NCBI GenBank assembly: GCA_002391225.1
Contig: DGRV01000021.1
Coordinates: 7,589-71,588, forward strand
Direction: 5' to 3'
Length of the DNA stretch: 64,000 nucleotides
From: Christensenella sp. UBA4379
GTDB lineage: Bacteria > Bacillota > Clostridia > Christensenellales > Aristaeellaceae
The position numbers and the translations under genes were made by a program. Positions 1-64,000 of this stretch are shown here, one piece after another (position 1 is the stretch's first letter; every line of letters starts with the position of its first letter). The notes beneath the pieces were generated by a model, which worked only from the letters and a program-made list of their open reading frames with translations, did no database searches and had not been told where the DNA came from.

Positions 1-1227
1 ACCGCAAAGATATTCACAGACCGCTGCGATCAGGCGACGGTTGCGCAGGTAACCAACCTGCTGAACCAGCCCTGCGTTCAGGGCGCTCAGATTCGGATCA
101 TGCCGGACTGCCACGCCGGGGCGGGGTGCGTGATTGGAACGACCATGACGATTCGGGACAAGGTGATCCCCAATCTGGTGGGGGTTGACATCGGCTGCGG
201 GATGCTGGCGACCAGGCTGAAGGAAAAACGGATTGATCTGCCGAAATTTGACAGCGTTTCCCAGGCGGAGATCCCCGCCGGAATGAACATGCGCTCGGAA
301 CCCCATCGTTTGGCAGACACCATGTCTGCGGAGGCCCTGGCCTGCTTTCACAAGCCCAATTGCCGGGTATCTTCGGAAGTATTCGCCCTCAGCCTCGGCA
401 CCCTGGGCGGCGGCAATCACTTCTGGGAGCTGGACCGGGACGAAGAGGAAAATATCTGGCTGGTGGTTCATACGGGCTCCCGCCGCTCCGGCAAAGACGT
501 GGCGGAGTATTACCAGCGAGCCGCTTATGAGGATCTGAATTCTTTGGGCGAAAAACGCAAAGCCGAAGTAGCTGCTCAGCGGGAAGCCTTTATCCGGCAA
601 ATGAGAAACGAAGGCCGGGAAAAGGACATCAGCAGGCTGCTGTCTGAGTGGCAGGCCCAAATCCCGGAACCCGAGATTTCTGTGCCGTATGAAGTGGCCT
701 GGTGTCAGGGCAGTCTCTTTGATGATTACATCCATGACATGCATATCATGCAGCAGTACGCGGTATTAAACCGTCGCGTGATCACGGAAACCATTTTGAA
801 AAAATGCAAGCTCCATGCTGTCGATCAGTTTGAGACGGTCCATAACTACATCGACACGGAACACATGATTCTGCGGAAAGGCTCCGTTTCAGCCAGGGAA
901 GGGGAACGCCTGCTGATCCCGATCAACATGCGGGACGGCGCTCTGATCTGCCTGGGCAGGGGAAACCCTGATTGGAATGAATCAGCGCCCCACGGGGCCG
1001 GGAGGCTCATGTCCAGAACGGACGCCCGCTCGTCCATCTCCATGAAAGAATACAAGGACGCCATGAAGGGCATTTATACCACCTGCATCAATAAGGGAAC
1101 TCTGGATGAATCGCCCATGGCCTATAAACCGATGGAGGAGATCGTCGCCAATATCGAACCCACCGCCCAGATCGTATCCAGGCTCAGGCCGATTTATAAC
1201 TTCAAGGCCGGGGAAGAAGAATCTTAA
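1..1227 (+). CDS. rtcB: RNA ligase RtcB (3'-phosphate/5'-hydroxyl), 5' end cut by window edge
   Basis: The reading frame stays open from base 1. Motifs MPDCHAG, GGGNHF, HTGSR, HNYI and PHGAGR are typical of RtcB. Confidence 0.9.
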   Translation, partial: TAKIFTDRCDQATVAQVTNLLNQPCVQGAQIRIMPDCHAGAGCVIGTTMTIRDKVIPNLVGVDIGCGMLATRLKEKRIDLPKFDSVSQAEIPAGMNMRSEPHRLADTMSAEALACFHKPNCRVSSEVFALSLGTLGGGNHFWELDRDEEENIWLVVHTGSRRSGKDVAEYYQRAAYEDLNSLGEKRKAEVAAQREAFIRQMRNEGREKDISRLLSEWQAQIPEPEISVPYEVAWCQGSLFDDYIHDMHIMQQYAVLNRRVITETILKKCKLHAVDQFETVHNYIDTEHMILRKGSVSAREGERLLIPINMRDGALICLGRGNPDWNESAPHGAGRLMSRTDARSSISMKEYKDAMKGIYTTCINKGTLDESPMAYKPMEEIVANIEPTAQIVSRLRPIYNFKAGEEES

Positions 1228-1305
1228 CCTGCTAGATGCAAAATAAAAGGACTTTGGTACAACTCCTCCTATGTGCGGCCGACAGCTTTACCGGAAAGGA
1301 AAACC

Positions 1306-1974
1306 ATGGCGATCACCAAAACAGATTTCATGCGCGGCATGCAGTGCCGCAGGATGCTCTGGCTGGATAAGCATAAGCCCAGTCTTCGCGTCATCCCGCC
1401 GGAGGTCCAGGCGCGTCTGGACGCCGGCAATGACTTCGGCGACCGGGCGATGGGGATGTTCGGCCCCTATGAGGAGATGACGGTCTATCTGCCCGGGAAG
1501 CAGATCCCGGATAAAAAGGCCATGATCGCCCGGACCCAGGAGCATCTGGCGAAAGGTACTCCTGTCATCTGCGAGGCCGCTTTCAGCAACTACAATAACT
1601 ACTGTGCCGTGGATATCTTAAGGAAAACAGAATCCGGGTACGACTTCTATGAGGTCAAGAACGCCCCGGAGGTGCACGAGCAGTTCGTCCGGGACGCGGG
1701 CTTTCAGTATTACATCATCAGCAGGTGCGGGCTCAAAATCGGCCGGATCTTTATCGTCATCCATGGGCCGGATGAAGAAAACCCGTTCGTTCCGGTGGAG
1801 GTCACGCAGCAGGCCAAGGGCTACTACCGCTGGATCAATGAAAACATCTGGGATCTGAACCGGATGCAGAAGAAAGCGGAAGAAGTGATGGTGGAGCCCG
1901 GCGATCAGTGCTGCGATCCCTATGAGTGCTGGTACTACGGGTACTGCCATGGGGAAGGAGGCGCTTCCGTGTGA
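1306..1974 (+). CDS. Cas4/DUF2779-like PD-(D/E)XK nuclease with four-Cys (Fe-S type) signature
   Basis: Start MAITKTDF is preceded by GGAAAGGAAAA. There is an N-terminal Cys (GMQCRR), the nuclease core AVDIL...YEVKN, and a C-terminal CCDPYECWYYGYC. Confidence 0.65.
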   Translation: MAITKTDFMRGMQCRRMLWLDKHKPSLRVIPPEVQARLDAGNDFGDRAMGMFGPYEEMTVYLPGKQIPDKKAMIARTQEHLAKGTPVICEAAFSNYNNYCAVDILRKTESGYDFYEVKNAPEVHEQFVRDAGFQYYIISRCGLKIGRIFIVIHGPDEENPFVPVEVTQQAKGYYRWINENIWDLNRMQKKAEEVMVEPGDQCCDPYECWYYGYCHGEGGASV

Positions 1975-2049
1975 TGAAAATATTCTGCCGCAAGGGGAAC
2001 GCTTCCTGTCTGCTGACGAAAAAAGAAATACGCAAATCCTGAGGGTGAC

Positions 2050-2499
2050 ATGGGAAATCAGATGATGATCTATATTGACGCGGACGCCTGTCCGGTCACG
2101 AAAATAGCGGAGAATATCGCCCGCCGGCGCGGCGTTCCGGTGATCTTGCTCTGTGACACCAATCATGTGCTGTCGTCTGATTACAGCACGGTCCGGGTCG
2201 TCGGCGCGGGGGCGGACGCCGTGGACATCGCCCTGATTAATCTTTGCCGAAAGGGGGATGTGGTCATCACCCAGGACTATGGGGTTGCGGCCCTGGCCCT
2301 GGGAAAGGGGGCCCGGGCAATTCACCAGAGCGGCCGATGGTATACGGATGAAAACATCGACGGATTGCTGATGGAGCGTCATCTGGCGAAGCAGGCCCGG
2401 CGCAGTTCCAAGCACCATTTAAAGGGCCCCGCCAAACGCAAGGAGGAGGATGATCTGCGCTTTGCCGAGAGCTTTGAAAGGATGCTGGACAGCCCGTAA
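2050..2499 (+). CDS. YaiI/YqxD family protein (UPF0178, DUF188)
   Basis: The N-terminal IYIDADACPV motif and a length of about 150 aa are typical of the family. The start could instead be 2062 or 2065. Confidence 0.8.
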   Translation: MGNQMMIYIDADACPVTKIAENIARRRGVPVILLCDTNHVLSSDYSTVRVVGAGADAVDIALINLCRKGDVVITQDYGVAALALGKGARAIHQSGRWYTDENIDGLLMERHLAKQARRSSKHHLKGPAKRKEEDDLRFAESFERMLDSP

Positions 2500-2515
2500 A
2501 GATTCAGGGGATCAC

Positions 2516-2556
2516 AAAAAAACGCCGGCGGGTTTTATGCCTGCCGGCGCTTGTCA
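2516..2556. terminator. Hairpin between convergent genes; a good intrinsic terminator for the minus-strand rhodanese gene
   Basis: CGCCGGCGG / CCTGCCGGCG stem. An A7 run on the plus strand gives a T7 run directly after the stem on the minus strand. Confidence 0.6.
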
Positions 2557-2567
2557 TTTTGCGGGCT

Positions 2568-2867
2568 TTATTTTCCGGCTTCGAGCTGGCTGTGATAGGC
2601 GGCGATTCCGCCGATGCTTTTGACCTGTGTGAAGCCTTTCCGGCGGAGGATCCGGACGGCCCGTTTGCTCCGGGCCCCGTGGAGGCAATAGAGAAACAGC
2701 GGCCGCTCCTTCGGCAGGGCGGATGCGGCGATTGAAGAGAGGGGAACGTTGACGGCCCCCGGAATATGGCCGGCGGCATATTCGTCCGCTTCCCGCACGT
2801 CCACCAGCACCGCGTCGGTGGCGGCGCTGACGTTTCTCTCCCTGCCACTGGCCGAATATGTGGTCAT
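2568..2867 (-). CDS. Single-domain rhodanese sulfurtransferase
   Basis: VLVDVREADEYAAGHIPGAVNVP ... LFLYCLHGARS active-site loop. Start chosen at MTTYSAS. Confidence 0.8.
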   Translation of the reverse strand: MTTYSASGRERNVSAATDAVLVDVREADEYAAGHIPGAVNVPLSSIAASALPKERPLFLYCLHGARSKRAVRILRRKGFTQVKSIGGIAAYHSQLEAGK

Positions 2868-3741
2868 GGCGGGCATGTTCGGCAATTCTGCCCAGTACGG
2901 CATGGTGCTGATGTCGCTGCTGGTGATGTACTGCGTCATCTTCGACGAAAAGAGCAGAAAGCTTGCGTCCACGGAGACGGAGCTGTCGCTGGCGACCCAG
3001 ATCCAGACGGGGATGCTCCCTTCGATTTTTCCCGCCTTTCCCAACCGCCCGGAGTTTGACATTCATGCCTCCATGGACCCGGCCAAAGAGGTCGGCGGGG
3101 ATTTTTACGACCTCTTCCTGATCGATGAGGATCACCTGGCCATGGTGATCGCCGACGTATCCGGGAAAGGGATCCCGGCGGCCCTGTTTATGATGTCCGC
3201 CAAGATCCTGATCAACGACCACGCCCTCATCGGCGGCACGCCCGCGGACATCCTGGAGCGGGTGAACCGCCAGGTCTGTTTGAACAACAAAGCGCAGATG
3301 TTCGTGACCGTATGGTTGGGCATCCTGGAAATCAGCACCGGCAAGCTCACAACCGCCAGCGCCGGCCATGAATACCCGATGCTGAACCTCAGCGGCAGGT
3401 ATGAGCTGCTCAAGGACAGGCACGGGCTGGCCATCGGCGCCATGGAAGAAGCCAGGTACAAAAACACCGAGATTCAGATGAAAAAGGGCGACAGCCTCTT
3501 TGTCTACACCGACGGCGTCGCGGAGGCGACGGACGAGAACGAGCAGCTCTTCGGCACGGACCGCACCCTGGAAGCCCTGAACGCCATTCCCGCGGGCGTT
3601 TCCCAGAAGGAGGTCCTGTTGGCTGTACGGAATGCTGTGGACGCCTTTGTCAAGGAAGCCCCCCAGTTTGACGACCTGACCATGCTGGGCCTTACATACT
3701 TTGGGCCGGCGGGAAGGGCTGAAGAGAAAGAAATCTCCTGA
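2866..3741 (+). CDS. PP2C/SpoIIE-family serine phosphatase with one N-terminal TM helix
   Basis: GGDFYD, ADVSGKGIPAA, LFVYTDGV and DDLT motifs. The start is uncertain (2860 GTG, 2866 ATG or 2875 ATG). Confidence 0.85.
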   Translation: MAGMFGNSAQYGMVLMSLLVMYCVIFDEKSRKLASTETELSLATQIQTGMLPSIFPAFPNRPEFDIHASMDPAKEVGGDFYDLFLIDEDHLAMVIADVSGKGIPAALFMMSAKILINDHALIGGTPADILERVNRQVCLNNKAQMFVTVWLGILEISTGKLTTASAGHEYPMLNLSGRYELLKDRHGLAIGAMEEARYKNTEIQMKKGDSLFVYTDGVAEATDENEQLFGTDRTLEALNAIPAGVSQKEVLLAVRNAVDAFVKEAPQFDDLTMLGLTYFGPAGRAEEKEIS

Positions 3742-3778
3742 CATAAGCGAGAATCATATCCATAAGCTCTCGGGTACG

Positions 3779-4183
3779 TCACTTCTGATAGGTTTCATAG
3801 CACCATTGCGCCATTCTCTGAATCAGTTCCGCAGGCAGGTCTGCGCTGTATGGAAGGCGGATGGTCCCTTTGCTGACATCGTAATTGTTTAGCTCGTCTT
3901 TGAACCGGGCAACAGCTTCGTCTCCTGGGTAGAAGCCCAGGTGTTTTTTGAATGCCGCGAAATGGAGGAGGTTTTTTCCCTTCCAGTAAGTGGGCATGGA
4001 CCAGGAGATACGTTCTTCGGCCTCCGGGATGGCGGAGCGGATCAGGCTGCGCATCTCTTTCAGCCTCGGCTGAACGGCCTCCTCCTGGGCGGCAATATAC
4101 TCGTCGATATTTTTCGGCCTCACACAGGAATGATCCTGCTCCTGTCTGCTGAATTCCCGGCCACACTTGGGACACTTCCACAT
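3779..4183 (-). CDS. DUF1801/YdhG-like domain protein with N-terminal CxxC...C zinc-ribbon-like segment
   Basis: Sequence WKCPKCGREF..., SWSMPTYWKGKNLLHFAAFKKHLGFYP. Confidence 0.7.
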   Translation of the reverse strand: MWKCPKCGREFSRQEQDHSCVRPKNIDEYIAAQEEAVQPRLKEMRSLIRSAIPEAEERISWSMPTYWKGKNLLHFAAFKKHLGFYPGDEAVARFKDELNNYDVSKGTIRLPYSADLPAELIQRMAQWCYETYQK

Positions 4184-4190
4184 AAATGCT

Positions 4191-4526
4191 TCACCTCAAA
4201 ACCTTGTCCATGGGCTTACCTTTTGCCAGTTCATCCACCAGCTTGTCCAGCCAGCGGATCTTCTGCATCAGCGGATCTTCGATTTTTTCCACCTTCACGC
4301 CGCAGACGCTGCCTTTGATCAGGCTGGCTCTTGGATTCATCTGAGGGGCGCGCTCAAAGAACTCCGCATAGCTTACATCCAGGTCGGCGGACGCCATATC
4401 ATACCCGGTGAGCCAGGCAGTCACCTGATCCACCTCCGCTTTGCTGCGGCCCTTACGCTCCGCTTTTTGTACAAGCAGCGGATAGACCTCAGATACCTTC
4501 ATCTCGAAGATCGTTTTCCTTGGCAT
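4191..4526 (-). CDS. DUF2200-like small conserved protein
   Basis: Start MPRKTIFEMKV has an AAGGAGG SD upstream. The family call is from memory. Confidence 0.55.
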   Translation of the reverse strand: MPRKTIFEMKVSEVYPLLVQKAERKGRSKAEVDQVTAWLTGYDMASADLDVSYAEFFERAPQMNPRASLIKGSVCGVKVEKIEDPLMQKIRWLDKLVDELAKGKPMDKVLR

Positions 4527-4543
4527 AACAGCCTCCTTATTTA

Positions 4544-4924
4544 TCAGCGTTTCCGGGAAGAGAACGCTGCCGCTTCCCGGATCCACCCCATCAGTTCTTC
4601 ATTGATTTCTTTCCCGGATCCGATCATGACATGGTGTGTCCAGCGGCCCGGATACGGCTCCGCGGACGCATCGATGCGATGCGATAGGGCCTGATACGGC
4701 AAACCAAAGGTCACCGTCAGGAAGGGCTCCGGGCGTTCCTTCGCTTTCCGGACCGGCGTGAAGGACACGGCGGCAAACATGTGTTTCACAAAAAAGGAAA
4801 TCTGCGTCTTTTTGACCTCGATCCGGGCATCCGGAATGGCCGCCAGGATGCAGCTTCTCAGCTGATCATAAAGCGGCAGAGCGGCTGGGTGGGGTCCAAA
4901 GAACATGATTTCATCCGGATTCAT
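4544..4924 (-). CDS. Conserved hypothetical protein (DUF5655/DUF4287-like)
   Basis: Start MNPDEIMFF has a GAGGAG upstream. Coding-like composition; family assignment is tentative. Confidence 0.5.
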   Translation of the reverse strand: MNPDEIMFFGPHPAALPLYDQLRSCILAAIPDARIEVKKTQISFFVKHMFAAVSFTPVRKAKERPEPFLTVTFGLPYQALSHRIDASAEPYPGRWTHHVMIGSGKEINEELMGWIREAAAFSSRKR

Positions 4925-5237
4925 GGTGTTATCTGATCTCCTCTGTTCATTCGTCATCTCCGCTTGCGTGCTGCTTTTTTTAAATACAGAAATTTCCTCC
5001 GTCAGGCTGTCCGCCATTCATTTGAGCTCTCACAGAACAAACCCGTGAACCCGGCATCGAAAGACGGGAGAGACGGGTTCCATCGCCTCAGCCAGGAGGT
5101 TTTCACTCCTGACCGTAGATTACCATATTATCGGCGGGATGGGAAGAGAAAAAAGTGCTGTATTGGGCGTTTTAGCAAACAAAAGAACATTCTGCGATAG
5201 AGGAAACAGACGCGGACTTTGGGCTCATGATTCCGCA

Positions 5238-5266
5238 TTGCTGTCCGCCGCCCGATATGCTATAAT
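5238..5266 (+). promoter_or_regulatory. Sigma-A type promoter of the lyase gene
   Basis: TTGCTG, 17-nt spacer, TATAAT with an upstream TG. Confidence 0.5.
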
Positions 5267-5318
5267 GAAATTGATTTGGAACGGATCGTTTTTCAACTGA
5301 ACAGAAGGAGGTATTTCT

Positions 5319-8300
5319 ATGACATCCGCCTGCATACGGAATCATCTAAAGCCCCTGCTCCTATGGACGGCAGCCCTGGTCCTATTGGCGGGCCTCGTCC
5401 TTCTGCCGGTTTCCGGTCGGGCAGATGAAGCCCCGGCATCCTATGTGCTGGAAGCCTCGGCCCTGGAAGCCTTCGCGGCGGAATCCAAGGCCGACGGGGA
5501 TGAAACCGGCGACGGCTTTTTCACCCTGCTGTGGAGCGCCAAGTCCAAGGTGGACGGCAGCAGCAAGACCTGGGAGGACGGCTACGCCTCCGGCCAGCGC
5601 GTGAACTTCGGCGGCAAGGCTACGGTGAAAAAGAACTCCCTCCGCTTTGCCACCGACGGCCCCGCTTTGGTGAAAATCTGGTGGGTGCAGGGCGGCGAGG
5701 ATCACCGGCAGATGGGCATCCTGAACGCCGACGGGGAAGTGGTGGTGCAAACTTCCGGCGAATACCAGAAGAACAGCCCCTACTATTCCGAACTGACCCT
5801 GGACGCCGCCGGCACCTGGTACCTGGGCGGCATTGGCGGGAACAATTATCTTTTCAAGGTGGAAGTGACGCAGGGCGCTTCGGAAAAGCCCGACCGTCCC
5901 GCCTGGGACAGCGTATCCGCCCCGGCCATCCTCTCCGTGGGTCTGGCTGAGGGGGACCCTAAGACGATGGAAGTCCTGGTGCAGGCAGACGTCGGGGAGA
6001 CCGGCGCGGACTGGGTCAGCGTTTCCATGGCCGTGGAAGAAACTAAAACGGCGGAAACGAGGCGCTCCACCGCCGAAAAGACTGAGCATCTGCTGAGCTT
6101 TGCGCCCGGTTCGTCCGGCAAGTACACCTTCACCCCCGTCTCCGGCCGGGAGGGGGAGGCCGAGCTTCCCGGCGAGAGCGTCGAATTCGCCTTCACCCTG
6201 CCCTTGGGACAGCCGGCCGTGAGCCTGGCCTACAACCTGGGCGGCGGCGCGGTCCGTCTGGAATGGGCTCCTGTCCCGGAGGCAGAGGCCTACCGGGTCA
6301 GCACCGCGGGCCTGGAAATGACCGTCGAAACCGAAGCCTGCGAGGCCACGCTGGAAGGCCTTCCTGTGGGGGAAAGCTGCTCCTTTACCGTGGCGGCCCT
6401 GCGTAGGGGGGAGGAAGCCCTGTCCGAGCCCGTGACCCTCACCGTCACCGAGGCGGCGGAACGGGCCTGGGGCTTTTCCGCCTTCGGCTCCGGCGTGAAC
6501 CTGAAAACCAACGGCTATGAGGGCAGCGCCGAAGAAGGGAGTCTCCGCGTCTATTCCCTGGAGGGAAAGGGCAAGTTGGTCCCGGGCTCCACCGACGGCC
6601 TGGCCTTCTACTATACGCGCATCGACCCCAGGACGGAAAACTTTGTCTTGACCGCCACCGCTCGTGTGAACGCCTGGACCTATTCCAACGGTCAGGAGGG
6701 CTTCGGCCTGATGGCGGCGGACGCGGTCGGCGTCAACGGCGATAACGCCACCTTCTGGAACAATTCCTACATGGCCGCCGTCACCAAGGTGGAATACCGT
6801 TGGGACGGGGAAAAGATTTCCGATACCGGCGACAAGATCACCATGAAGCTGGGCGTCGGCGCCCAGGAAAAGCGCGGCGTTACCAAGGAGAACATCACCG
6901 AGGCCCGGACGCTGGCGGACATGAGCCTGTTTAGCAGCGAGATGACCTCTCTGGATGCGTCCTGTGCGCCCCTTGGACCCGGCACCTACAACATCGTGGG
7001 CAACGCGGCCAACACCCCGGACGGCACCGTGGCCGAACCCTTTACCGCCTTCTCCCTGCGGCTGGAAAAGAACAACACCGGCTACTTCGTCTCCTACATC
7101 GCCCCGGACGGCAGCATGACCACGCAGAAATATTATGATCCGGAGGCCCTGAGCCATCTGGAGGAAGATGCCATCTACGTCGGCTTCTTCGCGGCCCGAA
7201 ACGCCGACATCACCTTTACGGACATTTCCTTCACCACCTCGGACCCCGCCGCGGACGCCCATGCCGAGGAACGGGGGGTAGAGGCGATCGCCCCGCAGTA
7301 CAGCGTGGTCTCCGCCCCCGTGGCCAACCGGGAAGACTACACCCTGGAATTCTTCTCTAACGCCGACGGCAGCCTTACCGTGGCGGACGGAAACGGGGCG
7401 GAGCTCTTCTCCGGCCCGGTGAAGGCCGATGAAAAGCAGTACATTCCCCTGACCCTGACCCCGGGGGACAACGCTTTTGTCCTCCGTATGACCCCTGACG
7501 AGGACTTCCGTCCCGGGGAATTCGCCGTCCTCCAGTCCTATGAGCCGGCGGAGCTTGCCTTCCAGGTTTCCTTCCGGGTGAACCCCGCGGAGGAAGTCAC
7601 CGTGGCGGACCCCGCTGCCCTCTACCGCGCGGTGAACGAGGCCGTCCCCGGCCAGCGGATCCTGCTGACGGCAGGCACCTACGCAATGGACGGCCGTCTG
7701 CTGATCGAGCGCGGCATCTCCGGCCGCGCGGATGCTCCCATCACCCTGGCCGCGGCTCCCGGATTGGAGGCCCGTCCGGTGCTGGACTTCGGCGGCAAGA
7801 GCGCGGGCATCGTCCTGGCGGGCGACTGGTGGGTGCTTTCCGGCTTTGACGTGACGAACACCAAGGACGGGGAAAAGGGCATCCAGGTGTCCGGCAGCCA
7901 CAACCGCCTGGAGGGCCTGGAAACCTACCGCAACGGCAACACCGGCATCCAGATCAGCCGCTATAAGGGCACGGATACCACCGCGGAATGGCCCGCGGAG
8001 AACCTGATTCTCCAGTGCACTTCCTACCTGAACGCCGACCGGGGCTATGAGGACGCCGACGGCTTTGCCGCCAAGCTCACCTGCGGGCCGGGCAACGTCT
8101 TTGACCAGTGCATTGCCTGCTACAACGCCGACGATGGCTGGGACCTCTACGCCAAGATCGAGACCGGCCCCATCGGCCAGGTGACCATCCGGAACAGCGT
8201 GGCCTACAAGAACGGCTTCCTCCTGGATGAAAACGGCAAGGAGATCAACGCCGGCAACGGCAACGGCTTCAAGATGGGCGGCGAGAGCATTTCCGGCCGC

Positions 8301-8747
8301 CATCTCCTCGAAAACAGCGTCGCCTTCGCCAACAAGGCCAAGGGCATCGATTCCAACAGCTGCCCGGACATTCAGGTGCTCCGCTGCACCAGCTTCGACA
8401 ACGGCAGCTACAACGTGGCCTTCTACACCAATACCGCCGTGAACACGGATTTTGCCGCCGACGGCGTGCTGTCCTTCCGGAGTACAGAGGGCGCTGAAGA
8501 CAATTTCAAGTTCCTGGGCACCCAGGATCAGGCGAAGGTCTTCCACCCCGGGTGCTTTTATGTGACGGGCGGAAAATCCGTCAACAGCGAAGGGCTGGAG
8601 GCCCAGGCGGCGTGGTTTGTGAGCCTCGACACCCAGGCCGCGCTGGCCGGGGGCATCGGCCGGAATCCGGACGGCTCTGTCAGTCTGCGCGACTTCCTCC
8701 GCCTGACGGGCGCCGCTCCCTCCAACGTGGGCGCCAGGCTGGAGTAA
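5319..8747 (+). CDS. Secreted multidomain right-handed beta-helix polysaccharide lyase (PL9-like pectate lyase type, tentative)
   Basis: Signal peptide LLWTAALVLLAGLVLLPVSGRADE and an Fn3-like segment. The C-terminal beta-helix carries NGNTGIQI, ADGFAAK, DDGWDLYAK and NGNGFKMGG. No cell-wall anchor seen. Confidence 0.75.
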   Translation: MTSACIRNHLKPLLLWTAALVLLAGLVLLPVSGRADEAPASYVLEASALEAFAAESKADGDETGDGFFTLLWSAKSKVDGSSKTWEDGYASGQRVNFGGKATVKKNSLRFATDGPALVKIWWVQGGEDHRQMGILNADGEVVVQTSGEYQKNSPYYSELTLDAAGTWYLGGIGGNNYLFKVEVTQGASEKPDRPAWDSVSAPAILSVGLAEGDPKTMEVLVQADVGETGADWVSVSMAVEETKTAETRRSTAEKTEHLLSFAPGSSGKYTFTPVSGREGEAELPGESVEFAFTLPLGQPAVSLAYNLGGGAVRLEWAPVPEAEAYRVSTAGLEMTVETEACEATLEGLPVGESCSFTVAALRRGEEALSEPVTLTVTEAAERAWGFSAFGSGVNLKTNGYEGSAEEGSLRVYSLEGKGKLVPGSTDGLAFYYTRIDPRTENFVLTATARVNAWTYSNGQEGFGLMAADAVGVNGDNATFWNNSYMAAVTKVEYRWDGEKISDTGDKITMKLGVGAQEKRGVTKENITEARTLADMSLFSSEMTSLDASCAPLGPGTYNIVGNAANTPDGTVAEPFTAFSLRLEKNNTGYFVSYIAPDGSMTTQKYYDPEALSHLEEDAIYVGFFAARNADITFTDISFTTSDPAADAHAEERGVEAIAPQYSVVSAPVANREDYTLEFFSNADGSLTVADGNGAELFSGPVKADEKQYIPLTLTPGDNAFVLRMTPDEDFRPGEFAVLQSYEPAELAFQVSFRVNPAEEVTVADPAALYRAVNEAVPGQRILLTAGTYAMDGRLLIERGISGRADAPITLAAAPGLEARPVLDFGGKSAGIVLAGDWWVLSGFDVTNTKDGEKGIQVSGSHNRLEGLETYRNGNTGIQISRYKGTDTTAEWPAENLILQCTSYLNADRGYEDADGFAAKLTCGPGNVFDQCIACYNADDGWDLYAKIETGPIGQVTIRNSVAYKNGFLLDENGKEINAGNGNGFKMGGESISGRHLLENSVAFANKAKGIDSNSCPDIQVLRCTSFDNGSYNVAFYTNTAVNTDFAADGVLSFRSTEGAEDNFKFLGTQDQAKVFHPGCFYVTGGKSVNSEGLEAQAAWFVSLDTQAALAGGIGRNPDGSVSLRDFLRLTGAAPSNVGARLE

Positions 8748-8792
8748 GCGGCTGCGCGGGAGACGGCGCAGTTTCAGAAACCAATCAACGGG

Positions 8793-8820
8793 GACGCAGG
8801 AACATGCCTGCGTCTCTTTT
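8793..8820 (+). terminator. Intrinsic terminator of the lyase gene
   Basis: GACGCAGG-aacatg-CCTGCGTC followed by TCTTTT. Confidence 0.8.
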
Positions 8821-8881
8821 GAAGCAATATCGGCATCACGGCCATTTGTTTCACAGAATATCTGAAAGGAAGCATAACGGG

Positions 8882-10726
8882 ATGGAATACTATGCGGAAT
8901 GGCGGCTGCGCGGAGACCGCTACAGCGATGGCTTCGGCAACGGAATCACCCTGTCCTCCAGCGAGTCCGTCAAGGAAATGAAGCTGATTTCCGAGGACGA
9001 GCGGGTAAGCGTATTCAAAGGGAAAAAAGGCCATGTTTTGAAAGTCTGTCATGAATCAAGTCAGGGCGTCACCTTCTGTCAGACCGTCTTTGAAAACCCG
9101 ACGGAGGAAGCCGCCACCCTGGAGCTTTTGTCCAGCGTGGCGATCCGCGGGATTCAGGCGGACCGGATCCACCGGGCGACCTCGTGGTGGAGCGCGGAAG
9201 GAAAGCTCCTTTCCCAGGACCTGACGGACCTGAACATGGAACCCTCCTGGCTGAACCACGGCTTTCGGGTGACCAAGTTCGGGCAGCTCGGATCCATGCC
9301 GGTGCGCGGGTGGTTTCCCTTCCTGGTGCTGGAGGACAGCAGGACGGGACATTTTGTGGGCCTGCAGCTGTACTGCGCTTCCAGCTGGCAGATCGAGATC
9401 TTCCGGAATACTCCCAAAATATCCGTCCAGGCGGGACTCGCGGACCGGGATTACGGTTCCTGGTGGAAGGAGGTCCGGCCGGGAGAATCTTTCTCCTCGC
9501 CTTTGGCCGTGGTAGCGGAAGGGGCCTCTCTGGAAGAGGTCTGCGATCGGCTGGTCAAGGCCCAGCAGCCCCGCATTGCGCCGGTGGACCGGGAGATGCC
9601 GGTGGTCTTTAACGAGTGGTGCACCACCTTGGGAAACCCCAACATGGAGAACCTGGAGAAGATCGCCTCCCGCCTGGAAAATACCGGGGTCAGATACCTG
9701 GTGATTGACGCGGGATGGTACAAATCCCCCGAATATGATAACTGGTTCAACGCGGCGGGGGACTGGAACCCCAGCAAGGAGCTTTTCCCGGAAGGGAACA
9801 TCGGGGCGGCGGCGGAGCTGATCCGCTCCCACGGGCTGATCCCGGGCCTCTGGTTTGAAATGGAAAACGTGGGGACGGAGGCGCACGCCTATCAGGATAC
9901 GGACCTGCTTTTGTCCAGGGACGGGGTGCCCGTCAGCGTCGGCGCCCGCCGCTTCCGCGACATGCGAAAGAAGGAAAACTGGGACTTCCTGGATCAAAAA
10001 ATGATTCGCCTGCTCAGGGAAAACGGCTTTGGCTACCTCAAGGTGGACTATAACGAGTGCATCGGTGCGGGCGTGGACGGGGCGGAAAGCTACGGTGAGG
10101 GCCTTCGCCAGGCGGTATGCGCTTCTCAGGATTATTTCCGCCATATTGCCCGGGAGCTGCCGGAGCTGGTGATCGAGAACTGCTCCTCCGGCGGGCACCG
10201 GCTGGAGCCCTCCATGATGTCGCTGGTTTCCCAGGCGAGCTTCTCGGACGCCCATGAGGCCCTCTCCATTCCGCTGATCGCGGCGAACCTGCACCGGCTG
10301 ATCCGGCCGGAGCAGTCTCAGATCTGGGCGGTGCTCCGGGCGGACGCGGACGAGCACCGGATCAACTTTGTGCTGACCTCCGCCTTCCTGGGAAGGCTCT
10401 GCCTGTCCGGGGACGCGGCGGACCTGCCCAACGAGCGCTGGCAGCAGGCCCTGGACGCGGTCGCCCTGTACGCCCAGGTCCGGCATATCATCCGGGACGG
10501 CTTCACGGATGTGATCGAATCGACGGTGAAGGATTATTCCAGCCCGAAGGGCTACCAGATCGTGCGGCGAACCCTGGGGGACGAGGCGCTGCTGGTCGTT
10601 CATACGTTTGAAAATGGCGCGAACCCGCCTGTATCAACATGGATGCAGGGCTACCAAGAAATCAAACGCTTTGGCTCCCCGCTGGACAGCGACCTGCGCG
10701 GAGCGGTGATCTGGTGCAGGAAATAA
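8882..10726 (+). CDS. GH36-type alpha-galactosidase (intracellular)
   Basis: YLVIDAGWY, GYLKVDYN and ENCSSGGHR motifs. Start moved to MEYYAEW because the longer ORF runs through the upstream terminator. Confidence 0.8.
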   Translation: MEYYAEWRLRGDRYSDGFGNGITLSSSESVKEMKLISEDERVSVFKGKKGHVLKVCHESSQGVTFCQTVFENPTEEAATLELLSSVAIRGIQADRIHRATSWWSAEGKLLSQDLTDLNMEPSWLNHGFRVTKFGQLGSMPVRGWFPFLVLEDSRTGHFVGLQLYCASSWQIEIFRNTPKISVQAGLADRDYGSWWKEVRPGESFSSPLAVVAEGASLEEVCDRLVKAQQPRIAPVDREMPVVFNEWCTTLGNPNMENLEKIASRLENTGVRYLVIDAGWYKSPEYDNWFNAAGDWNPSKELFPEGNIGAAAELIRSHGLIPGLWFEMENVGTEAHAYQDTDLLLSRDGVPVSVGARRFRDMRKKENWDFLDQKMIRLLRENGFGYLKVDYNECIGAGVDGAESYGEGLRQAVCASQDYFRHIARELPELVIENCSSGGHRLEPSMMSLVSQASFSDAHEALSIPLIAANLHRLIRPEQSQIWAVLRADADEHRINFVLTSAFLGRLCLSGDAADLPNERWQQALDAVALYAQVRHIIRDGFTDVIESTVKDYSSPKGYQIVRRTLGDEALLVVHTFENGANPPVSTWMQGYQEIKRFGSPLDSDLRGAVIWCRK

Positions 10727-10808
10727 GCGAACGATGCCGGGGCGGATCAAGATAAAATTGTCTTGGCAAGGTGTGATGACTGGACCGTTGCCAGTGGAAA
10801 CACGTTTT

Positions 10809-10842
10809 GAACCTGTTTGGATGATCCGAACAGGTTCTTTTT
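10809..10842 (+). terminator. Intrinsic terminator
   Basis: GAACCTGTT / AACAGGTTC 9-bp stem followed by TTTTT. Confidence 0.85.
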
Positions 10843-10894
10843 CTGATGAGGTTTGTTTCATTTGAAAAGTTTGTTTTTAAAGCCGATATGAATA

Positions 10895-10923
10895 TTGAAA
10901 AATTGATAAAATGAGGCTATAAT
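10895..10923 (+). promoter_or_regulatory. Promoter of the AAA+ ATPase gene, flanked by a 13-bp direct repeat
   Basis: TTGAAA, 17-nt spacer, TATAAT. ATATTGAAAAATT occurs at 10892 and at 10925. Confidence 0.5.
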
Positions 10924-10949
10924 CATATTGAAAAATTCCCGCGGGGTGA

Positions 10950-12278
10950 TTGATCTTGCTAAAACGAAAAATCGCAGACCTGATCGAAGAGCATCTGAAA
11001 TCGGGCTCTGAGCGCATTTTATTGATTGACGGCGCGCGTCAGGTTGGAAAAACATATATCATCCGTCACGTTGGAAAAAAGCTGTTTCCCAATTTCATTG
11101 AGATCAACATGCTGGAAGATTCCATCGGCGACAGGCTGTTTGAAAACGCAAAGACGATAGATGATTTCTACCTTCGTGTCAGCGCGATCAAGGGCGAACG
11201 AATGGGCGAAGCAAAAGATACCCTGATTTTCATTGACGAGATTCAGGCTTATCCCCATCTGCTGACGATGCTGAAATTCCTTCGGGACGACAACCGGTTT
11301 ACCTACATCGCCAGCGGCTCTCTGCTGGGCGTAACGCTTGCACAGACCACTTCCATCCCCATTGGGAGCATTCGCAAGGTGCGCATGTTCCCGCTGGACT
11401 TTGAAGAATTCCTTTATGCGAGCGGCATGAATGCCTTTGCGATTGACGCGCTTCGCAAGAAGTTTGAAGCCCGGGAATCGCTGGATGAAGCCATGCACGC
11501 GAAGATCATGGACCTTTTCAAGCGCTATCTTCTGGTAGGCGGGCTTCCGGCTGCGGTCAATGCGTATCTGGACACCAAGAACATCCAGGCCGTGCGGGAA
11601 ATCCAGCGCGAGATTCACGATTACTATGCGGCGGACGCTTCCAAGTATGATGAAGAGAACAAGCTGAAAATCCGCCGGATCTACGACCAGATTCCTTCCA
11701 ACCTGGAAAACAAAAAGAAGCGCGTAGTTGCGCAGCGGATCGAAGGCAAAAAGGGAAGCACCTTCGCCAACTATGAGGATGAATTCGAGTATTTGATCAG
11801 CGCGGGCATTGCGTTAAACGTGCAGGCCATCTCTACCCCGACCTTCCCGCTGATTGAATCCTCCGGCAAAAACCTGCTGAAGCTGTATCTGAACGACGTC
11901 GGCATTCTGACCGCTATTCTGTACGGCAACAATATCCGCGCCATTCTGGAGGATGAACGGAGCATCAACCTTGGATCGGTCTATGAAAGCGTTGTTGCCA
12001 GCGAACTGATCGCCCATGGCTTCAACTTATTTTATTACGATAACCGCAGCAAAGGTGAGGTTGATTATCTGATCGACGATTACGACAGCCTGTCCGCCGT
12101 CCCCATGGAGGTAAAGTCCGGCAAGGATTACACGGTTCACAGCGCGCTGAACAACTTTGTCAAGAATGACGATTATCATGTGAAAAAGGCGTTCGTCCTG
12201 TCCAATGCCCGCGAGATTACGACAAATGGAAAGATCACGTATTTGCCGATCTATGATGTGATGTTTTTTAGAACATGA
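10950..12278 (+). CDS. AAA+ ATPase (COG1373; AAA_14 + DUF4143) with C-terminal PD-(D/E)XK-like nuclease motif
   Basis: Walker A GARQVGKTY, Walker B LIFIDEIQ, and a C-terminal GEVDYLIDD...PMEVKSGKD. GC is visibly lower than in the neighbouring genes. Uses a TTG start. Confidence 0.85.
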   Translation: MILLKRKIADLIEEHLKSGSERILLIDGARQVGKTYIIRHVGKKLFPNFIEINMLEDSIGDRLFENAKTIDDFYLRVSAIKGERMGEAKDTLIFIDEIQAYPHLLTMLKFLRDDNRFTYIASGSLLGVTLAQTTSIPIGSIRKVRMFPLDFEEFLYASGMNAFAIDALRKKFEARESLDEAMHAKIMDLFKRYLLVGGLPAAVNAYLDTKNIQAVREIQREIHDYYAADASKYDEENKLKIRRIYDQIPSNLENKKKRVVAQRIEGKKGSTFANYEDEFEYLISAGIALNVQAISTPTFPLIESSGKNLLKLYLNDVGILTAILYGNNIRAILEDERSINLGSVYESVVASELIAHGFNLFYYDNRSKGEVDYLIDDYDSLSAVPMEVKSGKDYTVHSALNNFVKNDDYHVKKAFVLSNAREITTNGKITYLPIYDVMFFRT

Positions 12279-12281
12279 AAG

Positions 12282-12692
12282 ATGTTATCAGGAATCACGA
12301 TGATCACGATTGATGAATTTAACGCCATCGTTTCAGAACTGTTGGATGAACTGCCGGAGGAGTTTTTTCGGGAGCTCTGCGGCGGGGTGATTGTGTCAGA
12401 AAGCCTGGCCGTACCTGATTACGCGCGGGGGAACGATCTTTATACCATGGGGGTATACAAGGTTTTTTCCGGGGTTCGCCAGATCATCGTCTTTAAGGGC
12501 TCTTTTGATCGGGTATATCCGCAGGCGGACGCAGAGGAGGCCCGGGTTCTGCTGCGCGGCATTCTGCGGCATGAGTTCAGGCATCATCTGGAGTTCCTGG
12601 GCGGCATCCATCATGCCGGTTCCCTGGAAGCCGAGGACGAGAGGAAAAAGCAGGCCTATCTTGCCAGGCATCTTGACGCTGATGAAAAATAA
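12282..12692 (+). CDS. HExxH metallopeptidase-like protein (DUF1025 type)
   Basis: HEFRHH motif. Starts only 3 nt after the ATPase stop. Confidence 0.7.
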   Translation: MLSGITMITIDEFNAIVSELLDELPEEFFRELCGGVIVSESLAVPDYARGNDLYTMGVYKVFSGVRQIIVFKGSFDRVYPQADAEEARVLLRGILRHEFRHHLEFLGGIHHAGSLEAEDERKKQAYLARHLDADEK

Positions 12693-12718
12693 TGGAAGAT
12701 AAAAAAGGAGAGAGAGCC

Positions 12719-13468
12719 ATGGAAATCGGAGCGCAGTTTTACACCGTCCGCAGCATGACGCAGACGACGGAAGGGCTGGCGGAGACGCTCAAAAAGGTCG
12801 CCGACATCGGCTACAGGACCGTGCAGCTTTCTGCGACCTGCCCTTATGACGCCGAATGGATGAAGGAGCAGCTGAACAAAAACGGCCTGCGCTGCGTGCT
12901 GACCCATACCCCGGTTCCGCGGCTGACGGGCGAACTGGATCAGGTGATCGCGGAGCACAGCGTCTATGGGTGCGATTATATCGGCCTGGGCTGGTACTCC
13001 TTTGACGAAGAGAAGGGCGACACCTATGAAAAGTTCATGGATACCTTTGCGCCGGTGGCCCAGAAGATCAGCCAGAGCGGCAAGCTGTTCATGTACCACA
13101 ACCACGATCAGGAATTTAAAAAAATCGGCGGCAAGCTGGTGATCGAGAAGCTGATGGAGGATTTTTCTCCGGCGGAGATGGGCTTCACCCTGGATACCTT
13201 CTGGGTGCAGGCGGGCGGCGGAGATCCCGCCCAGTGGCTGGAAAAGCTCTCCGGACGTATCCCCTGCATCCACCTGAAGGACTATGCCTATGGCCGCAAA
13301 ATGGCCGTGGTGGGCGAGGGCAACATCAACTTCGACCGCGTGTTTGAAAAGGCGGCCGCGGGCGGAACCCGTTACATGCTGGTGGAGCAGGACGATTGCA
13401 ACGGCGAGGACCCCATCGCCTGCCTGCGCCGCAGCTATGCGTTCCTCAAATCCCGCGGATTTGAATAA
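12719..13468 (+). CDS. Sugar phosphate isomerase/epimerase (xylose-isomerase-like TIM barrel)
   Basis: Start MEIGAQFYTVR after AAAAAGGAGAGAG. Family-typical IHLKD and MLVEQD segments. Confidence 0.85.
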   Translation: MEIGAQFYTVRSMTQTTEGLAETLKKVADIGYRTVQLSATCPYDAEWMKEQLNKNGLRCVLTHTPVPRLTGELDQVIAEHSVYGCDYIGLGWYSFDEEKGDTYEKFMDTFAPVAQKISQSGKLFMYHNHDQEFKKIGGKLVIEKLMEDFSPAEMGFTLDTFWVQAGGGDPAQWLEKLSGRIPCIHLKDYAYGRKMAVVGEGNINFDRVFEKAAAGGTRYMLVEQDDCNGEDPIACLRRSYAFLKSRGFE

Positions 13469-13505
13469 CTTGACTTTGCAAAGGCGTACATCGCTCACAT
13501 GGAAA

Positions 13506-13805
13506 GTGAATATTCTGCTGGTGGCGCTGGTGCTGCTGACCGCCGCCCTGCTGTTTTTCAGCAGCGAAAGGGCCTTCCAGCATGCGGTGCTTGATCCCTG
13601 CACCAGAAAGCTTTCTAAGGCGGAGGTGGGCACCAAAATGCTGGATCCGTATGTCCGCTCCCTGCTGCACTACGCCGTTTTCAGCGTGGCGATCATGAAC
13701 TATGTGGGCGCGGTGTCCTGCACCGTCATCGCGGTGACGACGGCCATTTCCCTTTTCAGGAAGGAAACGAAGGAACCGACGGACCAACCATCAGAAACTA
13801 TATGA
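13506..13805 (+). CDS. Hypothetical small membrane protein (GTG start)
   Basis: Two hydrophobic helices (NILLVALVLLTAALLFF; AVFSVAIMNYVGAVSCTVIAV). No clear SD. Confidence 0.35.
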   Translation: MNILLVALVLLTAALLFFSSERAFQHAVLDPCTRKLSKAEVGTKMLDPYVRSLLHYAVFSVAIMNYVGAVSCTVIAVTTAISLFRKETKEPTDQPSETI

Positions 13806-13848
13806 ATCAGGAGGAAGCCTTTCCCCGTGAATTCCAAAGCTTGTATTT

Positions 13849-13882
13849 CGCCGGCCGGGCGCTTTGCCTGGCCGGCGTTTTC
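13849..13882 (+). terminator. Intrinsic terminator
   Basis: CGCCGGCC / GGCCGGCG stem followed by TTTT. Confidence 0.75.
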
Positions 13883-14000
13883 TCTTGGGGTGGAGCGTTT
13901 TGTATAGACTTTGGCGCGTTTTTTGTGCTACAATCAGGTCATTCTTCCAGTACAGGCGGTATTCTGTCCGCAGAATATCATGCCTGAGAGAGGATGCACG

Positions 14001-14717
14001 ATGGATCTGTCAAAATACGATGGAAAGCATGTCCGGGTAACGGACCAATGGAAAGAAACGTTCACCGGTATGGCCAGGTATGGAAACGCCGTTTTTCTGG
14101 CGTGCGAATATGGCGGCGAGGAAGACGGCCTGTTCATTGAGAATCATCTGATTTACCATTCGCAGATCGTTTCCATTGAGGAGACTCAGGTCCATGGCAC
14201 TGCCGAACTGTGGACGGAACACCTGATTCTGCGAAAATACCGCCCGGAGGATGCGGAGGTTCTCTATCAGTGCTTCGGGACAGATCCGGAGATGGCCAAA
14301 TACTCCGGCTGGAATCCATATGCGACGCCGGAAATGGCGCGGAAAACGGTGCGCGGTTTTATCAAAAGCTATGCGGATACGCATTCTTATTCATGGGTGA
14401 TGGATGTCGAAGATGTCGTCGTCGGGACGATTGGCGCCTATGACTTTGATCAGAACCGAATCGAGGTGGGCTTCAGCGTGGACAGAGGCTGGCAGGGACG
14501 CGGCTTTGCGACGGAAGCGCTGCAAAAAGTGCTTACATACCTGACGGAAAATGAAGGCATCCCCTGCGTCACCGCCTGGTGCGCCGCGGAGAACACCGGA
14601 TCTAGGAGAGTGCTGGAGAAAGCCGGAATGAAATGGATCCGCACAGAAAAGGATGGGCTTTCTGTCGGCGATAAGACGTATGACAAGCTGATCTATGCGT
14701 ATCATGCCGAGGAATAA
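14001..14717 (+). CDS. GNAT N-acetyltransferase (RimJ/RimL-like) with about 65-aa N-terminal extra domain
   Basis: Sequence LILRKYRPEDAE...GFSVDRGWQGRGFATEA...AAENTGSRRVLEKAGM. Confidence 0.85.
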   Translation: MDLSKYDGKHVRVTDQWKETFTGMARYGNAVFLACEYGGEEDGLFIENHLIYHSQIVSIEETQVHGTAELWTEHLILRKYRPEDAEVLYQCFGTDPEMAKYSGWNPYATPEMARKTVRGFIKSYADTHSYSWVMDVEDVVVGTIGAYDFDQNRIEVGFSVDRGWQGRGFATEALQKVLTYLTENEGIPCVTAWCAAENTGSRRVLEKAGMKWIRTEKDGLSVGDKTYDKLIYAYHAEE

Positions 14718-14740
14718 GCCTGTTTTATCAAAAATAGTTT

Positions 14741-14769
14741 TTGAACGCATCGGCAAAACCTGTTATAAT
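14741..14769 (+). promoter_or_regulatory. Sigma-A type promoter
   Basis: TTGAAC, 17-nt spacer, TATAAT. Confidence 0.55.
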
Positions 14770-14824
14770 CCCATCGAATGATCCCTCGCGTTTCAGCGAC
14801 CTATACCAGAAGGAGAGAAGATCA

Positions 14825-15622
14825 ATGAACCTGATGAAGAAGATCAAGAACTGGCTCAACCGAAAGAATCTGGCCTGTGAAATCAAACTGCTGCTGGACA
14901 GCAGCCAGGTGCTGGGGGAGGACCATCTGCTGACCGGGGACATGCTCAAAACGTTTCATATTGAGGACGAGCCCCGGCGCATTGAGGTCATCTATCTGGA
15001 TACCCCGGCGAGGGACTATCTGAAGGCCGGATGGGTGAGCCGGATCCGGGTCAAGGAAGGCAAAGCCAAATATACGATTACCTACAAGATGCGCTATCCG
15101 GTGCAGGACAGCGACGTGGACGCGGCTCTGGCTGTCGCCCAGGCGGACGGGCTTTCCCTGCGTGAAAGCCCCTATCCGGCTGAAATCGACTGGGGCTATG
15201 CCAAAATGACCCTGAGCTTCGCCGCCAACGCCGAAGTCAAAACGGAGAAGACGCCGGATTTAAGCCAACTCACTCCCGCCCAGGCGGTGCAGATGGCGGT
15301 GGACAATCTGCCGGCCGAGGTCAAAGACCAGAATGCGGACGGCCTGGAGAAGGAACGCCTCAAAGACATCCAGGCGGTCGGCCCCGTCCGGTTTCTTCGG
15401 TATGAAGGGGCCCTGGGCAAGCAGGACGTCCGCATCGAAGTCTGGCCCATTCCGACTGAATCGGGCGACATCCAATATACCGCCGAGCTGTCCCGGGCCT
15501 GCAAAAACCTGATGGAAGCGGCGGAAATCCGCATCAAGTTGATGGAAAAGCTGGATAAGCTGGGAATTCTGGTCCATGGCGACAACCTGAAAACCAAGAT
15601 GATCCTGAAGCCGGAACAATGA
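14825..15622 (+). CDS. CYTH-like (triphosphate tunnel) domain protein, tentative
   Basis: Start MNLMKK after AAGGAGAGAAG. N-terminal CEIKLLL and alternating charged beta-strand pattern. The ExExK signature is incomplete. Confidence 0.45.
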   Translation: MNLMKKIKNWLNRKNLACEIKLLLDSSQVLGEDHLLTGDMLKTFHIEDEPRRIEVIYLDTPARDYLKAGWVSRIRVKEGKAKYTITYKMRYPVQDSDVDAALAVAQADGLSLRESPYPAEIDWGYAKMTLSFAANAEVKTEKTPDLSQLTPAQAVQMAVDNLPAEVKDQNADGLEKERLKDIQAVGPVRFLRYEGALGKQDVRIEVWPIPTESGDIQYTAELSRACKNLMEAAEIRIKLMEKLDKLGILVHGDNLKTKMILKPEQ

Positions 15623-15709
15623 GGAACGGCTCGATGGAACCGTGAAAAACGGTTAGCATTTGCCCGGCCATAAAAATGACAAAATAAAAGACTGGAGTTG
15701 AATGAACGG

Positions 15710-16789
15710 ATGCAGGACGCATGTCTGGCCCCGTCTCTCGGGGAAGCTTACCGGGAGCATTTTCTCATCGGCGCTGCCGTCAACGCCCATATGCTTCGGG
15801 ACGAGCAGTATCAGCGCCTGATCAGGCGCCAGTTTACCTCTATCACAGCGGAAAACGAAATGAAGCCGGAAAGTCTGCTGGACCGGGAGGCGACCCTGGC
15901 GCTGGGGGATCCGATCCGCTGCGCGCTGCGCTTCGATCTGGCGGACCGGATGCTTTCCTTCGCTCAGGCCTGCGGGATCCGCGTGCGGTATCATACCATC
16001 GTGTGGCACAACCAGACCCCGCGCTGGTTTTTTGCCGAGGGCTGGAGCGACGCGCCGGATGCGCCGCTGGCGGATACGGAAACAGTCCTTTCGCGCCAGG
16101 AGGCCTATATCCTTCAGGTGATGGAACACGTCAACCGGGTCTTCCCCGGCCTGGTGTACTGCTGGGATGTGGTGAACGAGGCGGTAGAGCCGGCCCAGGG
16201 CGGGCCGGACGGCCTGCGCACGCATTCCCTCTGGTATCAGACCACCGGGTCCGCCTTCCTCGCCCATGCGTTCCGGGCGGCCCGGAAAGGCCAGGCGGAG
16301 GGCCAGCTGCTCTTCTATAACGATTACAACAGCTACTTCCCCGAAAAGCAGGAAGCCATCCTGAAAGTGCTGAAAAATCTTCAGGCTGAACACCTGGTGG
16401 ACGGCATGGGCATGCAGACCCACCTGGACATCGGAAGCCTGGACCTGCCCGCGTTCGAAACCGGGGCCCGCGCCTACGCGAAAATGGGACTGACCCTGCA
16501 TATTACGGAGATGGATATTCACTGCCCCGGCGCGGACGAGGAGAGTCAGGCGTTGCTGGCCAAGGCCTACGGGGATTTCTTTGCCATGCTCCTCCGCCTG
16601 CAGCGGGAAGGGGCCAAGATCGGCTGCGCCACGCTTTGGGGCGTGACGGACCAGTATACCTGGCTTCGCTTCTTCCGAAAGCAGGAGAGCTACCCCCTGC
16701 TCTTCAGCGGGGAGCTGAAAACAAAACCGGCCTTCGACGCGGTGATGGACGCGGCGAAGGCCGGGGAAGCAGCGGCGGCCCGCTGGTAG
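15710..16789 (+). CDS. GH10 endo-1,4-beta-xylanase, no signal peptide
   Basis: TAENEMKP, WDVVNEA and ITEMDI motifs. The start could be TTG at 15698. Confidence 0.85.
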   Translation: MQDACLAPSLGEAYREHFLIGAAVNAHMLRDEQYQRLIRRQFTSITAENEMKPESLLDREATLALGDPIRCALRFDLADRMLSFAQACGIRVRYHTIVWHNQTPRWFFAEGWSDAPDAPLADTETVLSRQEAYILQVMEHVNRVFPGLVYCWDVVNEAVEPAQGGPDGLRTHSLWYQTTGSAFLAHAFRAARKGQAEGQLLFYNDYNSYFPEKQEAILKVLKNLQAEHLVDGMGMQTHLDIGSLDLPAFETGARAYAKMGLTLHITEMDIHCPGADEESQALLAKAYGDFFAMLLRLQREGAKIGCATLWGVTDQYTWLRFFRKQESYPLLFSGELKTKPAFDAVMDAAKAGEAAAARW

Positions 16790-16790
16790 A

Positions 16791-18989
16791 TTATTCGAGG
16801 GTAAACCGGGCCTTGTTCTGTGTCTGACTGTCGGGGCCGAGGAAAATCTCAAAATCGCCCGGCTCGCTGACATATCGCATGGAAAGGTCGTAGAAGCGGA
16901 GCATGTCTTCGGTAACGGTAAAGGACACTTCCCTGCTTTCTCCGGGGGCCAGCGCGACCTTCCGGAAGCCCTTCAGCATCCTGACAGGCCGGGCCACGCT
17001 GGCGGCCAGGTCGCGCAGGTATAGCTGCACCGTTTCCGTGCCGGGGCAGGTGCCGGTATTGGTGATGGTCACGGAGGCGGTAAGGCTTCCCTGCTTCGTC
17101 ATGCGGTCCGCGCTGAGCCTGACCGGCGAATAGGAAAACGCCGTATAGCTGAGGCCAAAGCCAAAGGGATAAAGCGGCTCGTTGGGAATGTCCTGATATT
17201 TGGAACCAAAGCGCCCCGCGTGGCAGTCGCCGTGATAGGGCCTGCCGGTGTTCAGATGGTTGTAATGAATCGGCACCTGGCCCACGCAGTAGGGGAAGCA
17301 CATGCTCAGCCTGCCGCTGGGGTTGCTTTCCCCAAGCAGGGTGCGCACCACGGCGTTTCCGCCTTCCGTGCCCGGCAGCCAGGCCGCCAGAATGGCCTTG
17401 GCCTTTTCCTTGAGCGGCCGGATGTCCATGGGCCGGCCGCCAAACAGCACCACGATGATGTTTTCATTGACGGCCGCCACGGCCTCCAGCAGCCGAAGCT
17501 GGCATTTGGGCAGGGTGAGGTCTCCGCGGCTGGCCGCTTCTCCGGTGCATTCCCGGTGCTCGCCCAGGCACAGCACCACTTTTTGGGCGCTCTTTGCTAT
17601 ACTCACCGCTTCGTTTAAGGCAGTCTCCGGCTCCAGGTTGTCCTGCGCCACAGGCTGCTGAAAGCCCATCACCGGCTGGTCCGGGTCGTTGATGGGACAG
17701 CCGGGAGCGGTGGGGGCTTTTTTGGTTTTGGGATGCCGGGAAAGGGCCGCTTTCACGGTGACCGTATCCTGATCGTCGGCAAAGATCGACCAGGCTCCGT
17801 TCAGATATGGACTGCCCACATAGGGCCCGATGAAGGCGGCTTCGTCTCCCTGCAGGGGAAGCATCTGTTCCTCGTTTTTCAAAAGGACGAAGGATTTTTC
17901 CGCGCAGTCCCGGGCCGCCTGACGGTGGGCGTCTGATAAGAGCAGGGCTTTTTCATCCTCTTCATCCGCATCTTTGAAGGGCCGCTCGAACAGGCCCAGT
18001 TTGTTTTTGAGCGTCAGCACCCGCCAGGCGCTTTCGTCGATCCACGCTTCGGGAACCCTGCCCTCTTCCACGAGCTGTTTCAGATTTCTAGTATAGATGG
18101 GGCTGGTCATGTCCATGTCCACCCCGGCCCGGAGGGCGATGAACGCGGCCTCTCTTTGGTCGGCGGCGATGCCGTGGGCCAGCAACTCCTGGAGGGCGTT
18201 CCAATCGGAAATCACCATGCCGGAAAAGCCCATCTTTTTGCGCAGCACTTCCCGGAACAGCCATTCGTTGGCGGCGGAGGGGACGCGGTCCAGGGTGTTG
18301 AAGGAGGCCATCACGACCTCGCACCCCGCGTCCACGGCCTCCTGATAGGCAGGCAGATGATCTTCCAACAGGGTGCGGGGCGACAGCTCCACGTTGTTGT
18401 AGTCCCGTCCGCCCTCCGGCGCGCCATAGCCAGCGAAGTGCTTGAGGCACGCAGCGATCTTGCCCTTCTTCTTTGGATTGTCCCCCTGATAGCCCCGCAC
18501 CATGGCGGCGGCCATCTGTCCGTTCAGATAAGGGTCTTCACCGGTGGATTCCATCACCCGGCCCCAGCGGGCGTCTCGCACCAGGTCGGCCATGGGGGAG
18601 AAGGTCACGTGAATGCCCGCCGCCGCGGCCTCCCGGGCGGCGATGGCGGCCCCCTCCTGCACCGCCTCCGTGTCAAAGGTGCAGCCCTGGGCCAGGGGAA
18701 TGGGAAACACGGTGCGGTAGCCGTTGATGATGTCCGCCATGAACAACAGCGGAATATGGTGGGGATGCTGGGCCATGAATTCCGTTTGCAGCTTCCTGAT
18801 CTTTTCCGCGCCGATGATGGAAAGATAGCTGCCCGCCAGACGCAGGTCCTCCTGGGTCAGCCCCATATCCCCCGCCGGCCCGGTCGCCGCCCCTTCATGC
18901 TGAAAATATCCCGGCAGCTGTACCAGCTGACCGATTTTTTCCTCCAGGCTCATCTCGCGGAGTAAAAGCCGCAATTCCGTTTCTTTCAT
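16791..18989 (-). CDS. bglX: GH3 beta-glucosidase (BglX type)
   Basis: EKIGQL, KHFAGYG and GMVISDW motifs, plus a C-terminal Fn3-like domain (LKGFRKVALAPGESREVSF). Confidence 0.9.
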   Translation of the reverse strand: MKETELRLLLREMSLEEKIGQLVQLPGYFQHEGAATGPAGDMGLTQEDLRLAGSYLSIIGAEKIRKLQTEFMAQHPHHIPLLFMADIINGYRTVFPIPLAQGCTFDTEAVQEGAAIAAREAAAAGIHVTFSPMADLVRDARWGRVMESTGEDPYLNGQMAAAMVRGYQGDNPKKKGKIAACLKHFAGYGAPEGGRDYNNVELSPRTLLEDHLPAYQEAVDAGCEVVMASFNTLDRVPSAANEWLFREVLRKKMGFSGMVISDWNALQELLAHGIAADQREAAFIALRAGVDMDMTSPIYTRNLKQLVEEGRVPEAWIDESAWRVLTLKNKLGLFERPFKDADEEDEKALLLSDAHRQAARDCAEKSFVLLKNEEQMLPLQGDEAAFIGPYVGSPYLNGAWSIFADDQDTVTVKAALSRHPKTKKAPTAPGCPINDPDQPVMGFQQPVAQDNLEPETALNEAVSIAKSAQKVVLCLGEHRECTGEAASRGDLTLPKCQLRLLEAVAAVNENIIVVLFGGRPMDIRPLKEKAKAILAAWLPGTEGGNAVVRTLLGESNPSGRLSMCFPYCVGQVPIHYNHLNTGRPYHGDCHAGRFGSKYQDIPNEPLYPFGFGLSYTAFSYSPVRLSADRMTKQGSLTASVTITNTGTCPGTETVQLYLRDLAASVARPVRMLKGFRKVALAPGESREVSFTVTEDMLRFYDLSMRYVSEPGDFEIFLGPDSQTQNKARFTLE

Positions 18990-19028
18990 CGAATTTCCTC
19001 CTGCGTCCGTTTCGGCTCTGCAAAGGGA

Positions 19029-19955
19029 TCAGTTTTTTCCATAGGCCAGAGCAAGTTTTGCGTAGAGGTCCTCCAGGGTCATGCGGACGTCGATGCTGTC
19101 GTAGACGCGGATCAGTTTGCCGTTGGGGTTTTCCTGATAGGTCAGATCCTCTTTGATAATGGGCGCGTGCTCCATATGCCAGTTGCCTCTGAACTGGCTC
19201 ATCAGCAGGACGGCGATGGTGGTGTTGTCGCCCAGGACCCAGTTTTCGCCGGAGCGCAGCAGGAAATCGGGCCGGTACTCGACGTGGTTTTCCGCTTCCA
19301 GCTGCTCATAGAGGTAGCGGCCGATGGGACCGCAGGGGAAAACCCTGCTTTTGAGCTCGGCCAGGCTGACCTCCAGGGCGCAGTACACGCTCTGGTCGGT
19401 CTGCCAGATTTCCGCGGCGCTGCTGAGGACCGCGCGGGCGGCGTCCGGGTCCTGCATGACGTTGAACTCCTGCCGGCCTTTGGGGTAAGGCCCTCCGCCG
19501 TTCCAGAGCACCACCAGATTTTGAGCGATGTCCGGCGCACGGTTGAGGGCGGCGGCCACATTGGTCATGGCCCCCTGAACGGCGATGAACAGCTTTCCCT
19601 CTTTCCTGGCCTCCTGGATGATGAACCGCGCGCCCTCGCTCTCCGGCGCGTCCTCGATGGAACGCAGGGGAGACACGCAGCCGCGGAAAAAGGGAACGTC
19701 GTCCATGTCCGCAAGACGCAGCAGCTTTTCAATTTCGCCGTAGCTTGCCTCCATGGACCGGCAGGTATAGCCCGCCTTCTGTTCAAAATGCGTCGCGACG
19801 ATGCCCAGAACGTCGAACTTGGGTGTCAGCAAATGATGCATGATGGCAAACTGGTCGTCCGCTTCGTTTTTCGCGTCGGCGTCCACGATGAGGCGGACGC
19901 GGGAGGCGGGCGGCGGCGTAATGCCGATGCGGTTCAGGATTTCACGGCGTTTCAT
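19029..19955 (-). CDS. Inosine-uridine-preferring nucleoside hydrolase (IUNH) family protein
   Basis: N-terminal DADAKNEADD aspartate cluster resembles the DxDxxxDD motif. Confidence 0.7.
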   Translation of the reverse strand: MKRREILNRIGITPPPASRVRLIVDADAKNEADDQFAIMHHLLTPKFDVLGIVATHFEQKAGYTCRSMEASYGEIEKLLRLADMDDVPFFRGCVSPLRSIEDAPESEGARFIIQEARKEGKLFIAVQGAMTNVAAALNRAPDIAQNLVVLWNGGGPYPKGRQEFNVMQDPDAARAVLSSAAEIWQTDQSVYCALEVSLAELKSRVFPCGPIGRYLYEQLEAENHVEYRPDFLLRSGENWVLGDNTTIAVLLMSQFRGNWHMEHAPIIKEDLTYQENPNGKLIRVYDSIDVRMTLEDLYAKLALAYGKN

Positions 19956-19973
19956 GGAAAAACCCCCTTTTTG

Positions 19974-22190
19974 TCATTCGTCGGTATCGGGAATCTGGTT
20001 CAGCTCTGCGTTCAGGGCTTTGATGTCCAGTGCTTCATCCGCGTCCCGGCTTAAAATGCTCTTTAAAGCCAGCCCCAGGGGAATGACGTTCTTTTCCGTC
20101 ATGAACCTGACCAGGGCGGGGATGTAGCGCTCCAGGACGGCTTTTGTCTGCGGGTGGTCCAGCAGCTCCTGGGCGGTGTTCTGGATGGAGAAGAAGCCTT
20201 CCTTCCGCATGTCGTCGTCCGCCAGGAACCAGTTGCGGACGGGGCCGCCCGCCTCCTGGTCCGGCAGGCGGTAGCTTTCGTCCGGCGAAAGGACCCGGCG
20301 CCAGGAGGCGCTGTCTGTATATTCGCCCGCGACCGCTTCCACAAAGTTTTCGCCCATGGCCAGCGGCACGTCCTCAAACAGGACGGCGCCGTTTTTTGTT
20401 TGGGCTTCCCCGGAAAGCTTTCCGTTCACCCTGAGTCTCACCGACGGCTGGTTGGTGTAGCATTTTACTTGGATCTTCTCCTGAGCCCGGTTTTGAAAGC
20501 GGCTGGCACAGAGGTGCACAAAGGGTTCAACGGACCAGCGGGCCTTATAGTAATAAAAAGCGTCCTTCCTCGTCTTTCGGTCGTGGGAGACCAGTCCCTT
20601 GGCGTTGATGAAGCGCTGTCCGCCCTCGTTCCTTCTGCCGCTGGAAAAATCGAACATGTTCCACACGAAGCTGCCCCACAGCCAGGGCCGGGCTTCGATC
20701 TGAGGGTAAACCGTCTCATGCCAAAGGGCCTGGTATTCCTCCGAATAATCCTTGACCTTGGGCTCCTCCGCGTGCAGGGCCAGGTTCGCGTCTACCCCGT
20801 ATTCGCTGATGCCCAGGGGAAGCTTGGGGCGCGCCAGGTGGAAACGATCCAGATAGGGGCCGAAATCGTTCATTTCCCCGTAGTACCAGCCGAAGTACAC
20901 GTTATAGCCCACCAGATCGGTGATCTCGTTGAGCCTGCTGGACGCCTTGAGGGGATAGAGGTTGGCCGCAGCGGAAAAGCGGGTCCCGTCCAGGGCTTTT
21001 ACCAGCGCATGCAGCTGCCGGCAGTTTTCGTGCATGAAGGGCGCGTCCCGGAACATGGCGATCTCGTTCTGGATGCCGAAGCAGAAAACGGAGGGATGAT
21101 GGATGTTCTGCAAAATCAGCTCCGTCAGCTGCTGGGCGGCGTTTTCCATGAGTTTTGGGCTTTCCGTCATTTTGAGCATCGGGATCTCGGCCCAGCACAG
21201 CAGGCCCATTTCGTCGCAGCAGTCATAGGCGGCCTGGGGATGCTGGTAATGGGACAGACGGACGGCGTTGGCCCCGATTTCCCGGATCAGGGAAAAATCC
21301 TCCCGGATGTCCTCCGGGGATACGGCCGCGAATTTGCCCGCCCGGTCCTGATGCCGGGCGACGCCGTGAAGCGGATACGGCCTCCCGTTCAGCGTGAGGC
21401 CCTCCCCGCTGATGTCCACTCGGCGGAAGCCCGTGCGCACAGAAGTCTGATCCGCGACGCTTTGGCCCGCGTACAGCCGGGCGTCCAGGGTGTACAGATG
21501 GGCCTTCCTAAGGCCGTCCCACAGCTTCGGCGTATCGACGGTGAGGCGGACGTTTTCGTCCGGCCCTCCCTCCGCCGTGGCGGCCGTCCGTCCGTTTTCG
21601 TCCGTCAGCGTATAGACGATCCGGCAGCCTTGATCTTCACACACGGTATGGGGCTCCGCCTCCAGGATGCCCTGGCCTGCTTCGTCCAGGTGGGTGCGGA
21701 CAATCAGCCCGTCCGTGCCGTAATAACAGCAGTCAAAGCGGTTTTCTTCTTTGATCAGCAGGTCCGCGCCCCGGTACAGGCCGCCGAACACGGTAAAATC
21801 CCCGAAGGAGGGGGCGATCTCCTCGTTCAGGCTGTTTTCGGCGAATACCCGGACGGTCCACGTGGAATCATTCTGTACGGCCACGGGCACCGGCAGGCGG
21901 AAGCGGGAATAGCCGCCCCGGTGGCTCCCGGCGAAACAGCCGTTGACAAACACGCTCGCCTGCTGATCGGCCGCTTCAAAAGAAAGGAAGGCTTTTTTCC
22001 AGTTCGGGTCCCGGACGATGGTTTTTTCATAGACCGTAAGGCCCTGGTAGGGGTCGTCGTCGCTGTACCAGGTGTGGGGAAGGGAGACCTCCTCCCACCC
22101 GTCTTCTGGCAGGGCGTCGGGAAGACGGTCCAGCGTCCAGCCGGGAAGCTTTCTGAATTTCCAGGTCGGGTTTAGGGACAGTTTCTTCAT
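19974..22190 (-). CDS. GH2 beta-galactosidase/beta-glucuronidase family enzyme
   Basis: Start MKKLSLNPTWKF after GGAGGAAAAAGAG. HYQHP, IQNEI and FVWNMFDF motifs. Confidence 0.85.
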   Translation of the reverse strand: MKKLSLNPTWKFRKLPGWTLDRLPDALPEDGWEEVSLPHTWYSDDDPYQGLTVYEKTIVRDPNWKKAFLSFEAADQQASVFVNGCFAGSHRGGYSRFRLPVPVAVQNDSTWTVRVFAENSLNEEIAPSFGDFTVFGGLYRGADLLIKEENRFDCCYYGTDGLIVRTHLDEAGQGILEAEPHTVCEDQGCRIVYTLTDENGRTAATAEGGPDENVRLTVDTPKLWDGLRKAHLYTLDARLYAGQSVADQTSVRTGFRRVDISGEGLTLNGRPYPLHGVARHQDRAGKFAAVSPEDIREDFSLIREIGANAVRLSHYQHPQAAYDCCDEMGLLCWAEIPMLKMTESPKLMENAAQQLTELILQNIHHPSVFCFGIQNEIAMFRDAPFMHENCRQLHALVKALDGTRFSAAANLYPLKASSRLNEITDLVGYNVYFGWYYGEMNDFGPYLDRFHLARPKLPLGISEYGVDANLALHAEEPKVKDYSEEYQALWHETVYPQIEARPWLWGSFVWNMFDFSSGRRNEGGQRFINAKGLVSHDRKTRKDAFYYYKARWSVEPFVHLCASRFQNRAQEKIQVKCYTNQPSVRLRVNGKLSGEAQTKNGAVLFEDVPLAMGENFVEAVAGEYTDSASWRRVLSPDESYRLPDQEAGGPVRNWFLADDDMRKEGFFSIQNTAQELLDHPQTKAVLERYIPALVRFMTEKNVIPLGLALKSILSRDADEALDIKALNAELNQIPDTDE

Positions 22191-22207
22191 CTCTTTTTCC
22201 TCCGGCT

Positions 22208-23440
22208 TCATGGATTGTGCGCAGGCCGCGTGCTGATGGACTTTCTGTATTCGTTGGGGGACAGGCCGTTGACCTTTTTGAAGATGCGGGCAAAGTAGTT
22301 GGCGTCGGCAAAGCCGCACTTTTCGGCGACGGCCTGCATGGAAAGGCCGGTCTTTCGGAGGGATTCCTCCGCCCTTTTGACGCGGACCTGGTTGATATAA
22401 TCCGTCAGCGTCACGCCTACCTCCCTGTGAAAGCGGGAGGAAAGATAGTTTTTATTGACCGCGAACCGCGTAGCCAGGCTTTCCAGGTTCAGCGGCTCCA
22501 TATAATGGAAATCAATGTAGTTCAGGCAGCTGCGCACGGGGCCTGAATACCTTTCCAGCGAGTGCTTCTGCACCAGCAGACAGTAGTGGCGGATCATGAT
22601 GGGGATCAGGGCCGTCAGCTGCTCCATCGTATCCGCCTTTTCAATTTCAATGATAAACTTTCCGCTGATGGCGTCGATAAACAGTGGATGGACGGCGGCC
22701 TGCTCGATGGCCTTGCGGTAGGCGGTGTTGACGGAGACGAGCATGTATTTGGCGTCCTGCAATGGGTCGTCGATCCGCCGGTCCAGCTGAAAACCCATGA
22801 ACAGGTTCTGCTGGTAAATGGCTTCGGAAAAATCCCCCCGGCGGATGGCTTCCAGCATGGCGTTTTCGACGGCATAGCGCGCCTCTACGGAGGTGTAGGG
22901 AATGGAGGACAGGGAAAGGGACGGCTTTTGTTTCACCGCTTCCGGGTGGTCGAAGGTGATTGCCTTGATGTCCAGGTCCGGGTTGGCCAGATAGCGGGAC
23001 AAAAGGCTTGAAAACATGTGCTGCCAGCCCAGATAATCCTGAATCACCGGGATGCGCTTAAAATACCAGCGGACCGCCTCGATGGAATCTTCGGGAAGGG
23101 AGTGCCGGCGGATCAGGCGCTCATAATCTTCCTCCCCGTAGGCGCGGTAGGTAAAGGGCCCGCAGAAGGCATAGACGCCCTCCTCTTCGCCGCGCCGCCT
23201 GAAGACCAGGTAATGAAGCCCGAAATCATCCTTGTAATCGACGGCGCCGTCCTCGGGCACCAGATCCATCATGGAGACGGCGAAGCGGACGTAATCAAAA
23301 TCCTCATACAGCCGGTCCCGAAAAAGAAAATCCAGCTCCGAAGCCTCCGGCCGCGAGCACTGCCGGGGCAAAGGCAGAAACTGCACCCGGTAAGCGCCCA
23401 GTATATCCCGGAAAATATCCCGTAAATCCATCATGACCAT
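22208..23440 (-). CDS. AraC-family transcriptional regulator
   Basis: C-terminal double HTH (LESLATRFAVNKNYLSSRF...AEKCGFADANYFARIFKK). Confidence 0.85.
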   Translation of the reverse strand: MVMMDLRDIFRDILGAYRVQFLPLPRQCSRPEASELDFLFRDRLYEDFDYVRFAVSMMDLVPEDGAVDYKDDFGLHYLVFRRRGEEEGVYAFCGPFTYRAYGEEDYERLIRRHSLPEDSIEAVRWYFKRIPVIQDYLGWQHMFSSLLSRYLANPDLDIKAITFDHPEAVKQKPSLSLSSIPYTSVEARYAVENAMLEAIRRGDFSEAIYQQNLFMGFQLDRRIDDPLQDAKYMLVSVNTAYRKAIEQAAVHPLFIDAISGKFIIEIEKADTMEQLTALIPIMIRHYCLLVQKHSLERYSGPVRSCLNYIDFHYMEPLNLESLATRFAVNKNYLSSRFHREVGVTLTDYINQVRVKRAEESLRKTGLSMQAVAEKCGFADANYFARIFKKVNGLSPNEYRKSISTRPAHNP

Positions 23441-23491
23441 AGGATTTCCTCACTCCATACACTCTTCCAGATGAACGTAATCCTAAAATAA

Positions 23492-23531
23492 CACAATATT
23501 CTTTATAAATCAATACGATGTGAATATTGTG
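23492..23531. promoter_or_regulatory. 10-bp perfect inverted repeat in the AraC/ABC divergent control region
   Basis: CACAATATTC ... GAATATTGTG separated by 20 nt. The direct repeat TTATCGG occurs twice just downstream. Confidence 0.4.
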
Positions 23532-23667
23532 CTATTATCGGTGAATTCCGTATGTGTTATCGGGGAATAAACTGTGATATATTGTACATGGCAAAAAGAT
23601 CAGCGTCTCCACGTTTCGTCAATGAACAACAATCCGGCGACTGAAAAAAAGAAACGAGTTGGTGCAG

Positions 23668-25172
23668 ATGGAAAAGGAAATCATTTTTGAAGCAAAGCAC
23701 ATGCGCAAGGAATTCGGCCCGACGGTTGCTTTGAAGGACGTGGATTTTACCCTCCGCAGGGGAGAAATCCGCGGTCTGGTGGGCGAAAACGGCTCGGGCA
23801 AATCCACCATCATGTCCATTGCTTCGGGTATGCAACCCGCTACCAAGGGCGAAATGTTTTACAAGGGCCAGCCCTGGAAGCCCAGCAACATGGTCGAGGC
23901 CCAGGACGCGGGCATTTCCATGATCCTGCAGGAGGCCAACACCATTCCCGGGGTCACGGTGGCGCAGAATATTTTTTCCGGCCACGAAGCGGAATTCTCC
24001 AAATTCGGCGTGATCAACATGCTGAAGATGAAGAAGGAAGCCCAGAAGGTGCTGGAAAGCTTCGGCATCGGCCACATCAAGGCCGGCGACCCGATTGACC
24101 AGTATACCTTTGAAGACAGGAAGCTCGTCGAGCTGGTGCGCTGCGTCACCGACAAGACCGAGATCCTGGTGGTGGACGAAACCACCACGGCCCTGTCGCT
24201 GGAAGGCCGCGAGATCCTGTATAAGCTGATCCACAAGATGGCGGACCAGGGTAAGGGCATCGTCTTTGTTTCCCACGATATGGACGAGATTCTGGAGCAG
24301 TGCACGGACCTGACGGTGCTGCGGGACGGCGACATTATCGGCCATCTGAACCGGCAGGAAATGGACGCGCCCGACGCTGTCAAAACCATCCGCTATATGA
24401 TGGTGGGCCGCGAGATCGGCGACAAGTATTACCGCGAGGATTACGATACCAGCCACTTGGACGAAGTGGCGCTGGAGCTCAGGGACGTCTCCCTGGGGAA
24501 GATCCGTCACTTTAACCTCAAGCTCCACAAGGGAGAAATCATCGGCATGGGCGGCCTTTCCGGCTGCGGGATGCACGACATCGGCCGCATCGCCTACGGG
24601 CTGGAAAAGCTCGAGGGCGGCCAGGTGCTCAGGAACGGCAAGGAGATCAAGACCCCCTGCAGGCCATCAACAGCGGCATCGGCTATATCTCCAAGAACCG
24701 CGATTCCGAGGCCCTGATCCTGAACGGCCCCATCCAGGACAACATCGTCCTTCCCTCCATCCCGGCGCTGGAGCATCATACCTTCATCAGCCCCCGGGCG
24801 GAAAAGAAGCTCAGCGACGTCGAAATCGGCAATTACCGCATCAAATGCCACGGCGGCAAGCAGTACGTGAACACCCTGTCCGGCGGCAATAAGCAGAAGG
24901 TTTCCTTCGGCAAGTGGACGGCCAAGGGCAGCGAGGTCATCATCATGGACTGCCCCACCCGCGGCGTGGACATCGGCGTCAAGCAGGCCATGTACACCCT
25001 GATTGAGGACATGAAGAAGGAAGGCCGCGCCATCCTGATGATCTCCGAGGAGCTCAGCGAGCTCATCGGCATGGCGGACCGGCTGATCATCATGAAGGAC
25101 TTTGAAGTGACCCACCAGGTGGAGCGCCATCCCGACCTCAAGCAGACCGACCTGATTGAGTACATGATTTAA
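23668..25172 (+). pseudogene. Sugar ABC transporter ATP-binding protein (two fused NBDs, RbsA/MglA type) interrupted by a frameshift
   Basis: NBD1 has GENGSGKST. The frame changes after ...NGKEIK at the C5 run 24653-24657. The other frame continues DPLQAINSGIGYISKNR...LSGGNKQKV... Confidence 0.8.
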
Positions 25173-25182
25173 GGAGGGCCCT

Positions 25183-26178
25183 ATGACTGCGATTGCACAA
25201 GAAAAAGAAAAGCAAAGCCTGCAGCAGTGGCTGAAAAAGCACGGCTCCTCCGTGGCCTCCGTCGGCGGTCTGCTGTTCTGCGTGATCTTCTTCACCATCA
25301 CCACCGGGCTCAAGGGCGAAAGCATCTGGAGCGCCAGCAAGCTGTCCACCCTGATCGGCGACGTCATCGTGACCGCCCTGATGGCCGTGGGCGCGGTGTT
25401 CATCTACTCCCTGGGCAACATGGACGTGAGCATCGGCAAGCAGGTGGGCCTGTACAGTACCCTGCTGGTCATCATCGGAAACGCCACCGGCTCCCTGCTG
25501 GTCGCGATCCTGGTCTGCCTGGTGATCGCTGTGGTTATCGGCATCGTCAACGGCTCGGCCGGAGAGCTGTTGCACATGTACTCGGTCATCTCGTCCGTCG
25601 TTTTCATGATGGTGCTTTCCGGCATCAGCACCATTATCTATTCCAACCTGGGCACCCGCAACATATCGATGAACCCCGGCATCGACCTGACGCTGTTTCG
25701 GCAGCCCTGGTTCATGGTGCTGGTGCTGGTCATCGAGACCGCGGTGATCGGCTATTTCTTCTACTTTACCAAGTTCGGCAAGTACGCCCGGGCCATCGGT
25801 GCTAACCAGACCGCCACCTCCCAGAGCGGGGTCAACATCATCCTGTACCGGGTCATTCCCTACATTTTCCTGGCGTTCTGTCTGGTGACGGCGTCCCTGT
25901 TCCAGATGGGCTATACGGGCGCCGCCAGCGACGCCACCGGCACCGGCTTTGAAATGAACGTGATGGTCTCCCTGATCCTGGGCGGCATGCCGCTAAAGGG
26001 CGGCATGAAGTCCCGCCTGTCCTGCGCCATCATCGGTTCTCTTACCTACTCCCTGCTGGCGGTGGGCCTGCCCATCATCGGCGTACCCACCCGGCTGACC
26101 TTCCTGATCAAGGCCGCCATCTTCCTGATCGTGGTGCTGATCACCTGCCGGCAGAAGAACGGCGTGCTGCCTCGGTAA
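25183..26178 (+). CDS. Sugar ABC transporter permease (RbsC/AraH type)
   Basis: Polytopic hydrophobic protein of 331 aa with the family-typical GANQTATSQSGVN loop. Confidence 0.85.
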   Translation: MTAIAQEKEKQSLQQWLKKHGSSVASVGGLLFCVIFFTITTGLKGESIWSASKLSTLIGDVIVTALMAVGAVFIYSLGNMDVSIGKQVGLYSTLLVIIGNATGSLLVAILVCLVIAVVIGIVNGSAGELLHMYSVISSVVFMMVLSGISTIIYSNLGTRNISMNPGIDLTLFRQPWFMVLVLVIETAVIGYFFYFTKFGKYARAIGANQTATSQSGVNIILYRVIPYIFLAFCLVTASLFQMGYTGAASDATGTGFEMNVMVSLILGGMPLKGGMKSRLSCAIIGSLTYSLLAVGLPIIGVPTRLTFLIKAAIFLIVVLITCRQKNGVLPR

Positions 26179-26241
26179 CATATCCCTGGTATTGTACAGG
26201 CCATTGCCTGTCCATATAACAACCTAAAGGAGGAAATTTCC

Positions 26242-27426
26242 GTGAAGAAACTGATTGCTGTCGTTTTGTCTCTGGTCATGCTCCTGAGCATCGCCGTGCT
26301 GCCCGCATCCGCCGAAGGCAAGGGCAAGATCCTGTACCTGTCCAACCTGAACAGCGGCGCGCAGTACGAGTTCTATGTCGCCTACCTGAACATGATGGCC
26401 AAGGAACTGGGCTACACCGTTGAAATCGTCTACGGCGATACCTTCAACGACCCCGCCGGCAACTTAAAGAACGTCAAGAACGCCTACACCTCCGACGTGG
26501 TGGGCCTGATCTCCTGCATGGACGGCGGCCTGATCAACATCATGGAAGAATATCCGGACCTGTGGGTCGTCGGCTTCTTCTCTGACTTTGACGCCGTCTA
26601 CACCAAGGACGAAAGCGGCGCTTACACCGGCACCAGCGCGGCCGTGCTGGACAAGGATCACTACCTGGGCCTGATGGGCGATAACTACATCAGCGGCATC
26701 ACCCTGGGTGAAGCCTATGCCCAGGAAGTCATCGACCGCGGCTTCAAGCGCGTGGCCACCTGCATCTTCCCCGCCTACGCGTACCCGAAGCACACCGTGG
26801 CGGACGCCGGCTTCCGCGCCTACATCGCCAAGTACAACGAGACCGCCGCGGAACCCATCGAAGTGGTCGGCGACGCGACCGTGCTGAACTTCTCCCCCCT
26901 GGAAACCAACTACTTCTTTGAAGACGGCCACGACAATCTGGACTGCATCGTGGGCTTCTGCGCCGGCACCACCTTCGTTTATCCCACCGTGGTCGAAGCC
27001 AAGGCCATGGGCATCTGCCGCGAAGACATGCAGATCATCACCGGCGGCTTTGACAACGACCCCGACCTGATGGCCGACTGCGGCGACGACAAGAACATCA
27101 TCCGTCTGACCACCGCTGCCTTTGAAAGCATCATCTGGCCCATGGCCCTGATCGACGCCGCCATCTCCGGCCACATGTACAAGGACTACCCCGGCAACAA
27201 GTCCCAGCTGGATTCCGGCATCATGGTGATCAACAGCACCGAAAAGTTTGAGGCCGTTATCAACAATTCTCCCATGGGCGCCACCAACGACGCCGACCGT
27301 CTGGGCAAGGCCCAGGCCAGCTGGGAGGATATGAAGAACTACTTCACCAGCGTGAACCCCGACGCCAGCTACCAAGCCCTGACCGAATACTGCCAGAGCT
27401 TTGCGGTGGAAGGCTACATGAAGTAA
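26242..27426 (+). CDS. Sugar ABC transporter substrate-binding protein (type I PBP), secreted
   Basis: GTG start after GGAGGAAA. Signal peptide LSLVMLLSIAVLPASAEG. Confidence 0.8.
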   Translation: MKKLIAVVLSLVMLLSIAVLPASAEGKGKILYLSNLNSGAQYEFYVAYLNMMAKELGYTVEIVYGDTFNDPAGNLKNVKNAYTSDVVGLISCMDGGLINIMEEYPDLWVVGFFSDFDAVYTKDESGAYTGTSAAVLDKDHYLGLMGDNYISGITLGEAYAQEVIDRGFKRVATCIFPAYAYPKHTVADAGFRAYIAKYNETAAEPIEVVGDATVLNFSPLETNYFFEDGHDNLDCIVGFCAGTTFVYPTVVEAKAMGICREDMQIITGGFDNDPDLMADCGDDKNIIRLTTAAFESIIWPMALIDAAISGHMYKDYPGNKSQLDSGIMVINSTEKFEAVINNSPMGATNDADRLGKAQASWEDMKNYFTSVNPDASYQALTEYCQSFAVEGYMK

Positions 27427-27443
27427 TCCCTCGCGTTTCCGCC

Positions 27444-27469
27444 CTCCCGGGAGACCCGTCTCCCGGGAG
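27444..27469 (+). other. Strong hairpin with no T-run between the binding-protein and permease genes
   Basis: A 12-bp perfect stem, CTCCCGGGAGAC / GTCTCCCGGGAG. Confidence 0.6.
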
Positions 27470-27502
27470 AGGCACCCCACTTGCTTTACGGAGGCAGATC
27501 CC

Positions 27503-28510
27503 ATGAAAAAAGCATTGAGCATTCTCAAGCGCGTCGCGGGGACGCTGATGCTGCCCGTGATCATGTTTGTGATCATGAAAATCCTGTGCAATGCCAATGG
27601 CAAGAAATTCCTGGAAAACATGGCCATGTGGAAGGTGCTGATTCCCCAGGTGGCCGTATCGGTGGCCTGCGCCATGGGCATCGGCCTCCAGTTCAAAAAC
27701 GGACGCTTTGACTTTTCCGGCGGCTCCATCATGCTGGTTTCGGCCATCGTGGCGGGCAGCATCGCCCGCGACTCTGGCACGGGCAGCCCGATGCTCTTCT
27801 GCGTCATCGCCGTGGGCATGTGCGTGCTGCTCAGCGTGGGCGTGGCCCTGGTCTATGTGTACGGCCGCCTGCCCATCATGATCGCCACCATCGGCATGGC
27901 CCTGCTGTACGAATCTGTCACCCCGCTGATTTTCGGCGGCGGCGGCGTGAACCTGGTCTCGGTCAAGTTCATCAAGCAGCTCTCCGCCTATCCCACGGTG
28001 CTGATTCCCTTTGCCTGTGCGGTAGCGGTATACGCCGTCTACAATTACGTCGCCACCACCGGCAAGCAGAGCGTGCTGCTGGCCAAAAACCAGCAGGCGG
28101 CCGTCAACATCGGCGTGAATGAAAACAAGAACGTCATCTTAAGCTATGTCTACAGCGGCCTGATCTTCGGCTTTGCCACCATCATCTGGGCCTCCCTGGG
28201 CAAGCGGGACGCCAGCTTCTCTTCCTTAAGCACGGTGGGCGAGCTGTTCTCCAACATCCTGCCCGTGTTTGTGGGCCTGTACATCGGCGCCTTCTGCGGG
28301 GACACCATCGGCATCATCATGGGCTCCCTGGCCATCTGCATGATGAAAACCGGACTTACGACCCTGTTTAAGGCCGAGCTGGGCGGCGCCATTTCCACCG
28401 CCATGATGGGCCTGTTCGTCTTCATCGTGAACCTGGTGGCTGGCCAGAGCGGCAACCTCAAAAAGCTGGCGGGCAAGCTCTTTGCCCGGCACGAGCCGGT
28501 CAAGGCATAA
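27503..28510 (+). CDS. Second sugar ABC transporter permease
   Basis: Polytopic hydrophobic protein of 335 aa with NQQAAVNIGVN loop. Confidence 0.85.
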   Translation: MKKALSILKRVAGTLMLPVIMFVIMKILCNANGKKFLENMAMWKVLIPQVAVSVACAMGIGLQFKNGRFDFSGGSIMLVSAIVAGSIARDSGTGSPMLFCVIAVGMCVLLSVGVALVYVYGRLPIMIATIGMALLYESVTPLIFGGGGVNLVSVKFIKQLSAYPTVLIPFACAVAVYAVYNYVATTGKQSVLLAKNQQAAVNIGVNENKNVILSYVYSGLIFGFATIIWASLGKRDASFSSLSTVGELFSNILPVFVGLYIGAFCGDTIGIIMGSLAICMMKTGLTTLFKAELGGAISTAMMGLFVFIVNLVAGQSGNLKKLAGKLFARHEPVKA

Positions 28511-28532
28511 ACTCTCTTCATTTTTCCACCTG

Positions 28533-28572
28533 ATGGCGGGCGATGGCGTGAACGCCGCGTCCGCCATTTTTT
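28533..28572 (+). terminator. Intrinsic terminator ending the ABC transporter operon
   Basis: ATGGCGG ... CCGCCAT stem with inner GGCG/CGCC pairing, followed by TTTTTT. Confidence 0.8.
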
Positions 28573-28587
28573 GAAAGGAAGCGCGTC

Positions 28588-31356
28588 ATGAAGATCACTG
28601 AACTCCGCGTCAATGGGATCCGGGAACCGCTGGGTTTTTCCCTGCCGCACCTCTCCATTTCCTGGAAGACGGTTGAAACCGCCTCCAAAAAGCCGGTTCG
28701 GGAGCGGCTCACGGTTGCCGCCGACCCTGATTTGAAGGAGGTCCTGTTTGAAAAGGATCAGGAACGCCTCTGCTCCATCGGGGAGGCCGTTGAGCTGCGG
28801 CTTTCTCCCCGCACCCGCTACTATGTGCGGGCCGAGGTCTGGGGAGACGATGGGGACCATGCCGCGGGCGATACCTGGTTTGAAACCGGCAAGATGGACG
28901 AGCCCTGGCAGGCAAAGTGGATCGGCCCTGAAGAAAAGGACGCCTTCCACCCGCTGTTTTTCCGCGCGTTCAACCTGCCAAAGGACGCCGTTTCCGCCCG
29001 GCTGTACGTGACGGGGCTGGGCCTCTATGAAGCGTATGTGAACGGGGAAAAGGCCGGGGACGACCTGCTGGCCCCTTTCCTGAGCGATTACAACGAATCG
29101 GTGCAGGCGCAGACCTATGACGTCAGCGCCCTGATCAAGGCCGGGGATAACCGCCTGGACATCATCACCGGCAACGGCTGGTACAAGGGCCGCCTGGGCT
29201 ACGAGGGCAGGCGGGAGGTATACGGGAAAGACTTTCAGGTGCTCGCGGAGCTCCGCGTTACCTTTGCGGACGGTTCCCAAGCGGTGATTGGCACGGACGA
29301 AAGCTGGCAGTACCAGGGCAGCGATTTTGAGTATACCGATATTTATGACGGCGAATGTCTGAACCGCCTTTTGTGGAAGGAGAAGGAAAACGTCCAAAAG
29401 CCTGTCCGCCTGATGCCGGAAAAAAAGACAGAGGACCGCTCGAGCCTGCCCGTCGTCGTCAAGGACAGCCTGCCCGTCCGGGACATCCTCCGCACCCCCG
29501 CCGGGGAAACGGTGCTGGACATGGGGCAGAACTTTACCGGGTATATGGAATATACCGCGGATTTCCCCGCCGGCACGCGCGTTACCCTGGACCACGGCGA
29601 AATCCTCCAGGGCGGCAATTTCTATAACGACAATTATCGCAGCGCCAGGGCGCAGATGATCTACGTGTCCGACGGGCGGAAGGAAAGGGTCCGGGCCCAC
29701 TTTACCTTTTTCGGCTTCCGCTATGTGCGGGTGACCGGCTGGCCCGGGGAAATCAGGAAGGAAGATTTTACAGGCCGGGTGGTCTATTCCGACCTGGATA
29801 CCTCCATCCGTTTCCACTCCTCCGACGAAAAGCTGAACCGGCTCTCGCAAAACGCCTTCTGGGGCCAGCGCAGCAATTTCCTGGACGTGCCCACCGACTG
29901 CCCCCAGCGGGACGAGCGCCTGGGCTGGACGGGGGACGCCCAGGTCTTTTCTCCGACGGCCTGCTTCCAGATGGACACGAGGGCCTTCTACAGAAAGTTC
30001 CTTTCGGACCTGAGGATCGACCAGCAGAAGCACGGCGGCGCGGTCGCCAATTACCTTCCCAACATCGGCGGCATGCCCGGCGGCAGCAGCGTATGGGGGG
30101 ACATCGCCACCTTCCTGCCTGCTACCCTCTATGAGTTCTACGGGGACAGGGAAGACCTGGAAGTACAGTACCCGATGATGAAGGACTGGCTTCACTGGAT
30201 CTTCCGCCAGGACGAGGAACACGGGGGAAGGAGACTCTGGGACTTCGGCTTCCACTTCGGCGACTGGCTGGCCCAGGACGGCGTCACGCCCCAGAGCATG
30301 AAGGGCGGGACCGACGACTTTTTCGTAGCCAGCATGTACTATTACGCCTCCGCCCTGAAAACCGCGCAGGCCGCGCGGATATTGGAAAAGCCTGAGGACG
30401 CGGAGGCCTTCGGACGTCTGGCTGAGGAGATCCGCGCCGCCATCCTGCGGGAATATTTCAGCCCCGCCGGCCGGCTATGCGTGGACACCCAGACGGCCTA
30501 CCTGCTGTGCCTGAACTTTTCTGTGTACGTGGACAGGGAGAGGCTGATCGAAGGGCTCAAAAAGCGCTTCCAGAAGGATTGCTACAAGATCAAGAGCGGC
30601 TTTGTGGGCGCGACCATGATGTGCCGGGTGCTGGCGGAAAACGGGCTGGAGGACATGGCGGCGTACTTCCTGTTCCAGGAGGGCTTCCCCGGATGGCTCC
30701 ACTGTGTGAACCTCGGGGCTACCACCATCTGGGAGCGGTGGAACAGCGTGCTGGACGACGGATCCATTTCCGGCACGGGCATGAATTCCCTGAACCACTA
30801 TTCCTACGGTTCCGTGATGGAATATGTGTTCCGCGACCTGGCGGGCATCCGGCCGCTGGCCCCGGGCTTTGGGCGGGTGCGCTTTGCTCCCCAGCCCAGC
30901 CGGTATCTGCAGGAGCTCAGCTGCGCCTACGATTCCGTCAGCGGCGAATACAGTTCTTTCTGGCGGATCAACGAGGACGGCGCGCTGACGGTGCGCTTCC
31001 GGGTGCCCTTTGGCTGCACGGCGGAGGCCCTGCTGCCGGGAAGCGGCGAAACAGTGGCCCTGACCGCGGGCGAATATGAAAAGACCTATCGGCCCAGCGC
31101 AGACTACGGCCAGCGCTATACGATGGACAGCCGCCTGGACGAAATGAAGGATGATGAAGAGGCTCTGGCCCTCCTCCAGGAGGACATGCCCCCGGCCTAT
31201 GAGGCGGTCCTCAAAAACGATATAGAGCTCATGAGCCTGCCGTTTACCGAACTGCAAAATCTCTTCTTCTTCGGCTTTAACCCCGGCATGATGCAGGCCG
31301 GCACCCGGCGTCTGTTTACCCTGAGAGCATTTTCAAGGAGGAAATCCCATGATTGA
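28588..31356 (+). CDS. GH78 alpha-L-rhamnosidase, no signal peptide
   Basis: DCPQRDERLGWTGDAQVF motif. The 922-aa architecture is typical of the family. Confidence 0.9.
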   Translation: MKITELRVNGIREPLGFSLPHLSISWKTVETASKKPVRERLTVAADPDLKEVLFEKDQERLCSIGEAVELRLSPRTRYYVRAEVWGDDGDHAAGDTWFETGKMDEPWQAKWIGPEEKDAFHPLFFRAFNLPKDAVSARLYVTGLGLYEAYVNGEKAGDDLLAPFLSDYNESVQAQTYDVSALIKAGDNRLDIITGNGWYKGRLGYEGRREVYGKDFQVLAELRVTFADGSQAVIGTDESWQYQGSDFEYTDIYDGECLNRLLWKEKENVQKPVRLMPEKKTEDRSSLPVVVKDSLPVRDILRTPAGETVLDMGQNFTGYMEYTADFPAGTRVTLDHGEILQGGNFYNDNYRSARAQMIYVSDGRKERVRAHFTFFGFRYVRVTGWPGEIRKEDFTGRVVYSDLDTSIRFHSSDEKLNRLSQNAFWGQRSNFLDVPTDCPQRDERLGWTGDAQVFSPTACFQMDTRAFYRKFLSDLRIDQQKHGGAVANYLPNIGGMPGGSSVWGDIATFLPATLYEFYGDREDLEVQYPMMKDWLHWIFRQDEEHGGRRLWDFGFHFGDWLAQDGVTPQSMKGGTDDFFVASMYYYASALKTAQAARILEKPEDAEAFGRLAEEIRAAILREYFSPAGRLCVDTQTAYLLCLNFSVYVDRERLIEGLKKRFQKDCYKIKSGFVGATMMCRVLAENGLEDMAAYFLFQEGFPGWLHCVNLGATTIWERWNSVLDDGSISGTGMNSLNHYSYGSVMEYVFRDLAGIRPLAPGFGRVRFAPQPSRYLQELSCAYDSVSGEYSSFWRINEDGALTVRFRVPFGCTAEALLPGSGETVALTAGEYEKTYRPSADYGQRYTMDSRLDEMKDDEEALALLQEDMPPAYEAVLKNDIELMSLPFTELQNLFFFGFNPGMMQAGTRRLFTLRAFSRRKSHD

Positions 31357-33049
31357 TTTAAAGGCCAATCCTTTTTTCTTAAATGACCAGGACATCGCCT
31401 GGGTGGAAAAGACCAAAGCCGCCATGAGCACCGAGGAAAAGCTGGAGCAGCTGTTTTTCCCCATCGGCTATTCCGCCAACGAGGGCTATCTTCAGTATGA
31501 GCTGCTGAACCGCCGTCCCGGCGGCGTCATGTTCCGCACCGGCAAAACCGAGGAGCTGTTCAGCGCCTATACCTATCTGCAGACCCACACCAAGGTCCCC
31601 CTGTTCCTGGCGGCCAACTTGGAAGCGGGCGGCGACGGCATCGTGGAGGAAGGGACCGCCTTCGGCAAGCAGATGCAGGCGGCAGCCACCGGCGACCCGG
31701 AACAGGCCTACCGCCTGGGCAAAATTTCCTGCGCGGAGGGCCAGGCCGTGGGCTGCAACTACGCCTTCGCCCCGGTGGTGGACATTGACCTCAATTACCA
31801 TAACCCCATCACCAACGTGCGCACCTATGGCAGCGACAAGGACATGGTCAAGGCCTGCGGCCTGGCCTATATGAAGGGCGCGAAGGAGTGCGGCAGCGCC
31901 GTTTCCATCAAGCACTTCCCCGGCGACGGCGTGGACGAAACGGACCAGCACATCCTGACCAGCGTCAATTCCCTTTCCTGTGAGGAGTGGGACGAAAGCT
32001 ACGGCGACATCTATAAAACCCTCATCGAAAACGGCGCCCTGACCGTAATGGTGGGCCACATCGCCATGCCCGCCTATCAGAAAAAGTTTAACCCTGCCCA
32101 TCCCGACAAGCTGATGCCGGCCACGCTGTCCCCGGAGCTTTTACAGAACCTGCTCCGCGGCCAGCTGGGCTTTAACGGCATGATCATCACCGACGCCAGC
32201 CCCATGGTGGGCTTCCTGTGCGCCATGGACCGGCGGCGGAGCGTGCCCTACTGCATCGAAGCCGGCTGCGACATGATCCTATTCAACAAGGATTATGAAG
32301 AGGACCTGGGCTACATGAAGCAGGGCTACGAGGACGGTATTCTGTCCGAAAAGCGGCTGGACGAGGCCGTCACCCGGATTCTGGCCGCGAAAGCCGCCCT
32401 GCGGCTCCATGAAAAGCAGGAAAACGGCGCCCTGGCCCCGAAGAAAGAAAACCTCTCCGTCATCGGCTGCGAGCAGCACCGGGCCTGGGCCAGGGAATGT
32501 GCCGACAAGGCCGTCACCCTGGTAAAGGACACCCAGCATCTTCTCCCCATCGACCATAAGCGCCATCACCGGGTGCTGTTTGAGATCCTGGGCAAATGCC
32601 CTTCCGAACAGCGGGTGGCCCAGCGCTTCATCGCCGATATGGAAAAAGAGGGCTTCCAAATGATCCCCTACCAGGAAGAGGTCTTCGATTTTTCCAAGCC
32701 CATGCACATGGAAACCGTGGAGGAGTTCCGCAGCAAGTACGACCTGGTTATCTACATCGGCAACGTGGAAAACGCCTCCAACAAGACCACCGCTCGCCTC
32801 AACTGGCACGCCCCCTACGGTGCGGGCAACAACATCCCCTGGTTCGTGGAGGTAGTGCCCACCCTGTTCATCTCCCTGCAGAACCCCTATCACCTGCTGG
32901 ATGTGCCGATGGTGAAGACCTATATCAACGCCTATTCCAACCACGACCTCATGATCGACACGGTGGTGGAAAAGCTGGTGGGAAAGAGCGCGTTTACCGG
33001 CCATAGCCCCGTGGACCCCTTCTGCGGCAAGGAATACCTGCGATATTGA
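31349..33049 (+). CDS. GH3 enzyme of the NagZ-like (Asp-His dyad) type
   Basis: KHFPGDGVDETDQH, and the nucleophile region GFNGMIITDA. Overlaps the GH78 stop by 8 nt. Confidence 0.85.
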   Translation: MIDLKANPFFLNDQDIAWVEKTKAAMSTEEKLEQLFFPIGYSANEGYLQYELLNRRPGGVMFRTGKTEELFSAYTYLQTHTKVPLFLAANLEAGGDGIVEEGTAFGKQMQAAATGDPEQAYRLGKISCAEGQAVGCNYAFAPVVDIDLNYHNPITNVRTYGSDKDMVKACGLAYMKGAKECGSAVSIKHFPGDGVDETDQHILTSVNSLSCEEWDESYGDIYKTLIENGALTVMVGHIAMPAYQKKFNPAHPDKLMPATLSPELLQNLLRGQLGFNGMIITDASPMVGFLCAMDRRRSVPYCIEAGCDMILFNKDYEEDLGYMKQGYEDGILSEKRLDEAVTRILAAKAALRLHEKQENGALAPKKENLSVIGCEQHRAWARECADKAVTLVKDTQHLLPIDHKRHHRVLFEILGKCPSEQRVAQRFIADMEKEGFQMIPYQEEVFDFSKPMHMETVEEFRSKYDLVIYIGNVENASNKTTARLNWHAPYGAGNNIPWFVEVVPTLFISLQNPYHLLDVPMVKTYINAYSNHDLMIDTVVEKLVGKSAFTGHSPVDPFCGKEYLRY

Positions 33050-33059
33050 TACTAATCTC

Positions 33060-33198
33060 TGGTAAAACTGCTAAATCTTGCACGCATCTTTGACGCTTGC
33101 TCTGCGTCACCCACCCTCACCGTACCTTCAGGTACGCTTTCGTGCGGGTTCCTTGATCAAACGCCAAATCCACGCACAATCTTTTAGCATTTTTACCA
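33060..33198 (+). repeat. About 140-nt structured intergenic element closed by a 16-bp inverted repeat
   Basis: TGGTAAAACTGCTAAA pairs with TTTAGCATTTTTACCA (15 of 16). Inner hairpins are GACGC-ttgctct-GCGTC and CGTACC-ttca-GGTACG. Confidence 0.5.
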
Positions 33199-33223
33199 CA
33201 TCTTAGTATAAGGAGGAAGAACC

Positions 33224-33868
33224 ATGCAATTTCAAGCCATCATCTTTGACCTGGACGGCGTGATCTGCTTTACCGACGAATACCATTACCGCGCCTGGAA
33301 GGCCATGGCGGACGATATGGGCATCCCCTTTGACCGGACGGTCAACAACCGTCTTCGCGGCGTCAGCCGCATGGCCAGCCTGGACATCATTTTGGAAAAA
33401 TACACAGGGCCCGCTTTGAGCCAGGAAGAAAAGGAAAAGCTGGCCCAGCGGAAAAACGACATCTACCGGGAGTCCCTTCAGGAAATGAGCCCTGCCGACC
33501 TGAGCGCGGAGGTAAAGGAGACCCTGGAGGGCCTCCGGGACCTGGGCCTCAAACTGGCCATCGGCTCCTCCTCCAAGAACACCCCCTTCATCCTGGGCCA
33601 GATCGGCCTCAAGGATTTCTTTGACGCCGTCAGCGACGGCAACAACATCACCCGCTCCAAGCCCGACCCGGAGGTTTTTGTCAAGGCGGCGCAGATGCTG
33701 GGCATCGCCCCGGAAGCCTGCCTGGTGGTGGAGGACGCCGTGTCCGGCGCTCAGGCCGGCCACGCGGGCGGCATGAAGGTGGCCTGCCTGGGCGACGCCG
33801 CGATGAATCAGGCCGGCGACTGGAACATGCAGAGCATCCGGGAACTGTTGGACATTGTCAAAGAGTAA
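33224..33868 (+). CDS. pgmB: Beta-phosphoglucomutase (HAD superfamily)
   Basis: IIFDLDGVI, NRLRGVSR, GSSSKN and VVEDAVSG motifs. Confidence 0.85.
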   Translation: MQFQAIIFDLDGVICFTDEYHYRAWKAMADDMGIPFDRTVNNRLRGVSRMASLDIILEKYTGPALSQEEKEKLAQRKNDIYRESLQEMSPADLSAEVKETLEGLRDLGLKLAIGSSSKNTPFILGQIGLKDFFDAVSDGNNITRSKPDPEVFVKAAQMLGIAPEACLVVEDAVSGAQAGHAGGMKVACLGDAAMNQAGDWNMQSIRELLDIVKE

Positions 33869-33880
33869 GGAGCATAGGAA

Positions 33881-35629
33881 ATGGTCGATCTGAAAGCGAA
33901 GCCCTTTTTCCTGACCGACGAAGAGATCCGTTGGGTGGAGGAGACGCTGGCCTCCATGACCCTCCGGGAAAAGCTGAGCCAGCTGTTCGTGATGCTTAAA
34001 GCGGTGCCCGGGGTCGACGAGGGCCAGATCAAAAGCCTGATGGAAAGCGCCCGCCCCGGCGGCATGCGCTGGCAGGGGGGCGACAAGGAAAGCGTCTGGA
34101 AGCAGAACCGCCTGTTCCAGCAGTACAGCCGGATTCCCGTGTTCATCGCTGGCAACTGCGACGACGGCGGCAACGGCGTTCTGCCCAAGGAGGGAACCTT
34201 CGTGGCGACGGCGGCCGAGGCCGGGGCCGGGGCAGGCACGGAAACCGCCTACCATATGGGCTACGCGGCGGGAAAGGAAGCGGCGGCCATCGGCGTCAAC
34301 TGGATGTTCAACCCCGTGGCGGACGTATATAAAAACTGGCGCAACACCATCGTGAACACCCGCTCCTTCGGCAGCGACCCGGACCGGGTCATCGCCTGCG
34401 TGCGGGCTTACATCCGGGGTATCAAGGACGCCGCCCCGCACATGGCCTGCACCTGCAAGCACTTTCCCGGCGACGGCTGGGACGAGCTGGACCCCCATAT
34501 TTCCCCCGCCCACAACGAAGCGGGCGCGGAGGAATGGCTGGAAAGCTACGGAAAAGTCTATCAGACGATGATTGACGAGGGCCTTGAAACCATCATGACC
34601 GGCCAGATTTCCCTGCCCCAGATGAGCCGGCGCCTGCACCCCGGCATCCGGAATGAGGAGATTCTGCCCGCTTCCCTGGCCCCGGAGCTTTTGCAGGACC
34701 TGCTCCGGGAGCAGATGGGCTTTAACGGCCTGATCATCTCCGACGCCTCCCACATGATCGGCATGTCCGGCGTGATGGCGAGAAGCGAAGCTGTGCCCCG
34801 GTGCATCGCCGCGGGCTGCGACATGTTCCTGTTTGCCAATGATTTTGAGGAGGACCTTCATTATCTGGAGGAAGGTTATCAGCGCGGCATTGTGACCGAG
34901 CAGCGGCTCCGCGACGCCCTTTTGCGCATCCTTGGGATGAAGGCCCATCTAAAGCTGTACGACGACGCCGTCCGCTATCCCGACCAAGCCGGACTGGACG
35001 TGATCGGCTGTCAGGCGCACCAGGAGTTTACCGTCCAGGCCGCCGATGCCTGCGTCACCCTGGTCAAGGATACAAGGAATCTCCTCCCCATCGACCCTGC
35101 AAATAAGAAAAACGCCCTGCTCATCTATGTGCAGAGCCCCCCGAACAGCAAGGCCTACCAGGGCGACGGGATGCGGGCCCTGATCACCGAGGAGCTGGAG
35201 CGGGCCGGCTTCTCCGTCACCCAGTGCCCCAGCTTCTACGACCTGGAAGTCGAAAACGGCCCCCATCCGATGAACTTCGTCAGAATGATGCAGATGGGCC
35301 GCCGGGAGGATTTTAAGAAGAAATACGACGTGGTATTCGTGTTCATCTACGTGAAGGGCTATGCCCAGCGCAACGTGGAGCGCCTTTCCTGGAGCAGCGG
35401 CCACAGCATGGAAATGCCCTGGTATACCGAGGAAGTGCCCACCGTGGGCGTGAGCCTCAACTATACCAATCACCTGGTGGACTGCGCCAATATTCACACC
35501 TTTGTCAACGCCTACGGCCCGAACCGGGAAAACGTGCGGGCGGCTATTGAGAAGATCACCGGGAAAAGCCCCTTCCGCGGCACGGCAGACGATACCGTCT
35601 TCTGCGGCCGCTGGGATACCCGCCTGTAA
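33881..35629 (+). CDS. GH3 enzyme of the NagZ-like (Asp-His dyad) type, paralog of 31349..33049
   Basis: KHFPGDGWDELDPH and GFNGLIISDA. The N-terminus MVDLKAKPFFLTDEEIRWVEE parallels MIDLKANPFFLNDQDIAWVEK. Confidence 0.85.
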   Translation: MVDLKAKPFFLTDEEIRWVEETLASMTLREKLSQLFVMLKAVPGVDEGQIKSLMESARPGGMRWQGGDKESVWKQNRLFQQYSRIPVFIAGNCDDGGNGVLPKEGTFVATAAEAGAGAGTETAYHMGYAAGKEAAAIGVNWMFNPVADVYKNWRNTIVNTRSFGSDPDRVIACVRAYIRGIKDAAPHMACTCKHFPGDGWDELDPHISPAHNEAGAEEWLESYGKVYQTMIDEGLETIMTGQISLPQMSRRLHPGIRNEEILPASLAPELLQDLLREQMGFNGLIISDASHMIGMSGVMARSEAVPRCIAAGCDMFLFANDFEEDLHYLEEGYQRGIVTEQRLRDALLRILGMKAHLKLYDDAVRYPDQAGLDVIGCQAHQEFTVQAADACVTLVKDTRNLLPIDPANKKNALLIYVQSPPNSKAYQGDGMRALITEELERAGFSVTQCPSFYDLEVENGPHPMNFVRMMQMGRREDFKKKYDVVFVFIYVKGYAQRNVERLSWSSGHSMEMPWYTEEVPTVGVSLNYTNHLVDCANIHTFVNAYGPNRENVRAAIEKITGKSPFRGTADDTVFCGRWDTRL

Positions 35630-35641
35630 AGGAGGAAGCCG

Positions 35642-36652
35642 ATGAAAACGGAATACATCGTCCTGAATCCGGAAAGAAACGTCAGCCTGACCGCCTTCCT
35701 GCAGCCCGTGGGCGGAGAGTTTTCCGGCCTGGCCGCCCGGCCCGCGGCGCTGATTCTGCCCGGCGGCGGCTATCACTTCTGCTCCGACAGGGAGGCAGAC
35801 CCGGTGGCCTTCCCGTACTTAAAAGCGGGCTATCAGGTCTTCATCCTGCGCTATTCTTTGAACGAACAGGCAGAGTGGCCCAACCCCCTCAATGACTACG
35901 AGCAGGCCATGGCCCTGATCGAAAAGAACGCGGAAGCCTGGCATGTGGCTGTCGACCGCATCGCGGTGATCGGCTTTTCCGCCGGCGGCCATCTGGCGGC
36001 CTGCGCGGCTACCATGGCCCGGCGCCGGCCCGCCGCGGCTATCTTGGGCTATCCCGTGATCGACGGGGACTGCGCGCGCGATTACCTGCCCTCCGCCCCG
36101 GACGTCCCTTCCGCGGTGGATCAGCGCACCTGCCCCTGCTTTGTCTTCGCCACCCGCACGGACAACCTGGTGCCGGTGCACAACGCCGTCCATCTGATCG
36201 ACGCCCTGTGCGAAAATGACATCGCCTTTGAGAGCCACATCTATGCAAACGGCCCCCACGGCCTGTCCACCGGAGACGCAAGCATCAACGGGCAGGACTT
36301 TTCCGCCCGCTACTGCGCCTGGGTGGGGGACAGCATCGCCTGGCTTTCCGACGTGCTGGGCGGCGTCACCGCCCAGGGCCTGACCCCGCCGCGCTTCGGC
36401 AGCAGAATCAACGGCAACCGGGAAAAAACGCTGAACCTGGACTGCACGCTTCAATACCTGCTGTCCCATCCCAAAGGCAGGGCCTTGCTGGAGGAAATCC
36501 TGCCCTCCGAGCCCGGGAAGCCGAGCTACCCCCCAGCCGCAGCCAGCGTCATCACCCTGAGGGACAGCCTGCGCTACAGCGGCCTTTCCGCTGAAGCGAT
36601 CCAGTCGATCGAAAACCGGCTGCTGGCCATCGACAACCATCCGGAGGATTGA
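35642..36652 (+). CDS. Alpha/beta hydrolase (carbohydrate esterase-like)
   Basis: PGGGYHF oxyanion region and the GFSAGGH nucleophile elbow. Confidence 0.8.
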   Translation: MKTEYIVLNPERNVSLTAFLQPVGGEFSGLAARPAALILPGGGYHFCSDREADPVAFPYLKAGYQVFILRYSLNEQAEWPNPLNDYEQAMALIEKNAEAWHVAVDRIAVIGFSAGGHLAACAATMARRRPAAAILGYPVIDGDCARDYLPSAPDVPSAVDQRTCPCFVFATRTDNLVPVHNAVHLIDALCENDIAFESHIYANGPHGLSTGDASINGQDFSARYCAWVGDSIAWLSDVLGGVTAQGLTPPRFGSRINGNREKTLNLDCTLQYLLSHPKGRALLEEILPSEPGKPSYPPAAASVITLRDSLRYSGLSAEAIQSIENRLLAIDNHPED

Positions 36653-36655
36653 GCC

Positions 36656-37486
36656 ATGTCTTACCTGGACGAATTCAAGCGGAAACAGCGCTTCGCCGTC
36701 TGCGTGGACTCCGACGGCTGCGCCATGGACACCATGAACATCAAGCACATCCGCTGCTTCGGCCCCTGCATGGTGGAGGAATGGGGCCTGGCGAAATGGC
36801 GGGACGCCATCCTGAACCGCTGGAACGAAATCAACCTCTATTCCGGCACCCGGGGTATCAACCGCTTTAAGGGCCTGGCCATGGCCCTGTCCGAAATTCA
36901 TGAGAAATATACGCCCATCGACGGCATTGATCTCCTCACCGCCTGGGCGGAGACCGCCCCCGAGCTTTCCAACGACGCCGTGGCCTTGAAAGCCCAGGAG
37001 CATCCGGTCTTTGAAAAGGCCCTTCGCTGGAGCCGGGCGGTGAACGCGGCCATCGAAGCCCTGCCAGAGGAGAAAGTCAAGCCCTTTGCCCACGTAGGGG
37101 AAGCCCTGGCCGCCGCCCACCGGCAGGCCGACGTGGTGGTGGTCTCCAGCGCCAACCCGGAGGCTGTGCGGGAGGAATGGAAGCGCTTTGCCCTCCTTCC
37201 CCATGTGGACCTGCTCTGCACCCAGGAAATGGGCAGCAAGGCCTACTGCATCGGCAAGCTGAAGGAAAAGGGGTACGATGCCATTCTGATGTGCGGCGAC
37301 GCCCCGGGGGACGAGCAGGCGGCCAGGAAAAACCAGGCCCTGTATTATCCCATTCTGGTCAATCACGAGGCCGAAAGCTGGCAGCGCTTCCTGGACGAGG
37401 CGCTGGACAGGTTCCTCCAAAACGAATTCGCGGGCAGCTATCAGCAGGACCTCCTCGACGCGTTTCACAAAAATCTGGGCCAGTGA
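36656..37486 (+). CDS. HAD-family hydrolase (putative sugar phosphatase)
   Basis: CVDSDGCAMDT (DxD motif) and a C-terminal GDAPGD. Confidence 0.7.
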   Translation: MSYLDEFKRKQRFAVCVDSDGCAMDTMNIKHIRCFGPCMVEEWGLAKWRDAILNRWNEINLYSGTRGINRFKGLAMALSEIHEKYTPIDGIDLLTAWAETAPELSNDAVALKAQEHPVFEKALRWSRAVNAAIEALPEEKVKPFAHVGEALAAAHRQADVVVVSSANPEAVREEWKRFALLPHVDLLCTQEMGSKAYCIGKLKEKGYDAILMCGDAPGDEQAARKNQALYYPILVNHEAESWQRFLDEALDRFLQNEFAGSYQQDLLDAFHKNLGQ

Positions 37487-37493
37487 AAGGAGA

Positions 37494-39098
37494 ATGACTT
37501 TGGAATTTCATATCAACAGCACCCTTCCGCGCATCCCGCATAAAAAGCACTGGCAGTTCTGCGTAGGCTCCGCTCACGCCCAGATGGCCCTGCGCACGGA
37601 CTATACGCGGCAGCTGACCTTCATCCACGACACCCTGGGCATTGAGCGGGTACGCTTCCACGGGATTTTCTGCGACGATATGCGCACGCTGAACGACCTG
37701 TCCGTGCAGCTGAACGTGCCCGGGGCGGATCAGTTCACCGAATACAATTTCAACTTCTGCGGCGCCGCCTACGACAACGTGCTGGCCGCCGGCATGAAGC
37801 CGCTGGTGGAGCTGTCCTTCATGCCCGAAAAGCTGGCGCTCAAGGAAGAAGGAAGGCCCGTAAAAGGCGGCTTTTTCTACAAGCCCAACATCGTGCCGCC
37901 CAGGGACTATGCCGCCTGGCGGGACTATCTGCAGGCCTTCGTCCGCTTCCTGCTCCACCGGTACGGGAAGGAAGAAGTCCGCACCTGGTATTTTGAGGTA
38001 TGGAACGAGCCGGACCTGCCCTATGTGTTCTGGAACGGCAGCAGGGACGAGTATTTCCGCCTGTACGAGGAATCCGCCCGGGCCATCAAAGATGTGGACG
38101 AAAAAATCATGGTGGGCGGCCCTTCCACCAGCGGCAGCAAATGGATCAGCAGTTTCGTGGCCTATTGCAGGAAAAACGATGTTCCCCTGGACTTCGTCAC
38201 CACCCACCAGTACGCCGGGGATCCCCTGGGCGGCGTGGAAGACCAGGGCGACGCGGAGGGCCAGGCAGGCGGCTTTGAAGCCTGGCAGGAGCGTCTGCGC
38301 AAGGCAGAGGAAACCCTCCGGCAGGTAAAGGAAAAGACCTTCCTGGCGGGCTACCGCGCCGTCACGCCCGACAAATCGGAGACCACCGAGATCCCGGACG
38401 ACCTGTTCCGCAAAAACGCTGCCCGCGCCCACGAGCAGGCCCAGGGCCTGCCCCTGTATTACACTGAATGGAACGAAAACGCCATCTTCTCCGCCTACAC
38501 CAACGACACCCGCAAGGTGGCCGCCTACGACGTGAAAATGGCCCTGGCCGTGGCCGACCATGTCACCGGCTCCTCCATCTGGTGCTTCAGCGACATCTTT
38601 GAGGAGCTCCATCCCTTCCCGCAGGAATTCCACGGCGGCTTTGGGATGCTGACCCAGCACGGCATCCCCAAGCCCGTCTATTACGCCATGAAGCTGCTGG
38701 CCGACGCCCCGGATACGCGCATCGACCTGGGTGCGGACGCCTTTGACGGCGAAATCGGCGCCGCCGCCTTTGAAGGAAACGGGGAAACCCACGTGATCCT
38801 TTTCCGCCAGAAGATGAAGCAGCTGGACCTGCCCAAGGAAGAAGCCGTAATTCGCTTGGCCTGCCCCGAAAAGCCCCAAAGCGTAACCGTCAGGCGCATC
38901 GACGAAGCCCACGGCAATCCCCTGAAGCTGTGGGAAGAAATGGGCAGTCCTGAAACCATGAGCCCTAAAGAAGCGGAAGAACTGAAAGCAAAGAGCGCCG
39001 TCCAGCCCGAGCCCTGGCCCTTCACCTGGGAAAATGGAGAATTGACCCTCCGCGCCGAACTGGGCGTCAACGACGTATATGGATTTGTAATCAGATAA
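37494..39098 (+). CDS. GH39 beta-xylosidase-like glycosidase
   Basis: YFEVWNEPD, TTHQY and YYTEWN motifs. AAAGGAGA SD. Confidence 0.85.
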   Translation: MTLEFHINSTLPRIPHKKHWQFCVGSAHAQMALRTDYTRQLTFIHDTLGIERVRFHGIFCDDMRTLNDLSVQLNVPGADQFTEYNFNFCGAAYDNVLAAGMKPLVELSFMPEKLALKEEGRPVKGGFFYKPNIVPPRDYAAWRDYLQAFVRFLLHRYGKEEVRTWYFEVWNEPDLPYVFWNGSRDEYFRLYEESARAIKDVDEKIMVGGPSTSGSKWISSFVAYCRKNDVPLDFVTTHQYAGDPLGGVEDQGDAEGQAGGFEAWQERLRKAEETLRQVKEKTFLAGYRAVTPDKSETTEIPDDLFRKNAARAHEQAQGLPLYYTEWNENAIFSAYTNDTRKVAAYDVKMALAVADHVTGSSIWCFSDIFEELHPFPQEFHGGFGMLTQHGIPKPVYYAMKLLADAPDTRIDLGADAFDGEIGAAAFEGNGETHVILFRQKMKQLDLPKEEAVIRLACPEKPQSVTVRRIDEAHGNPLKLWEEMGSPETMSPKEAEELKAKSAVQPEPWPFTWENGELTLRAELGVNDVYGFVIR

Positions 39099-39127
39099 AA
39101 AGAAAACATATCCAGATCATGATAAAT

Positions 39128-39161
39128 CGAAAAGGCCAGGGATGGAATGTCCCTGGTCTTT
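39128..39161. terminator. Bidirectional intrinsic terminator between convergent operons
   Basis: CCAGGGA / TCCCTGG stem with an A-run before and a T-run after. Confidence 0.75.
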
Positions 39162-39187
39162 TCAGTGGTATTGATTTCGCTCTTGGT

Positions 39188-39808
39188 TCACTTTCTCCCG
39201 GTCACCGTGTAGATCATGCCCTTGATCTGCCGGGAGTCTGTGACGGTGAAGCCGGTGTTGGTCATCAGCTTTTCGATGCCCTGGCGGTTGGTGGTGCGGC
39301 AGTCGCCGCTCCGCGCCAGCTTAAAAAGGATGTGGTTGTCGATCCACGCGCCGAGGCCGCCGATGCCGGTGTCGGAGAGGATGTACAGGCCGCCGGGCTT
39401 CAATACGCGTTTTGCCTCCAGCATCGCCTGTTCCGGGTAGGGGTAGTGGTGGAAGCTCTGGGAACAGGTGACGATGTCGAAGCTCTCGTCCGGGTAAGGC
39501 AGATGATCGGCGGAGCCCACTGTGAACGATGCGCCGGGGATCGCCTTTTCCTGCGCTACGTGGATCATCTCGTCCGACAGGTCCAGGCCAAAGTACCGGG
39601 CCGCTTTCTGCCTGGTGAGGAGATCAATCAGGAAACCTGTTCCACAGCCGACGTCGAGCAGGGATTCATAGGGAAGAGCCCTTATCTGTTCCGCGATGTC
39701 CCGGCAGCTGATCTTCCCGTTCTGCGAATAGTAATAGGTGTCGCGCTGGTCATACTCGGCGGCCTGACCGTCGAAATGCTTTTTGGATAAGGCTTCGTAG
39801 TCTTTCAT
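39188..39808 (-). CDS. Class I SAM-dependent methyltransferase
   Basis: LLDVGCGTGF motif I and VLKPGGLYI. Confidence 0.85.
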   Translation of the reverse strand: MKDYEALSKKHFDGQAAEYDQRDTYYYSQNGKISCRDIAEQIRALPYESLLDVGCGTGFLIDLLTRQKAARYFGLDLSDEMIHVAQEKAIPGASFTVGSADHLPYPDESFDIVTCSQSFHHYPYPEQAMLEAKRVLKPGGLYILSDTGIGGLGAWIDNHILFKLARSGDCRTTNRQGIEKLMTNTGFTVTDSRQIKGMIYTVTGRK

Positions 39809-39896
39809 GTTGGTTTTCTTCCTTTTCTTGCAATCACCGGGGTTCGCGGCTTTAAGGAATGGCGGCCGCAGGAGGCCTCCGAAAAGCCCGATGATT

Positions 39897-40577
39897 TTAA
39901 TGTTGTTTTTTATACATCAGCATGATCCCGAACCAGATGATCATGCTCTCGCTCATCAGCCCGTTGGTAAAGCCCAGGCGGAAGGCGCTCGGCGGCAGCA
40001 GCAGGGAGACGCCCTTCAGTATGGCGTAGATCACCAGAACATGGGTCAGCGCCATCCATGGGGGAAAGACCGTTTTCCCTGTCACCTGCAGGAAAAACCA
40101 GTACAAAAAGACCGGCAGCATCAGCCCTTCGCTGACCGGCACCAGCCAGGAAAGCTGGGCGAATAATCCTTCGCATACGGGCAGGGCCTCTGCCGCAAGG
40201 CCGTTTTGGCGCATCCAGGAAAACAGGGTCAGGATCATCACATAGAACAGATGCAGGGCGATCCAGGGGGTCAGGCCGAAGATGTTGAGAACATGATATG
40301 CCCTTTGATGCTTTTCCGCTGGGATGTACCCTTGCACGGCAAACAGGGCGATGCCGTACAGGATGATGCCCGGGAAGGCCAGGGCCATGGCCAGGTTGTA
40401 GCGCCACTGGGGGATGGCGGCTGTGCCGGCCGTCAGCCAGGAAAGGGTCCCCATGGGCGTGGGATCGCCGTACATCATCAGCCAGTCGCCCCCGCCGTAG
40501 CACAGGCAGCCCAGGATGCCGCAGACCAGCGCGGCCTTTTGGTTCTTGAGAAGTTTGTTCACCTTTTCCTCCGTCAC
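39897..40577 (-). CDS. Polytopic membrane protein, paralog of 41186..41926
   Basis: Shared N-terminal pattern GILGCLCYGGGDWLMMYG versus GIVGCLLYMLGDYLFAATG. About 7 hydrophobic segments. Confidence 0.7.
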   Translation of the reverse strand: MTEEKVNKLLKNQKAALVCGILGCLCYGGGDWLMMYGDPTPMGTLSWLTAGTAAIPQWRYNLAMALAFPGIILYGIALFAVQGYIPAEKHQRAYHVLNIFGLTPWIALHLFYVMILTLFSWMRQNGLAAEALPVCEGLFAQLSWLVPVSEGLMLPVFLYWFFLQVTGKTVFPPWMALTHVLVIYAILKGVSLLLPPSAFRLGFTNGLMSESMIIWFGIMLMYKKQH

Positions 40578-41179
40578 GTTTTTTTCGTCATCACCGCCAC
40601 GGCGCAGGGGATGCGGCCGTCCGCCAGGGTAATCCGCACGTCATTGTACCCCGCGTCCAGAAAGAACTGGCGGTAGCTTTCCAAAGTAAACTGCCGTTTG
40701 AAATCCGCTCCGGCCCTGCCCACGGCGGAAGCAAAGGAGCTGGTCTTTCCCGTTCGCCCCTTGTTCATGTAGGTGGGGATGATCAGCTGTCCGCCGTCCC
40801 TGCACACCCGGTTGAGCTCGCCGAGGGCCTTCAGGGGCTCGTCCAGCAGGTGAATCACATTCCCGGCCACCACCTTGTCAAAGGCCCCGTCCGGCTCGTC
40901 CAGCGCGGTGATGTCCGCCTGACGGAAGGTGATGTTCCCATAGGCCGCGCAGTTCTTTTCCGCCCGTTTGAGCATCTTCGGGGCAAAATCCGTGGCCGTC
41001 AGGACTTTGCATTTTTCGGCGATTACTTTGGTGAGCAGGCCCGTCCCGCAGGCACACTCCAGCACCCGGTCATTCGGCCCGATCAGTTCCGCGACGATGC
41101 GCCTGAGCGCCTGGTGGGTTTTCCGGTTGATCCCGTTCACAAACAGATCATAGACGCCCGCTGCCCGATCCCAGAACAT
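40574..41179 (-). CDS. Class I SAM-dependent methyltransferase (different subfamily from 39188..39808)
   Basis: VLECACGTGLLT motif I. Has a 4-nt overlap with the downstream gene. Confidence 0.85.
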   Translation of the reverse strand: MFWDRAAGVYDLFVNGINRKTHQALRRIVAELIGPNDRVLECACGTGLLTKVIAEKCKVLTATDFAPKMLKRAEKNCAAYGNITFRQADITALDEPDGAFDKVVAGNVIHLLDEPLKALGELNRVCRDGGQLIIPTYMNKGRTGKTSSFASAVGRAGADFKRQFTLESYRQFFLDAGYNDVRITLADGRIPCAVAVMTKKT

Positions 41180-41185
41180 AGGATC

Positions 41186-41926
41186 TCACTCCAATTCTTT
41201 GTTCCGCTGCATTTCCTTAAGCAGAATCAGCCCGAGCAGCAGGACCAGCGCGTGGCCGAAGGACTCCGTTCCGTGATCCAGCTGGTTGATGGGCCAGGGA
41301 AGCAGGCTCAGCAGATTGCCCACGAGGCCCGGCAGCATGAGCGGGTTGCACAGGGTCGCAAGCACCCTTACGGCGGTGCTTTTAAGCGGAATGATCCTTT
41401 TCCAGACCAGGGTAATCATGATCACCGTCAGGCCGGCGTCGCAGACGAGATAGGCGATCGCCATGCCCGGGGCGTTGGCGTAAAACACCCGGTTGGCGAT
41501 GTCCGCCGCCGTTTGCATGTCGCCGTAAGCCTGAAACACATATTTAAAAATCAGCGCGTCCGTCATGAACATGGCATGGACCCAGGCCCAGGCTACCGTG
41601 CCCATGATGTACGCCGCCCGGAACAGCCTGACCCAAACCTGATCCTTCGGCACGGTGATATGAATCCGGAGCAGCTTGTACATCTGATGAAAGCCCATGT
41701 AATAGAGCAGCGTCCCCACAAAGCCGCACAGGATGCTGGCCGCCATCCGCCACGTGGCCATATCCAGATAGGCCACCTTGGTAAACAGGCCGATGGTTTC
41801 GGTGGTCTGGCCCTTTCCGGTAGCGGCGAACAGATAATCCCCCAGCATGTACAGAAGGCACCCGACGATGCCGACGGTCAGCAGCTTTTTCGCCTTTTGC
41901 GCGTTCATCTCTTCTAAAATAAACAT
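41186..41926 (-). CDS. Polytopic membrane protein, paralog of 39897..40577
   Basis: Start MFILEEMNAQ after GAGGAG. The alternative start is 41908. Confidence 0.7.
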   Translation of the reverse strand: MFILEEMNAQKAKKLLTVGIVGCLLYMLGDYLFAATGKGQTTETIGLFTKVAYLDMATWRMAASILCGFVGTLLYYMGFHQMYKLLRIHITVPKDQVWVRLFRAAYIMGTVAWAWVHAMFMTDALIFKYVFQAYGDMQTAADIANRVFYANAPGMAIAYLVCDAGLTVIMITLVWKRIIPLKSTAVRVLATLCNPLMLPGLVGNLLSLLPWPINQLDHGTESFGHALVLLLGLILLKEMQRNKELE

Positions 41927-42088
41927 CAGATGTTGCTCCTCGTTGACCAAATGTGAATTAGTTAAATCTAACGTAATCCTAAAAAAGAAAGCCCGCCGCA
42001 CAGCCATCCGCTGCGGATTCCTGCCTGACAGGATGTTAGTTACCGCTTACTATTATACCTCACACGGACTTGTTTTTCAAGGCTTTTA

Positions 42089-42444
42089 TCAGGCTTTTTC
42101 GTCCTGCTCAAGGATTCGCTCGATTACGTTCACAAACCCGTTGAATCCGATCATCCCGCTGACCAGCGCCGATTGCTTTCCGCATTGAATGAGGCAGGCG
42201 GGCAGTCCGCGAATGCCGAGGGAATGGGTGTACGCCAGGTCCTTCTGAAAAGCTGCCTGCGCGCTCCCGTCCGTATCGTGACGCCGAAACAGATCTTCAT
42301 CGATGCCCCGCTTCTGAAGCTTACGCGGATCAGCTCCTCGTTAAGCGTCGTCTGCCGTCCCTCCGCGATGGTGGCGCGGCGTAAGCGGCGCAGATCATCG
42401 TCCGCCTTCTCCGGGGCTGTCAGCTGGGCCGCCTTAAACGGCAT
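42089..42444 (-). pseudogene. DsbA/FrnE-family thiol oxidoreductase remnant (N-terminal CxxC part missing, internal frameshift)
   Basis: Frame A reads MPFKAAQLTAPEKADDDLRRLRRATIAEG...ELIRV. Frame B reads ...GIDEDLFRRHDTDGSAQAAFQKDLAYTHSLGIRGLPACLIQCGKQSALVSG... Confidence 0.5.
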
Positions 42445-42565
42445 CGTTTTTCCTCCAATTCTGCAGCTGCGCCAGGATTTTGTCCGCCACCTCCTGATGC
42501 TTCCTCTGATAGGTGTGGCCGGTTTTTTCGATGAAGATGAGCTGGTTTTCCCGGGCGGTCCATCC
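42434..42565 (-). pseudogene. C-terminal fragment (about 40 aa) of an alpha/beta hydrolase
   Basis: GWTARENQLIFIEKTGHTYQRKHQEVADKILAQLQNW. Its stop overlaps the ATG of the DsbA-like remnant. The frame is closed just upstream. Confidence 0.4.
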
Positions 42566-42569
42566 CCTG

Positions 42570-42767
42570 CGGCGGCTGATCGGCTTTGAGCGCCTTTACA
42601 GCCTCGCTCCCGGCGAAAGCAGGCGGGCCGAATTCATCGTCAAACCCGGCGATCTGGAAATCTACATAGAGTCGGAAGGCCGGAAGCTGGTGGAGCCCGG
42701 CGCCTACCTCCTTTACGCCGGCGGCTCCTGCCTGGATGAGCGCGTGTGCGCTCAGATCGATCTGTAA
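42570..42767 (+). pseudogene. C-terminal Fn3-like fragment of a GH3 beta-glucosidase
   Basis: RRLIGFERLYSLAPGESRRAEFIVKPGDLEIY...VEPGAYLLYAGGS parallels the C-terminus of the intact GH3 at 16791..18989. No catalytic domain lies upstream. Confidence 0.55.
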
Positions 42768-42782
42768 ACAGAGAAATTTTGT

Positions 42783-43346
42783 ATGAAGAGAAAGACAGCG
42801 AAAGAAATCCTTGTGGATTCCTTCCATGAGCTGGCGAAGGACAGGCAGATTGACAAGATCACCGTCCGGGAGATCGCCGCGAACTGTGGCTATTCCAGCG
42901 CCACCTATTACCGCCAGTTCCGGGACAAGTATGATCTGATCGCCTGGGACTATGCCAAGCAGATCGAAGGGCTCATGCGTCGGATCGGCATGGACGGCTA
43001 TACGTGGAAGCTGGCGCTTTGGGACTGCCTGAGCCATTACCAGGCGGAAAAGGAATATCTAAGCAACATTCTGAAACATACCAGCGGCCATGATTCCTTT
43101 GTCCACTATATGACGGAAATCCACTGTCAGGAGGCTTCCCTCTATATCTGGCGGCGCACGGGCAGGACGTCCCTGGACGCCAAAATGGAAATGTACATCC
43201 GGGTGTACTGCATGGGAACGGTGTGCCTGAGCGCGGAGTGGATTTTGGGGCAGACGGCGGCCACCCTTGAGGAGATGGCGGAGGTCTGCGAAAATTCCCT
43301 GCCCCTGCCGATGCGGCCCCTGATGCTTGAAAATGAGACAGTTTAA
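42783..43346 (+). CDS. TetR/AcrR-family transcriptional regulator
   Basis: N-terminal HTH ITVREIAANCGYSSATYYRQF. Confidence 0.85.
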   Translation: MKRKTAKEILVDSFHELAKDRQIDKITVREIAANCGYSSATYYRQFRDKYDLIAWDYAKQIEGLMRRIGMDGYTWKLALWDCLSHYQAEKEYLSNILKHTSGHDSFVHYMTEIHCQEASLYIWRRTGRTSLDAKMEMYIRVYCMGTVCLSAEWILGQTAATLEEMAEVCENSLPLPMRPLMLENETV

Positions 43347-43387
43347 GGAAAACGCTTCATCATGATACACGGCGAAAAGATTCTCTG

Positions 43388-43416
43388 TTGCATTTTGCGG
43401 CGGAAAGGTCTATGAT
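43388..43416 (+). promoter_or_regulatory. Promoter of the flavodoxin operon
   Basis: TTGCAT, 17-nt spacer, TATGAT. Confidence 0.5.
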
Positions 43417-43423
43417 CTCCAAA

Positions 43424-43441
43424 GTAGTCGTGCGCGACTAC
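43424..43441. promoter_or_regulatory. Perfect palindrome (operator or 5'-terminal stem-loop), copy 1
   Basis: GTAGTCG-TGCG-CGACTAC lies 8 nt after the -10 element. The 16-nt core recurs at 50370..50385. Confidence 0.5.
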
Positions 43442-43513
43442 GATGCATGAGCTTCGGGAGACTTTGGGACCGCCGGAGAAGGACCTTTATCGGAAATGAA
43501 GGAGGACATAACG

Positions 43514-43996
43514 ATGAGCAAGATTTTAGTCGCCTATTTTTCCGCCAGCGGCGTCACCGCCAAGGTGGCCGCCGAGCTTGCGAAGGCTGAAAACGCCGAC
43601 TGCTTTGAGATCAGGCCGGAGAAGCCCTACACGAAGGAAGACCTCGATTATACCGTCAAGGAATCCCGCAGCAATCTCGAAATGGCGGACGAGACCTGCC
43701 GTCCCGCCATCCAGGGCTGCGTCGAAAACATGGCCGATTACGATACCGTATTCGTGGGCTTCCCCATCTGGTGGGGCCGCGAGCCGAGCGTCGTCGACAC
43801 CTTCCTGGAGGCCTATGACTTCACCGGCAAGAAGATCATCCCCTTCTGCACCTCGGGGATGAGCGGGGTGGAAAAGGCCGCCGTGCACATCCAGGGCATC
43901 GTGGGCGAAAACGTGTGCGTGGACGCCGGCAAGCGCCTGGGCGCGGAGGGCAGCGAAGAAGAAGTGAAGCTCTGGACCAAGCTCCTGGGCGTTTAA
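43514..43996 (+). CDS. Flavodoxin
   Basis: Start MSKILVAYFSASGVT after AAGGAGGA. FVGFPIWWG motif. Confidence 0.9.
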   Translation: MSKILVAYFSASGVTAKVAAELAKAENADCFEIRPEKPYTKEDLDYTVKESRSNLEMADETCRPAIQGCVENMADYDTVFVGFPIWWGREPSVVDTFLEAYDFTGKKIIPFCTSGMSGVEKAAVHIQGIVGENVCVDAGKRLGAEGSEEEVKLWTKLLGV

Positions 43997-44013
43997 AAGA
44001 AGGGAGAAGAAAC

Positions 44014-44196
44014 ATGGACGAGAAGGAAATCATTCTGGAGGCCATGAGGAAAGCCGGAGAGCCTCTGAACGCCGGCAAGGCCGCGGAGCTCACGGGGCTC
44101 GACCGCAAGGTCGTGGACAAGGCCTTTGCCGCCATGAAGAAGGATGGCAGCATCGTTTCTCCCATCCGCTGCAAGTGGGAGCCGGCCAAGAAGTAA
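44014..44196 (+). CDS. Small (60 aa) winged-helix DNA-binding-like protein
   Basis: Start MDEKEIILEAMRKAGEPLNAGKAAELTGLD... after GGGAGAAG. Confidence 0.55.
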   Translation: MDEKEIILEAMRKAGEPLNAGKAAELTGLDRKVVDKAFAAMKKDGSIVSPIRCKWEPAKK

Positions 44197-44280
44197 CTGT
44201 TTTTAGAAAACCGGCATTCCTCCCGCGGGGTGATGCCGGGGGTTTACTTGGAAAAAGATCAGAGATGGAGGAAAACGTCT

Positions 44281-44439
44281 ATGTCTACCGGAGCGATCAT
44301 CGGAATCATCATTGGGGTGCTGGCAGTTTGCTGCTGCTTTACCCATCGCCGCGTCATCCGGGCCCTGATCAAGCACGAGCCCATGCCCAAGGCCCCCAAG
44401 TGGCACGTGTGGGTCAAGCCGGAGAACAGGAGAAGCTGA
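44281..44439 (+). CDS. Hypothetical 52-aa single-pass membrane protein
   Basis: Start MSTGAIIGIIIGVLAVCCCF after GGAGGAAAA. Confidence 0.4.
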   Translation: MSTGAIIGIIIGVLAVCCCFTHRRVIRALIKHEPMPKAPKWHVWVKPENRRS

Positions 44440-44440
44440 T

Positions 44441-44923
44441 TTGCAGGATTTGGAAACAAAGAGCGACGCCCTGCTGCTGGAAAACCAGCTGTGTTTTCCC
44501 CTGTATGCCTGCGCCAAGGAAGTGGTGCGTCAGTACAGAAAGCCGCTGGAGCCCCTGGGGATCACCTACACGCAGTATCTGGTGATGATGGCCCTGTGGG
44601 AATACGGCAGGATGACGGAGCGCCAGCTGGGAAGGCTTCTGCACCTGGAATCCAGCACCCTGGCCCCGCTGCTCAAAAGGCTTGAAAACCTGGGCCTGAT
44701 TGACCGAATCGCCCCTGAAAGCAACGAGCGAAAGCTGTTTCTGGACCTGACGGACAAGGGCCGGGCGATGAAGAAACAGGCGGAAGCGGTGCCCAAAGCC
44801 ATGGGGGGATGCATCCCGCTGGAGGCCGAGGAACTGATGACGCTGAAAAAACTGCTGTGCAAGGCCGTGGAGCGGATGCACAGCGAAAAGGAACGCAAAA
44901 ACGCAGGGAGCGCCTTGAGATAA
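44441..44923 (+). CDS. ohrR: MarR-family regulator of the OhrR (organic hydroperoxide sensing) type
   Basis: LENQLCFPLY sensing-Cys motif, ITYTQYLVMMALWE and LESSTLAPLLKRLENLGLI. These closely parallel Bacillus OhrR as recalled. Uses a TTG start. Confidence 0.75.
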   Translation: MQDLETKSDALLLENQLCFPLYACAKEVVRQYRKPLEPLGITYTQYLVMMALWEYGRMTERQLGRLLHLESSTLAPLLKRLENLGLIDRIAPESNERKLFLDLTDKGRAMKKQAEAVPKAMGGCIPLEAEELMTLKKLLCKAVERMHSEKERKNAGSALR

Positions 44924-45024
44924 AAGGCCCTCCCATACAATCAACACCCATGGACATGGGAGGAGGCACCTCTTTTCATGTCCATGAGGACTCCTTCTTT
45001 TTAAAGAAACTGCTGGGGGAAACG

Positions 45025-45804
45025 ATGAATACAGAGACATTATTGGGCATTTTGATTCCCTTTGTCGGGACCAGTTTGGGCGCGGCCATGGTGTTTGTGC
45101 TGAAAAAGGAAATATCGGCGGTGCTGCAGAAAATCCTGACCGGCTTTGCGGCGGGCGTCATGGTGGCGGCTTCCTTCTGGAGCCTGCTGCAGCCCGCCCT
45201 GGAGAGCAGCGAGCACATGGGGACGCTTTCCTTTCTGCCCGCCGCCGTCGGCTTCCTGATTGGCGTGGGCTTTTTGCTGCTGCTGGACGTGATCACCCCG
45301 CACATGCACCTGGATCATCAGGACGAAGGCCCGAGGTCCGGCCTCAAGCGCACCACCAAGCTGATCCTCGCGGTGACCCTGCACAACATCCCGGAAGGCA
45401 TGGCGGTGGGCGTGGTATACGCGGGCTTCCGTTCCGGCAACGCGGGCATCACCAGCGCGGGCGCCCTGGCCCTGGCCCTGGGCATCGCGATTCAGAACTT
45501 CCCGGAAGGAGCGATCGTCTCCATGCCCCTTCGGGCGGAGGGCATGAGCAAGGGAAAGACCTTCCTGTACGGCGTTCTTTCCGGCGTGGTGGAGCCCATC
45601 GCTGCGGCCGTCACGATTGTCGCCGCCGGCACGGTGGTGCCCATCATGCCTTATCTGCTGGCCTTCGCCGCCGGCGCGATGATGTACGTGGTCGTCGAGG
45701 AGCTGATCCCGGAGATGTCCGAGGGGAAGCACTCCAACTGGGGAACCATCGCCTTTGCGCTGGGCTTCGTGCTGATGATGATCTTGGACGTAACCCTGGG
45801 ATAA
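45025..45804 (+). CDS. zupT: ZIP-family divalent metal (zinc) transporter
   Basis: HNIPEGMAVG and IQNFPEGAIV motifs, with 8 predicted TM segments. Confidence 0.85.
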   Translation: MNTETLLGILIPFVGTSLGAAMVFVLKKEISAVLQKILTGFAAGVMVAASFWSLLQPALESSEHMGTLSFLPAAVGFLIGVGFLLLLDVITPHMHLDHQDEGPRSGLKRTTKLILAVTLHNIPEGMAVGVVYAGFRSGNAGITSAGALALALGIAIQNFPEGAIVSMPLRAEGMSKGKTFLYGVLSGVVEPIAAAVTIVAAGTVVPIMPYLLAFAAGAMMYVVVEELIPEMSEGKHSNWGTIAFALGFVLMMILDVTLG

Positions 45805-45844
45805 AATCGTCTGAACCGGCTGCCGCCTGACGAGGCGTCATCAC

Positions 45845-47841
45845 TTGTTTCGGAGGCTGTATGAAAGAGGGATTTTACTGACCGGCGGCACCGGGTTCCT
45901 GGGCACGGAGCTGGCTGCACGGTTGGCAAAGGCGGAGGAGACTTCTGTCTATGTCCTGGTTCGGGCGGCGGATCATGCGGAGGCGGCCCAGCGGCTCCGG
46001 GCCGCGTGGCAGCACGATCAAAGCCTGTATCAGGCCGTCGGCAGGCAGCTGCTTCCTCTGCCCGGCGATTTTACCAAGGCCGACCTGGGGCTGAACGCGG
46101 AGGCGCTTGAGGCCCTTCGGGACCACGTGACCCTCGTGATCCACGCCGGGGCGGAGATCGGGTTTGATAAAAGCAAGGCGGAGCTGGACCAGACCAACGT
46201 GATCGGCACCCGGAATATGATCGCTCTGTCCAAAAGCCTGCCGCGTCTGCGGCGCTTCCTCCATATCTCTACCGCCTATGTGGCGGGCCGGAAACATGGA
46301 CGGGTGATGGAGGATGAGCTTCCGGGAGAACGCTTTTCCAGCCTCTATGAGCAAAGCAAGGCGGAGGCGTAAAACCTCCTGCGGGCTTCCGGCCTCCCCT
46401 GGTCGATCTGCCGCCCGGGCATGATTGTGGGGGATTCCGAAAGCGGGTGGTCCGGAATTTCAATACGGTCTATTATGTCTTAAAACAGCTGCTGCTGGGG
46501 AAGATCCGCCTGCTGCCCATCAGGGAGGACACGCCCCTGAACCTGGTGCCGGTGGATACGGTGGCCGACGCGGCGCTGACCGTTGCCCGCTCGGACGCCG
46601 CGGAGGGGAAGGCCTTCCATCTGACCTGCCCCAAGGATCAAGCCCCTACGGCGGGCGAACTGTGCGACGCGGTGATCGCCTGGGCCGAAAAGCATCTGTC
46701 CGTCCGGCTGAAAAGGCCCGTCTTTCTGTCCCTACCGGCCTTTAAAAAGGCGGGGCTGACCTACAACCAAAAAGAGGACAGCCGGAAAAAGAGCAGCCTC
46801 CATAATCTGCTCATGCTGCTGCCCTATTTCTATGCGGACCAGGTGTTTGACCGGACGAATACGGACGCGCTCTGCGGCCCCTATGAAGCGGATTGGCGGA
46901 GCTACCTGGACACCTTCCTGACCTTTGCCTGCCGGAAGAATTTTATGCGGCAGACCGGGCAGACGGTCTTTGACCAGGCCATGGTGCGGCGGGCCAGCCG
47001 CCGCTATCCCATCACCTGTTACAATGTCACCGCCGAAGGGATCGAGGCTGTCCATGGCCCGGAGGTCAACACCCGGATCGAGAAGATCCGGAACGTGCTG
47101 TGGGCCTGGGGCATCCGCAAAGGGGACCGGGTGGCCCTGACGGGCATCAATTAGGTGGACTATTTGGCGCTGGAGCAGGCCATCGGGCTGATGGACGCGG
47201 TCAGCGAGGCCCTGCTCAAGAATTTCCGCGCCCTGGGGATCGAGATTCACAACGCCTACGGCCAGACCGAAGCGCCCCTCATCACCATCAACCGTCTGGG
47301 GGACAACGTGATCCCCACAATCGGCACAGCCCTGCCCGATACCGAGATCACCGTCGAGCCTGATGGGGAACTGATCGTCAAGGGCCCTCAGGTGACCCTT
47401 GGATATTACGGCCTCCAGACCGAAAACATCCAAAACGGTGTCCTGCGCACGGGCGATCTGGGCCGGATGGACGAAAGCGGCCATATCACCCTGTTTGGGC
47501 GAAAGAAGGACTTTATCATCACCGCTTACGGAAAGAACATCAGCATCCCCAAAATCGAGCAGCGCATCAAGGACATCCCCGGCGTATCCGAGGCGGTGCT
47601 CGTGGGCGAAAACCGCCCCTACTGCACCGCGCTGATCTGGCTGGAGGGAACGTGCGGGGACCTTTCCGGGCAGATGGAACGGATGAACGCGGAGCTCTCC
47701 CACCCGGAACAGATCAGAAAGTTTACCGTGATGGAAAAGCCCCTCAGCATTCAGGCGGGCGAACTGACCCCGAACCTCAAGGTGAAGCGGAACAACGTAT
47801 GTACCCATTACGCCGCGGAGATCGAGGCGATGTACCGATGA
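45845..47841 (+). pseudogene. Disrupted fusion of a thioester-reductase/SDR domain and an AMP-dependent acyl-CoA ligase
   Basis: The SD-linked ATG at 45861 is out of frame with LLTGGTGFLG. There is an in-frame TAA at 46370 and a frameshift near 46435-46450. There is an in-frame TAG at 47152. The ligase N-terminus (GIRKGDRVALTGIN) joins directly to the C-terminal third (NAYGQTEAP...TGDLGRMDESG) with no central AMP-binding core. Confidence 0.7.
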
Positions 47842-48383
47842 GGGCGGCCTTTACCCGCCGGGTCCTTTCGCGTTTGGAGCGGCATACGCCCAACTGGGTC
47901 CGATGCGCGGAAGCACAGATTCTTCTGAACCTGGCTTCCCGCAGCTTTAGACTGCCGGGGCGAAGGGTTTTACATCTGCCCGCGCCGGAAGCCCTCAGGG
48001 CCTACGCCGCTTATACGGTATCATGTATGGAAAAAACGGAGGCGGATCCAAAGCGCTTGTATGAGGGCGCGTTTCAGCTGGGCAGGAAAATCCGCCGCCT
48101 GATCGGCCTCAGGAAACCGTGCGACATCCAGTGGCTGGTCTTTTATCTCTATCAGAACCTTTGCATCACCATGAGCGGCCGCCTGCCGGGGAAAATCATG
48201 GTGCCGCGCTGCTATTTCAGCGCCTTTTATTCCCCGGAGCAATGCGGGCGGATGTCCCAGGTGGACGCCGGGATCATCGCGGGCCTGTACGGGGGCGGGC
48301 AGCTTCATTTTACGGAAAGGCTCACCGAGGGCTGCGCACAGTGCAAAGCCGTTTTTCAAAGAGGGGAATGGGATGAAAAATAA
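47838..48383 (+). CDS. Conserved hypothetical protein, possibly ATC-hydrolase-like (PF14196), tentative
   Basis: ATGA start/stop overlap with the upstream ORF. C-terminal TEGCAQCKAVF Cys pair. Confidence 0.4.
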   Translation: MRAAFTRRVLSRLERHTPNWVRCAEAQILLNLASRSFRLPGRRVLHLPAPEALRAYAAYTVSCMEKTEADPKRLYEGAFQLGRKIRRLIGLRKPCDIQWLVFYLYQNLCITMSGRLPGKIMVPRCYFSAFYSPEQCGRMSQVDAGIIAGLYGGGQLHFTERLTEGCAQCKAVFQRGEWDEK

Positions 48384-49691
48384 GAAGACGGCCCTGGTAC
48401 CGGCGCGAGCGGCGGCATGATCGCCAAAGAGCTGCAGGGCAGATACCAGGTGACCATCCTGGAGGCCGGAGGGAAATTCAGGCCCTTTTCCATGCCGATC
48501 GGCAAGCTGGCCGCCCTGCACCGCACCGGCCTCTTTTTCGACGAGCGGATGATCTGCCTGCTCCTGCCGAACATGCTGGTGGAAAAGACGGAGGACATGG
48601 TGATGGTGCGGGGCATCGGCGTAGGCGGCACCACCACCTTGGCCACCGGCAACGCCGTGCGCTGCGACGGGGCGGTCCGGGCTCTGGGGATCGATCTGGA
48701 TGAACAGTGCGCGGAGCTATCCCGGGAGCTGCCCATCACCACCGACCATCAGCAGCATTGGACCGAAACCACATGGACCATGTTCCGTCTGTTTGAACAG
48801 ATGGGGCTGGATCCGGTGGGCACGCCCAAGCTCATGCGGGCCGCGAAATGCGTAGAATGCGGCCACTGCGCCATCGGCTGTCCGACGGGGGCGAAATGGG
48901 ATACGCGGGCGCTGATCAAAGAGGCGGTTCAAAAAGGGGCGGTTCTCATCATCGACTGCCGGGTCACCGGCCTGGATATAGAGAACGGTCAGGTCAAAGC
49001 CGTCCACGCCCGGAGGCACGGAAAACGGGAAACCTATCAGGCCGATCTGGTGGTCCTTGCCGCCGGCGGCCTGGGTACGCCGGTGATTCCGCAGCATTCC
49101 GGCGTCCCCTGTTCCGACACCCTGTTTGCCGACCCCGTCCTCTACGTGGCGGGGCCTATGGAAAACTATGGGCAGGACCATCAGCTGCTCATGCCCTTTA
49201 TCAGCCAGCAGGACGGCTATATCCTGTCCCCGTATATGGATTATCTGAGCTTCTTCTTTCATCGAAGCTGGCGGCTCCCCATGCGGAACATCGCCAGCAT
49301 CATGATCAAGCTGGCAGACGAGGAAGCGGGGACCACGGACGGAAAGCACATCAATAAAACCATGTCTCCCGCCGATCAGCGCCGTATGGACAGGGCCGTC
49401 GCGCAGAGCCAGGAGATCCTGGAGCGCCTGGGCGTCCGGGAGCGGGACCAGTTCCTGGGCACCCTGAACGCGGGCCATCCGGGCGGCATGCTGCCGCTGA
49501 CGGAAGGGGAAAAGGAGAACCTTCATTCATCCGTTTTGCCGGAGAACCTGTACGTGGCCGACGCGACAATCCTGCCCCGGTCCATGGGCAACCCGCCCAT
49601 GCTGACCATCATGGCTCTGGCAAAAAAAAATCGCCGCCCTTCTGTAAAGAGAGAGCAACATCCATCTTTTTCTTCCATTCGCCTGGGGTGA
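48373..49691 (+). pseudogene. FAD-dependent (GMC-like) oxidoreductase with ferredoxin-like Cys motif, frameshifted at both ends
   Basis: MKNKKTALV is in one frame and GTGASGGMIAKEL (the GxGxxG loop) is in the next. Internal CVECGHCAIGCPTG motif. The A9 run at 49622-49630 alters the C-terminus; A8 would give AKKIAALL-stop. Confidence 0.7.
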
Positions 49692-49877
49692 GCGGGAGTT
49701 TTTATTTTTTTCTTTCCGACCCCACTTTTTTTGAAAGCGCCTCCGAATCGTATCGTGAAAGGCTCAAAAGCCTCAGCGCGGGAGCCCTTCCCCGGCCGGA
49801 TGACGGTGCACAGTTCGACGGCCGATCCACCTTGAACAGGTTAAAAAATCAGAAAACGATTACAGGGGGTCAAACAT

Positions 49878-50281
49878 ATGAAACGCATCATCACCAGCAT
49901 CCTCGCAGCGACCGTATTGACGACTTCGATCGCGGGAACATCCCTGGCGGCCGGTTCGGCACAAGGCGACGTTTTTCAGCTCCGGCAGCAAATGACGCAG
50001 CAGCAAACCATGGAGAACCAGCAAAATCCGGCGCTCAGCCGATGTTCGGGATGCAGGCTCCCTGCGTTCAGCTGGCGCAAAATGGTCTCCGGGGATTCTT
50101 CGGTCCACAGATGCCCGGCCACATCTGGGGCTATATAGTATATCTGATCGACGACCAATATCTGTTCACCGGCGATACCATCTGGTTCGGCGCGGACGGC
50201 GGCTACAGCTTCATCATCCTAGCGGAGGACGACGACACCGAGGCCCAGGCAAGGACGGTTTTTCTAAAAAAGAAAAAATGA
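49878..50281 (+). pseudogene. Remnant of a secreted MBL-fold hydrolase
   Basis: The signal peptide MKRIITSILAATVLTTSIAGTSLAAG is in one frame. The MBL C-terminal motif PGHIWGYIVYLIDDQYLFTGDTIWFGADGGYSF is in another. Most of the domain is missing. Confidence 0.45.
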
Positions 50282-50337
50282 GACAGTTTGATCAATCTGC
50301 TTCATCATGAAGCACGGCGGAATGATTCTACATTGTA

Positions 50338-50366
50338 TTTTGTCTGCATTTGGTTTATCATACAAT
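50338..50366 (+). promoter_or_regulatory. Promoter of the Bfr-like gene
   Basis: TTTTGT, 17-nt spacer, TACAAT. Confidence 0.45.
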
Positions 50367-50369
50367 TGA

Positions 50370-50385
50370 TAGTCGCGCACGACTA
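50370..50385. promoter_or_regulatory. Perfect palindrome (operator or 5' stem-loop), copy 2
   Basis: TAGTCG-CGCA-CGACTA is the exact reverse complement of the core at 43425..43440. Both copies are followed by CGAT. It lies 3 nt after the -10 element. Confidence 0.5.
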
Positions 50386-50458
50386 CGATTGATTGAATGC
50401 CGGGTGGATTCAGGTGCGTCTGAACATCCGGCCGCAGATGAAAAAGGAGGAGCTTTCC

Positions 50459-50915
50459 ATGGCTAACGAAAAAAGTGATCGCGGGTCTTCAGACCATCAT
50501 AACCGATTTGGCGCAGCAGGCGGACGGGCACCAGCTGCAGTCCAGGATCTTTGCCAACCTGGGCCTGACCAAGCTGGCGGATAAATACGCCGAGCACGCG
50601 GAGGAAGAGCGCGGCTGGGTGACCAAGTGCATCGACAGGCTGCTGGACCTGGGCTGCGAGGTGCGTCTGGGCGCAAAGGAAGACAAGCCCGTCTGCAAGA
50701 ATCCTGTGGACTGGCTCAAGTACGACCTGCAGGTTTCCGTCGACGGCCTGGCCTGGCTGAAGGACATCACCGAAGCTGCCCGGGAAGACTTTACCACCTT
50801 CGAGATCCTGAAGGCCTACTACCAGGATGAGGAAGAGGATATGTACTGGGCCCAGGGACAGCTGGAAATGATCGAGTGCATCGGCGTTCAGAACTGGCTG
50901 CTGCGGCAGATGTAA
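50459..50915 (+). CDS. Bacterioferritin-like four-helix-bundle protein; the SD-linked ATG is separated from the body by a 1-nt frameshift in an A6 run
   Basis: AAAAAGGAGGA, 7-nt spacer, ATG GCT AAC GAA AAA, then the frame slips at 50469-50474. The body starts at GTG 50475 (VIAGLQTIITDL...). It parallels E. coli Bfr throughout. Confidence 0.65.
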
Positions 50916-50930
50916 GAAGAAAAAGAACCC

Positions 50931-50975
50931 AGCGGAAGCGCGCGAACGGCCTGGTTTGCGCTCTTCTGCTTTTTT
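50931..50975 (+). terminator. Intrinsic terminator
   Basis: Imperfect GCGGAAGCGC / GCGCTCTTCTGC stem followed by TTTTTT. Confidence 0.6.
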
Positions 50976-51065
50976 ATGTTTTTTCTTGTTGTCCCGGCAG
51001 TTCGGTGATAAAATATCTTTGAAACGGCGGCTGTTTTGCCGCTTTCTGGAACAAAGGAGTGCAGG

Positions 51066-51779
51066 ATGGGAGCATTTGAGCAGAAGGTCGCGGTGATTAC
51101 CGGCGGCGGGCATGGAATTGGCAGGGCCATCGCGGAGGCGTTTCTCCGGGAGGGCGCTACGGTAGAGGTCATCGACATCCGCCCCGGGAATTGGTTTGTC
51201 GGCGACGTGGGGGACAGGGAGACTCTGGAGCGCTTTTCGGAAGCTGTGATCCGGAAGCATGGCCATGTGGACTATCTGATCAACAACGCCCCGCCGCTCA
51301 TGAAGGGGATCTGCGAGTGCAGCTATGAGGACTTCGTGCAGGCCCAACTGGTGGGCGTCGCGGCCCCGTATTACCTGACCCGACTGTTTGTGTCCTGCTT
51401 TGTCAAAGGGGCGGCGGTGGTCAACATCTCCTCCTCCAGGGACCGGATGAGCCAGCCGCAGACGGAGAGCTATACGGCCGCCAAGGGAGGCATTGCCGCC
51501 CTGACCCACGCGATGGCGGTCAGCCTGGCCGGAAAGGTGAGGGTCAACAGCATTTCTCCCGGATGGATTGATACGACGGGCAGCGATATTGCCGGAGCGG
51601 ACGCTCTTCAGCAGCCGGTGGGCCGGGTCGGAAAGCCAGAGGACATCGCGGAGATGGTCCTCTTCCTGTGCTCGGAGAAGGCGGGCTTCATCACGGGAGA
51701 AAACATCTGCATCGACGGCGGCATGACCAGGCTCATGATCTATCACGGCGACCACGGCTGGGAGCTGCATGGGGACTGA
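51066..51779 (+). CDS. Short-chain dehydrogenase/reductase (SDR)
   Basis: TGGGHGIGRAIA, NNAP, S...YTAAK and ISPGWI motifs. Confidence 0.9.
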   Translation: MGAFEQKVAVITGGGHGIGRAIAEAFLREGATVEVIDIRPGNWFVGDVGDRETLERFSEAVIRKHGHVDYLINNAPPLMKGICECSYEDFVQAQLVGVAAPYYLTRLFVSCFVKGAAVVNISSSRDRMSQPQTESYTAAKGGIAALTHAMAVSLAGKVRVNSISPGWIDTTGSDIAGADALQQPVGRVGKPEDIAEMVLFLCSEKAGFITGENICIDGGMTRLMIYHGDHGWELHGD

Positions 51780-51799
51780 GAGAAGGATGGGGGAATAGA

Positions 51800-52420
51800 A
51801 TGATCAAGAACATCGTGTTTGACATCGGCGGCGTGCTGGCCGATTATCGGATGAAGGAATTCCTGATGGAAAAGGGACTGGACGGCCCGATGATCAAACG
51901 GGTGCTGAAAGCCTCGGTCATGAACCCGTACTGGGGCAGGTTTGAGCGCGGAGAAGTCACAGAGGAAGAGACCCTGCAGGCCTTCACCGCCGCCGACCCG
52001 GAGATCGAACGGGAGCTTCGGCTGGCGTTTACCAACCTGAGCGGGATGCTTGTCAGCCGGGATTACGCCATCCCCCTGGTCCAGCGGCTGAAAAAGGCCG
52101 GGTACGGGGTCTATTATCTGTCCAATTACTCCAAGAAAGCCTATGACGAGTGCGGGGAATCCCTGGCCTTCATGCCGTATATGGACGGGGGCATCGTTTC
52201 CTTCAAGGTCGGCATGACGAAGCCGGATCAGCGGATGTTTTCCTGCTTTCTGGAGCGTTTCGGCTTAACGGCGGAGACCTGTCTTTTTGTCGACGATACG
52301 GAGGAAAATGTCCTCGCGGCGCGGGCGCTGGGCTTTTCGGGCTTCGTATTCAGCGGCGTGGACGGGTTGATGGAGGAGCTGAAAAAGCTCGGCGTGGAAA
52401 CCACGGAGGAAGGCGTTTGA
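51800..52420 (+). CDS. HAD-family hydrolase
   Basis: VFDIGGVL motif I variant and FVDDTEENV motif IV. Confidence 0.8.
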   Translation: MIKNIVFDIGGVLADYRMKEFLMEKGLDGPMIKRVLKASVMNPYWGRFERGEVTEEETLQAFTAADPEIERELRLAFTNLSGMLVSRDYAIPLVQRLKKAGYGVYYLSNYSKKAYDECGESLAFMPYMDGGIVSFKVGMTKPDQRMFSCFLERFGLTAETCLFVDDTEENVLAARALGFSGFVFSGVDGLMEELKKLGVETTEEGV

Positions 52421-53361
52421 TCATCTATTTTGCGCCGATGGAGGGCATCACCGATGGGATCCTCCGCCGTGTCCACCATGAGCTTTTCGGGGGAGTGGAC
52501 ATCTACTGCCTGCCGTTTCACAAGCTGACGCAGACGATGTCCCTGCTGACCCGCGAGAAAAGAGATATTTCCCCGGAGGAAAACCGTGGGCTCCACGTAC
52601 TGCCCCAGGCGCTGACGAGGGACCCCGGCCAGCTGCATGCGTGGCTTCAATCTGTGAGCGCCCGGGGATATTCCTGCGCGGACCTTAATCTCGGCTGTCC
52701 GTCGCCCACCGTGACCAAGCGGGGACGGGGCAGCGGGATGCTCCGGGACCTTTCTGCCCTGCGCGCCTTTCTGGACCAGGTGTTTTCAAAGCCGCTCCCC
52801 ATCTCCCTCTCCGTCAAAACCCGCATCGGCTATGAAAGCCCGGAGGAGTGGCAGGAGATCCTGCCGCTGCTCGCCCGGTATCCCTTCGCTCATGTGACGA
52901 TCCACGTCCGCACCGCACTGGAGCAGTACACCGGGGCAATCCACCCGGAAGCCTTCGGCCTGGCCCTGCGGCAGGGGCTGGCCCATCCCGTCTATAACGG
53001 GGACCTTCGGACGCCGGTGGACGTACGGGCGCTGACTGACCGCTTCCCCGGGACGAAGGCGGTCATGATCGGCCGGGGCCTTCTTTTTGACCCGGCCCTC
53101 GCGCGGCGGATCCGCGGCGGCCCGCCCGCCAGCCGGGAGGAGCTGCAGGCCTGGTACACCGCCCTTTACGAAGGCTGGAGGGACCGCTTTCAGGAGACGA
53201 TCGCCCTGGGCAGGATCAAAAAGCTGATGGAGTGGCCCGTGGGAGAGGATATCAAGAGAAAAAGACTCTTGCGCCGGGCGGACCATATCGAAGGCTGCAT
53301 CGAGGCGGCGCTGGGGCATGGCGGAGAAAACTCCGTCCTGGAGCCTATGAACACGATGTAA
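52417..53361 (+). CDS. tRNA-dihydrouridine synthase (Dus)-like flavoprotein
   Basis: FAPMEGITD, DLNLGCPSPTVTKRGRGSGML and IHVRT motifs. The TTG start overlaps the upstream stop. The alternative start is ATG at 52438. Confidence 0.7.
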   Translation: MIIYFAPMEGITDGILRRVHHELFGGVDIYCLPFHKLTQTMSLLTREKRDISPEENRGLHVLPQALTRDPGQLHAWLQSVSARGYSCADLNLGCPSPTVTKRGRGSGMLRDLSALRAFLDQVFSKPLPISLSVKTRIGYESPEEWQEILPLLARYPFAHVTIHVRTALEQYTGAIHPEAFGLALRQGLAHPVYNGDLRTPVDVRALTDRFPGTKAVMIGRGLLFDPALARRIRGGPPASREELQAWYTALYEGWRDRFQETIALGRIKKLMEWPVGEDIKRKRLLRRADHIEGCIEAALGHGGENSVLEPMNTM

Positions 53362-53574
53362 ACTAATGTAGCGGAGGGCCGACGGGGATTAGAGGAACTC
53401 CAGCCAACAGAGTCCTTCCAAAGGCTCAGCTCCGGAATTGCCGCAGCTCGCTCAAGGCCAGGAAGGCCGGGAAGCATGACCGACCGTCCCGCCACCCGGA
53501 GACCCGTCCGGCATGACCAACGGCCCATCCCCAGGCGCTTCAGGCGTCCTGCCGCCGATGCAGGCGTCTGGCGA

Positions 53575-53603
53575 TTGCCTTTTTCCGAATCATTTGATAT
53601 GAT
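53575..53603 (+). promoter_or_regulatory. Promoter of the GltD-like gene, followed by an 8-bp leader hairpin at 53619..53639
   Basis: TTGCCT, 17-nt spacer, TATGAT. The hairpin is CTTCCGTG-ccaga-CACGGAAG, directly before the GGAGGA SD. Confidence 0.5.
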
Positions 53604-53656
53604 GTTGACAGAAGAAATCTTCCGTGCCAGACACGGAAGCGAACGGAGGACGTACG

Positions 53657-54958
53657 ATGGCCCTGCATGTGATGGAAGAAGCGAACCGCTGCCTGCAATG
53701 CAAAAAGCCCCGCTGTCAGGAGGGGTGCCCGATTCATACCAACATCCCGGAGGTGATCCGGCTGCTGAAGGCGGGCAGGCTGAACGAGGCGGGGTGGATG
53801 CTGTTTGAAAACAATCCCCTGACCACGGTCTGCTCCCTGGTATGCAACCATGAAAACCAGTGCGAGGGGCATTGCGTGCGGGGCATCAAGGATACGCCCG
53901 TGCACTTTTCCGTGATTGAGAGCTATATTTCCACCACCTACGCCAACCAGATGGTGAAGGGGCCCGCCCCCTCCAACGGCCGAAAGGCCGCCGTCATCGG
54001 GGCCGGCCCGGCCGGGCTGACCATCGCCATCATCCTGGCCCGGTACGGCTACGGCGTCACCATTTTCGACAGCAGGGACAAGATCGGGGGCGTGCTGCGC
54101 TACGGCATTCCGGACTTCCGGCTGCCGGACTCCGTGCTGGACGATATGGCCTACCGCCATCTGGAACTCAAGGGCATCCGCTTCCGTCCCAACACCTATA
54201 TCGGCAGCGCCATCACCATTGACGATCTGTTTCGGGACGGCTACCAAAGCGTGTTCGTGGGCGCGGGCCTGTGGAAGCCGCGGAAGCTGAACATCCGGGG
54301 AGAGAGCCTGGGCCATGTGACCTACGCGATCAATTATCTGGCCAGCCCGTCGGCGTTCCGCCTGGGAGAGCGCATCATGGTCATCGGCACCGGCAACAGC
54401 GCCATGGACTGCGCCCGCACCGCCGTCCGCCACGGGGCCCGGTACGTTTCCTGTGTGAACCTGACGGACACCCTGACCGCCAGTCAGTACGAAAGCAGCT
54501 ACGCGAGGCTCGAGGGCGTGGACTTCATCTACAACAAATGCACGGTCGAAATCCGCGAGGACGGCGTGATTCTGGCGGACAGCCAGACAGACGCCGACGG
54601 AAGGATCGTCCCGGTTCCCGGGACGGAAAAGCTCTATCCCTGCACGGGCGTCATCGTCGCGGTTAGCCAGGGAGCCGAGAGCAACCTGGTGACCACCACC
54701 AAGGGGATCGACACGGTGAAGAGCGGCCTGCTCACCGTGGACGAGGACGGCCATACCAGCCGTCCCGGCGTATTCGCGGCCGGCGACGCCGCCAGCGGGG
54801 CCCGCACCGTGGTGGAGGCCGTGGCCAACAGCAAGCGGGTGGCGGAGGCCATGCACGAATACATGCAGTCCCTGCCGATGCCCGTCACCACGGCTTACCC
54901 AGACGTTCCCGTGGTTCAGAACATCGACGCGGCGGCCCAGGCGGAGCAGGCGTTCTGA
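53657..54958 (+). CDS. NADPH-dependent glutamate synthase small-chain-like oxidoreductase (GltD/PreT family)
   Basis: N-terminal CLQCKKPRCQEGCP Fe-S motif, AVIGAGPAGLT, and a second Rossmann motif VIGTGNSAMD. Confidence 0.85.
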   Translation: MALHVMEEANRCLQCKKPRCQEGCPIHTNIPEVIRLLKAGRLNEAGWMLFENNPLTTVCSLVCNHENQCEGHCVRGIKDTPVHFSVIESYISTTYANQMVKGPAPSNGRKAAVIGAGPAGLTIAIILARYGYGVTIFDSRDKIGGVLRYGIPDFRLPDSVLDDMAYRHLELKGIRFRPNTYIGSAITIDDLFRDGYQSVFVGAGLWKPRKLNIRGESLGHVTYAINYLASPSAFRLGERIMVIGTGNSAMDCARTAVRHGARYVSCVNLTDTLTASQYESSYARLEGVDFIYNKCTVEIREDGVILADSQTDADGRIVPVPGTEKLYPCTGVIVAVSQGAESNLVTTTKGIDTVKSGLLTVDEDGHTSRPGVFAAGDAASGARTVVEAVANSKRVAEAMHEYMQSLPMPVTTAYPDVPVVQNIDAAAQAEQAF

Positions 54959-55837
54959 TTACGCCGTGAAGCTCGCCTTTACATGCTCAAGGAACCGCTC
55001 GGCGATGGGGGAAAGAGACTGGTATTTTTTCCAGATCAGGTACAGGCGGTTTTCCAGCTTCGGGGAAAGCGGGCGGAAGACGAGGCCGGAGGCCGGGGAC
55101 GTGTCGATCAGCCGGTCGAAGGTCAGCAGGTAGCCGAGCCCCTCCCTTGCAAACATGGACCCGTTATAGGACAGCCGGAAGGAGCCCTCCAGACGCAGGT
55201 CCCGCATCCGGTCTCCGCACCAGCGGGGAATATCCTTCTGCCAGCTCTGTTCTGAACAGAACAGGGGCAGGCCCATCAGGTCGTCCACCGTGACGGCCTT
55301 TTTTGCTGCCAGCGGATCGTCTGCGGGAAAGACCAGGCCCCAGACGTCCGCCTGGGGGAAGACCAGGGAATCATATTTGGCGGCGTCCGGCATTTCCGCC
55401 AGGACGGAATAGTCCAGCAGCCCCTGGTCCAGCTTTTCGGTGACCTGCTCGGTATCCCCGCTGGTGATATGATAACGAAGGTCCGGATACTGGCCGCGGA
55501 ATTCCTTGATGGCCCGGGCCAGCGTCCGGATCTGATAGGATTCCGCCAGGCCCAGGTAGATGTCGCCGCCGGTGATGTCGTCCAGGGTGACGAACTCCCG
55601 GGTGATCTTGTCCGCCATGCTGACCAGGTCCTCGGCACGGCTGCGCAGCAGAACGCCTTCGTCCGTCAGGCGGATGCTGAAGCTGTGGCGGGTAAAGAGC
55701 TTTTTGCCCAATTCCTCTTCCAGCGCCTTCAGCGCTTTGGACAGGGTCGGCTGGGTCAGGTGCAGCTGCTCGGCTGCCCGGGTCATGTTTTCTTCCCTGG
55801 CCACCGCCAGAAAATACCGAAGCGTTCTGATTTCCAT
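54959..55837 (-). CDS. LysR-family transcriptional regulator
   Basis: MEIRTLRYFLAVAREENMTRAAEQLHLTQPTLSKALKALE. Confidence 0.9.
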   Translation of the reverse strand: MEIRTLRYFLAVAREENMTRAAEQLHLTQPTLSKALKALEEELGKKLFTRHSFSIRLTDEGVLLRSRAEDLVSMADKITREFVTLDDITGGDIYLGLAESYQIRTLARAIKEFRGQYPDLRYHITSGDTEQVTEKLDQGLLDYSVLAEMPDAAKYDSLVFPQADVWGLVFPADDPLAAKKAVTVDDLMGLPLFCSEQSWQKDIPRWCGDRMRDLRLEGSFRLSYNGSMFAREGLGYLLTFDRLIDTSPASGLVFRPLSPKLENRLYLIWKKYQSLSPIAERFLEHVKASFTA

Positions 55838-55858
55838 GCTGCCCTCCATGAAATGCAA

Positions 55859-55884
55859 ATAATGAATATCATGATATTCATTAT
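55859..55884. promoter_or_regulatory. 26-bp perfect palindrome, probable LysR operator
   Basis: ATAATGAATATCA|TGATATTCATTAT sits between the divergent LysR gene and the 55961 operon. Confidence 0.6.
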
Positions 55885-55890
55885 AACCAT

Positions 55891-55919
55891 TTGCGAAAAA
55901 ATCCGCAAGGTGATATCAT
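55891..55919 (+). promoter_or_regulatory. Promoter of the small-protein/cyclophilin-like/AKR operon
   Basis: TTGCGA, 17-nt spacer, TATCAT with an upstream TG. Confidence 0.5.
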
Positions 55920-55960
55920 CCAATTGTCCGAAACAGGACAGAACCAATGCGGAGGAAACC

Positions 55961-56191
55961 ATGCAACCAGAAACGGCAAGTCAGTGCATGCGGGGCATCG
56001 GCCTGAGCAGGGAGAACACGGAATATGTGACCGCCCTCCTTCAAACCCACAGGAACGGCGAAGCGAAGCAAATGCTGCGCAAGCTGCGCTGCGAGCTGAT
56101 GGACGAGCTGCACGCCTGTCAGAGAAGGGTGGACCAGATGGACTGGCTGATCCGGGAAACGGAAAAGCCGACCCGGGACGAACCAGCCTAA
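55961..56191 (+). CDS. Hypothetical 76-aa helical protein
   Basis: Start MQPETASQ after GGAGGAAACC. No family recognised. Confidence 0.5.
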   Translation: MQPETASQCMRGIGLSRENTEYVTALLQTHRNGEAKQMLRKLRCELMDELHACQRRVDQMDWLIRETEKPTRDEPA

Positions 56192-56215
56192 GGCAAAGAG
56201 GAAAGGACAAAGACT

Positions 56216-56704
56216 ATGAGAAAAACCATCCTGGCGCTCTGCGCCGCGCTGCTGCTTTTCTGTATCGGCGGCGCAGGCCTCGCGGGAGAAACCGGCGGGG
56301 CGGTATGGTCCGGCGGGGACAGTCAGACAGAAATGGAAACGAAGGAGGCGCAGAGCCAAATGAAGATGAAGATCGGCGAAACGACGGTGGAAGTGGCCTG
56401 GGAAAACAATGAATCTGTGGAAGCACTCAGAGCGCTGGCCAAGGACGGCCTCACCATCCAGATGTCCATGTTCGGCGGGTTTGAGCAGGTGGGCGCCATC
56501 GGCCGCCGCCTGCCCAGCAGGGACACGGAGACCGTCACCGCTTCCGGCGACATCGTGCTCTATTCCAGCAGCCAGTTGGTGGTGTTTTACGGCAGCAATT
56601 CCTGGGCTTATACGAGGCTCGGTCATATCACCGACAAGACCCCGGAGGAAATGCGGGAACTGCTGAGCAAAGGCGACGTCATCATCACCCTGTCCGTTGA
56701 ATGA
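56216..56704 (+). CDS. Cyclophilin-like fold protein with signal/lipoprotein-type leader
   Basis: Leader ALCAALLLFCIGG. The body GETTVEVAWENNESVEALR...GDIVLYSSSQLVVFYG is typical of the family. Confidence 0.7.
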   Translation: MRKTILALCAALLLFCIGGAGLAGETGGAVWSGGDSQTEMETKEAQSQMKMKIGETTVEVAWENNESVEALRALAKDGLTIQMSMFGGFEQVGAIGRRLPSRDTETVTASGDIVLYSSSQLVVFYGSNSWAYTRLGHITDKTPEEMRELLSKGDVIITLSVE

Positions 56705-56717
56705 AAGGAGAAATAAA

Positions 56718-57854
56718 GTGATTACCCGTCATTTTCAGAACCTTGAGCTTTCCAATCTGGGCATGGGCGCGATGCGCCTGCCCGTGATCGACGGCGACGA
56801 CAGCCGGATCGACGAAGCAAAGACCTTCCGCATGGTGGACCAGGCCATGGCCGCGGGCGTCAACTATTACGACACCGCCTGGGGCTATCACGGCGGCCAG
56901 TCCGAAATCGTGCTGGGAAGGGCCCTGGCCCGCTACCCCCGGGAGAGGTTTTGCCTGGCCGACAAATTCCCCGGCTACGACCTGCACAACATGGGCAAGG
57001 TGGAAGCCATCTTTGAGGAACAGCTCCGCAAGTGCCAGGTGGAATACTTTGATTTCTATCTGTTCCACAACGTGTGCGAAATGAACATCGACGCGTATCT
57101 GAACGACGAAAAATACCGGACCTATTCCTACCTGATGGAGCAGAAGCGCAATGGCCGCATCCAGCACCTGGGCTTTTCCGCCCACGGCAGCGTAGAGGTC
57201 ATCCGGCGCTTCCTGAACGCCTACGGGAAGGATATGGAATTCTGCCAGCTCCAGCTCAACTGGCTGGACTGGGATTTCCAGGACGCCAAAGCGAAGGTGG
57301 CCCTGCTCCAGGAATGGAACATCCCCGTTTGGGTGATGGAGCCGCTTCGCGGCGGCAAGCTGGCGAAGCTGCCGGAAGAAGACGAGGCCAAGCTCCGCGC
57401 CCTGCGGCCTGAGGAAAGCATTCCCGCCTGGGCCTTCCGCTTCCTGCAGAGCATTCCCCAGGTGAAGGTGATCCTCTCCGGCATGTCGAACGAAGAGCAG
57501 ATGGCCGAAAACCTGCGCACCTTTGAGACGGACCGGCCGCTGAACGAAGCGGAAAAGAACACCCTGCTCTCCCTGGCCGCCGACATGACCCGCCGCACCG
57601 CCCTGCCATGCACCGCCTGCCGCTACTGCACCACCCATTGCCCCAAGGGGCTGAACATCCCCTGGCTGCTGGAGCTGTATAACGAGCATGTGTTCACCGG
57701 CGGCGGTTTCATCGCCCCCATGGCCCTCATGTCCCTGCCGGAGGACAAGAAACCCTCCGCCTGCATCGGCTGCCGCAGCTGTGAAAAGGTCTGCCCCCAG
57801 CAGATCAAAATTTCCGAGGCGATGAAGGATTTCGCGGCCAAAGCGGCGATGTAA
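56718..57854 (+). CDS. Aldo/keto reductase with C-terminal 2x[4Fe-4S]-type Cys motifs
   Basis: GTG start after AAAGGAGA. AKR core (GVNYYDTAWGYHGG), then CTACRYCTTHCP and CIGCRSCEKVCP. Confidence 0.85.
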   Translation: MITRHFQNLELSNLGMGAMRLPVIDGDDSRIDEAKTFRMVDQAMAAGVNYYDTAWGYHGGQSEIVLGRALARYPRERFCLADKFPGYDLHNMGKVEAIFEEQLRKCQVEYFDFYLFHNVCEMNIDAYLNDEKYRTYSYLMEQKRNGRIQHLGFSAHGSVEVIRRFLNAYGKDMEFCQLQLNWLDWDFQDAKAKVALLQEWNIPVWVMEPLRGGKLAKLPEEDEAKLRALRPEESIPAWAFRFLQSIPQVKVILSGMSNEEQMAENLRTFETDRPLNEAEKNTLLSLAADMTRRTALPCTACRYCTTHCPKGLNIPWLLELYNEHVFTGGGFIAPMALMSLPEDKKPSACIGCRSCEKVCPQQIKISEAMKDFAAKAAM

Positions 57855-57882
57855 TTTCCCTGTCCTTATTTTAAGAAAAACA

Positions 57883-57956
57883 TTTACGGCGGAAAGCCCG
57901 CCGTAAAACCGCCTCCCTTCCCCTCCGGGTTTTCCGGGGGAGGAGGGAGGCTTTTC
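57883..57956 (+). terminator. Two tandem hairpins, the second a strong intrinsic terminator
   Basis: TTTACGGCGG/CCGCCGTAAA, then an 18-nt-arm GC-rich stem GCCTCCCTTCCCCTCCGG/CCGGGGGAGGAGGGAGGC followed by TTTT. Confidence 0.8.
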
Positions 57957-58009
57957 TTGATCAAACGTCTGCCGGATGAACAAATGCAGGGAAAGAACAC
58001 TCTTTCCGG

Positions 58010-58038
58010 TTGACAGGGGGGAGCCGGTAACGTATATT
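58010..58038 (+). promoter_or_regulatory. Promoter of the MATE gene
   Basis: TTGACA, 17-nt spacer, TATATT. Confidence 0.55.
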
Positions 58039-58111
58039 TTTTCCCGGGGTCCGGCCTGGAAATGGGGCGGGGAACAGCCCGGCACAGATCTGCAATCGAA
58101 GGAAGCCGCGT

Positions 58112-59488
58112 ATGACGAACGAAAGCCAAAAGACCGCCCTGTTTGAAACCGTCGCCGTGCCCAAAGCGCTTTTTACCATGGCGGCGCCGACCATCGTCAG
58201 TCAGCTGATCACGCTGGTGTACAACATGGCGGATACTTGGTTCATCGGCAGGACCAACAACCCGTACATGGTGGCGGCCTCCTCCCTGGTGCTGACGGTG
58301 TTCCTGATGGCGGGCGCGCTGGCCAACCTCTTCGGGGTGGGCGGCGGCAGCCTGATGGTGCGGCTGCTGGGCAAAAAAGAAAAGGAGGAGGCGGCCCGGG
58401 TCGCCTCCTGGACGGTTTGTATGTCCGCCGCCTCCGCGTTTGTTTTTTCCCTGCTGTGCCTGCTCTTCATGGACCCACTGCTTCGGCTTCTTGGGGCCAG
58501 CGACCATACCATCGGCTATGCTCGGCAGTACCTGATCTTTGTGGTGGGCATCGGCGGGGTGGCCAACGTCACCTCCGGCGCCATGTCCTTCCTTCTGCGG
58601 AACGCGGGCTATGCCCGGGAGGCGGCGTTTGGCCTCGGGATGGGCGGGGTGCTCAACATGGCGCTGGACCCGCTGCTGATGTTCGTGCTGCTCCCGGACG
58701 GCTGTCAGGTGATGGGTGCGGGCATCGCCACGATGCTCTCGAACGTTGCGTCGCTTATATACTTCCTGTGGATGTTCCACCGGGTGCGGGGGGAATCGGT
58801 GCTGAGCGTCCCCCGGCGTCTTGAAAAAATCCTTCCGGAATCCCGCAGGAACATCTTTTCCATCGGCGTGCCCACGGCCATGAGCGTGTTTCTGTACGAC
58901 CTGACCAACATCGTGATCAACCGCCTGTCCGCCTCCCACGGGGACCTGCCCCTGGCGGCCATGGGCATTGTGCTGAAGGTGGAGCGGCTGCCGCTGAACA
59001 TCGGCATCGGGATCTGCCTGGGGATGATCCCCCTGATCGGCTACAATTACGCCTCCGGCAACCGCCGGCGCATGAGCGACTTTTTTACCGCCGCCCGGGT
59101 GGCGGGGCTGGCGGTCGCGGCGGTCAGCGTGGCGCTGTACTATGTCTTTGCGGACCGGCTGGTGGGCGCTTTTATCGCGGACACGGAAACGGTGCGCCTG
59201 GGCGCTTCCTTTCTTCGGGCGCGGTGCTTTGCGACGCCCTTCATGTTTCTCAGCTTCAACATGGTCAATTTCATGCAGGCGGTCAACCGGGGGAAGGAAT
59301 CCTTCTGGCTGGCGGCCATCCGTCAGATCGGCCTGAACATCCCGATTCTGCTGATCATGAACGCGTTTTTCGGCATGACGGGCATCGTCTGGACGCAGGT
59401 GGTCGCCGACGTCCTGAACGTGATCATTTCGTATATCATTTACTACCGGGTCATGCGGCAGATCAGTCAAGAAAAAACGGCGCGTTAG
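58112..59488 (+). CDS. MATE-family efflux transporter
   Basis: 12-TM protein of 458 aa. N-terminal LFTMAAPTIVSQLITLVYNMADTWFIG is typical of the family. Confidence 0.9.
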   Translation: MTNESQKTALFETVAVPKALFTMAAPTIVSQLITLVYNMADTWFIGRTNNPYMVAASSLVLTVFLMAGALANLFGVGGGSLMVRLLGKKEKEEAARVASWTVCMSAASAFVFSLLCLLFMDPLLRLLGASDHTIGYARQYLIFVVGIGGVANVTSGAMSFLLRNAGYAREAAFGLGMGGVLNMALDPLLMFVLLPDGCQVMGAGIATMLSNVASLIYFLWMFHRVRGESVLSVPRRLEKILPESRRNIFSIGVPTAMSVFLYDLTNIVINRLSASHGDLPLAAMGIVLKVERLPLNIGIGICLGMIPLIGYNYASGNRRRMSDFFTAARVAGLAVAAVSVALYYVFADRLVGAFIADTETVRLGASFLRARCFATPFMFLSFNMVNFMQAVNRGKESFWLAAIRQIGLNIPILLIMNAFFGMTGIVWTQVVADVLNVIISYIIYYRVMRQISQEKTAR

Positions 59489-59535
59489 CGCGCCGCCCGG
59501 ACCCAAAGGAAAAGAATCAAGGAGGACCATTGGCA

Positions 59536-60495
59536 ATGAAAATCAGTCTGTTGGAGCCCCTTGGGGTGAGCGAAGATCTGATCCGGGAGCTGTCCGCCCC
59601 CATCGTGGAAAGAGGGCATGAATTTGTCTATTATCCCAATAAAACGACCGACGTGGAGGAGCTCAAAAGACGCAGCGCCGGTTGCGAGGTGGTGATGATC
59701 GCCAATAACCCCTATCCGGCGGAGGCGGTCCTGACGGCGGACAGCCTGAAGCTGCTGAACGTGGCCTTTACGGGGATCGACCACGTGGGCCTGGACGCCT
59801 GCGCGCAAAAGGGCGTGACGGTCTGCAACGCGGCGGATTATTCCAATGAAACCGTGGCGGAACTGGTCATCGGCATGACCATCAGCCTGCTTCGCAAAAT
59901 CAGCGAGGGAGACGCCCGGGTCCGGAGCGGGGGCACCAGCGCCGGCCTGGCCGGCCGGGAAATCGCCGGGCGGACGGTGGGCATCATCGGCACCGGGCGG
60001 ATCGGCATGATCACGGCCAGGCTGTTCCTGGCCTTCGGCGCGAAGGTGATCGCCTATTCCCGGCACGTAAAGCCGGTAGCGGAGGCCATCGGCATCGAAT
60101 ACGTGAGCCTGGAGGAGCTGATGCGCCGAAGCGACATCGTTTCCCTGCATACGCCCAACAATTCCTCCACCCGGGGCATGATCACCCGGGAGCTGTTTGG
60201 CCTGATGAAGCCGACAGCCATCTTCATCAACTGCGCCCGCGGGCCGATCATCGACGACGAAGCGCTGGCGGACGCCCTGAACGAGGGACGCATCGCCGGG
60301 GCGGGGATCGACGTGTTCGACGTGGAGCCGCCCCTGCCCGCAGACCAGCCCCTGCTTCATGCCAAAAACTGCCTGCTGACGCCCCACGTGGCCTTCCTTT
60401 CGGAGGAAGCCATGGTCCGGCGCGCCCATATCGCCTTTGACAACACGATCGCCTATCTGGACGGGAAGCCGCGGAACGTCTGCCAGCTGACTTAA
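59536..60495 (+). CDS. D-isomer-specific 2-hydroxyacid dehydrogenase (SerA/GhrA-like)
   Basis: GIIGTGRIG, ARGPIIDDEAL and TPHVAF motifs. Confidence 0.9.
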   Translation: MKISLLEPLGVSEDLIRELSAPIVERGHEFVYYPNKTTDVEELKRRSAGCEVVMIANNPYPAEAVLTADSLKLLNVAFTGIDHVGLDACAQKGVTVCNAADYSNETVAELVIGMTISLLRKISEGDARVRSGGTSAGLAGREIAGRTVGIIGTGRIGMITARLFLAFGAKVIAYSRHVKPVAEAIGIEYVSLEELMRRSDIVSLHTPNNSSTRGMITRELFGLMKPTAIFINCARGPIIDDEALADALNEGRIAGAGIDVFDVEPPLPADQPLLHAKNCLLTPHVAFLSEEAMVRRAHIAFDNTIAYLDGKPRNVCQLT

Positions 60496-60502
60496 AAAAA
60501 GC

Positions 60503-61741
60503 TCACCGGCCCCCGGAAGCCGTCCTGCCGCGGTGCTTTCGCATGTATTCGACCGTCCGGTACAGGGTTTCGCCGTGGAAAATCTTGTCCAGATTTCCGG
60601 CGAAGTCCAGGCCGTAGCGGTTGTGAAGGTCCCGGAGCCTCTCCGGGACATAGGCCTCCTGCCGGTCCTTTGCCTGCGGCAGCAGGTCCTCAAAGCGAAG
60701 CTGGCGGGCGTATTCCCCGGTCAGGTGGTAGATGCCCACGCCGACCAGGCGGACCGGCCGCCTCGGCACCTGCTCTAAAAGAGAGACCGCTTCCCGGTCG
60801 ATCCGGGCGGCGGACCTGGAGGAGGGAATCAGCTTGGAGCGGGTGATGGTCTTCATGTCGGCATAGGTCAGCTTCAGCGAGACCCCCTCGCCGTACAGGC
60901 CGACGCGGCTTGCCCGCCTTTCGACGCTCATGGACAGGAGAAATAGAACATCCTTCAGAAATACAAAGTCGTCCACGTCCGCCTGGAAGGTCAGCTCCCG
61001 GCTGATGGACTTGGCTTCCTCCGGCCGGTAGGGGGTGACCTTCCGGCCGTCCTCGCCGCGGGCCATCCGGGTGATCCATTCTCCCTGCTTTCCGAGAAGC
61101 CGGATCACCTCCTCCGGCCGGTCCCGCACGTCCCGCACGGTGCGGATGCCGGCGCTGTTCAGCCGCTCGGCCGTCTTTGCGCCCACGGTGTAGAGCACCC
61201 GCACGTCCCGGTCCAAAATCAGGTTCACAAAGGCCTCGGGAGTGGGGATCTCAAAGTATCCGTCCGGCTTTTTCTCTTCGCTGGCGATCTTGGCGGCAGT
61301 CTTGGAATAGGCCACGCCGACCGAGCAGGTCAGCCCCAGCTCCTCCAGGGTCCGGCGCTTGATCGTGCGGGCGATCCCGCAGGCCCCTTCCCAGCTTCCG
61401 GCCTTCTCCGTCACGTCCAGGTAGGCTTCGTCCAGGGCGATGGTTTCAGAAGCGCCGGCGTAGGTGTTCCAGATGCTGTGCAGCTGGTCCGACACTGCCC
61501 GGTATTTTTCAAAGTTCGGGTGCATAAAGATGCCGTTTGGGCAGAGGCGGTAGGCCTCCTTGATGTTCATGGCGGAGTGCACGCCAAACCGCCGCGCTTC
61601 ATAGCTGCAGGTGGCCACCACGCCGCGCTCCTGGGGCATCGAGCCGATGATCAGGGGCTTCCCCCGGAGGGACGGATCATCCCGCATCTCGACGGAGGCG
61701 TAAAAGGCGTCCATGTCCACGTGGATGATGATCTGCTGCAC
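60503..61741 (-). CDS. dinB: DNA polymerase IV (Y-family)
   Basis: IIHVDMDAFYASVE, SIDEAYLDVT-like ALDEAYLDVT. GTG start after AAGGAGG. Confidence 0.9.
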   Translation of the reverse strand: MQQIIIHVDMDAFYASVEMRDDPSLRGKPLIIGSMPQERGVVATCSYEARRFGVHSAMNIKEAYRLCPNGIFMHPNFEKYRAVSDQLHSIWNTYAGASETIALDEAYLDVTEKAGSWEGACGIARTIKRRTLEELGLTCSVGVAYSKTAAKIASEEKKPDGYFEIPTPEAFVNLILDRDVRVLYTVGAKTAERLNSAGIRTVRDVRDRPEEVIRLLGKQGEWITRMARGEDGRKVTPYRPEEAKSISRELTFQADVDDFVFLKDVLFLLSMSVERRASRVGLYGEGVSLKLTYADMKTITRSKLIPSSRSAARIDREAVSLLEQVPRRPVRLVGVGIYHLTGEYARQLRFEDLLPQAKDRQEAYVPERLRDLHNRYGLDFAGNLDKIFHGETLYRTVEYMRKHRGRTASGGR

Positions 61742-61771
61742 GCTTTCCGCCTCCTTGATTCTTCATGGATG

Positions 61772-61808
61772 GGCGATCCGAGCCTGTGGGTCCGGATGGC
61801 CTTTTTTT
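61772..61808 (+). terminator. Plus-strand intrinsic terminator just beyond the dinB start, with no plus-strand gene immediately upstream
   Basis: GGCGATCCGAGCC-tgtg-GGTCCGGATGGCC pairs 11 of 13, followed by T7. Confidence 0.6.
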
Positions 61809-61913
61809 GATCCGTCAGGGCGTCCGCTCGGTCATCATTCAGCCGGAGCTTCTTTGCATCCCGGATGCCGGAAAACGGCAGAACTTTTAACGGATTCTGT
61901 CAGAAATTGTCCA

Positions 61914-61942
61914 TTGACACGGCTGTGTGACGAGTGTGATAT
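61914..61942 (+). promoter_or_regulatory. Orphan sigma-A type promoter
   Basis: TTGACA, 17-nt spacer, TGATAT. It overlaps the GTGATA-tgatcg-TATCAC inverted repeat. Confidence 0.45.
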
Positions 61943-62016
61943 GATCGTATCACAAGTCAAAAGGACTTGCAAGAACAACGGATGGAAAAGGAGACAGCGA
62001 TTGCTTAAAGATAAGC

Positions 62017-62070
62017 AAAACGGACATAGTGTCATTCGCGTACATTAACGCGGGACGCTGTGTCCGTTTT
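62017..62070. terminator. Bidirectional terminator (flavin reductase gene on minus; orphan transcript on plus)
   Basis: AAAACGGACA ... TGTCCGTTTT outer stem with inner CGCGT/ACGCG. A/T runs on both sides. Confidence 0.65.
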
Positions 62071-62102
62071 GTCATGAGTGCCGGGTTTCGGCGCTTTGCA
62101 TA

Positions 62103-62675
62103 TTATTTTTTCATAAGATCGGCACCTGCGTGCCAGGCCTGGCCGGCTTTTTCGCCCATGGCGTAATAGCCGTTGCGCATTTGGTCGAAGGCAAAGGCGT
62201 TCAGCTTCGCCGCGTCGATCCGGCCCTTTTCATCCAGCACCTTTTCGTCCGCCAGCACGTTCACGATTTCGCCCAGCACGCGAAGCCCGTAGGGCTGGTC
62301 CTGGAACTCGGTTACCTTGCACTCCAGGGTGAGGGGGTATTCCGCCACGACAGGGGCGTCCACCCGGGCGCTCTTTTCCGCATGCAGGCCGGTGCGCTCA
62401 AACTTATCGGCCATCTTGTTGGAAGAGGCGATGCCGAAGAAATCGGACTCCCGGATCGTATCGGTGCCGGGAACGGCCAGGGTGAAGGCCATGCGGGCTT
62501 TCAGGTTAGCGACCGTTTTATGATCGGCCTCCAGGTTCAGGGCCACCATGTTTTCCGCGCAGATGCCGCCCCAGGCCATCATCATTTCATCGACGGTGCC
62601 GTCTTCGTTGTACGTGCCGATCATGTAGGTCGGCATGGGATACAGGAAAGGATGCACACCCAGATCTTTTTTCAT
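62103..62675 (-). CDS. Flavin reductase-like FMN-binding domain protein
   Basis: Start MKKDLGVHPFLYPMPTYMIGTY after AAGGAGGA. The longer 382-aa ORF upstream extension looks non-coding. Confidence 0.85.
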   Translation of the reverse strand: MKKDLGVHPFLYPMPTYMIGTYNEDGTVDEMMMAWGGICAENMVALNLEADHKTVANLKARMAFTLAVPGTDTIRESDFFGIASSNKMADKFERTGLHAEKSARVDAPVVAEYPLTLECKVTEFQDQPYGLRVLGEIVNVLADEKVLDEKGRIDAAKLNAFAFDQMRNGYYAMGEKAGQAWHAGADLMKK

Positions 62676-62744
62676 GAATCGCTGTCCTCCTTGTGATGGG
62701 TTGACGGGCCGGTGGTTTTGCCAGGTCCACCTGTTATTATACCC

Positions 62745-62773
62745 TGTGAAAACAGGAAAAACAAGTATATGAA
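62745..62773 (-). promoter_or_regulatory. Promoter of the flavin reductase gene
   Basis: On the minus strand: TTGTTT, 17-nt spacer, TATAAT. Confidence 0.5.
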
Positions 62774-63015
62774 AGGGGGAAATGAATGGGTTTTCCGCCC
62801 GGCCTTTTGGGTGGAAGCCTGAAACGCCGCGGAAATGAAAAATCCCCGCCCATAGGGCAGGGAAGAAAGAAAACGGGCTTTCCGTCAGCTGGCGGCGGAA
62901 GCGTTTTTCTCGTTGGTTTTTTCTGGGCGGCAGGGCTTTTGCCGGTGAATCCGGTTTTTTCTTTTGTTTTCCCGGAATCTTTCGGGGTTTTCTTCCGGAA
63001 AGCGGAAATTCCGCA

Positions 63016-63044
63016 TTGACAAACAGGTGGAAACCCACTATAAT
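63016..63044 (+). promoter_or_regulatory. Consensus sigma-A promoter of the solute-binding protein gene
   Basis: TTGACA, 17-nt spacer, TATAAT. Confidence 0.6.
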
Positions 63045-63111
63045 AAATACAAAGTTTAGCGTTAAACCTGTGGACGTAAAATGTGTGCATATGTGGTAAG
63101 GAGGTTTGAAG

Positions 63112-64000
63112 ATGAACAGGCTGCTCAAAAACGTATCGCTGGTTCTGGTCCTGTGCCTGCTGTTTGCCGCCCTGCCCGCCGGCATGGCGGAGGGAGCGGT
63201 CGACCCTGATCTGACCTGCACCATCACCCTGGGCAACTGGCCGGCGGACACCGCGCCAGAGGCGGAAAAGGCCCTGTTCGAGGGCTACAAGGCCACCATG
63301 GCCAGGCTGTACCCCAACGTGACGCTGGTGCCGGATTATTACTCCTACACCCTGAGCAACTATGTGCCCATGGCCAAGGGCAACACGGCGCCCAGCATTT
63401 TCCAGCCCCCCTTCACCGATCCCCAGCTGCTGATCAGCCAGCACCTGGTGGGCGACGTGACCGACGCCCTGGAGGCCTACGGCGTGCTGGACAAGTTCAG
63501 CCCTTCCTATGTGGAAATGCTGGCGGATGAAAACGGCCGCATCTACGGCCTGCCCAGGGACGGCTACGTGCTGGGCATGCACATCAACATCGACCTGTTC
63601 CGCCAGGCGGGCCTCATCGACGAGGAGGGCCTGCCCATTTACCCTAAGACCCTGCAGGAAATGGCCGAATACGGCCAGATCATCCGGGAAAAGACCGGCA
63701 AGGCGGGCCTGGTGTTCCCGGCCAGCGAGACCTACGGCGGCTGGCTGTTTACCAACATCGCCTGGAACTTCGGCTGTGTGGGCGATAGCGCCCTGGAATA
63801 CCAGGACGAGGACGGCCGCTGGGTGTGCAATTTTACCTCCCCTGAGTGCGTCAAGGCCATGGAGTTCATGCGCGACCTCAAGTGGAAGTACGACATCCTG
63901 AACGCCGACGCCACCACCACCGACTGGGCCGGGGCTCATTCTCTGCTGGGTACCGGAGAAGCGGCCATGAACTTCGCCGCCGACGACAGCGTGGACCAGC
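63112..64000 (+). CDS. ABC transporter extracellular solute-binding protein (family 1, sugar type), 3' end cut by window edge
   Basis: Start MNRLLKNVSLVLVLCLLFAALPAGMAEG after AAGGAGG. The frame stays open to the window end. It is absent from the ORF track because no stop is reached. Confidence 0.8.
   Translation, partial: MNRLLKNVSLVLVLCLLFAALPAGMAEGAVDPDLTCTITLGNWPADTAPEAEKALFEGYKATMARLYPNVTLVPDYYSYTLSNYVPMAKGNTAPSIFQPPFTDPQLLISQHLVGDVTDALEAYGVLDKFSPSYVEMLADENGRIYGLPRDGYVLGMHINIDLFRQAGLIDEEGLPIYPKTLQEMAEYGQIIREKTGKAGLVFPASETYGGWLFTNIAWNFGCVGDSALEYQDEDGRWVCNFTSPECVKAMEFMRDLKWKYDILNADATTTDWAGAHSLLGTGEAAMNFAADDSVDQ

Follow-up and report, generated by a model that had tools for sequence, protein, structure and literature searches.

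The locus studied here raises the question of what supplies beta-glucose 1-phosphate to a beta-phosphoglucomutase flanked by two GH3 genes. In pathways built on GH65 enzymes (maltose, trehalose, kojibiose and nigerose phosphorylases), phosphorolysis yields beta-glucose 1-phosphate, which PgmB converts to glucose 6-phosphate (review PMC11442529). The operon follows the same logic, but GH65 enzymes are inverting and act on alpha-glucosides, whereas the GH3 enzymes are candidate retaining enzymes for beta-glucosides. As the original prediction had placed them, pgmB (33224..33868; 214 aa) lies between GH3-A (31349..33049; 566 aa) and GH3-B (33881..35629; 582 aa), all on the forward strand of the window, the whole 64,000-nucleotide stretch that was analysed. 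A scan of all window ORFs of at least 600 aa found a GH78, a Pel9A-like beta-helix protein, a GH36, a BglX-type GH3 and a GH2, and no GH65 or GH94 phosphorylase, in agreement with that prediction; beyond 40 kb, no ORF in the window exceeds 550 aa. The proposal that the GH3 enzymes themselves act as retaining glycoside phosphorylases feeding PgmB is very probably right, judging from full-length homology, residues and synteny, and none of the computational checks put forward with it went against it.

Both GH3 proteins match PF00933 of Pfam (E 6e-57 for GH3-A, 5e-55 for GH3-B) and are members of the characterised BglP family. BglP is a metagenomic GH3 retaining beta-glucoside phosphorylase (AUG44408.1, PDB 5VQD/5VQE; Macdonald et al., J Biol Chem 2018, 293:3451), with which they share two domains, a length of about 565 aa, the nucleophile Asp and the clade-signature residues. 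Alignments with 5VQD/5VQE run end to end, at just 44% identity for GH3-A (against 5VQD, E 6e-138, residues 5-560 aligned) and 37% for GH3-B (E 5e-106). In the tree, GH3-A, GH3-B and BglP form one clade, with NagZ-type enzymes, YbbD and BglX all outside it (96/100 bootstraps). The top fold matches of the AlphaFold model of GH3-B (pTM 0.88) are 5VQE and 5VQD (TM 0.87-0.92), and superposition of YbbD on this model gives TM 0.72-0.76.

The NagZ-type label first given to the pair is imprecise. The two score 106 and 115 bits in the NCBI NagZ equivalog model, whose cut-off is 207, and carry the BglP-clade signature KHFPGDG...DQH (with Pro for Gln in GH3-B) rather than the NagZ-type KHFPGHG...DSH. NagZ/YbbD-type N-acetylglucosaminidases and Cellulomonas fimi Nag3 share the GH3 fold, the mobile-loop Asp-His dyad and the KHFPG motif; the NagZ-type enzymes act on GlcNAc substrates, and the window GH3s fall outside their group. 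Nag3 was the precedent first named; the decisive one is the glucoside-specific BglP. Since BglP was already known, the pathway is of a known kind; the operon is a fresh instance of a known enzyme class, and its mechanism is not novel.

The predicted catalytic residues are present in both paralogues. GH3-A carries KHFPGDGVDETDQH (31910..31951, +; residues 188-201), with the dyad Asp199/His201 and Gln200, and its predicted nucleophile Asp282 (GFNGMIITD; 32192..32194, +) aligns with BglP Asp288, a column conserved in 99% of the clade. GH3-B carries KHFPGDGWDELDPH (34457..34498, +; residues 193-206), with Asp204/His206 around Pro205, and a predicted nucleophile at Asp288 (GFNGLIISD; 34742..34744, +); its modelled dyad loop, residues 201-208, has pLDDT below 50, so the dyad geometry in the model is tentative. 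Both motifs read as originally quoted, as does KHFAGYG in the BglX-type GH3 (16791-18989), where D-x-H is absent. D-Q-H marks the BglP clade, occurring in 104 of 121 representatives that carry the motif, and both proteins retain the clade-specific residues D198, D201, N212, W219 and G224 (numbered as in BglP). Two positions depart from BglP and count against phosphorolysis. Arg203, 92% conserved in the clade, is Thr in GH3-A and Leu in GH3-B, and a search for a compensating residue found no clear one. GH3-B also has Pro in place of BglP Gln205, a residue that presumably sets glucose specificity.

Conserved linkage with pgmB was expected from the original proposal and is strong. PgmB scores 225.9 bits against the TIGR01990 bPGM model (cut-off 189.4), has 1LVH, the beta-PGM of Lactococcus lactis, as its nearest match (E 8e-45) and retains the DxD, SKP and ED motifs. 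Across genomes, the GH3 gene has a pgmB no more than 10 kb away in 49 of 80 loci, or 33 of 44 when only fully flanked loci are counted, about a quarter of the latter lacking a nearby pgmB. The two genes adjoin in 33 loci and share a strand in 48 of 49, and the pgmB product about reaches the TIGR01990 cut-off in 54 of 55 cases. The adjacency is kept over identities of 51-90%. The bglP locus likewise encodes a cytoplasmic enzyme, with an ABC importer upstream and, directly 3', a beta-PGM-family gene (TIGR01990, 188.9 bits against 189.4; TIGR02009, 176 against 153). GH65 accounts for one of 56 large unassigned ORFs in pgmB-bearing loci, and is present in one of 49 such loci. The order GH3A-pgmB-GH3B recurs in five GTDB species (L003, L004, L006, L007 and L022, Gemmiger formicilis An812) and in contigs L098-L102.

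GH3-A, pgmB, GH3-B and GH78 share one tightly packed operon. An AraC-family regulator (22208..23440, -; HTH_18 and HTH_AraC in Pfam) is divergent from it, and its slot is also occupied in L098 and L104. The importer is a CUT2-type ABC system for sugars. A frameshift near 24650-24720 breaks its ATPase gene (23659..25172, +) into two ORFs, of 352 and 101 aa. ENA contig L098 is annotated with an identical split, and unbroken homologues of 502-503 aa occur in L094 and L104; the frameshift in this assembly was counted against the pathway. Two BPD_transp_2 permeases follow (25183..26178 and 27503..28510, both +), the first being kept upstream of GH3 in 32 of the 44 loci with full flanks. Between them lies the importer's secreted solute-binding protein (26242..27426, +), which has no sequence match in Pfam or PDB and whose position is kept in relatives; it has an N-terminal signal-like sequence, and none of the enzymes, GH78 included, has a signal peptide.

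The GH78 alpha-L-rhamnosidase (28588..31356, +; five GH78 Pfam domains), a family found in 24 of 44 fully flanked loci and fused to pgmB in a single ORF in one genome, overlaps the start of GH3-A by 8 nt. Downstream of GH3-B are an alpha/beta-hydrolase esterase (35642..36652, +; Pfam BD-FAE; PDB 4Q3K, E 1e-56; 140 bits, under the cut-off, for the NCBIfam lp_1002 arylesterase), an uncharacterised HAD-IA (C1-cap) phosphotransferase, HADx (36656..37486, +; weak HAD_2 match), and the final gene, a GH39 beta-xylosidase-like enzyme (37494..39098, +; Pfam E 1e-91; PDB matches 6YYH, 2BS9 and 1PX8, all beta-xylosidases), whose place is taken by a GH42-like gene in L100-L102. A terminator-like hairpin (39136..39156, strand unassigned, the prediction being listed on the reverse strand) lies between the operon and a convergent methyltransferase gene. 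Gaps from GH78 to GH39 measure -8 to 12 nt, barring one inserted 174-nt spacer (33050..33223, +). The spacer has imperfect terminal inverted repeats (33059-33075 and 33183-33199), a fold z-score of -3.8 and no match in Rfam, and is missing in relatives, the gap being just 12 nt in L100-L102. The bglP locus, whose importer is of CUT1 type, lacks the GH78, esterase, HADx and GH39 linkage seen in this operon.

Taken together, we think it likely that the operon encodes a cytoplasmic, energy-saving route for beta-glucosides. A small glycoside would be taken up by the ABC importer, GH78 would remove its outer rhamnose, and GH39 and the esterase might remove xylose and acyl groups. GH3-A would then form a glucosyl-enzyme on Asp282, and the Asp199/His201 dyad would favour attack by phosphate rather than water, releasing beta-glucose 1-phosphate for PgmB to convert to glucose 6-phosphate, with one ATP saved per glucose. 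GH3-B would probably catalyse the same reaction on a different substrate. We infer that phosphorolysis takes place in vivo and that its substrates are probably plant-phenolic glucosides carrying rhamnosyl or xylosyl groups; rutinoside is suggested by the genomic context.

It is improbable that the GH3 enzymes are plain hydrolases (beta-glucosidases or hexosaminidases), with pgmB serving another role such as a GH65 phosphorylase encoded elsewhere. The dyad, taken originally as the mark of a phosphorylase, is insufficient alone: in Franceus et al. (2021), as summarised in PMC10913872, GH3 N-acetylglucosaminidases are hydrolases, the His/Asp dyad is compatible with simple hydrolysis, and three further active-site positions recognise phosphate. 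If Arg203 is one of these, its absence could weaken activity, and in the relative L105 a GH65 gene lies beside GH3-A, with pgmB absent from the stretch shown. However, the nearest characterised relative is a phosphorylase, the pgmB adjacency extends to bglP itself, almost always without GH65, and pgmB is about as frequent in the Arg-less subclade (15 of 27 loci) as elsewhere (33 of 52).

Phosphorolysis of other substrates deserves more weight, though we consider it the less probable account: a Glc/Rha oligosaccharide (e.g., polysaccharide-derived Glc-beta-1,4-Rha of bacterial or plant origin) or beta-glucan oligosaccharides in place of a flavonoid rutinoside. ABC importers and pgmB, but no GH78, accompany bglP and its 64%-identical relatives from the gut, the deep GH3-B-type gene L103 adjoins GH35/42 and PF10091 genes, L104 additionally has a sulfatase, and polysaccharide enzymes abound nearby (GH2, GH36, BglX and the Pel9A-like protein). 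Against this, the esterase resembles an arylesterase or feruloyl-esterase, and the best PDB matches of GH78 (3W5M, 6GSZ and 6I60) are Streptomyces, Aspergillus and Dictyoglomus rhamnosidases, which we take to act on flavonoid rhamnoglucosides. Aryl glucosides are also recorded BglP substrates (PMC8950772, Table 1). More doubtful is a second module, in which GH3-B, not redundant with GH3-A, and HADx handle a different glycoside or beta-sugar 1-phosphate. GH3-B is an old, separate lineage (100/100 bootstraps) with D-P-H in 116 of 120 close homologues, yet deeper GH3-B-type sequences still have D-Q-H and its remaining catalytic and clade residues match BglP. HADx adjoins GH3-B in L002, L003, L007, L022, L043, L047, L052, L104 and L105, in either gene order and in several lineages, and occurs without it almost never, a co-variation specific to that paralogue; the role of proofreading phosphatase originally suggested for it is not borne out. 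Its similarity is to generic HAD-IA proteins only: NCBIfam and PDB sequence searches gave no match, and the AlphaFold model (pLDDT 85) resembles HAD-IA phosphatases and beta-PGM at TM of about 0.45-0.5, with DSDG and GDAPGD invariant.

What may be new is the recurrent cluster of ABC importer, GH78, GH3 and pgmB, which offers clues to the natural substrates. Possibly new as well is an old paralogue, GH3-B, with Asp-Pro-His for Asp-Gln-His, that travels with the uncharacterised HADx.

The original prediction proposed that two GH3 enzymes phosphorolyse beta-glucosides to beta-glucose 1-phosphate (beta-G1P), which PgmB would then feed into glycolysis. At the level of sequence, this pathway is well supported by homology to the phosphorylase BglP, by clade placement and by linkage to pgmB. 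The three genes lie on the + strand where they were originally placed: GH3-A (31349-33049, 566 aa), the beta-phosphoglucomutase gene pgmB (33224-33868, 214 aa) and GH3-B (33881-35629, 582 aa). GH3-A and GH3-B match the Pfam GH3 N-terminal domain (PF00933) with 193.9 and 187.8 bits, against a gathering cut-off of 27, and their top solved relative is annotated as a 'beta-glucoside phosphorylase' (PDB 5VQD/5VQE; E values of 6e-138 and 5e-106). This protein, BglP, is a retaining GH3 phosphorylase that came out of a metagenomic screen (Macdonald et al. 2018; PMC8950772). The alignments to 5VQD run end to end (residues 5-560 of GH3-A and 4-582 of GH3-B) and take in the C-terminal domain, which is missed by the Pfam GH3_C model. 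Global identity is 44% between GH3-A and BglP, 37% between GH3-B and BglP, and 41% between the two paralogues. An AlphaFold model of GH3-B (pTM 0.88) superimposes on 5VQE/5VQD with TM scores of 0.87-0.92, versus 0.72-0.76 for YbbD.

Phylogenetic analysis placed both paralogues with the BglP phosphorylase, as the proposed activity would suggest, and not with the NagZ-type enzymes with which they had originally been grouped. In a neighbour-joining tree of 89 sequences, from which Nag3 was absent, GH3-A, GH3-B and BglP form a clade (96/100 bootstraps) that leaves outside the NagZ-type proteins, YbbD and the BglX-type GH3 of the window. The 'NagZ-type' label is also rejected by the NagZ model NF003740, on which the pair score 106.5 and 115 bits against an equivalog cut-off of 207, and by the NagZ motif KHFPGHG...D[ST]H, where GH3-A and GH3-B have Asp instead of His, and either Gln or Pro at the Ser/Thr position. 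The two motifs with the Asp-His acid/base dyad read exactly as quoted in the prediction, and the BglX-type GH3 (16791-18989) carries KHFAGYG without D-x-H, as claimed.

By alignment, the nucleophile and dyad are Asp282 and Asp199/His201 in GH3-A, and Asp288 and Asp204/His206 in GH3-B; the dyad loop of the GH3-B model has a pLDDT below 50, so its geometry is of low confidence. The dyad by itself is no proof of phosphorylase activity, because according to a summary of Franceus et al. 2021 in PMC10913872, GH3 N-acetylglucosaminidases are hydrolases, and recognition of phosphate involves three more positions. Six residues set the BglP clade apart from NagZ-type proteins (BglP D198, D201, R203, N212, W219 and G224), and five of them are present in both paralogues. 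The position of Arg203 is occupied by Thr198 in GH3-A and Leu203 in GH3-B, a loss that may matter. A search for a compensating residue gave no clean candidate and revealed nothing beyond an enrichment of basic residues at C-terminal-domain positions. The subclade without the Arg has a similar rate of pgmB linkage (15 of 27 loci versus 33 of 52). Between the dyad Asp and His lie Gln200 in GH3-A and Pro205 in GH3-B. Macdonald and colleagues reportedly identified a Gln in 2018 as the determinant of glucose versus GlcNAc specificity. From the comparison of D-Q-H with D-S-H, we infer that this would be the middle residue of D-Q-H.

The pgmB product scores 225.9 bits on TIGR01990 (equivalog cut-off 189.4), and the DxD (FDLDG), SKP and ED motifs are intact in its alignment to the Lactococcus lactis beta-PGM (1LVH). 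As originally stated, the window lacks a classical phosphorylase: neither GH65 nor GH94 was found among all ORFs of at least 600 aa, and there are no ORFs above 550 aa beyond 40 kb. The cluster runs in one direction in the order CUT2-type ABC importer, GH78, GH3-A, pgmB, GH3-B, esterase, the HAD-like gene that we call HADx (36656-37486, +) and GH39. Gaps from GH78 on are -8 to 12 nt, save one spacer of 174 nt. The opposite strand carries an AraC regulator upstream of the cluster, and a hairpin (39136-39156) follows the operon. A signal-like N-terminus was found solely in the importer's binding protein, and the operon enzymes are therefore predicted to be cytoplasmic. This binding protein has no match in Pfam or the PDB. 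An Rfam scan of the whole window gave no match, and promoter and terminator scans stayed at background level.

Some features of this region deserve separate mention. The importer ATPase (23659-25172) is split into ORFs of 352 and 101 aa by a frameshift near 24650-24720 in the assembly. It is split identically in an independent ENA contig (L098), and the homologues elsewhere, of 502-503 aa, have no such break, so that this is either a pseudogene or an assembly error common to both. The spacer of 174 nt that separates GH3-A from pgmB (33050-33223) carries imperfect inverted repeats at its ends (33059-33075 and 33183-33199), forms a better fold than shuffled sequence (z -3.8) and corresponds to a gap of 12 nt in relatives. 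It has no Rfam counterpart, occurs once in the window and may be a small palindromic insertion. Upstream, at 5319-22319, are genes for a 1142-aa Pel9A-like beta-helix protein, a GH36 melibiase, the BglX-type GH3, a nucleoside-hydrolase-like protein and a GH2; given these carbohydrate genes, the window is part of a broad glycan-utilisation region. Right after the operon (39188-42007, - strand), a SAM methyltransferase and DUF6796 membrane protein pair occurs twice in tandem, according to the L098 gene calls.

Linkage of GH3 to pgmB is conserved in related genomes. Using one genome per GTDB species, we collected 80 loci with a GH3 51-90% identical to GH3-A, of which 44 are fully flanked (at least 8 kb either side). 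Of the 80 loci, 49 have a pgmB homologue no more than 10 kb away, and so do 33 of the 44 fully flanked ones; the homologue directly adjoins GH3 in 33 loci and shares its strand in 48 of 49. Given one or two pgmB genes per genome of a few megabases, a random 20-kb stretch would be expected to contain one about 1% of the time. Nearly all pgmB-type neighbours (54/55) reach roughly the TIGR01990 cut-off, and a single GH65 was found among 56 large unassigned ORFs of pgmB-bearing loci. On a JGI contig encoding BglP at 100% identity, a beta-PGM-family gene lies directly 3' of bglP (TIGR01990 188.9, cut-off 189.4; TIGR02009 176, cut-off 153), and CUT1 ABC permeases precede bglP. Gut relatives 64% identical to BglP have the order ABC importer, GH3, ROK, pgmB. 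The linkage in the surveyed loci and at bglP itself makes the GH3-pgmB pair a general property of the whole BglP clade, whose members are coupled to a beta-PGM almost without exception. At one locus (L105:2778-4772), the place after GH3-A that pgmB usually takes is occupied by a GH65 gene, which was called as two pieces. GH3 and GH65 could be coupled there, since retaining GH3 and inverting GH65 enzymes both handle beta-G1P.

Genomic context also bears on the substrate. GH78 accompanies GH3 in 24 of the 44 fully flanked loci. In a Lachnospiraceae MAG (L026:11529-13664), one 712-aa ORF comprises an N-terminal beta-PGM domain and GH78 rhamnosidase domains which, if the assembly is right, is a gene fusion joining both functions. 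The nearest relatives of the window's GH78 are rhamnosidases of Streptomyces, Aspergillus terreus and Dictyoglomus, those of its GH39 are beta-xylosidases, and those of its esterase are arylesterase-like enzymes. Together, these observations make plant diglycosides of phenolics the preferred candidates, for example rutinosides, neohesperidosides or primeverosides. Once such a compound had lost its outer sugar, the aryl beta-glucoside left behind would be phosphorolysed. This proposal fits the aryl glucoside substrates on record for BglP (PMC8950772). Oligosaccharides of glucose and rhamnose are a live alternative. Literature searches on a GH3/pgmB/GH78 cluster and on phosphorolysis of flavonoid glucosides yielded nothing relevant. 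An 835-aa protein encoded upstream of the importer at another locus (L016:2384-4888, - strand) combines an AraC-type cupin and HTH regulator with a GH39-like domain, and similar ORFs are found in some 20 further loci. One possibility is a regulator whose sensor domain derives from an enzyme.

GH3-B represents a lineage apart from GH3-A and BglP (100/100 bootstraps). A recent tandem duplication of the two paralogues is ruled out by their level of identity and their separate old lineages. Asp-Pro-His is kept in 116 of 120 GH3-B homologues, down to 67% identity, and deeper members have Asp-Gln-His. HADx contains the full DxD...GDxxxD set of motifs; neither a curated family nor a PDB sequence matches it, and the fold predicted for it is of the generic HAD-IA C1-cap type, with no more than generic HAD-IA matches. 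HADx is a conserved neighbour of GH3-B across several lineages of Clostridia and adjoins it, on one side or the other, in L002, L003, L007, L022, L043, L047, L052, L104 and L105. An esterase separates the two in L004 and L100-L102 (L004 ends within HADx), and HADx without GH3-B was limited among the surveyed loci to one weak HADx-like match (167 bits, L057). The pairing of GH3-B with HADx parallels that of GH3-A with pgmB. It is conceivable, if rather unlikely, that the two form a second phosphorylase module of new specificity, with its product destined for a new HAD-family mutase or phosphatase. This product might be some beta-sugar 1-phosphate distinct from beta-G1P; alternatively, it might derive from a substituted or acylated glucoside. 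One cluster with GH3-B and HADx, and without GH3-A, has a sulfatase gene between GH78 and pgmB (L104:12383-13990).

The BglP clade is large, with well over 100 clusters at 50% identity. Counting representatives of such clusters at E<=1e-30 gave 1768, the best 150 of which are mostly full-length matches. Among these best 150 of 1768, the motif is D-Q-H in 104, D-H-H in 8, D-P-H in 5 and D-A-H in 1, and three are NagZ-type multidomain proteins with KHFPGHG...D-S-H.

The system in the window is a further member of a known enzyme class and not a new mechanism, and current understanding is not overturned. What makes it valuable is its physiological context, together with the GH3-B/HADx lead. To our knowledge, the physiological substrate and role of BglP have not been established. 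A 2022 review counted just two characterised GH3 phosphorylases (PMC8950772). In gut and rumen Clostridia, BglP-clade GH3s often occur with a GH78 rhamnosidase and an importer, and the survey offers a concrete physiological role, in which anaerobes may save ATP by phosphorolysis of plant glucosides. Cultured carriers include Gemmiger formicilis An812 (L022), Butyrivibrio sp. NC2007, Pseudobutyrivibrio sp. ACV-2 and Bacillus coreaensis, and the clade points to new biocatalysts for the production of beta-G1P or glucosides.
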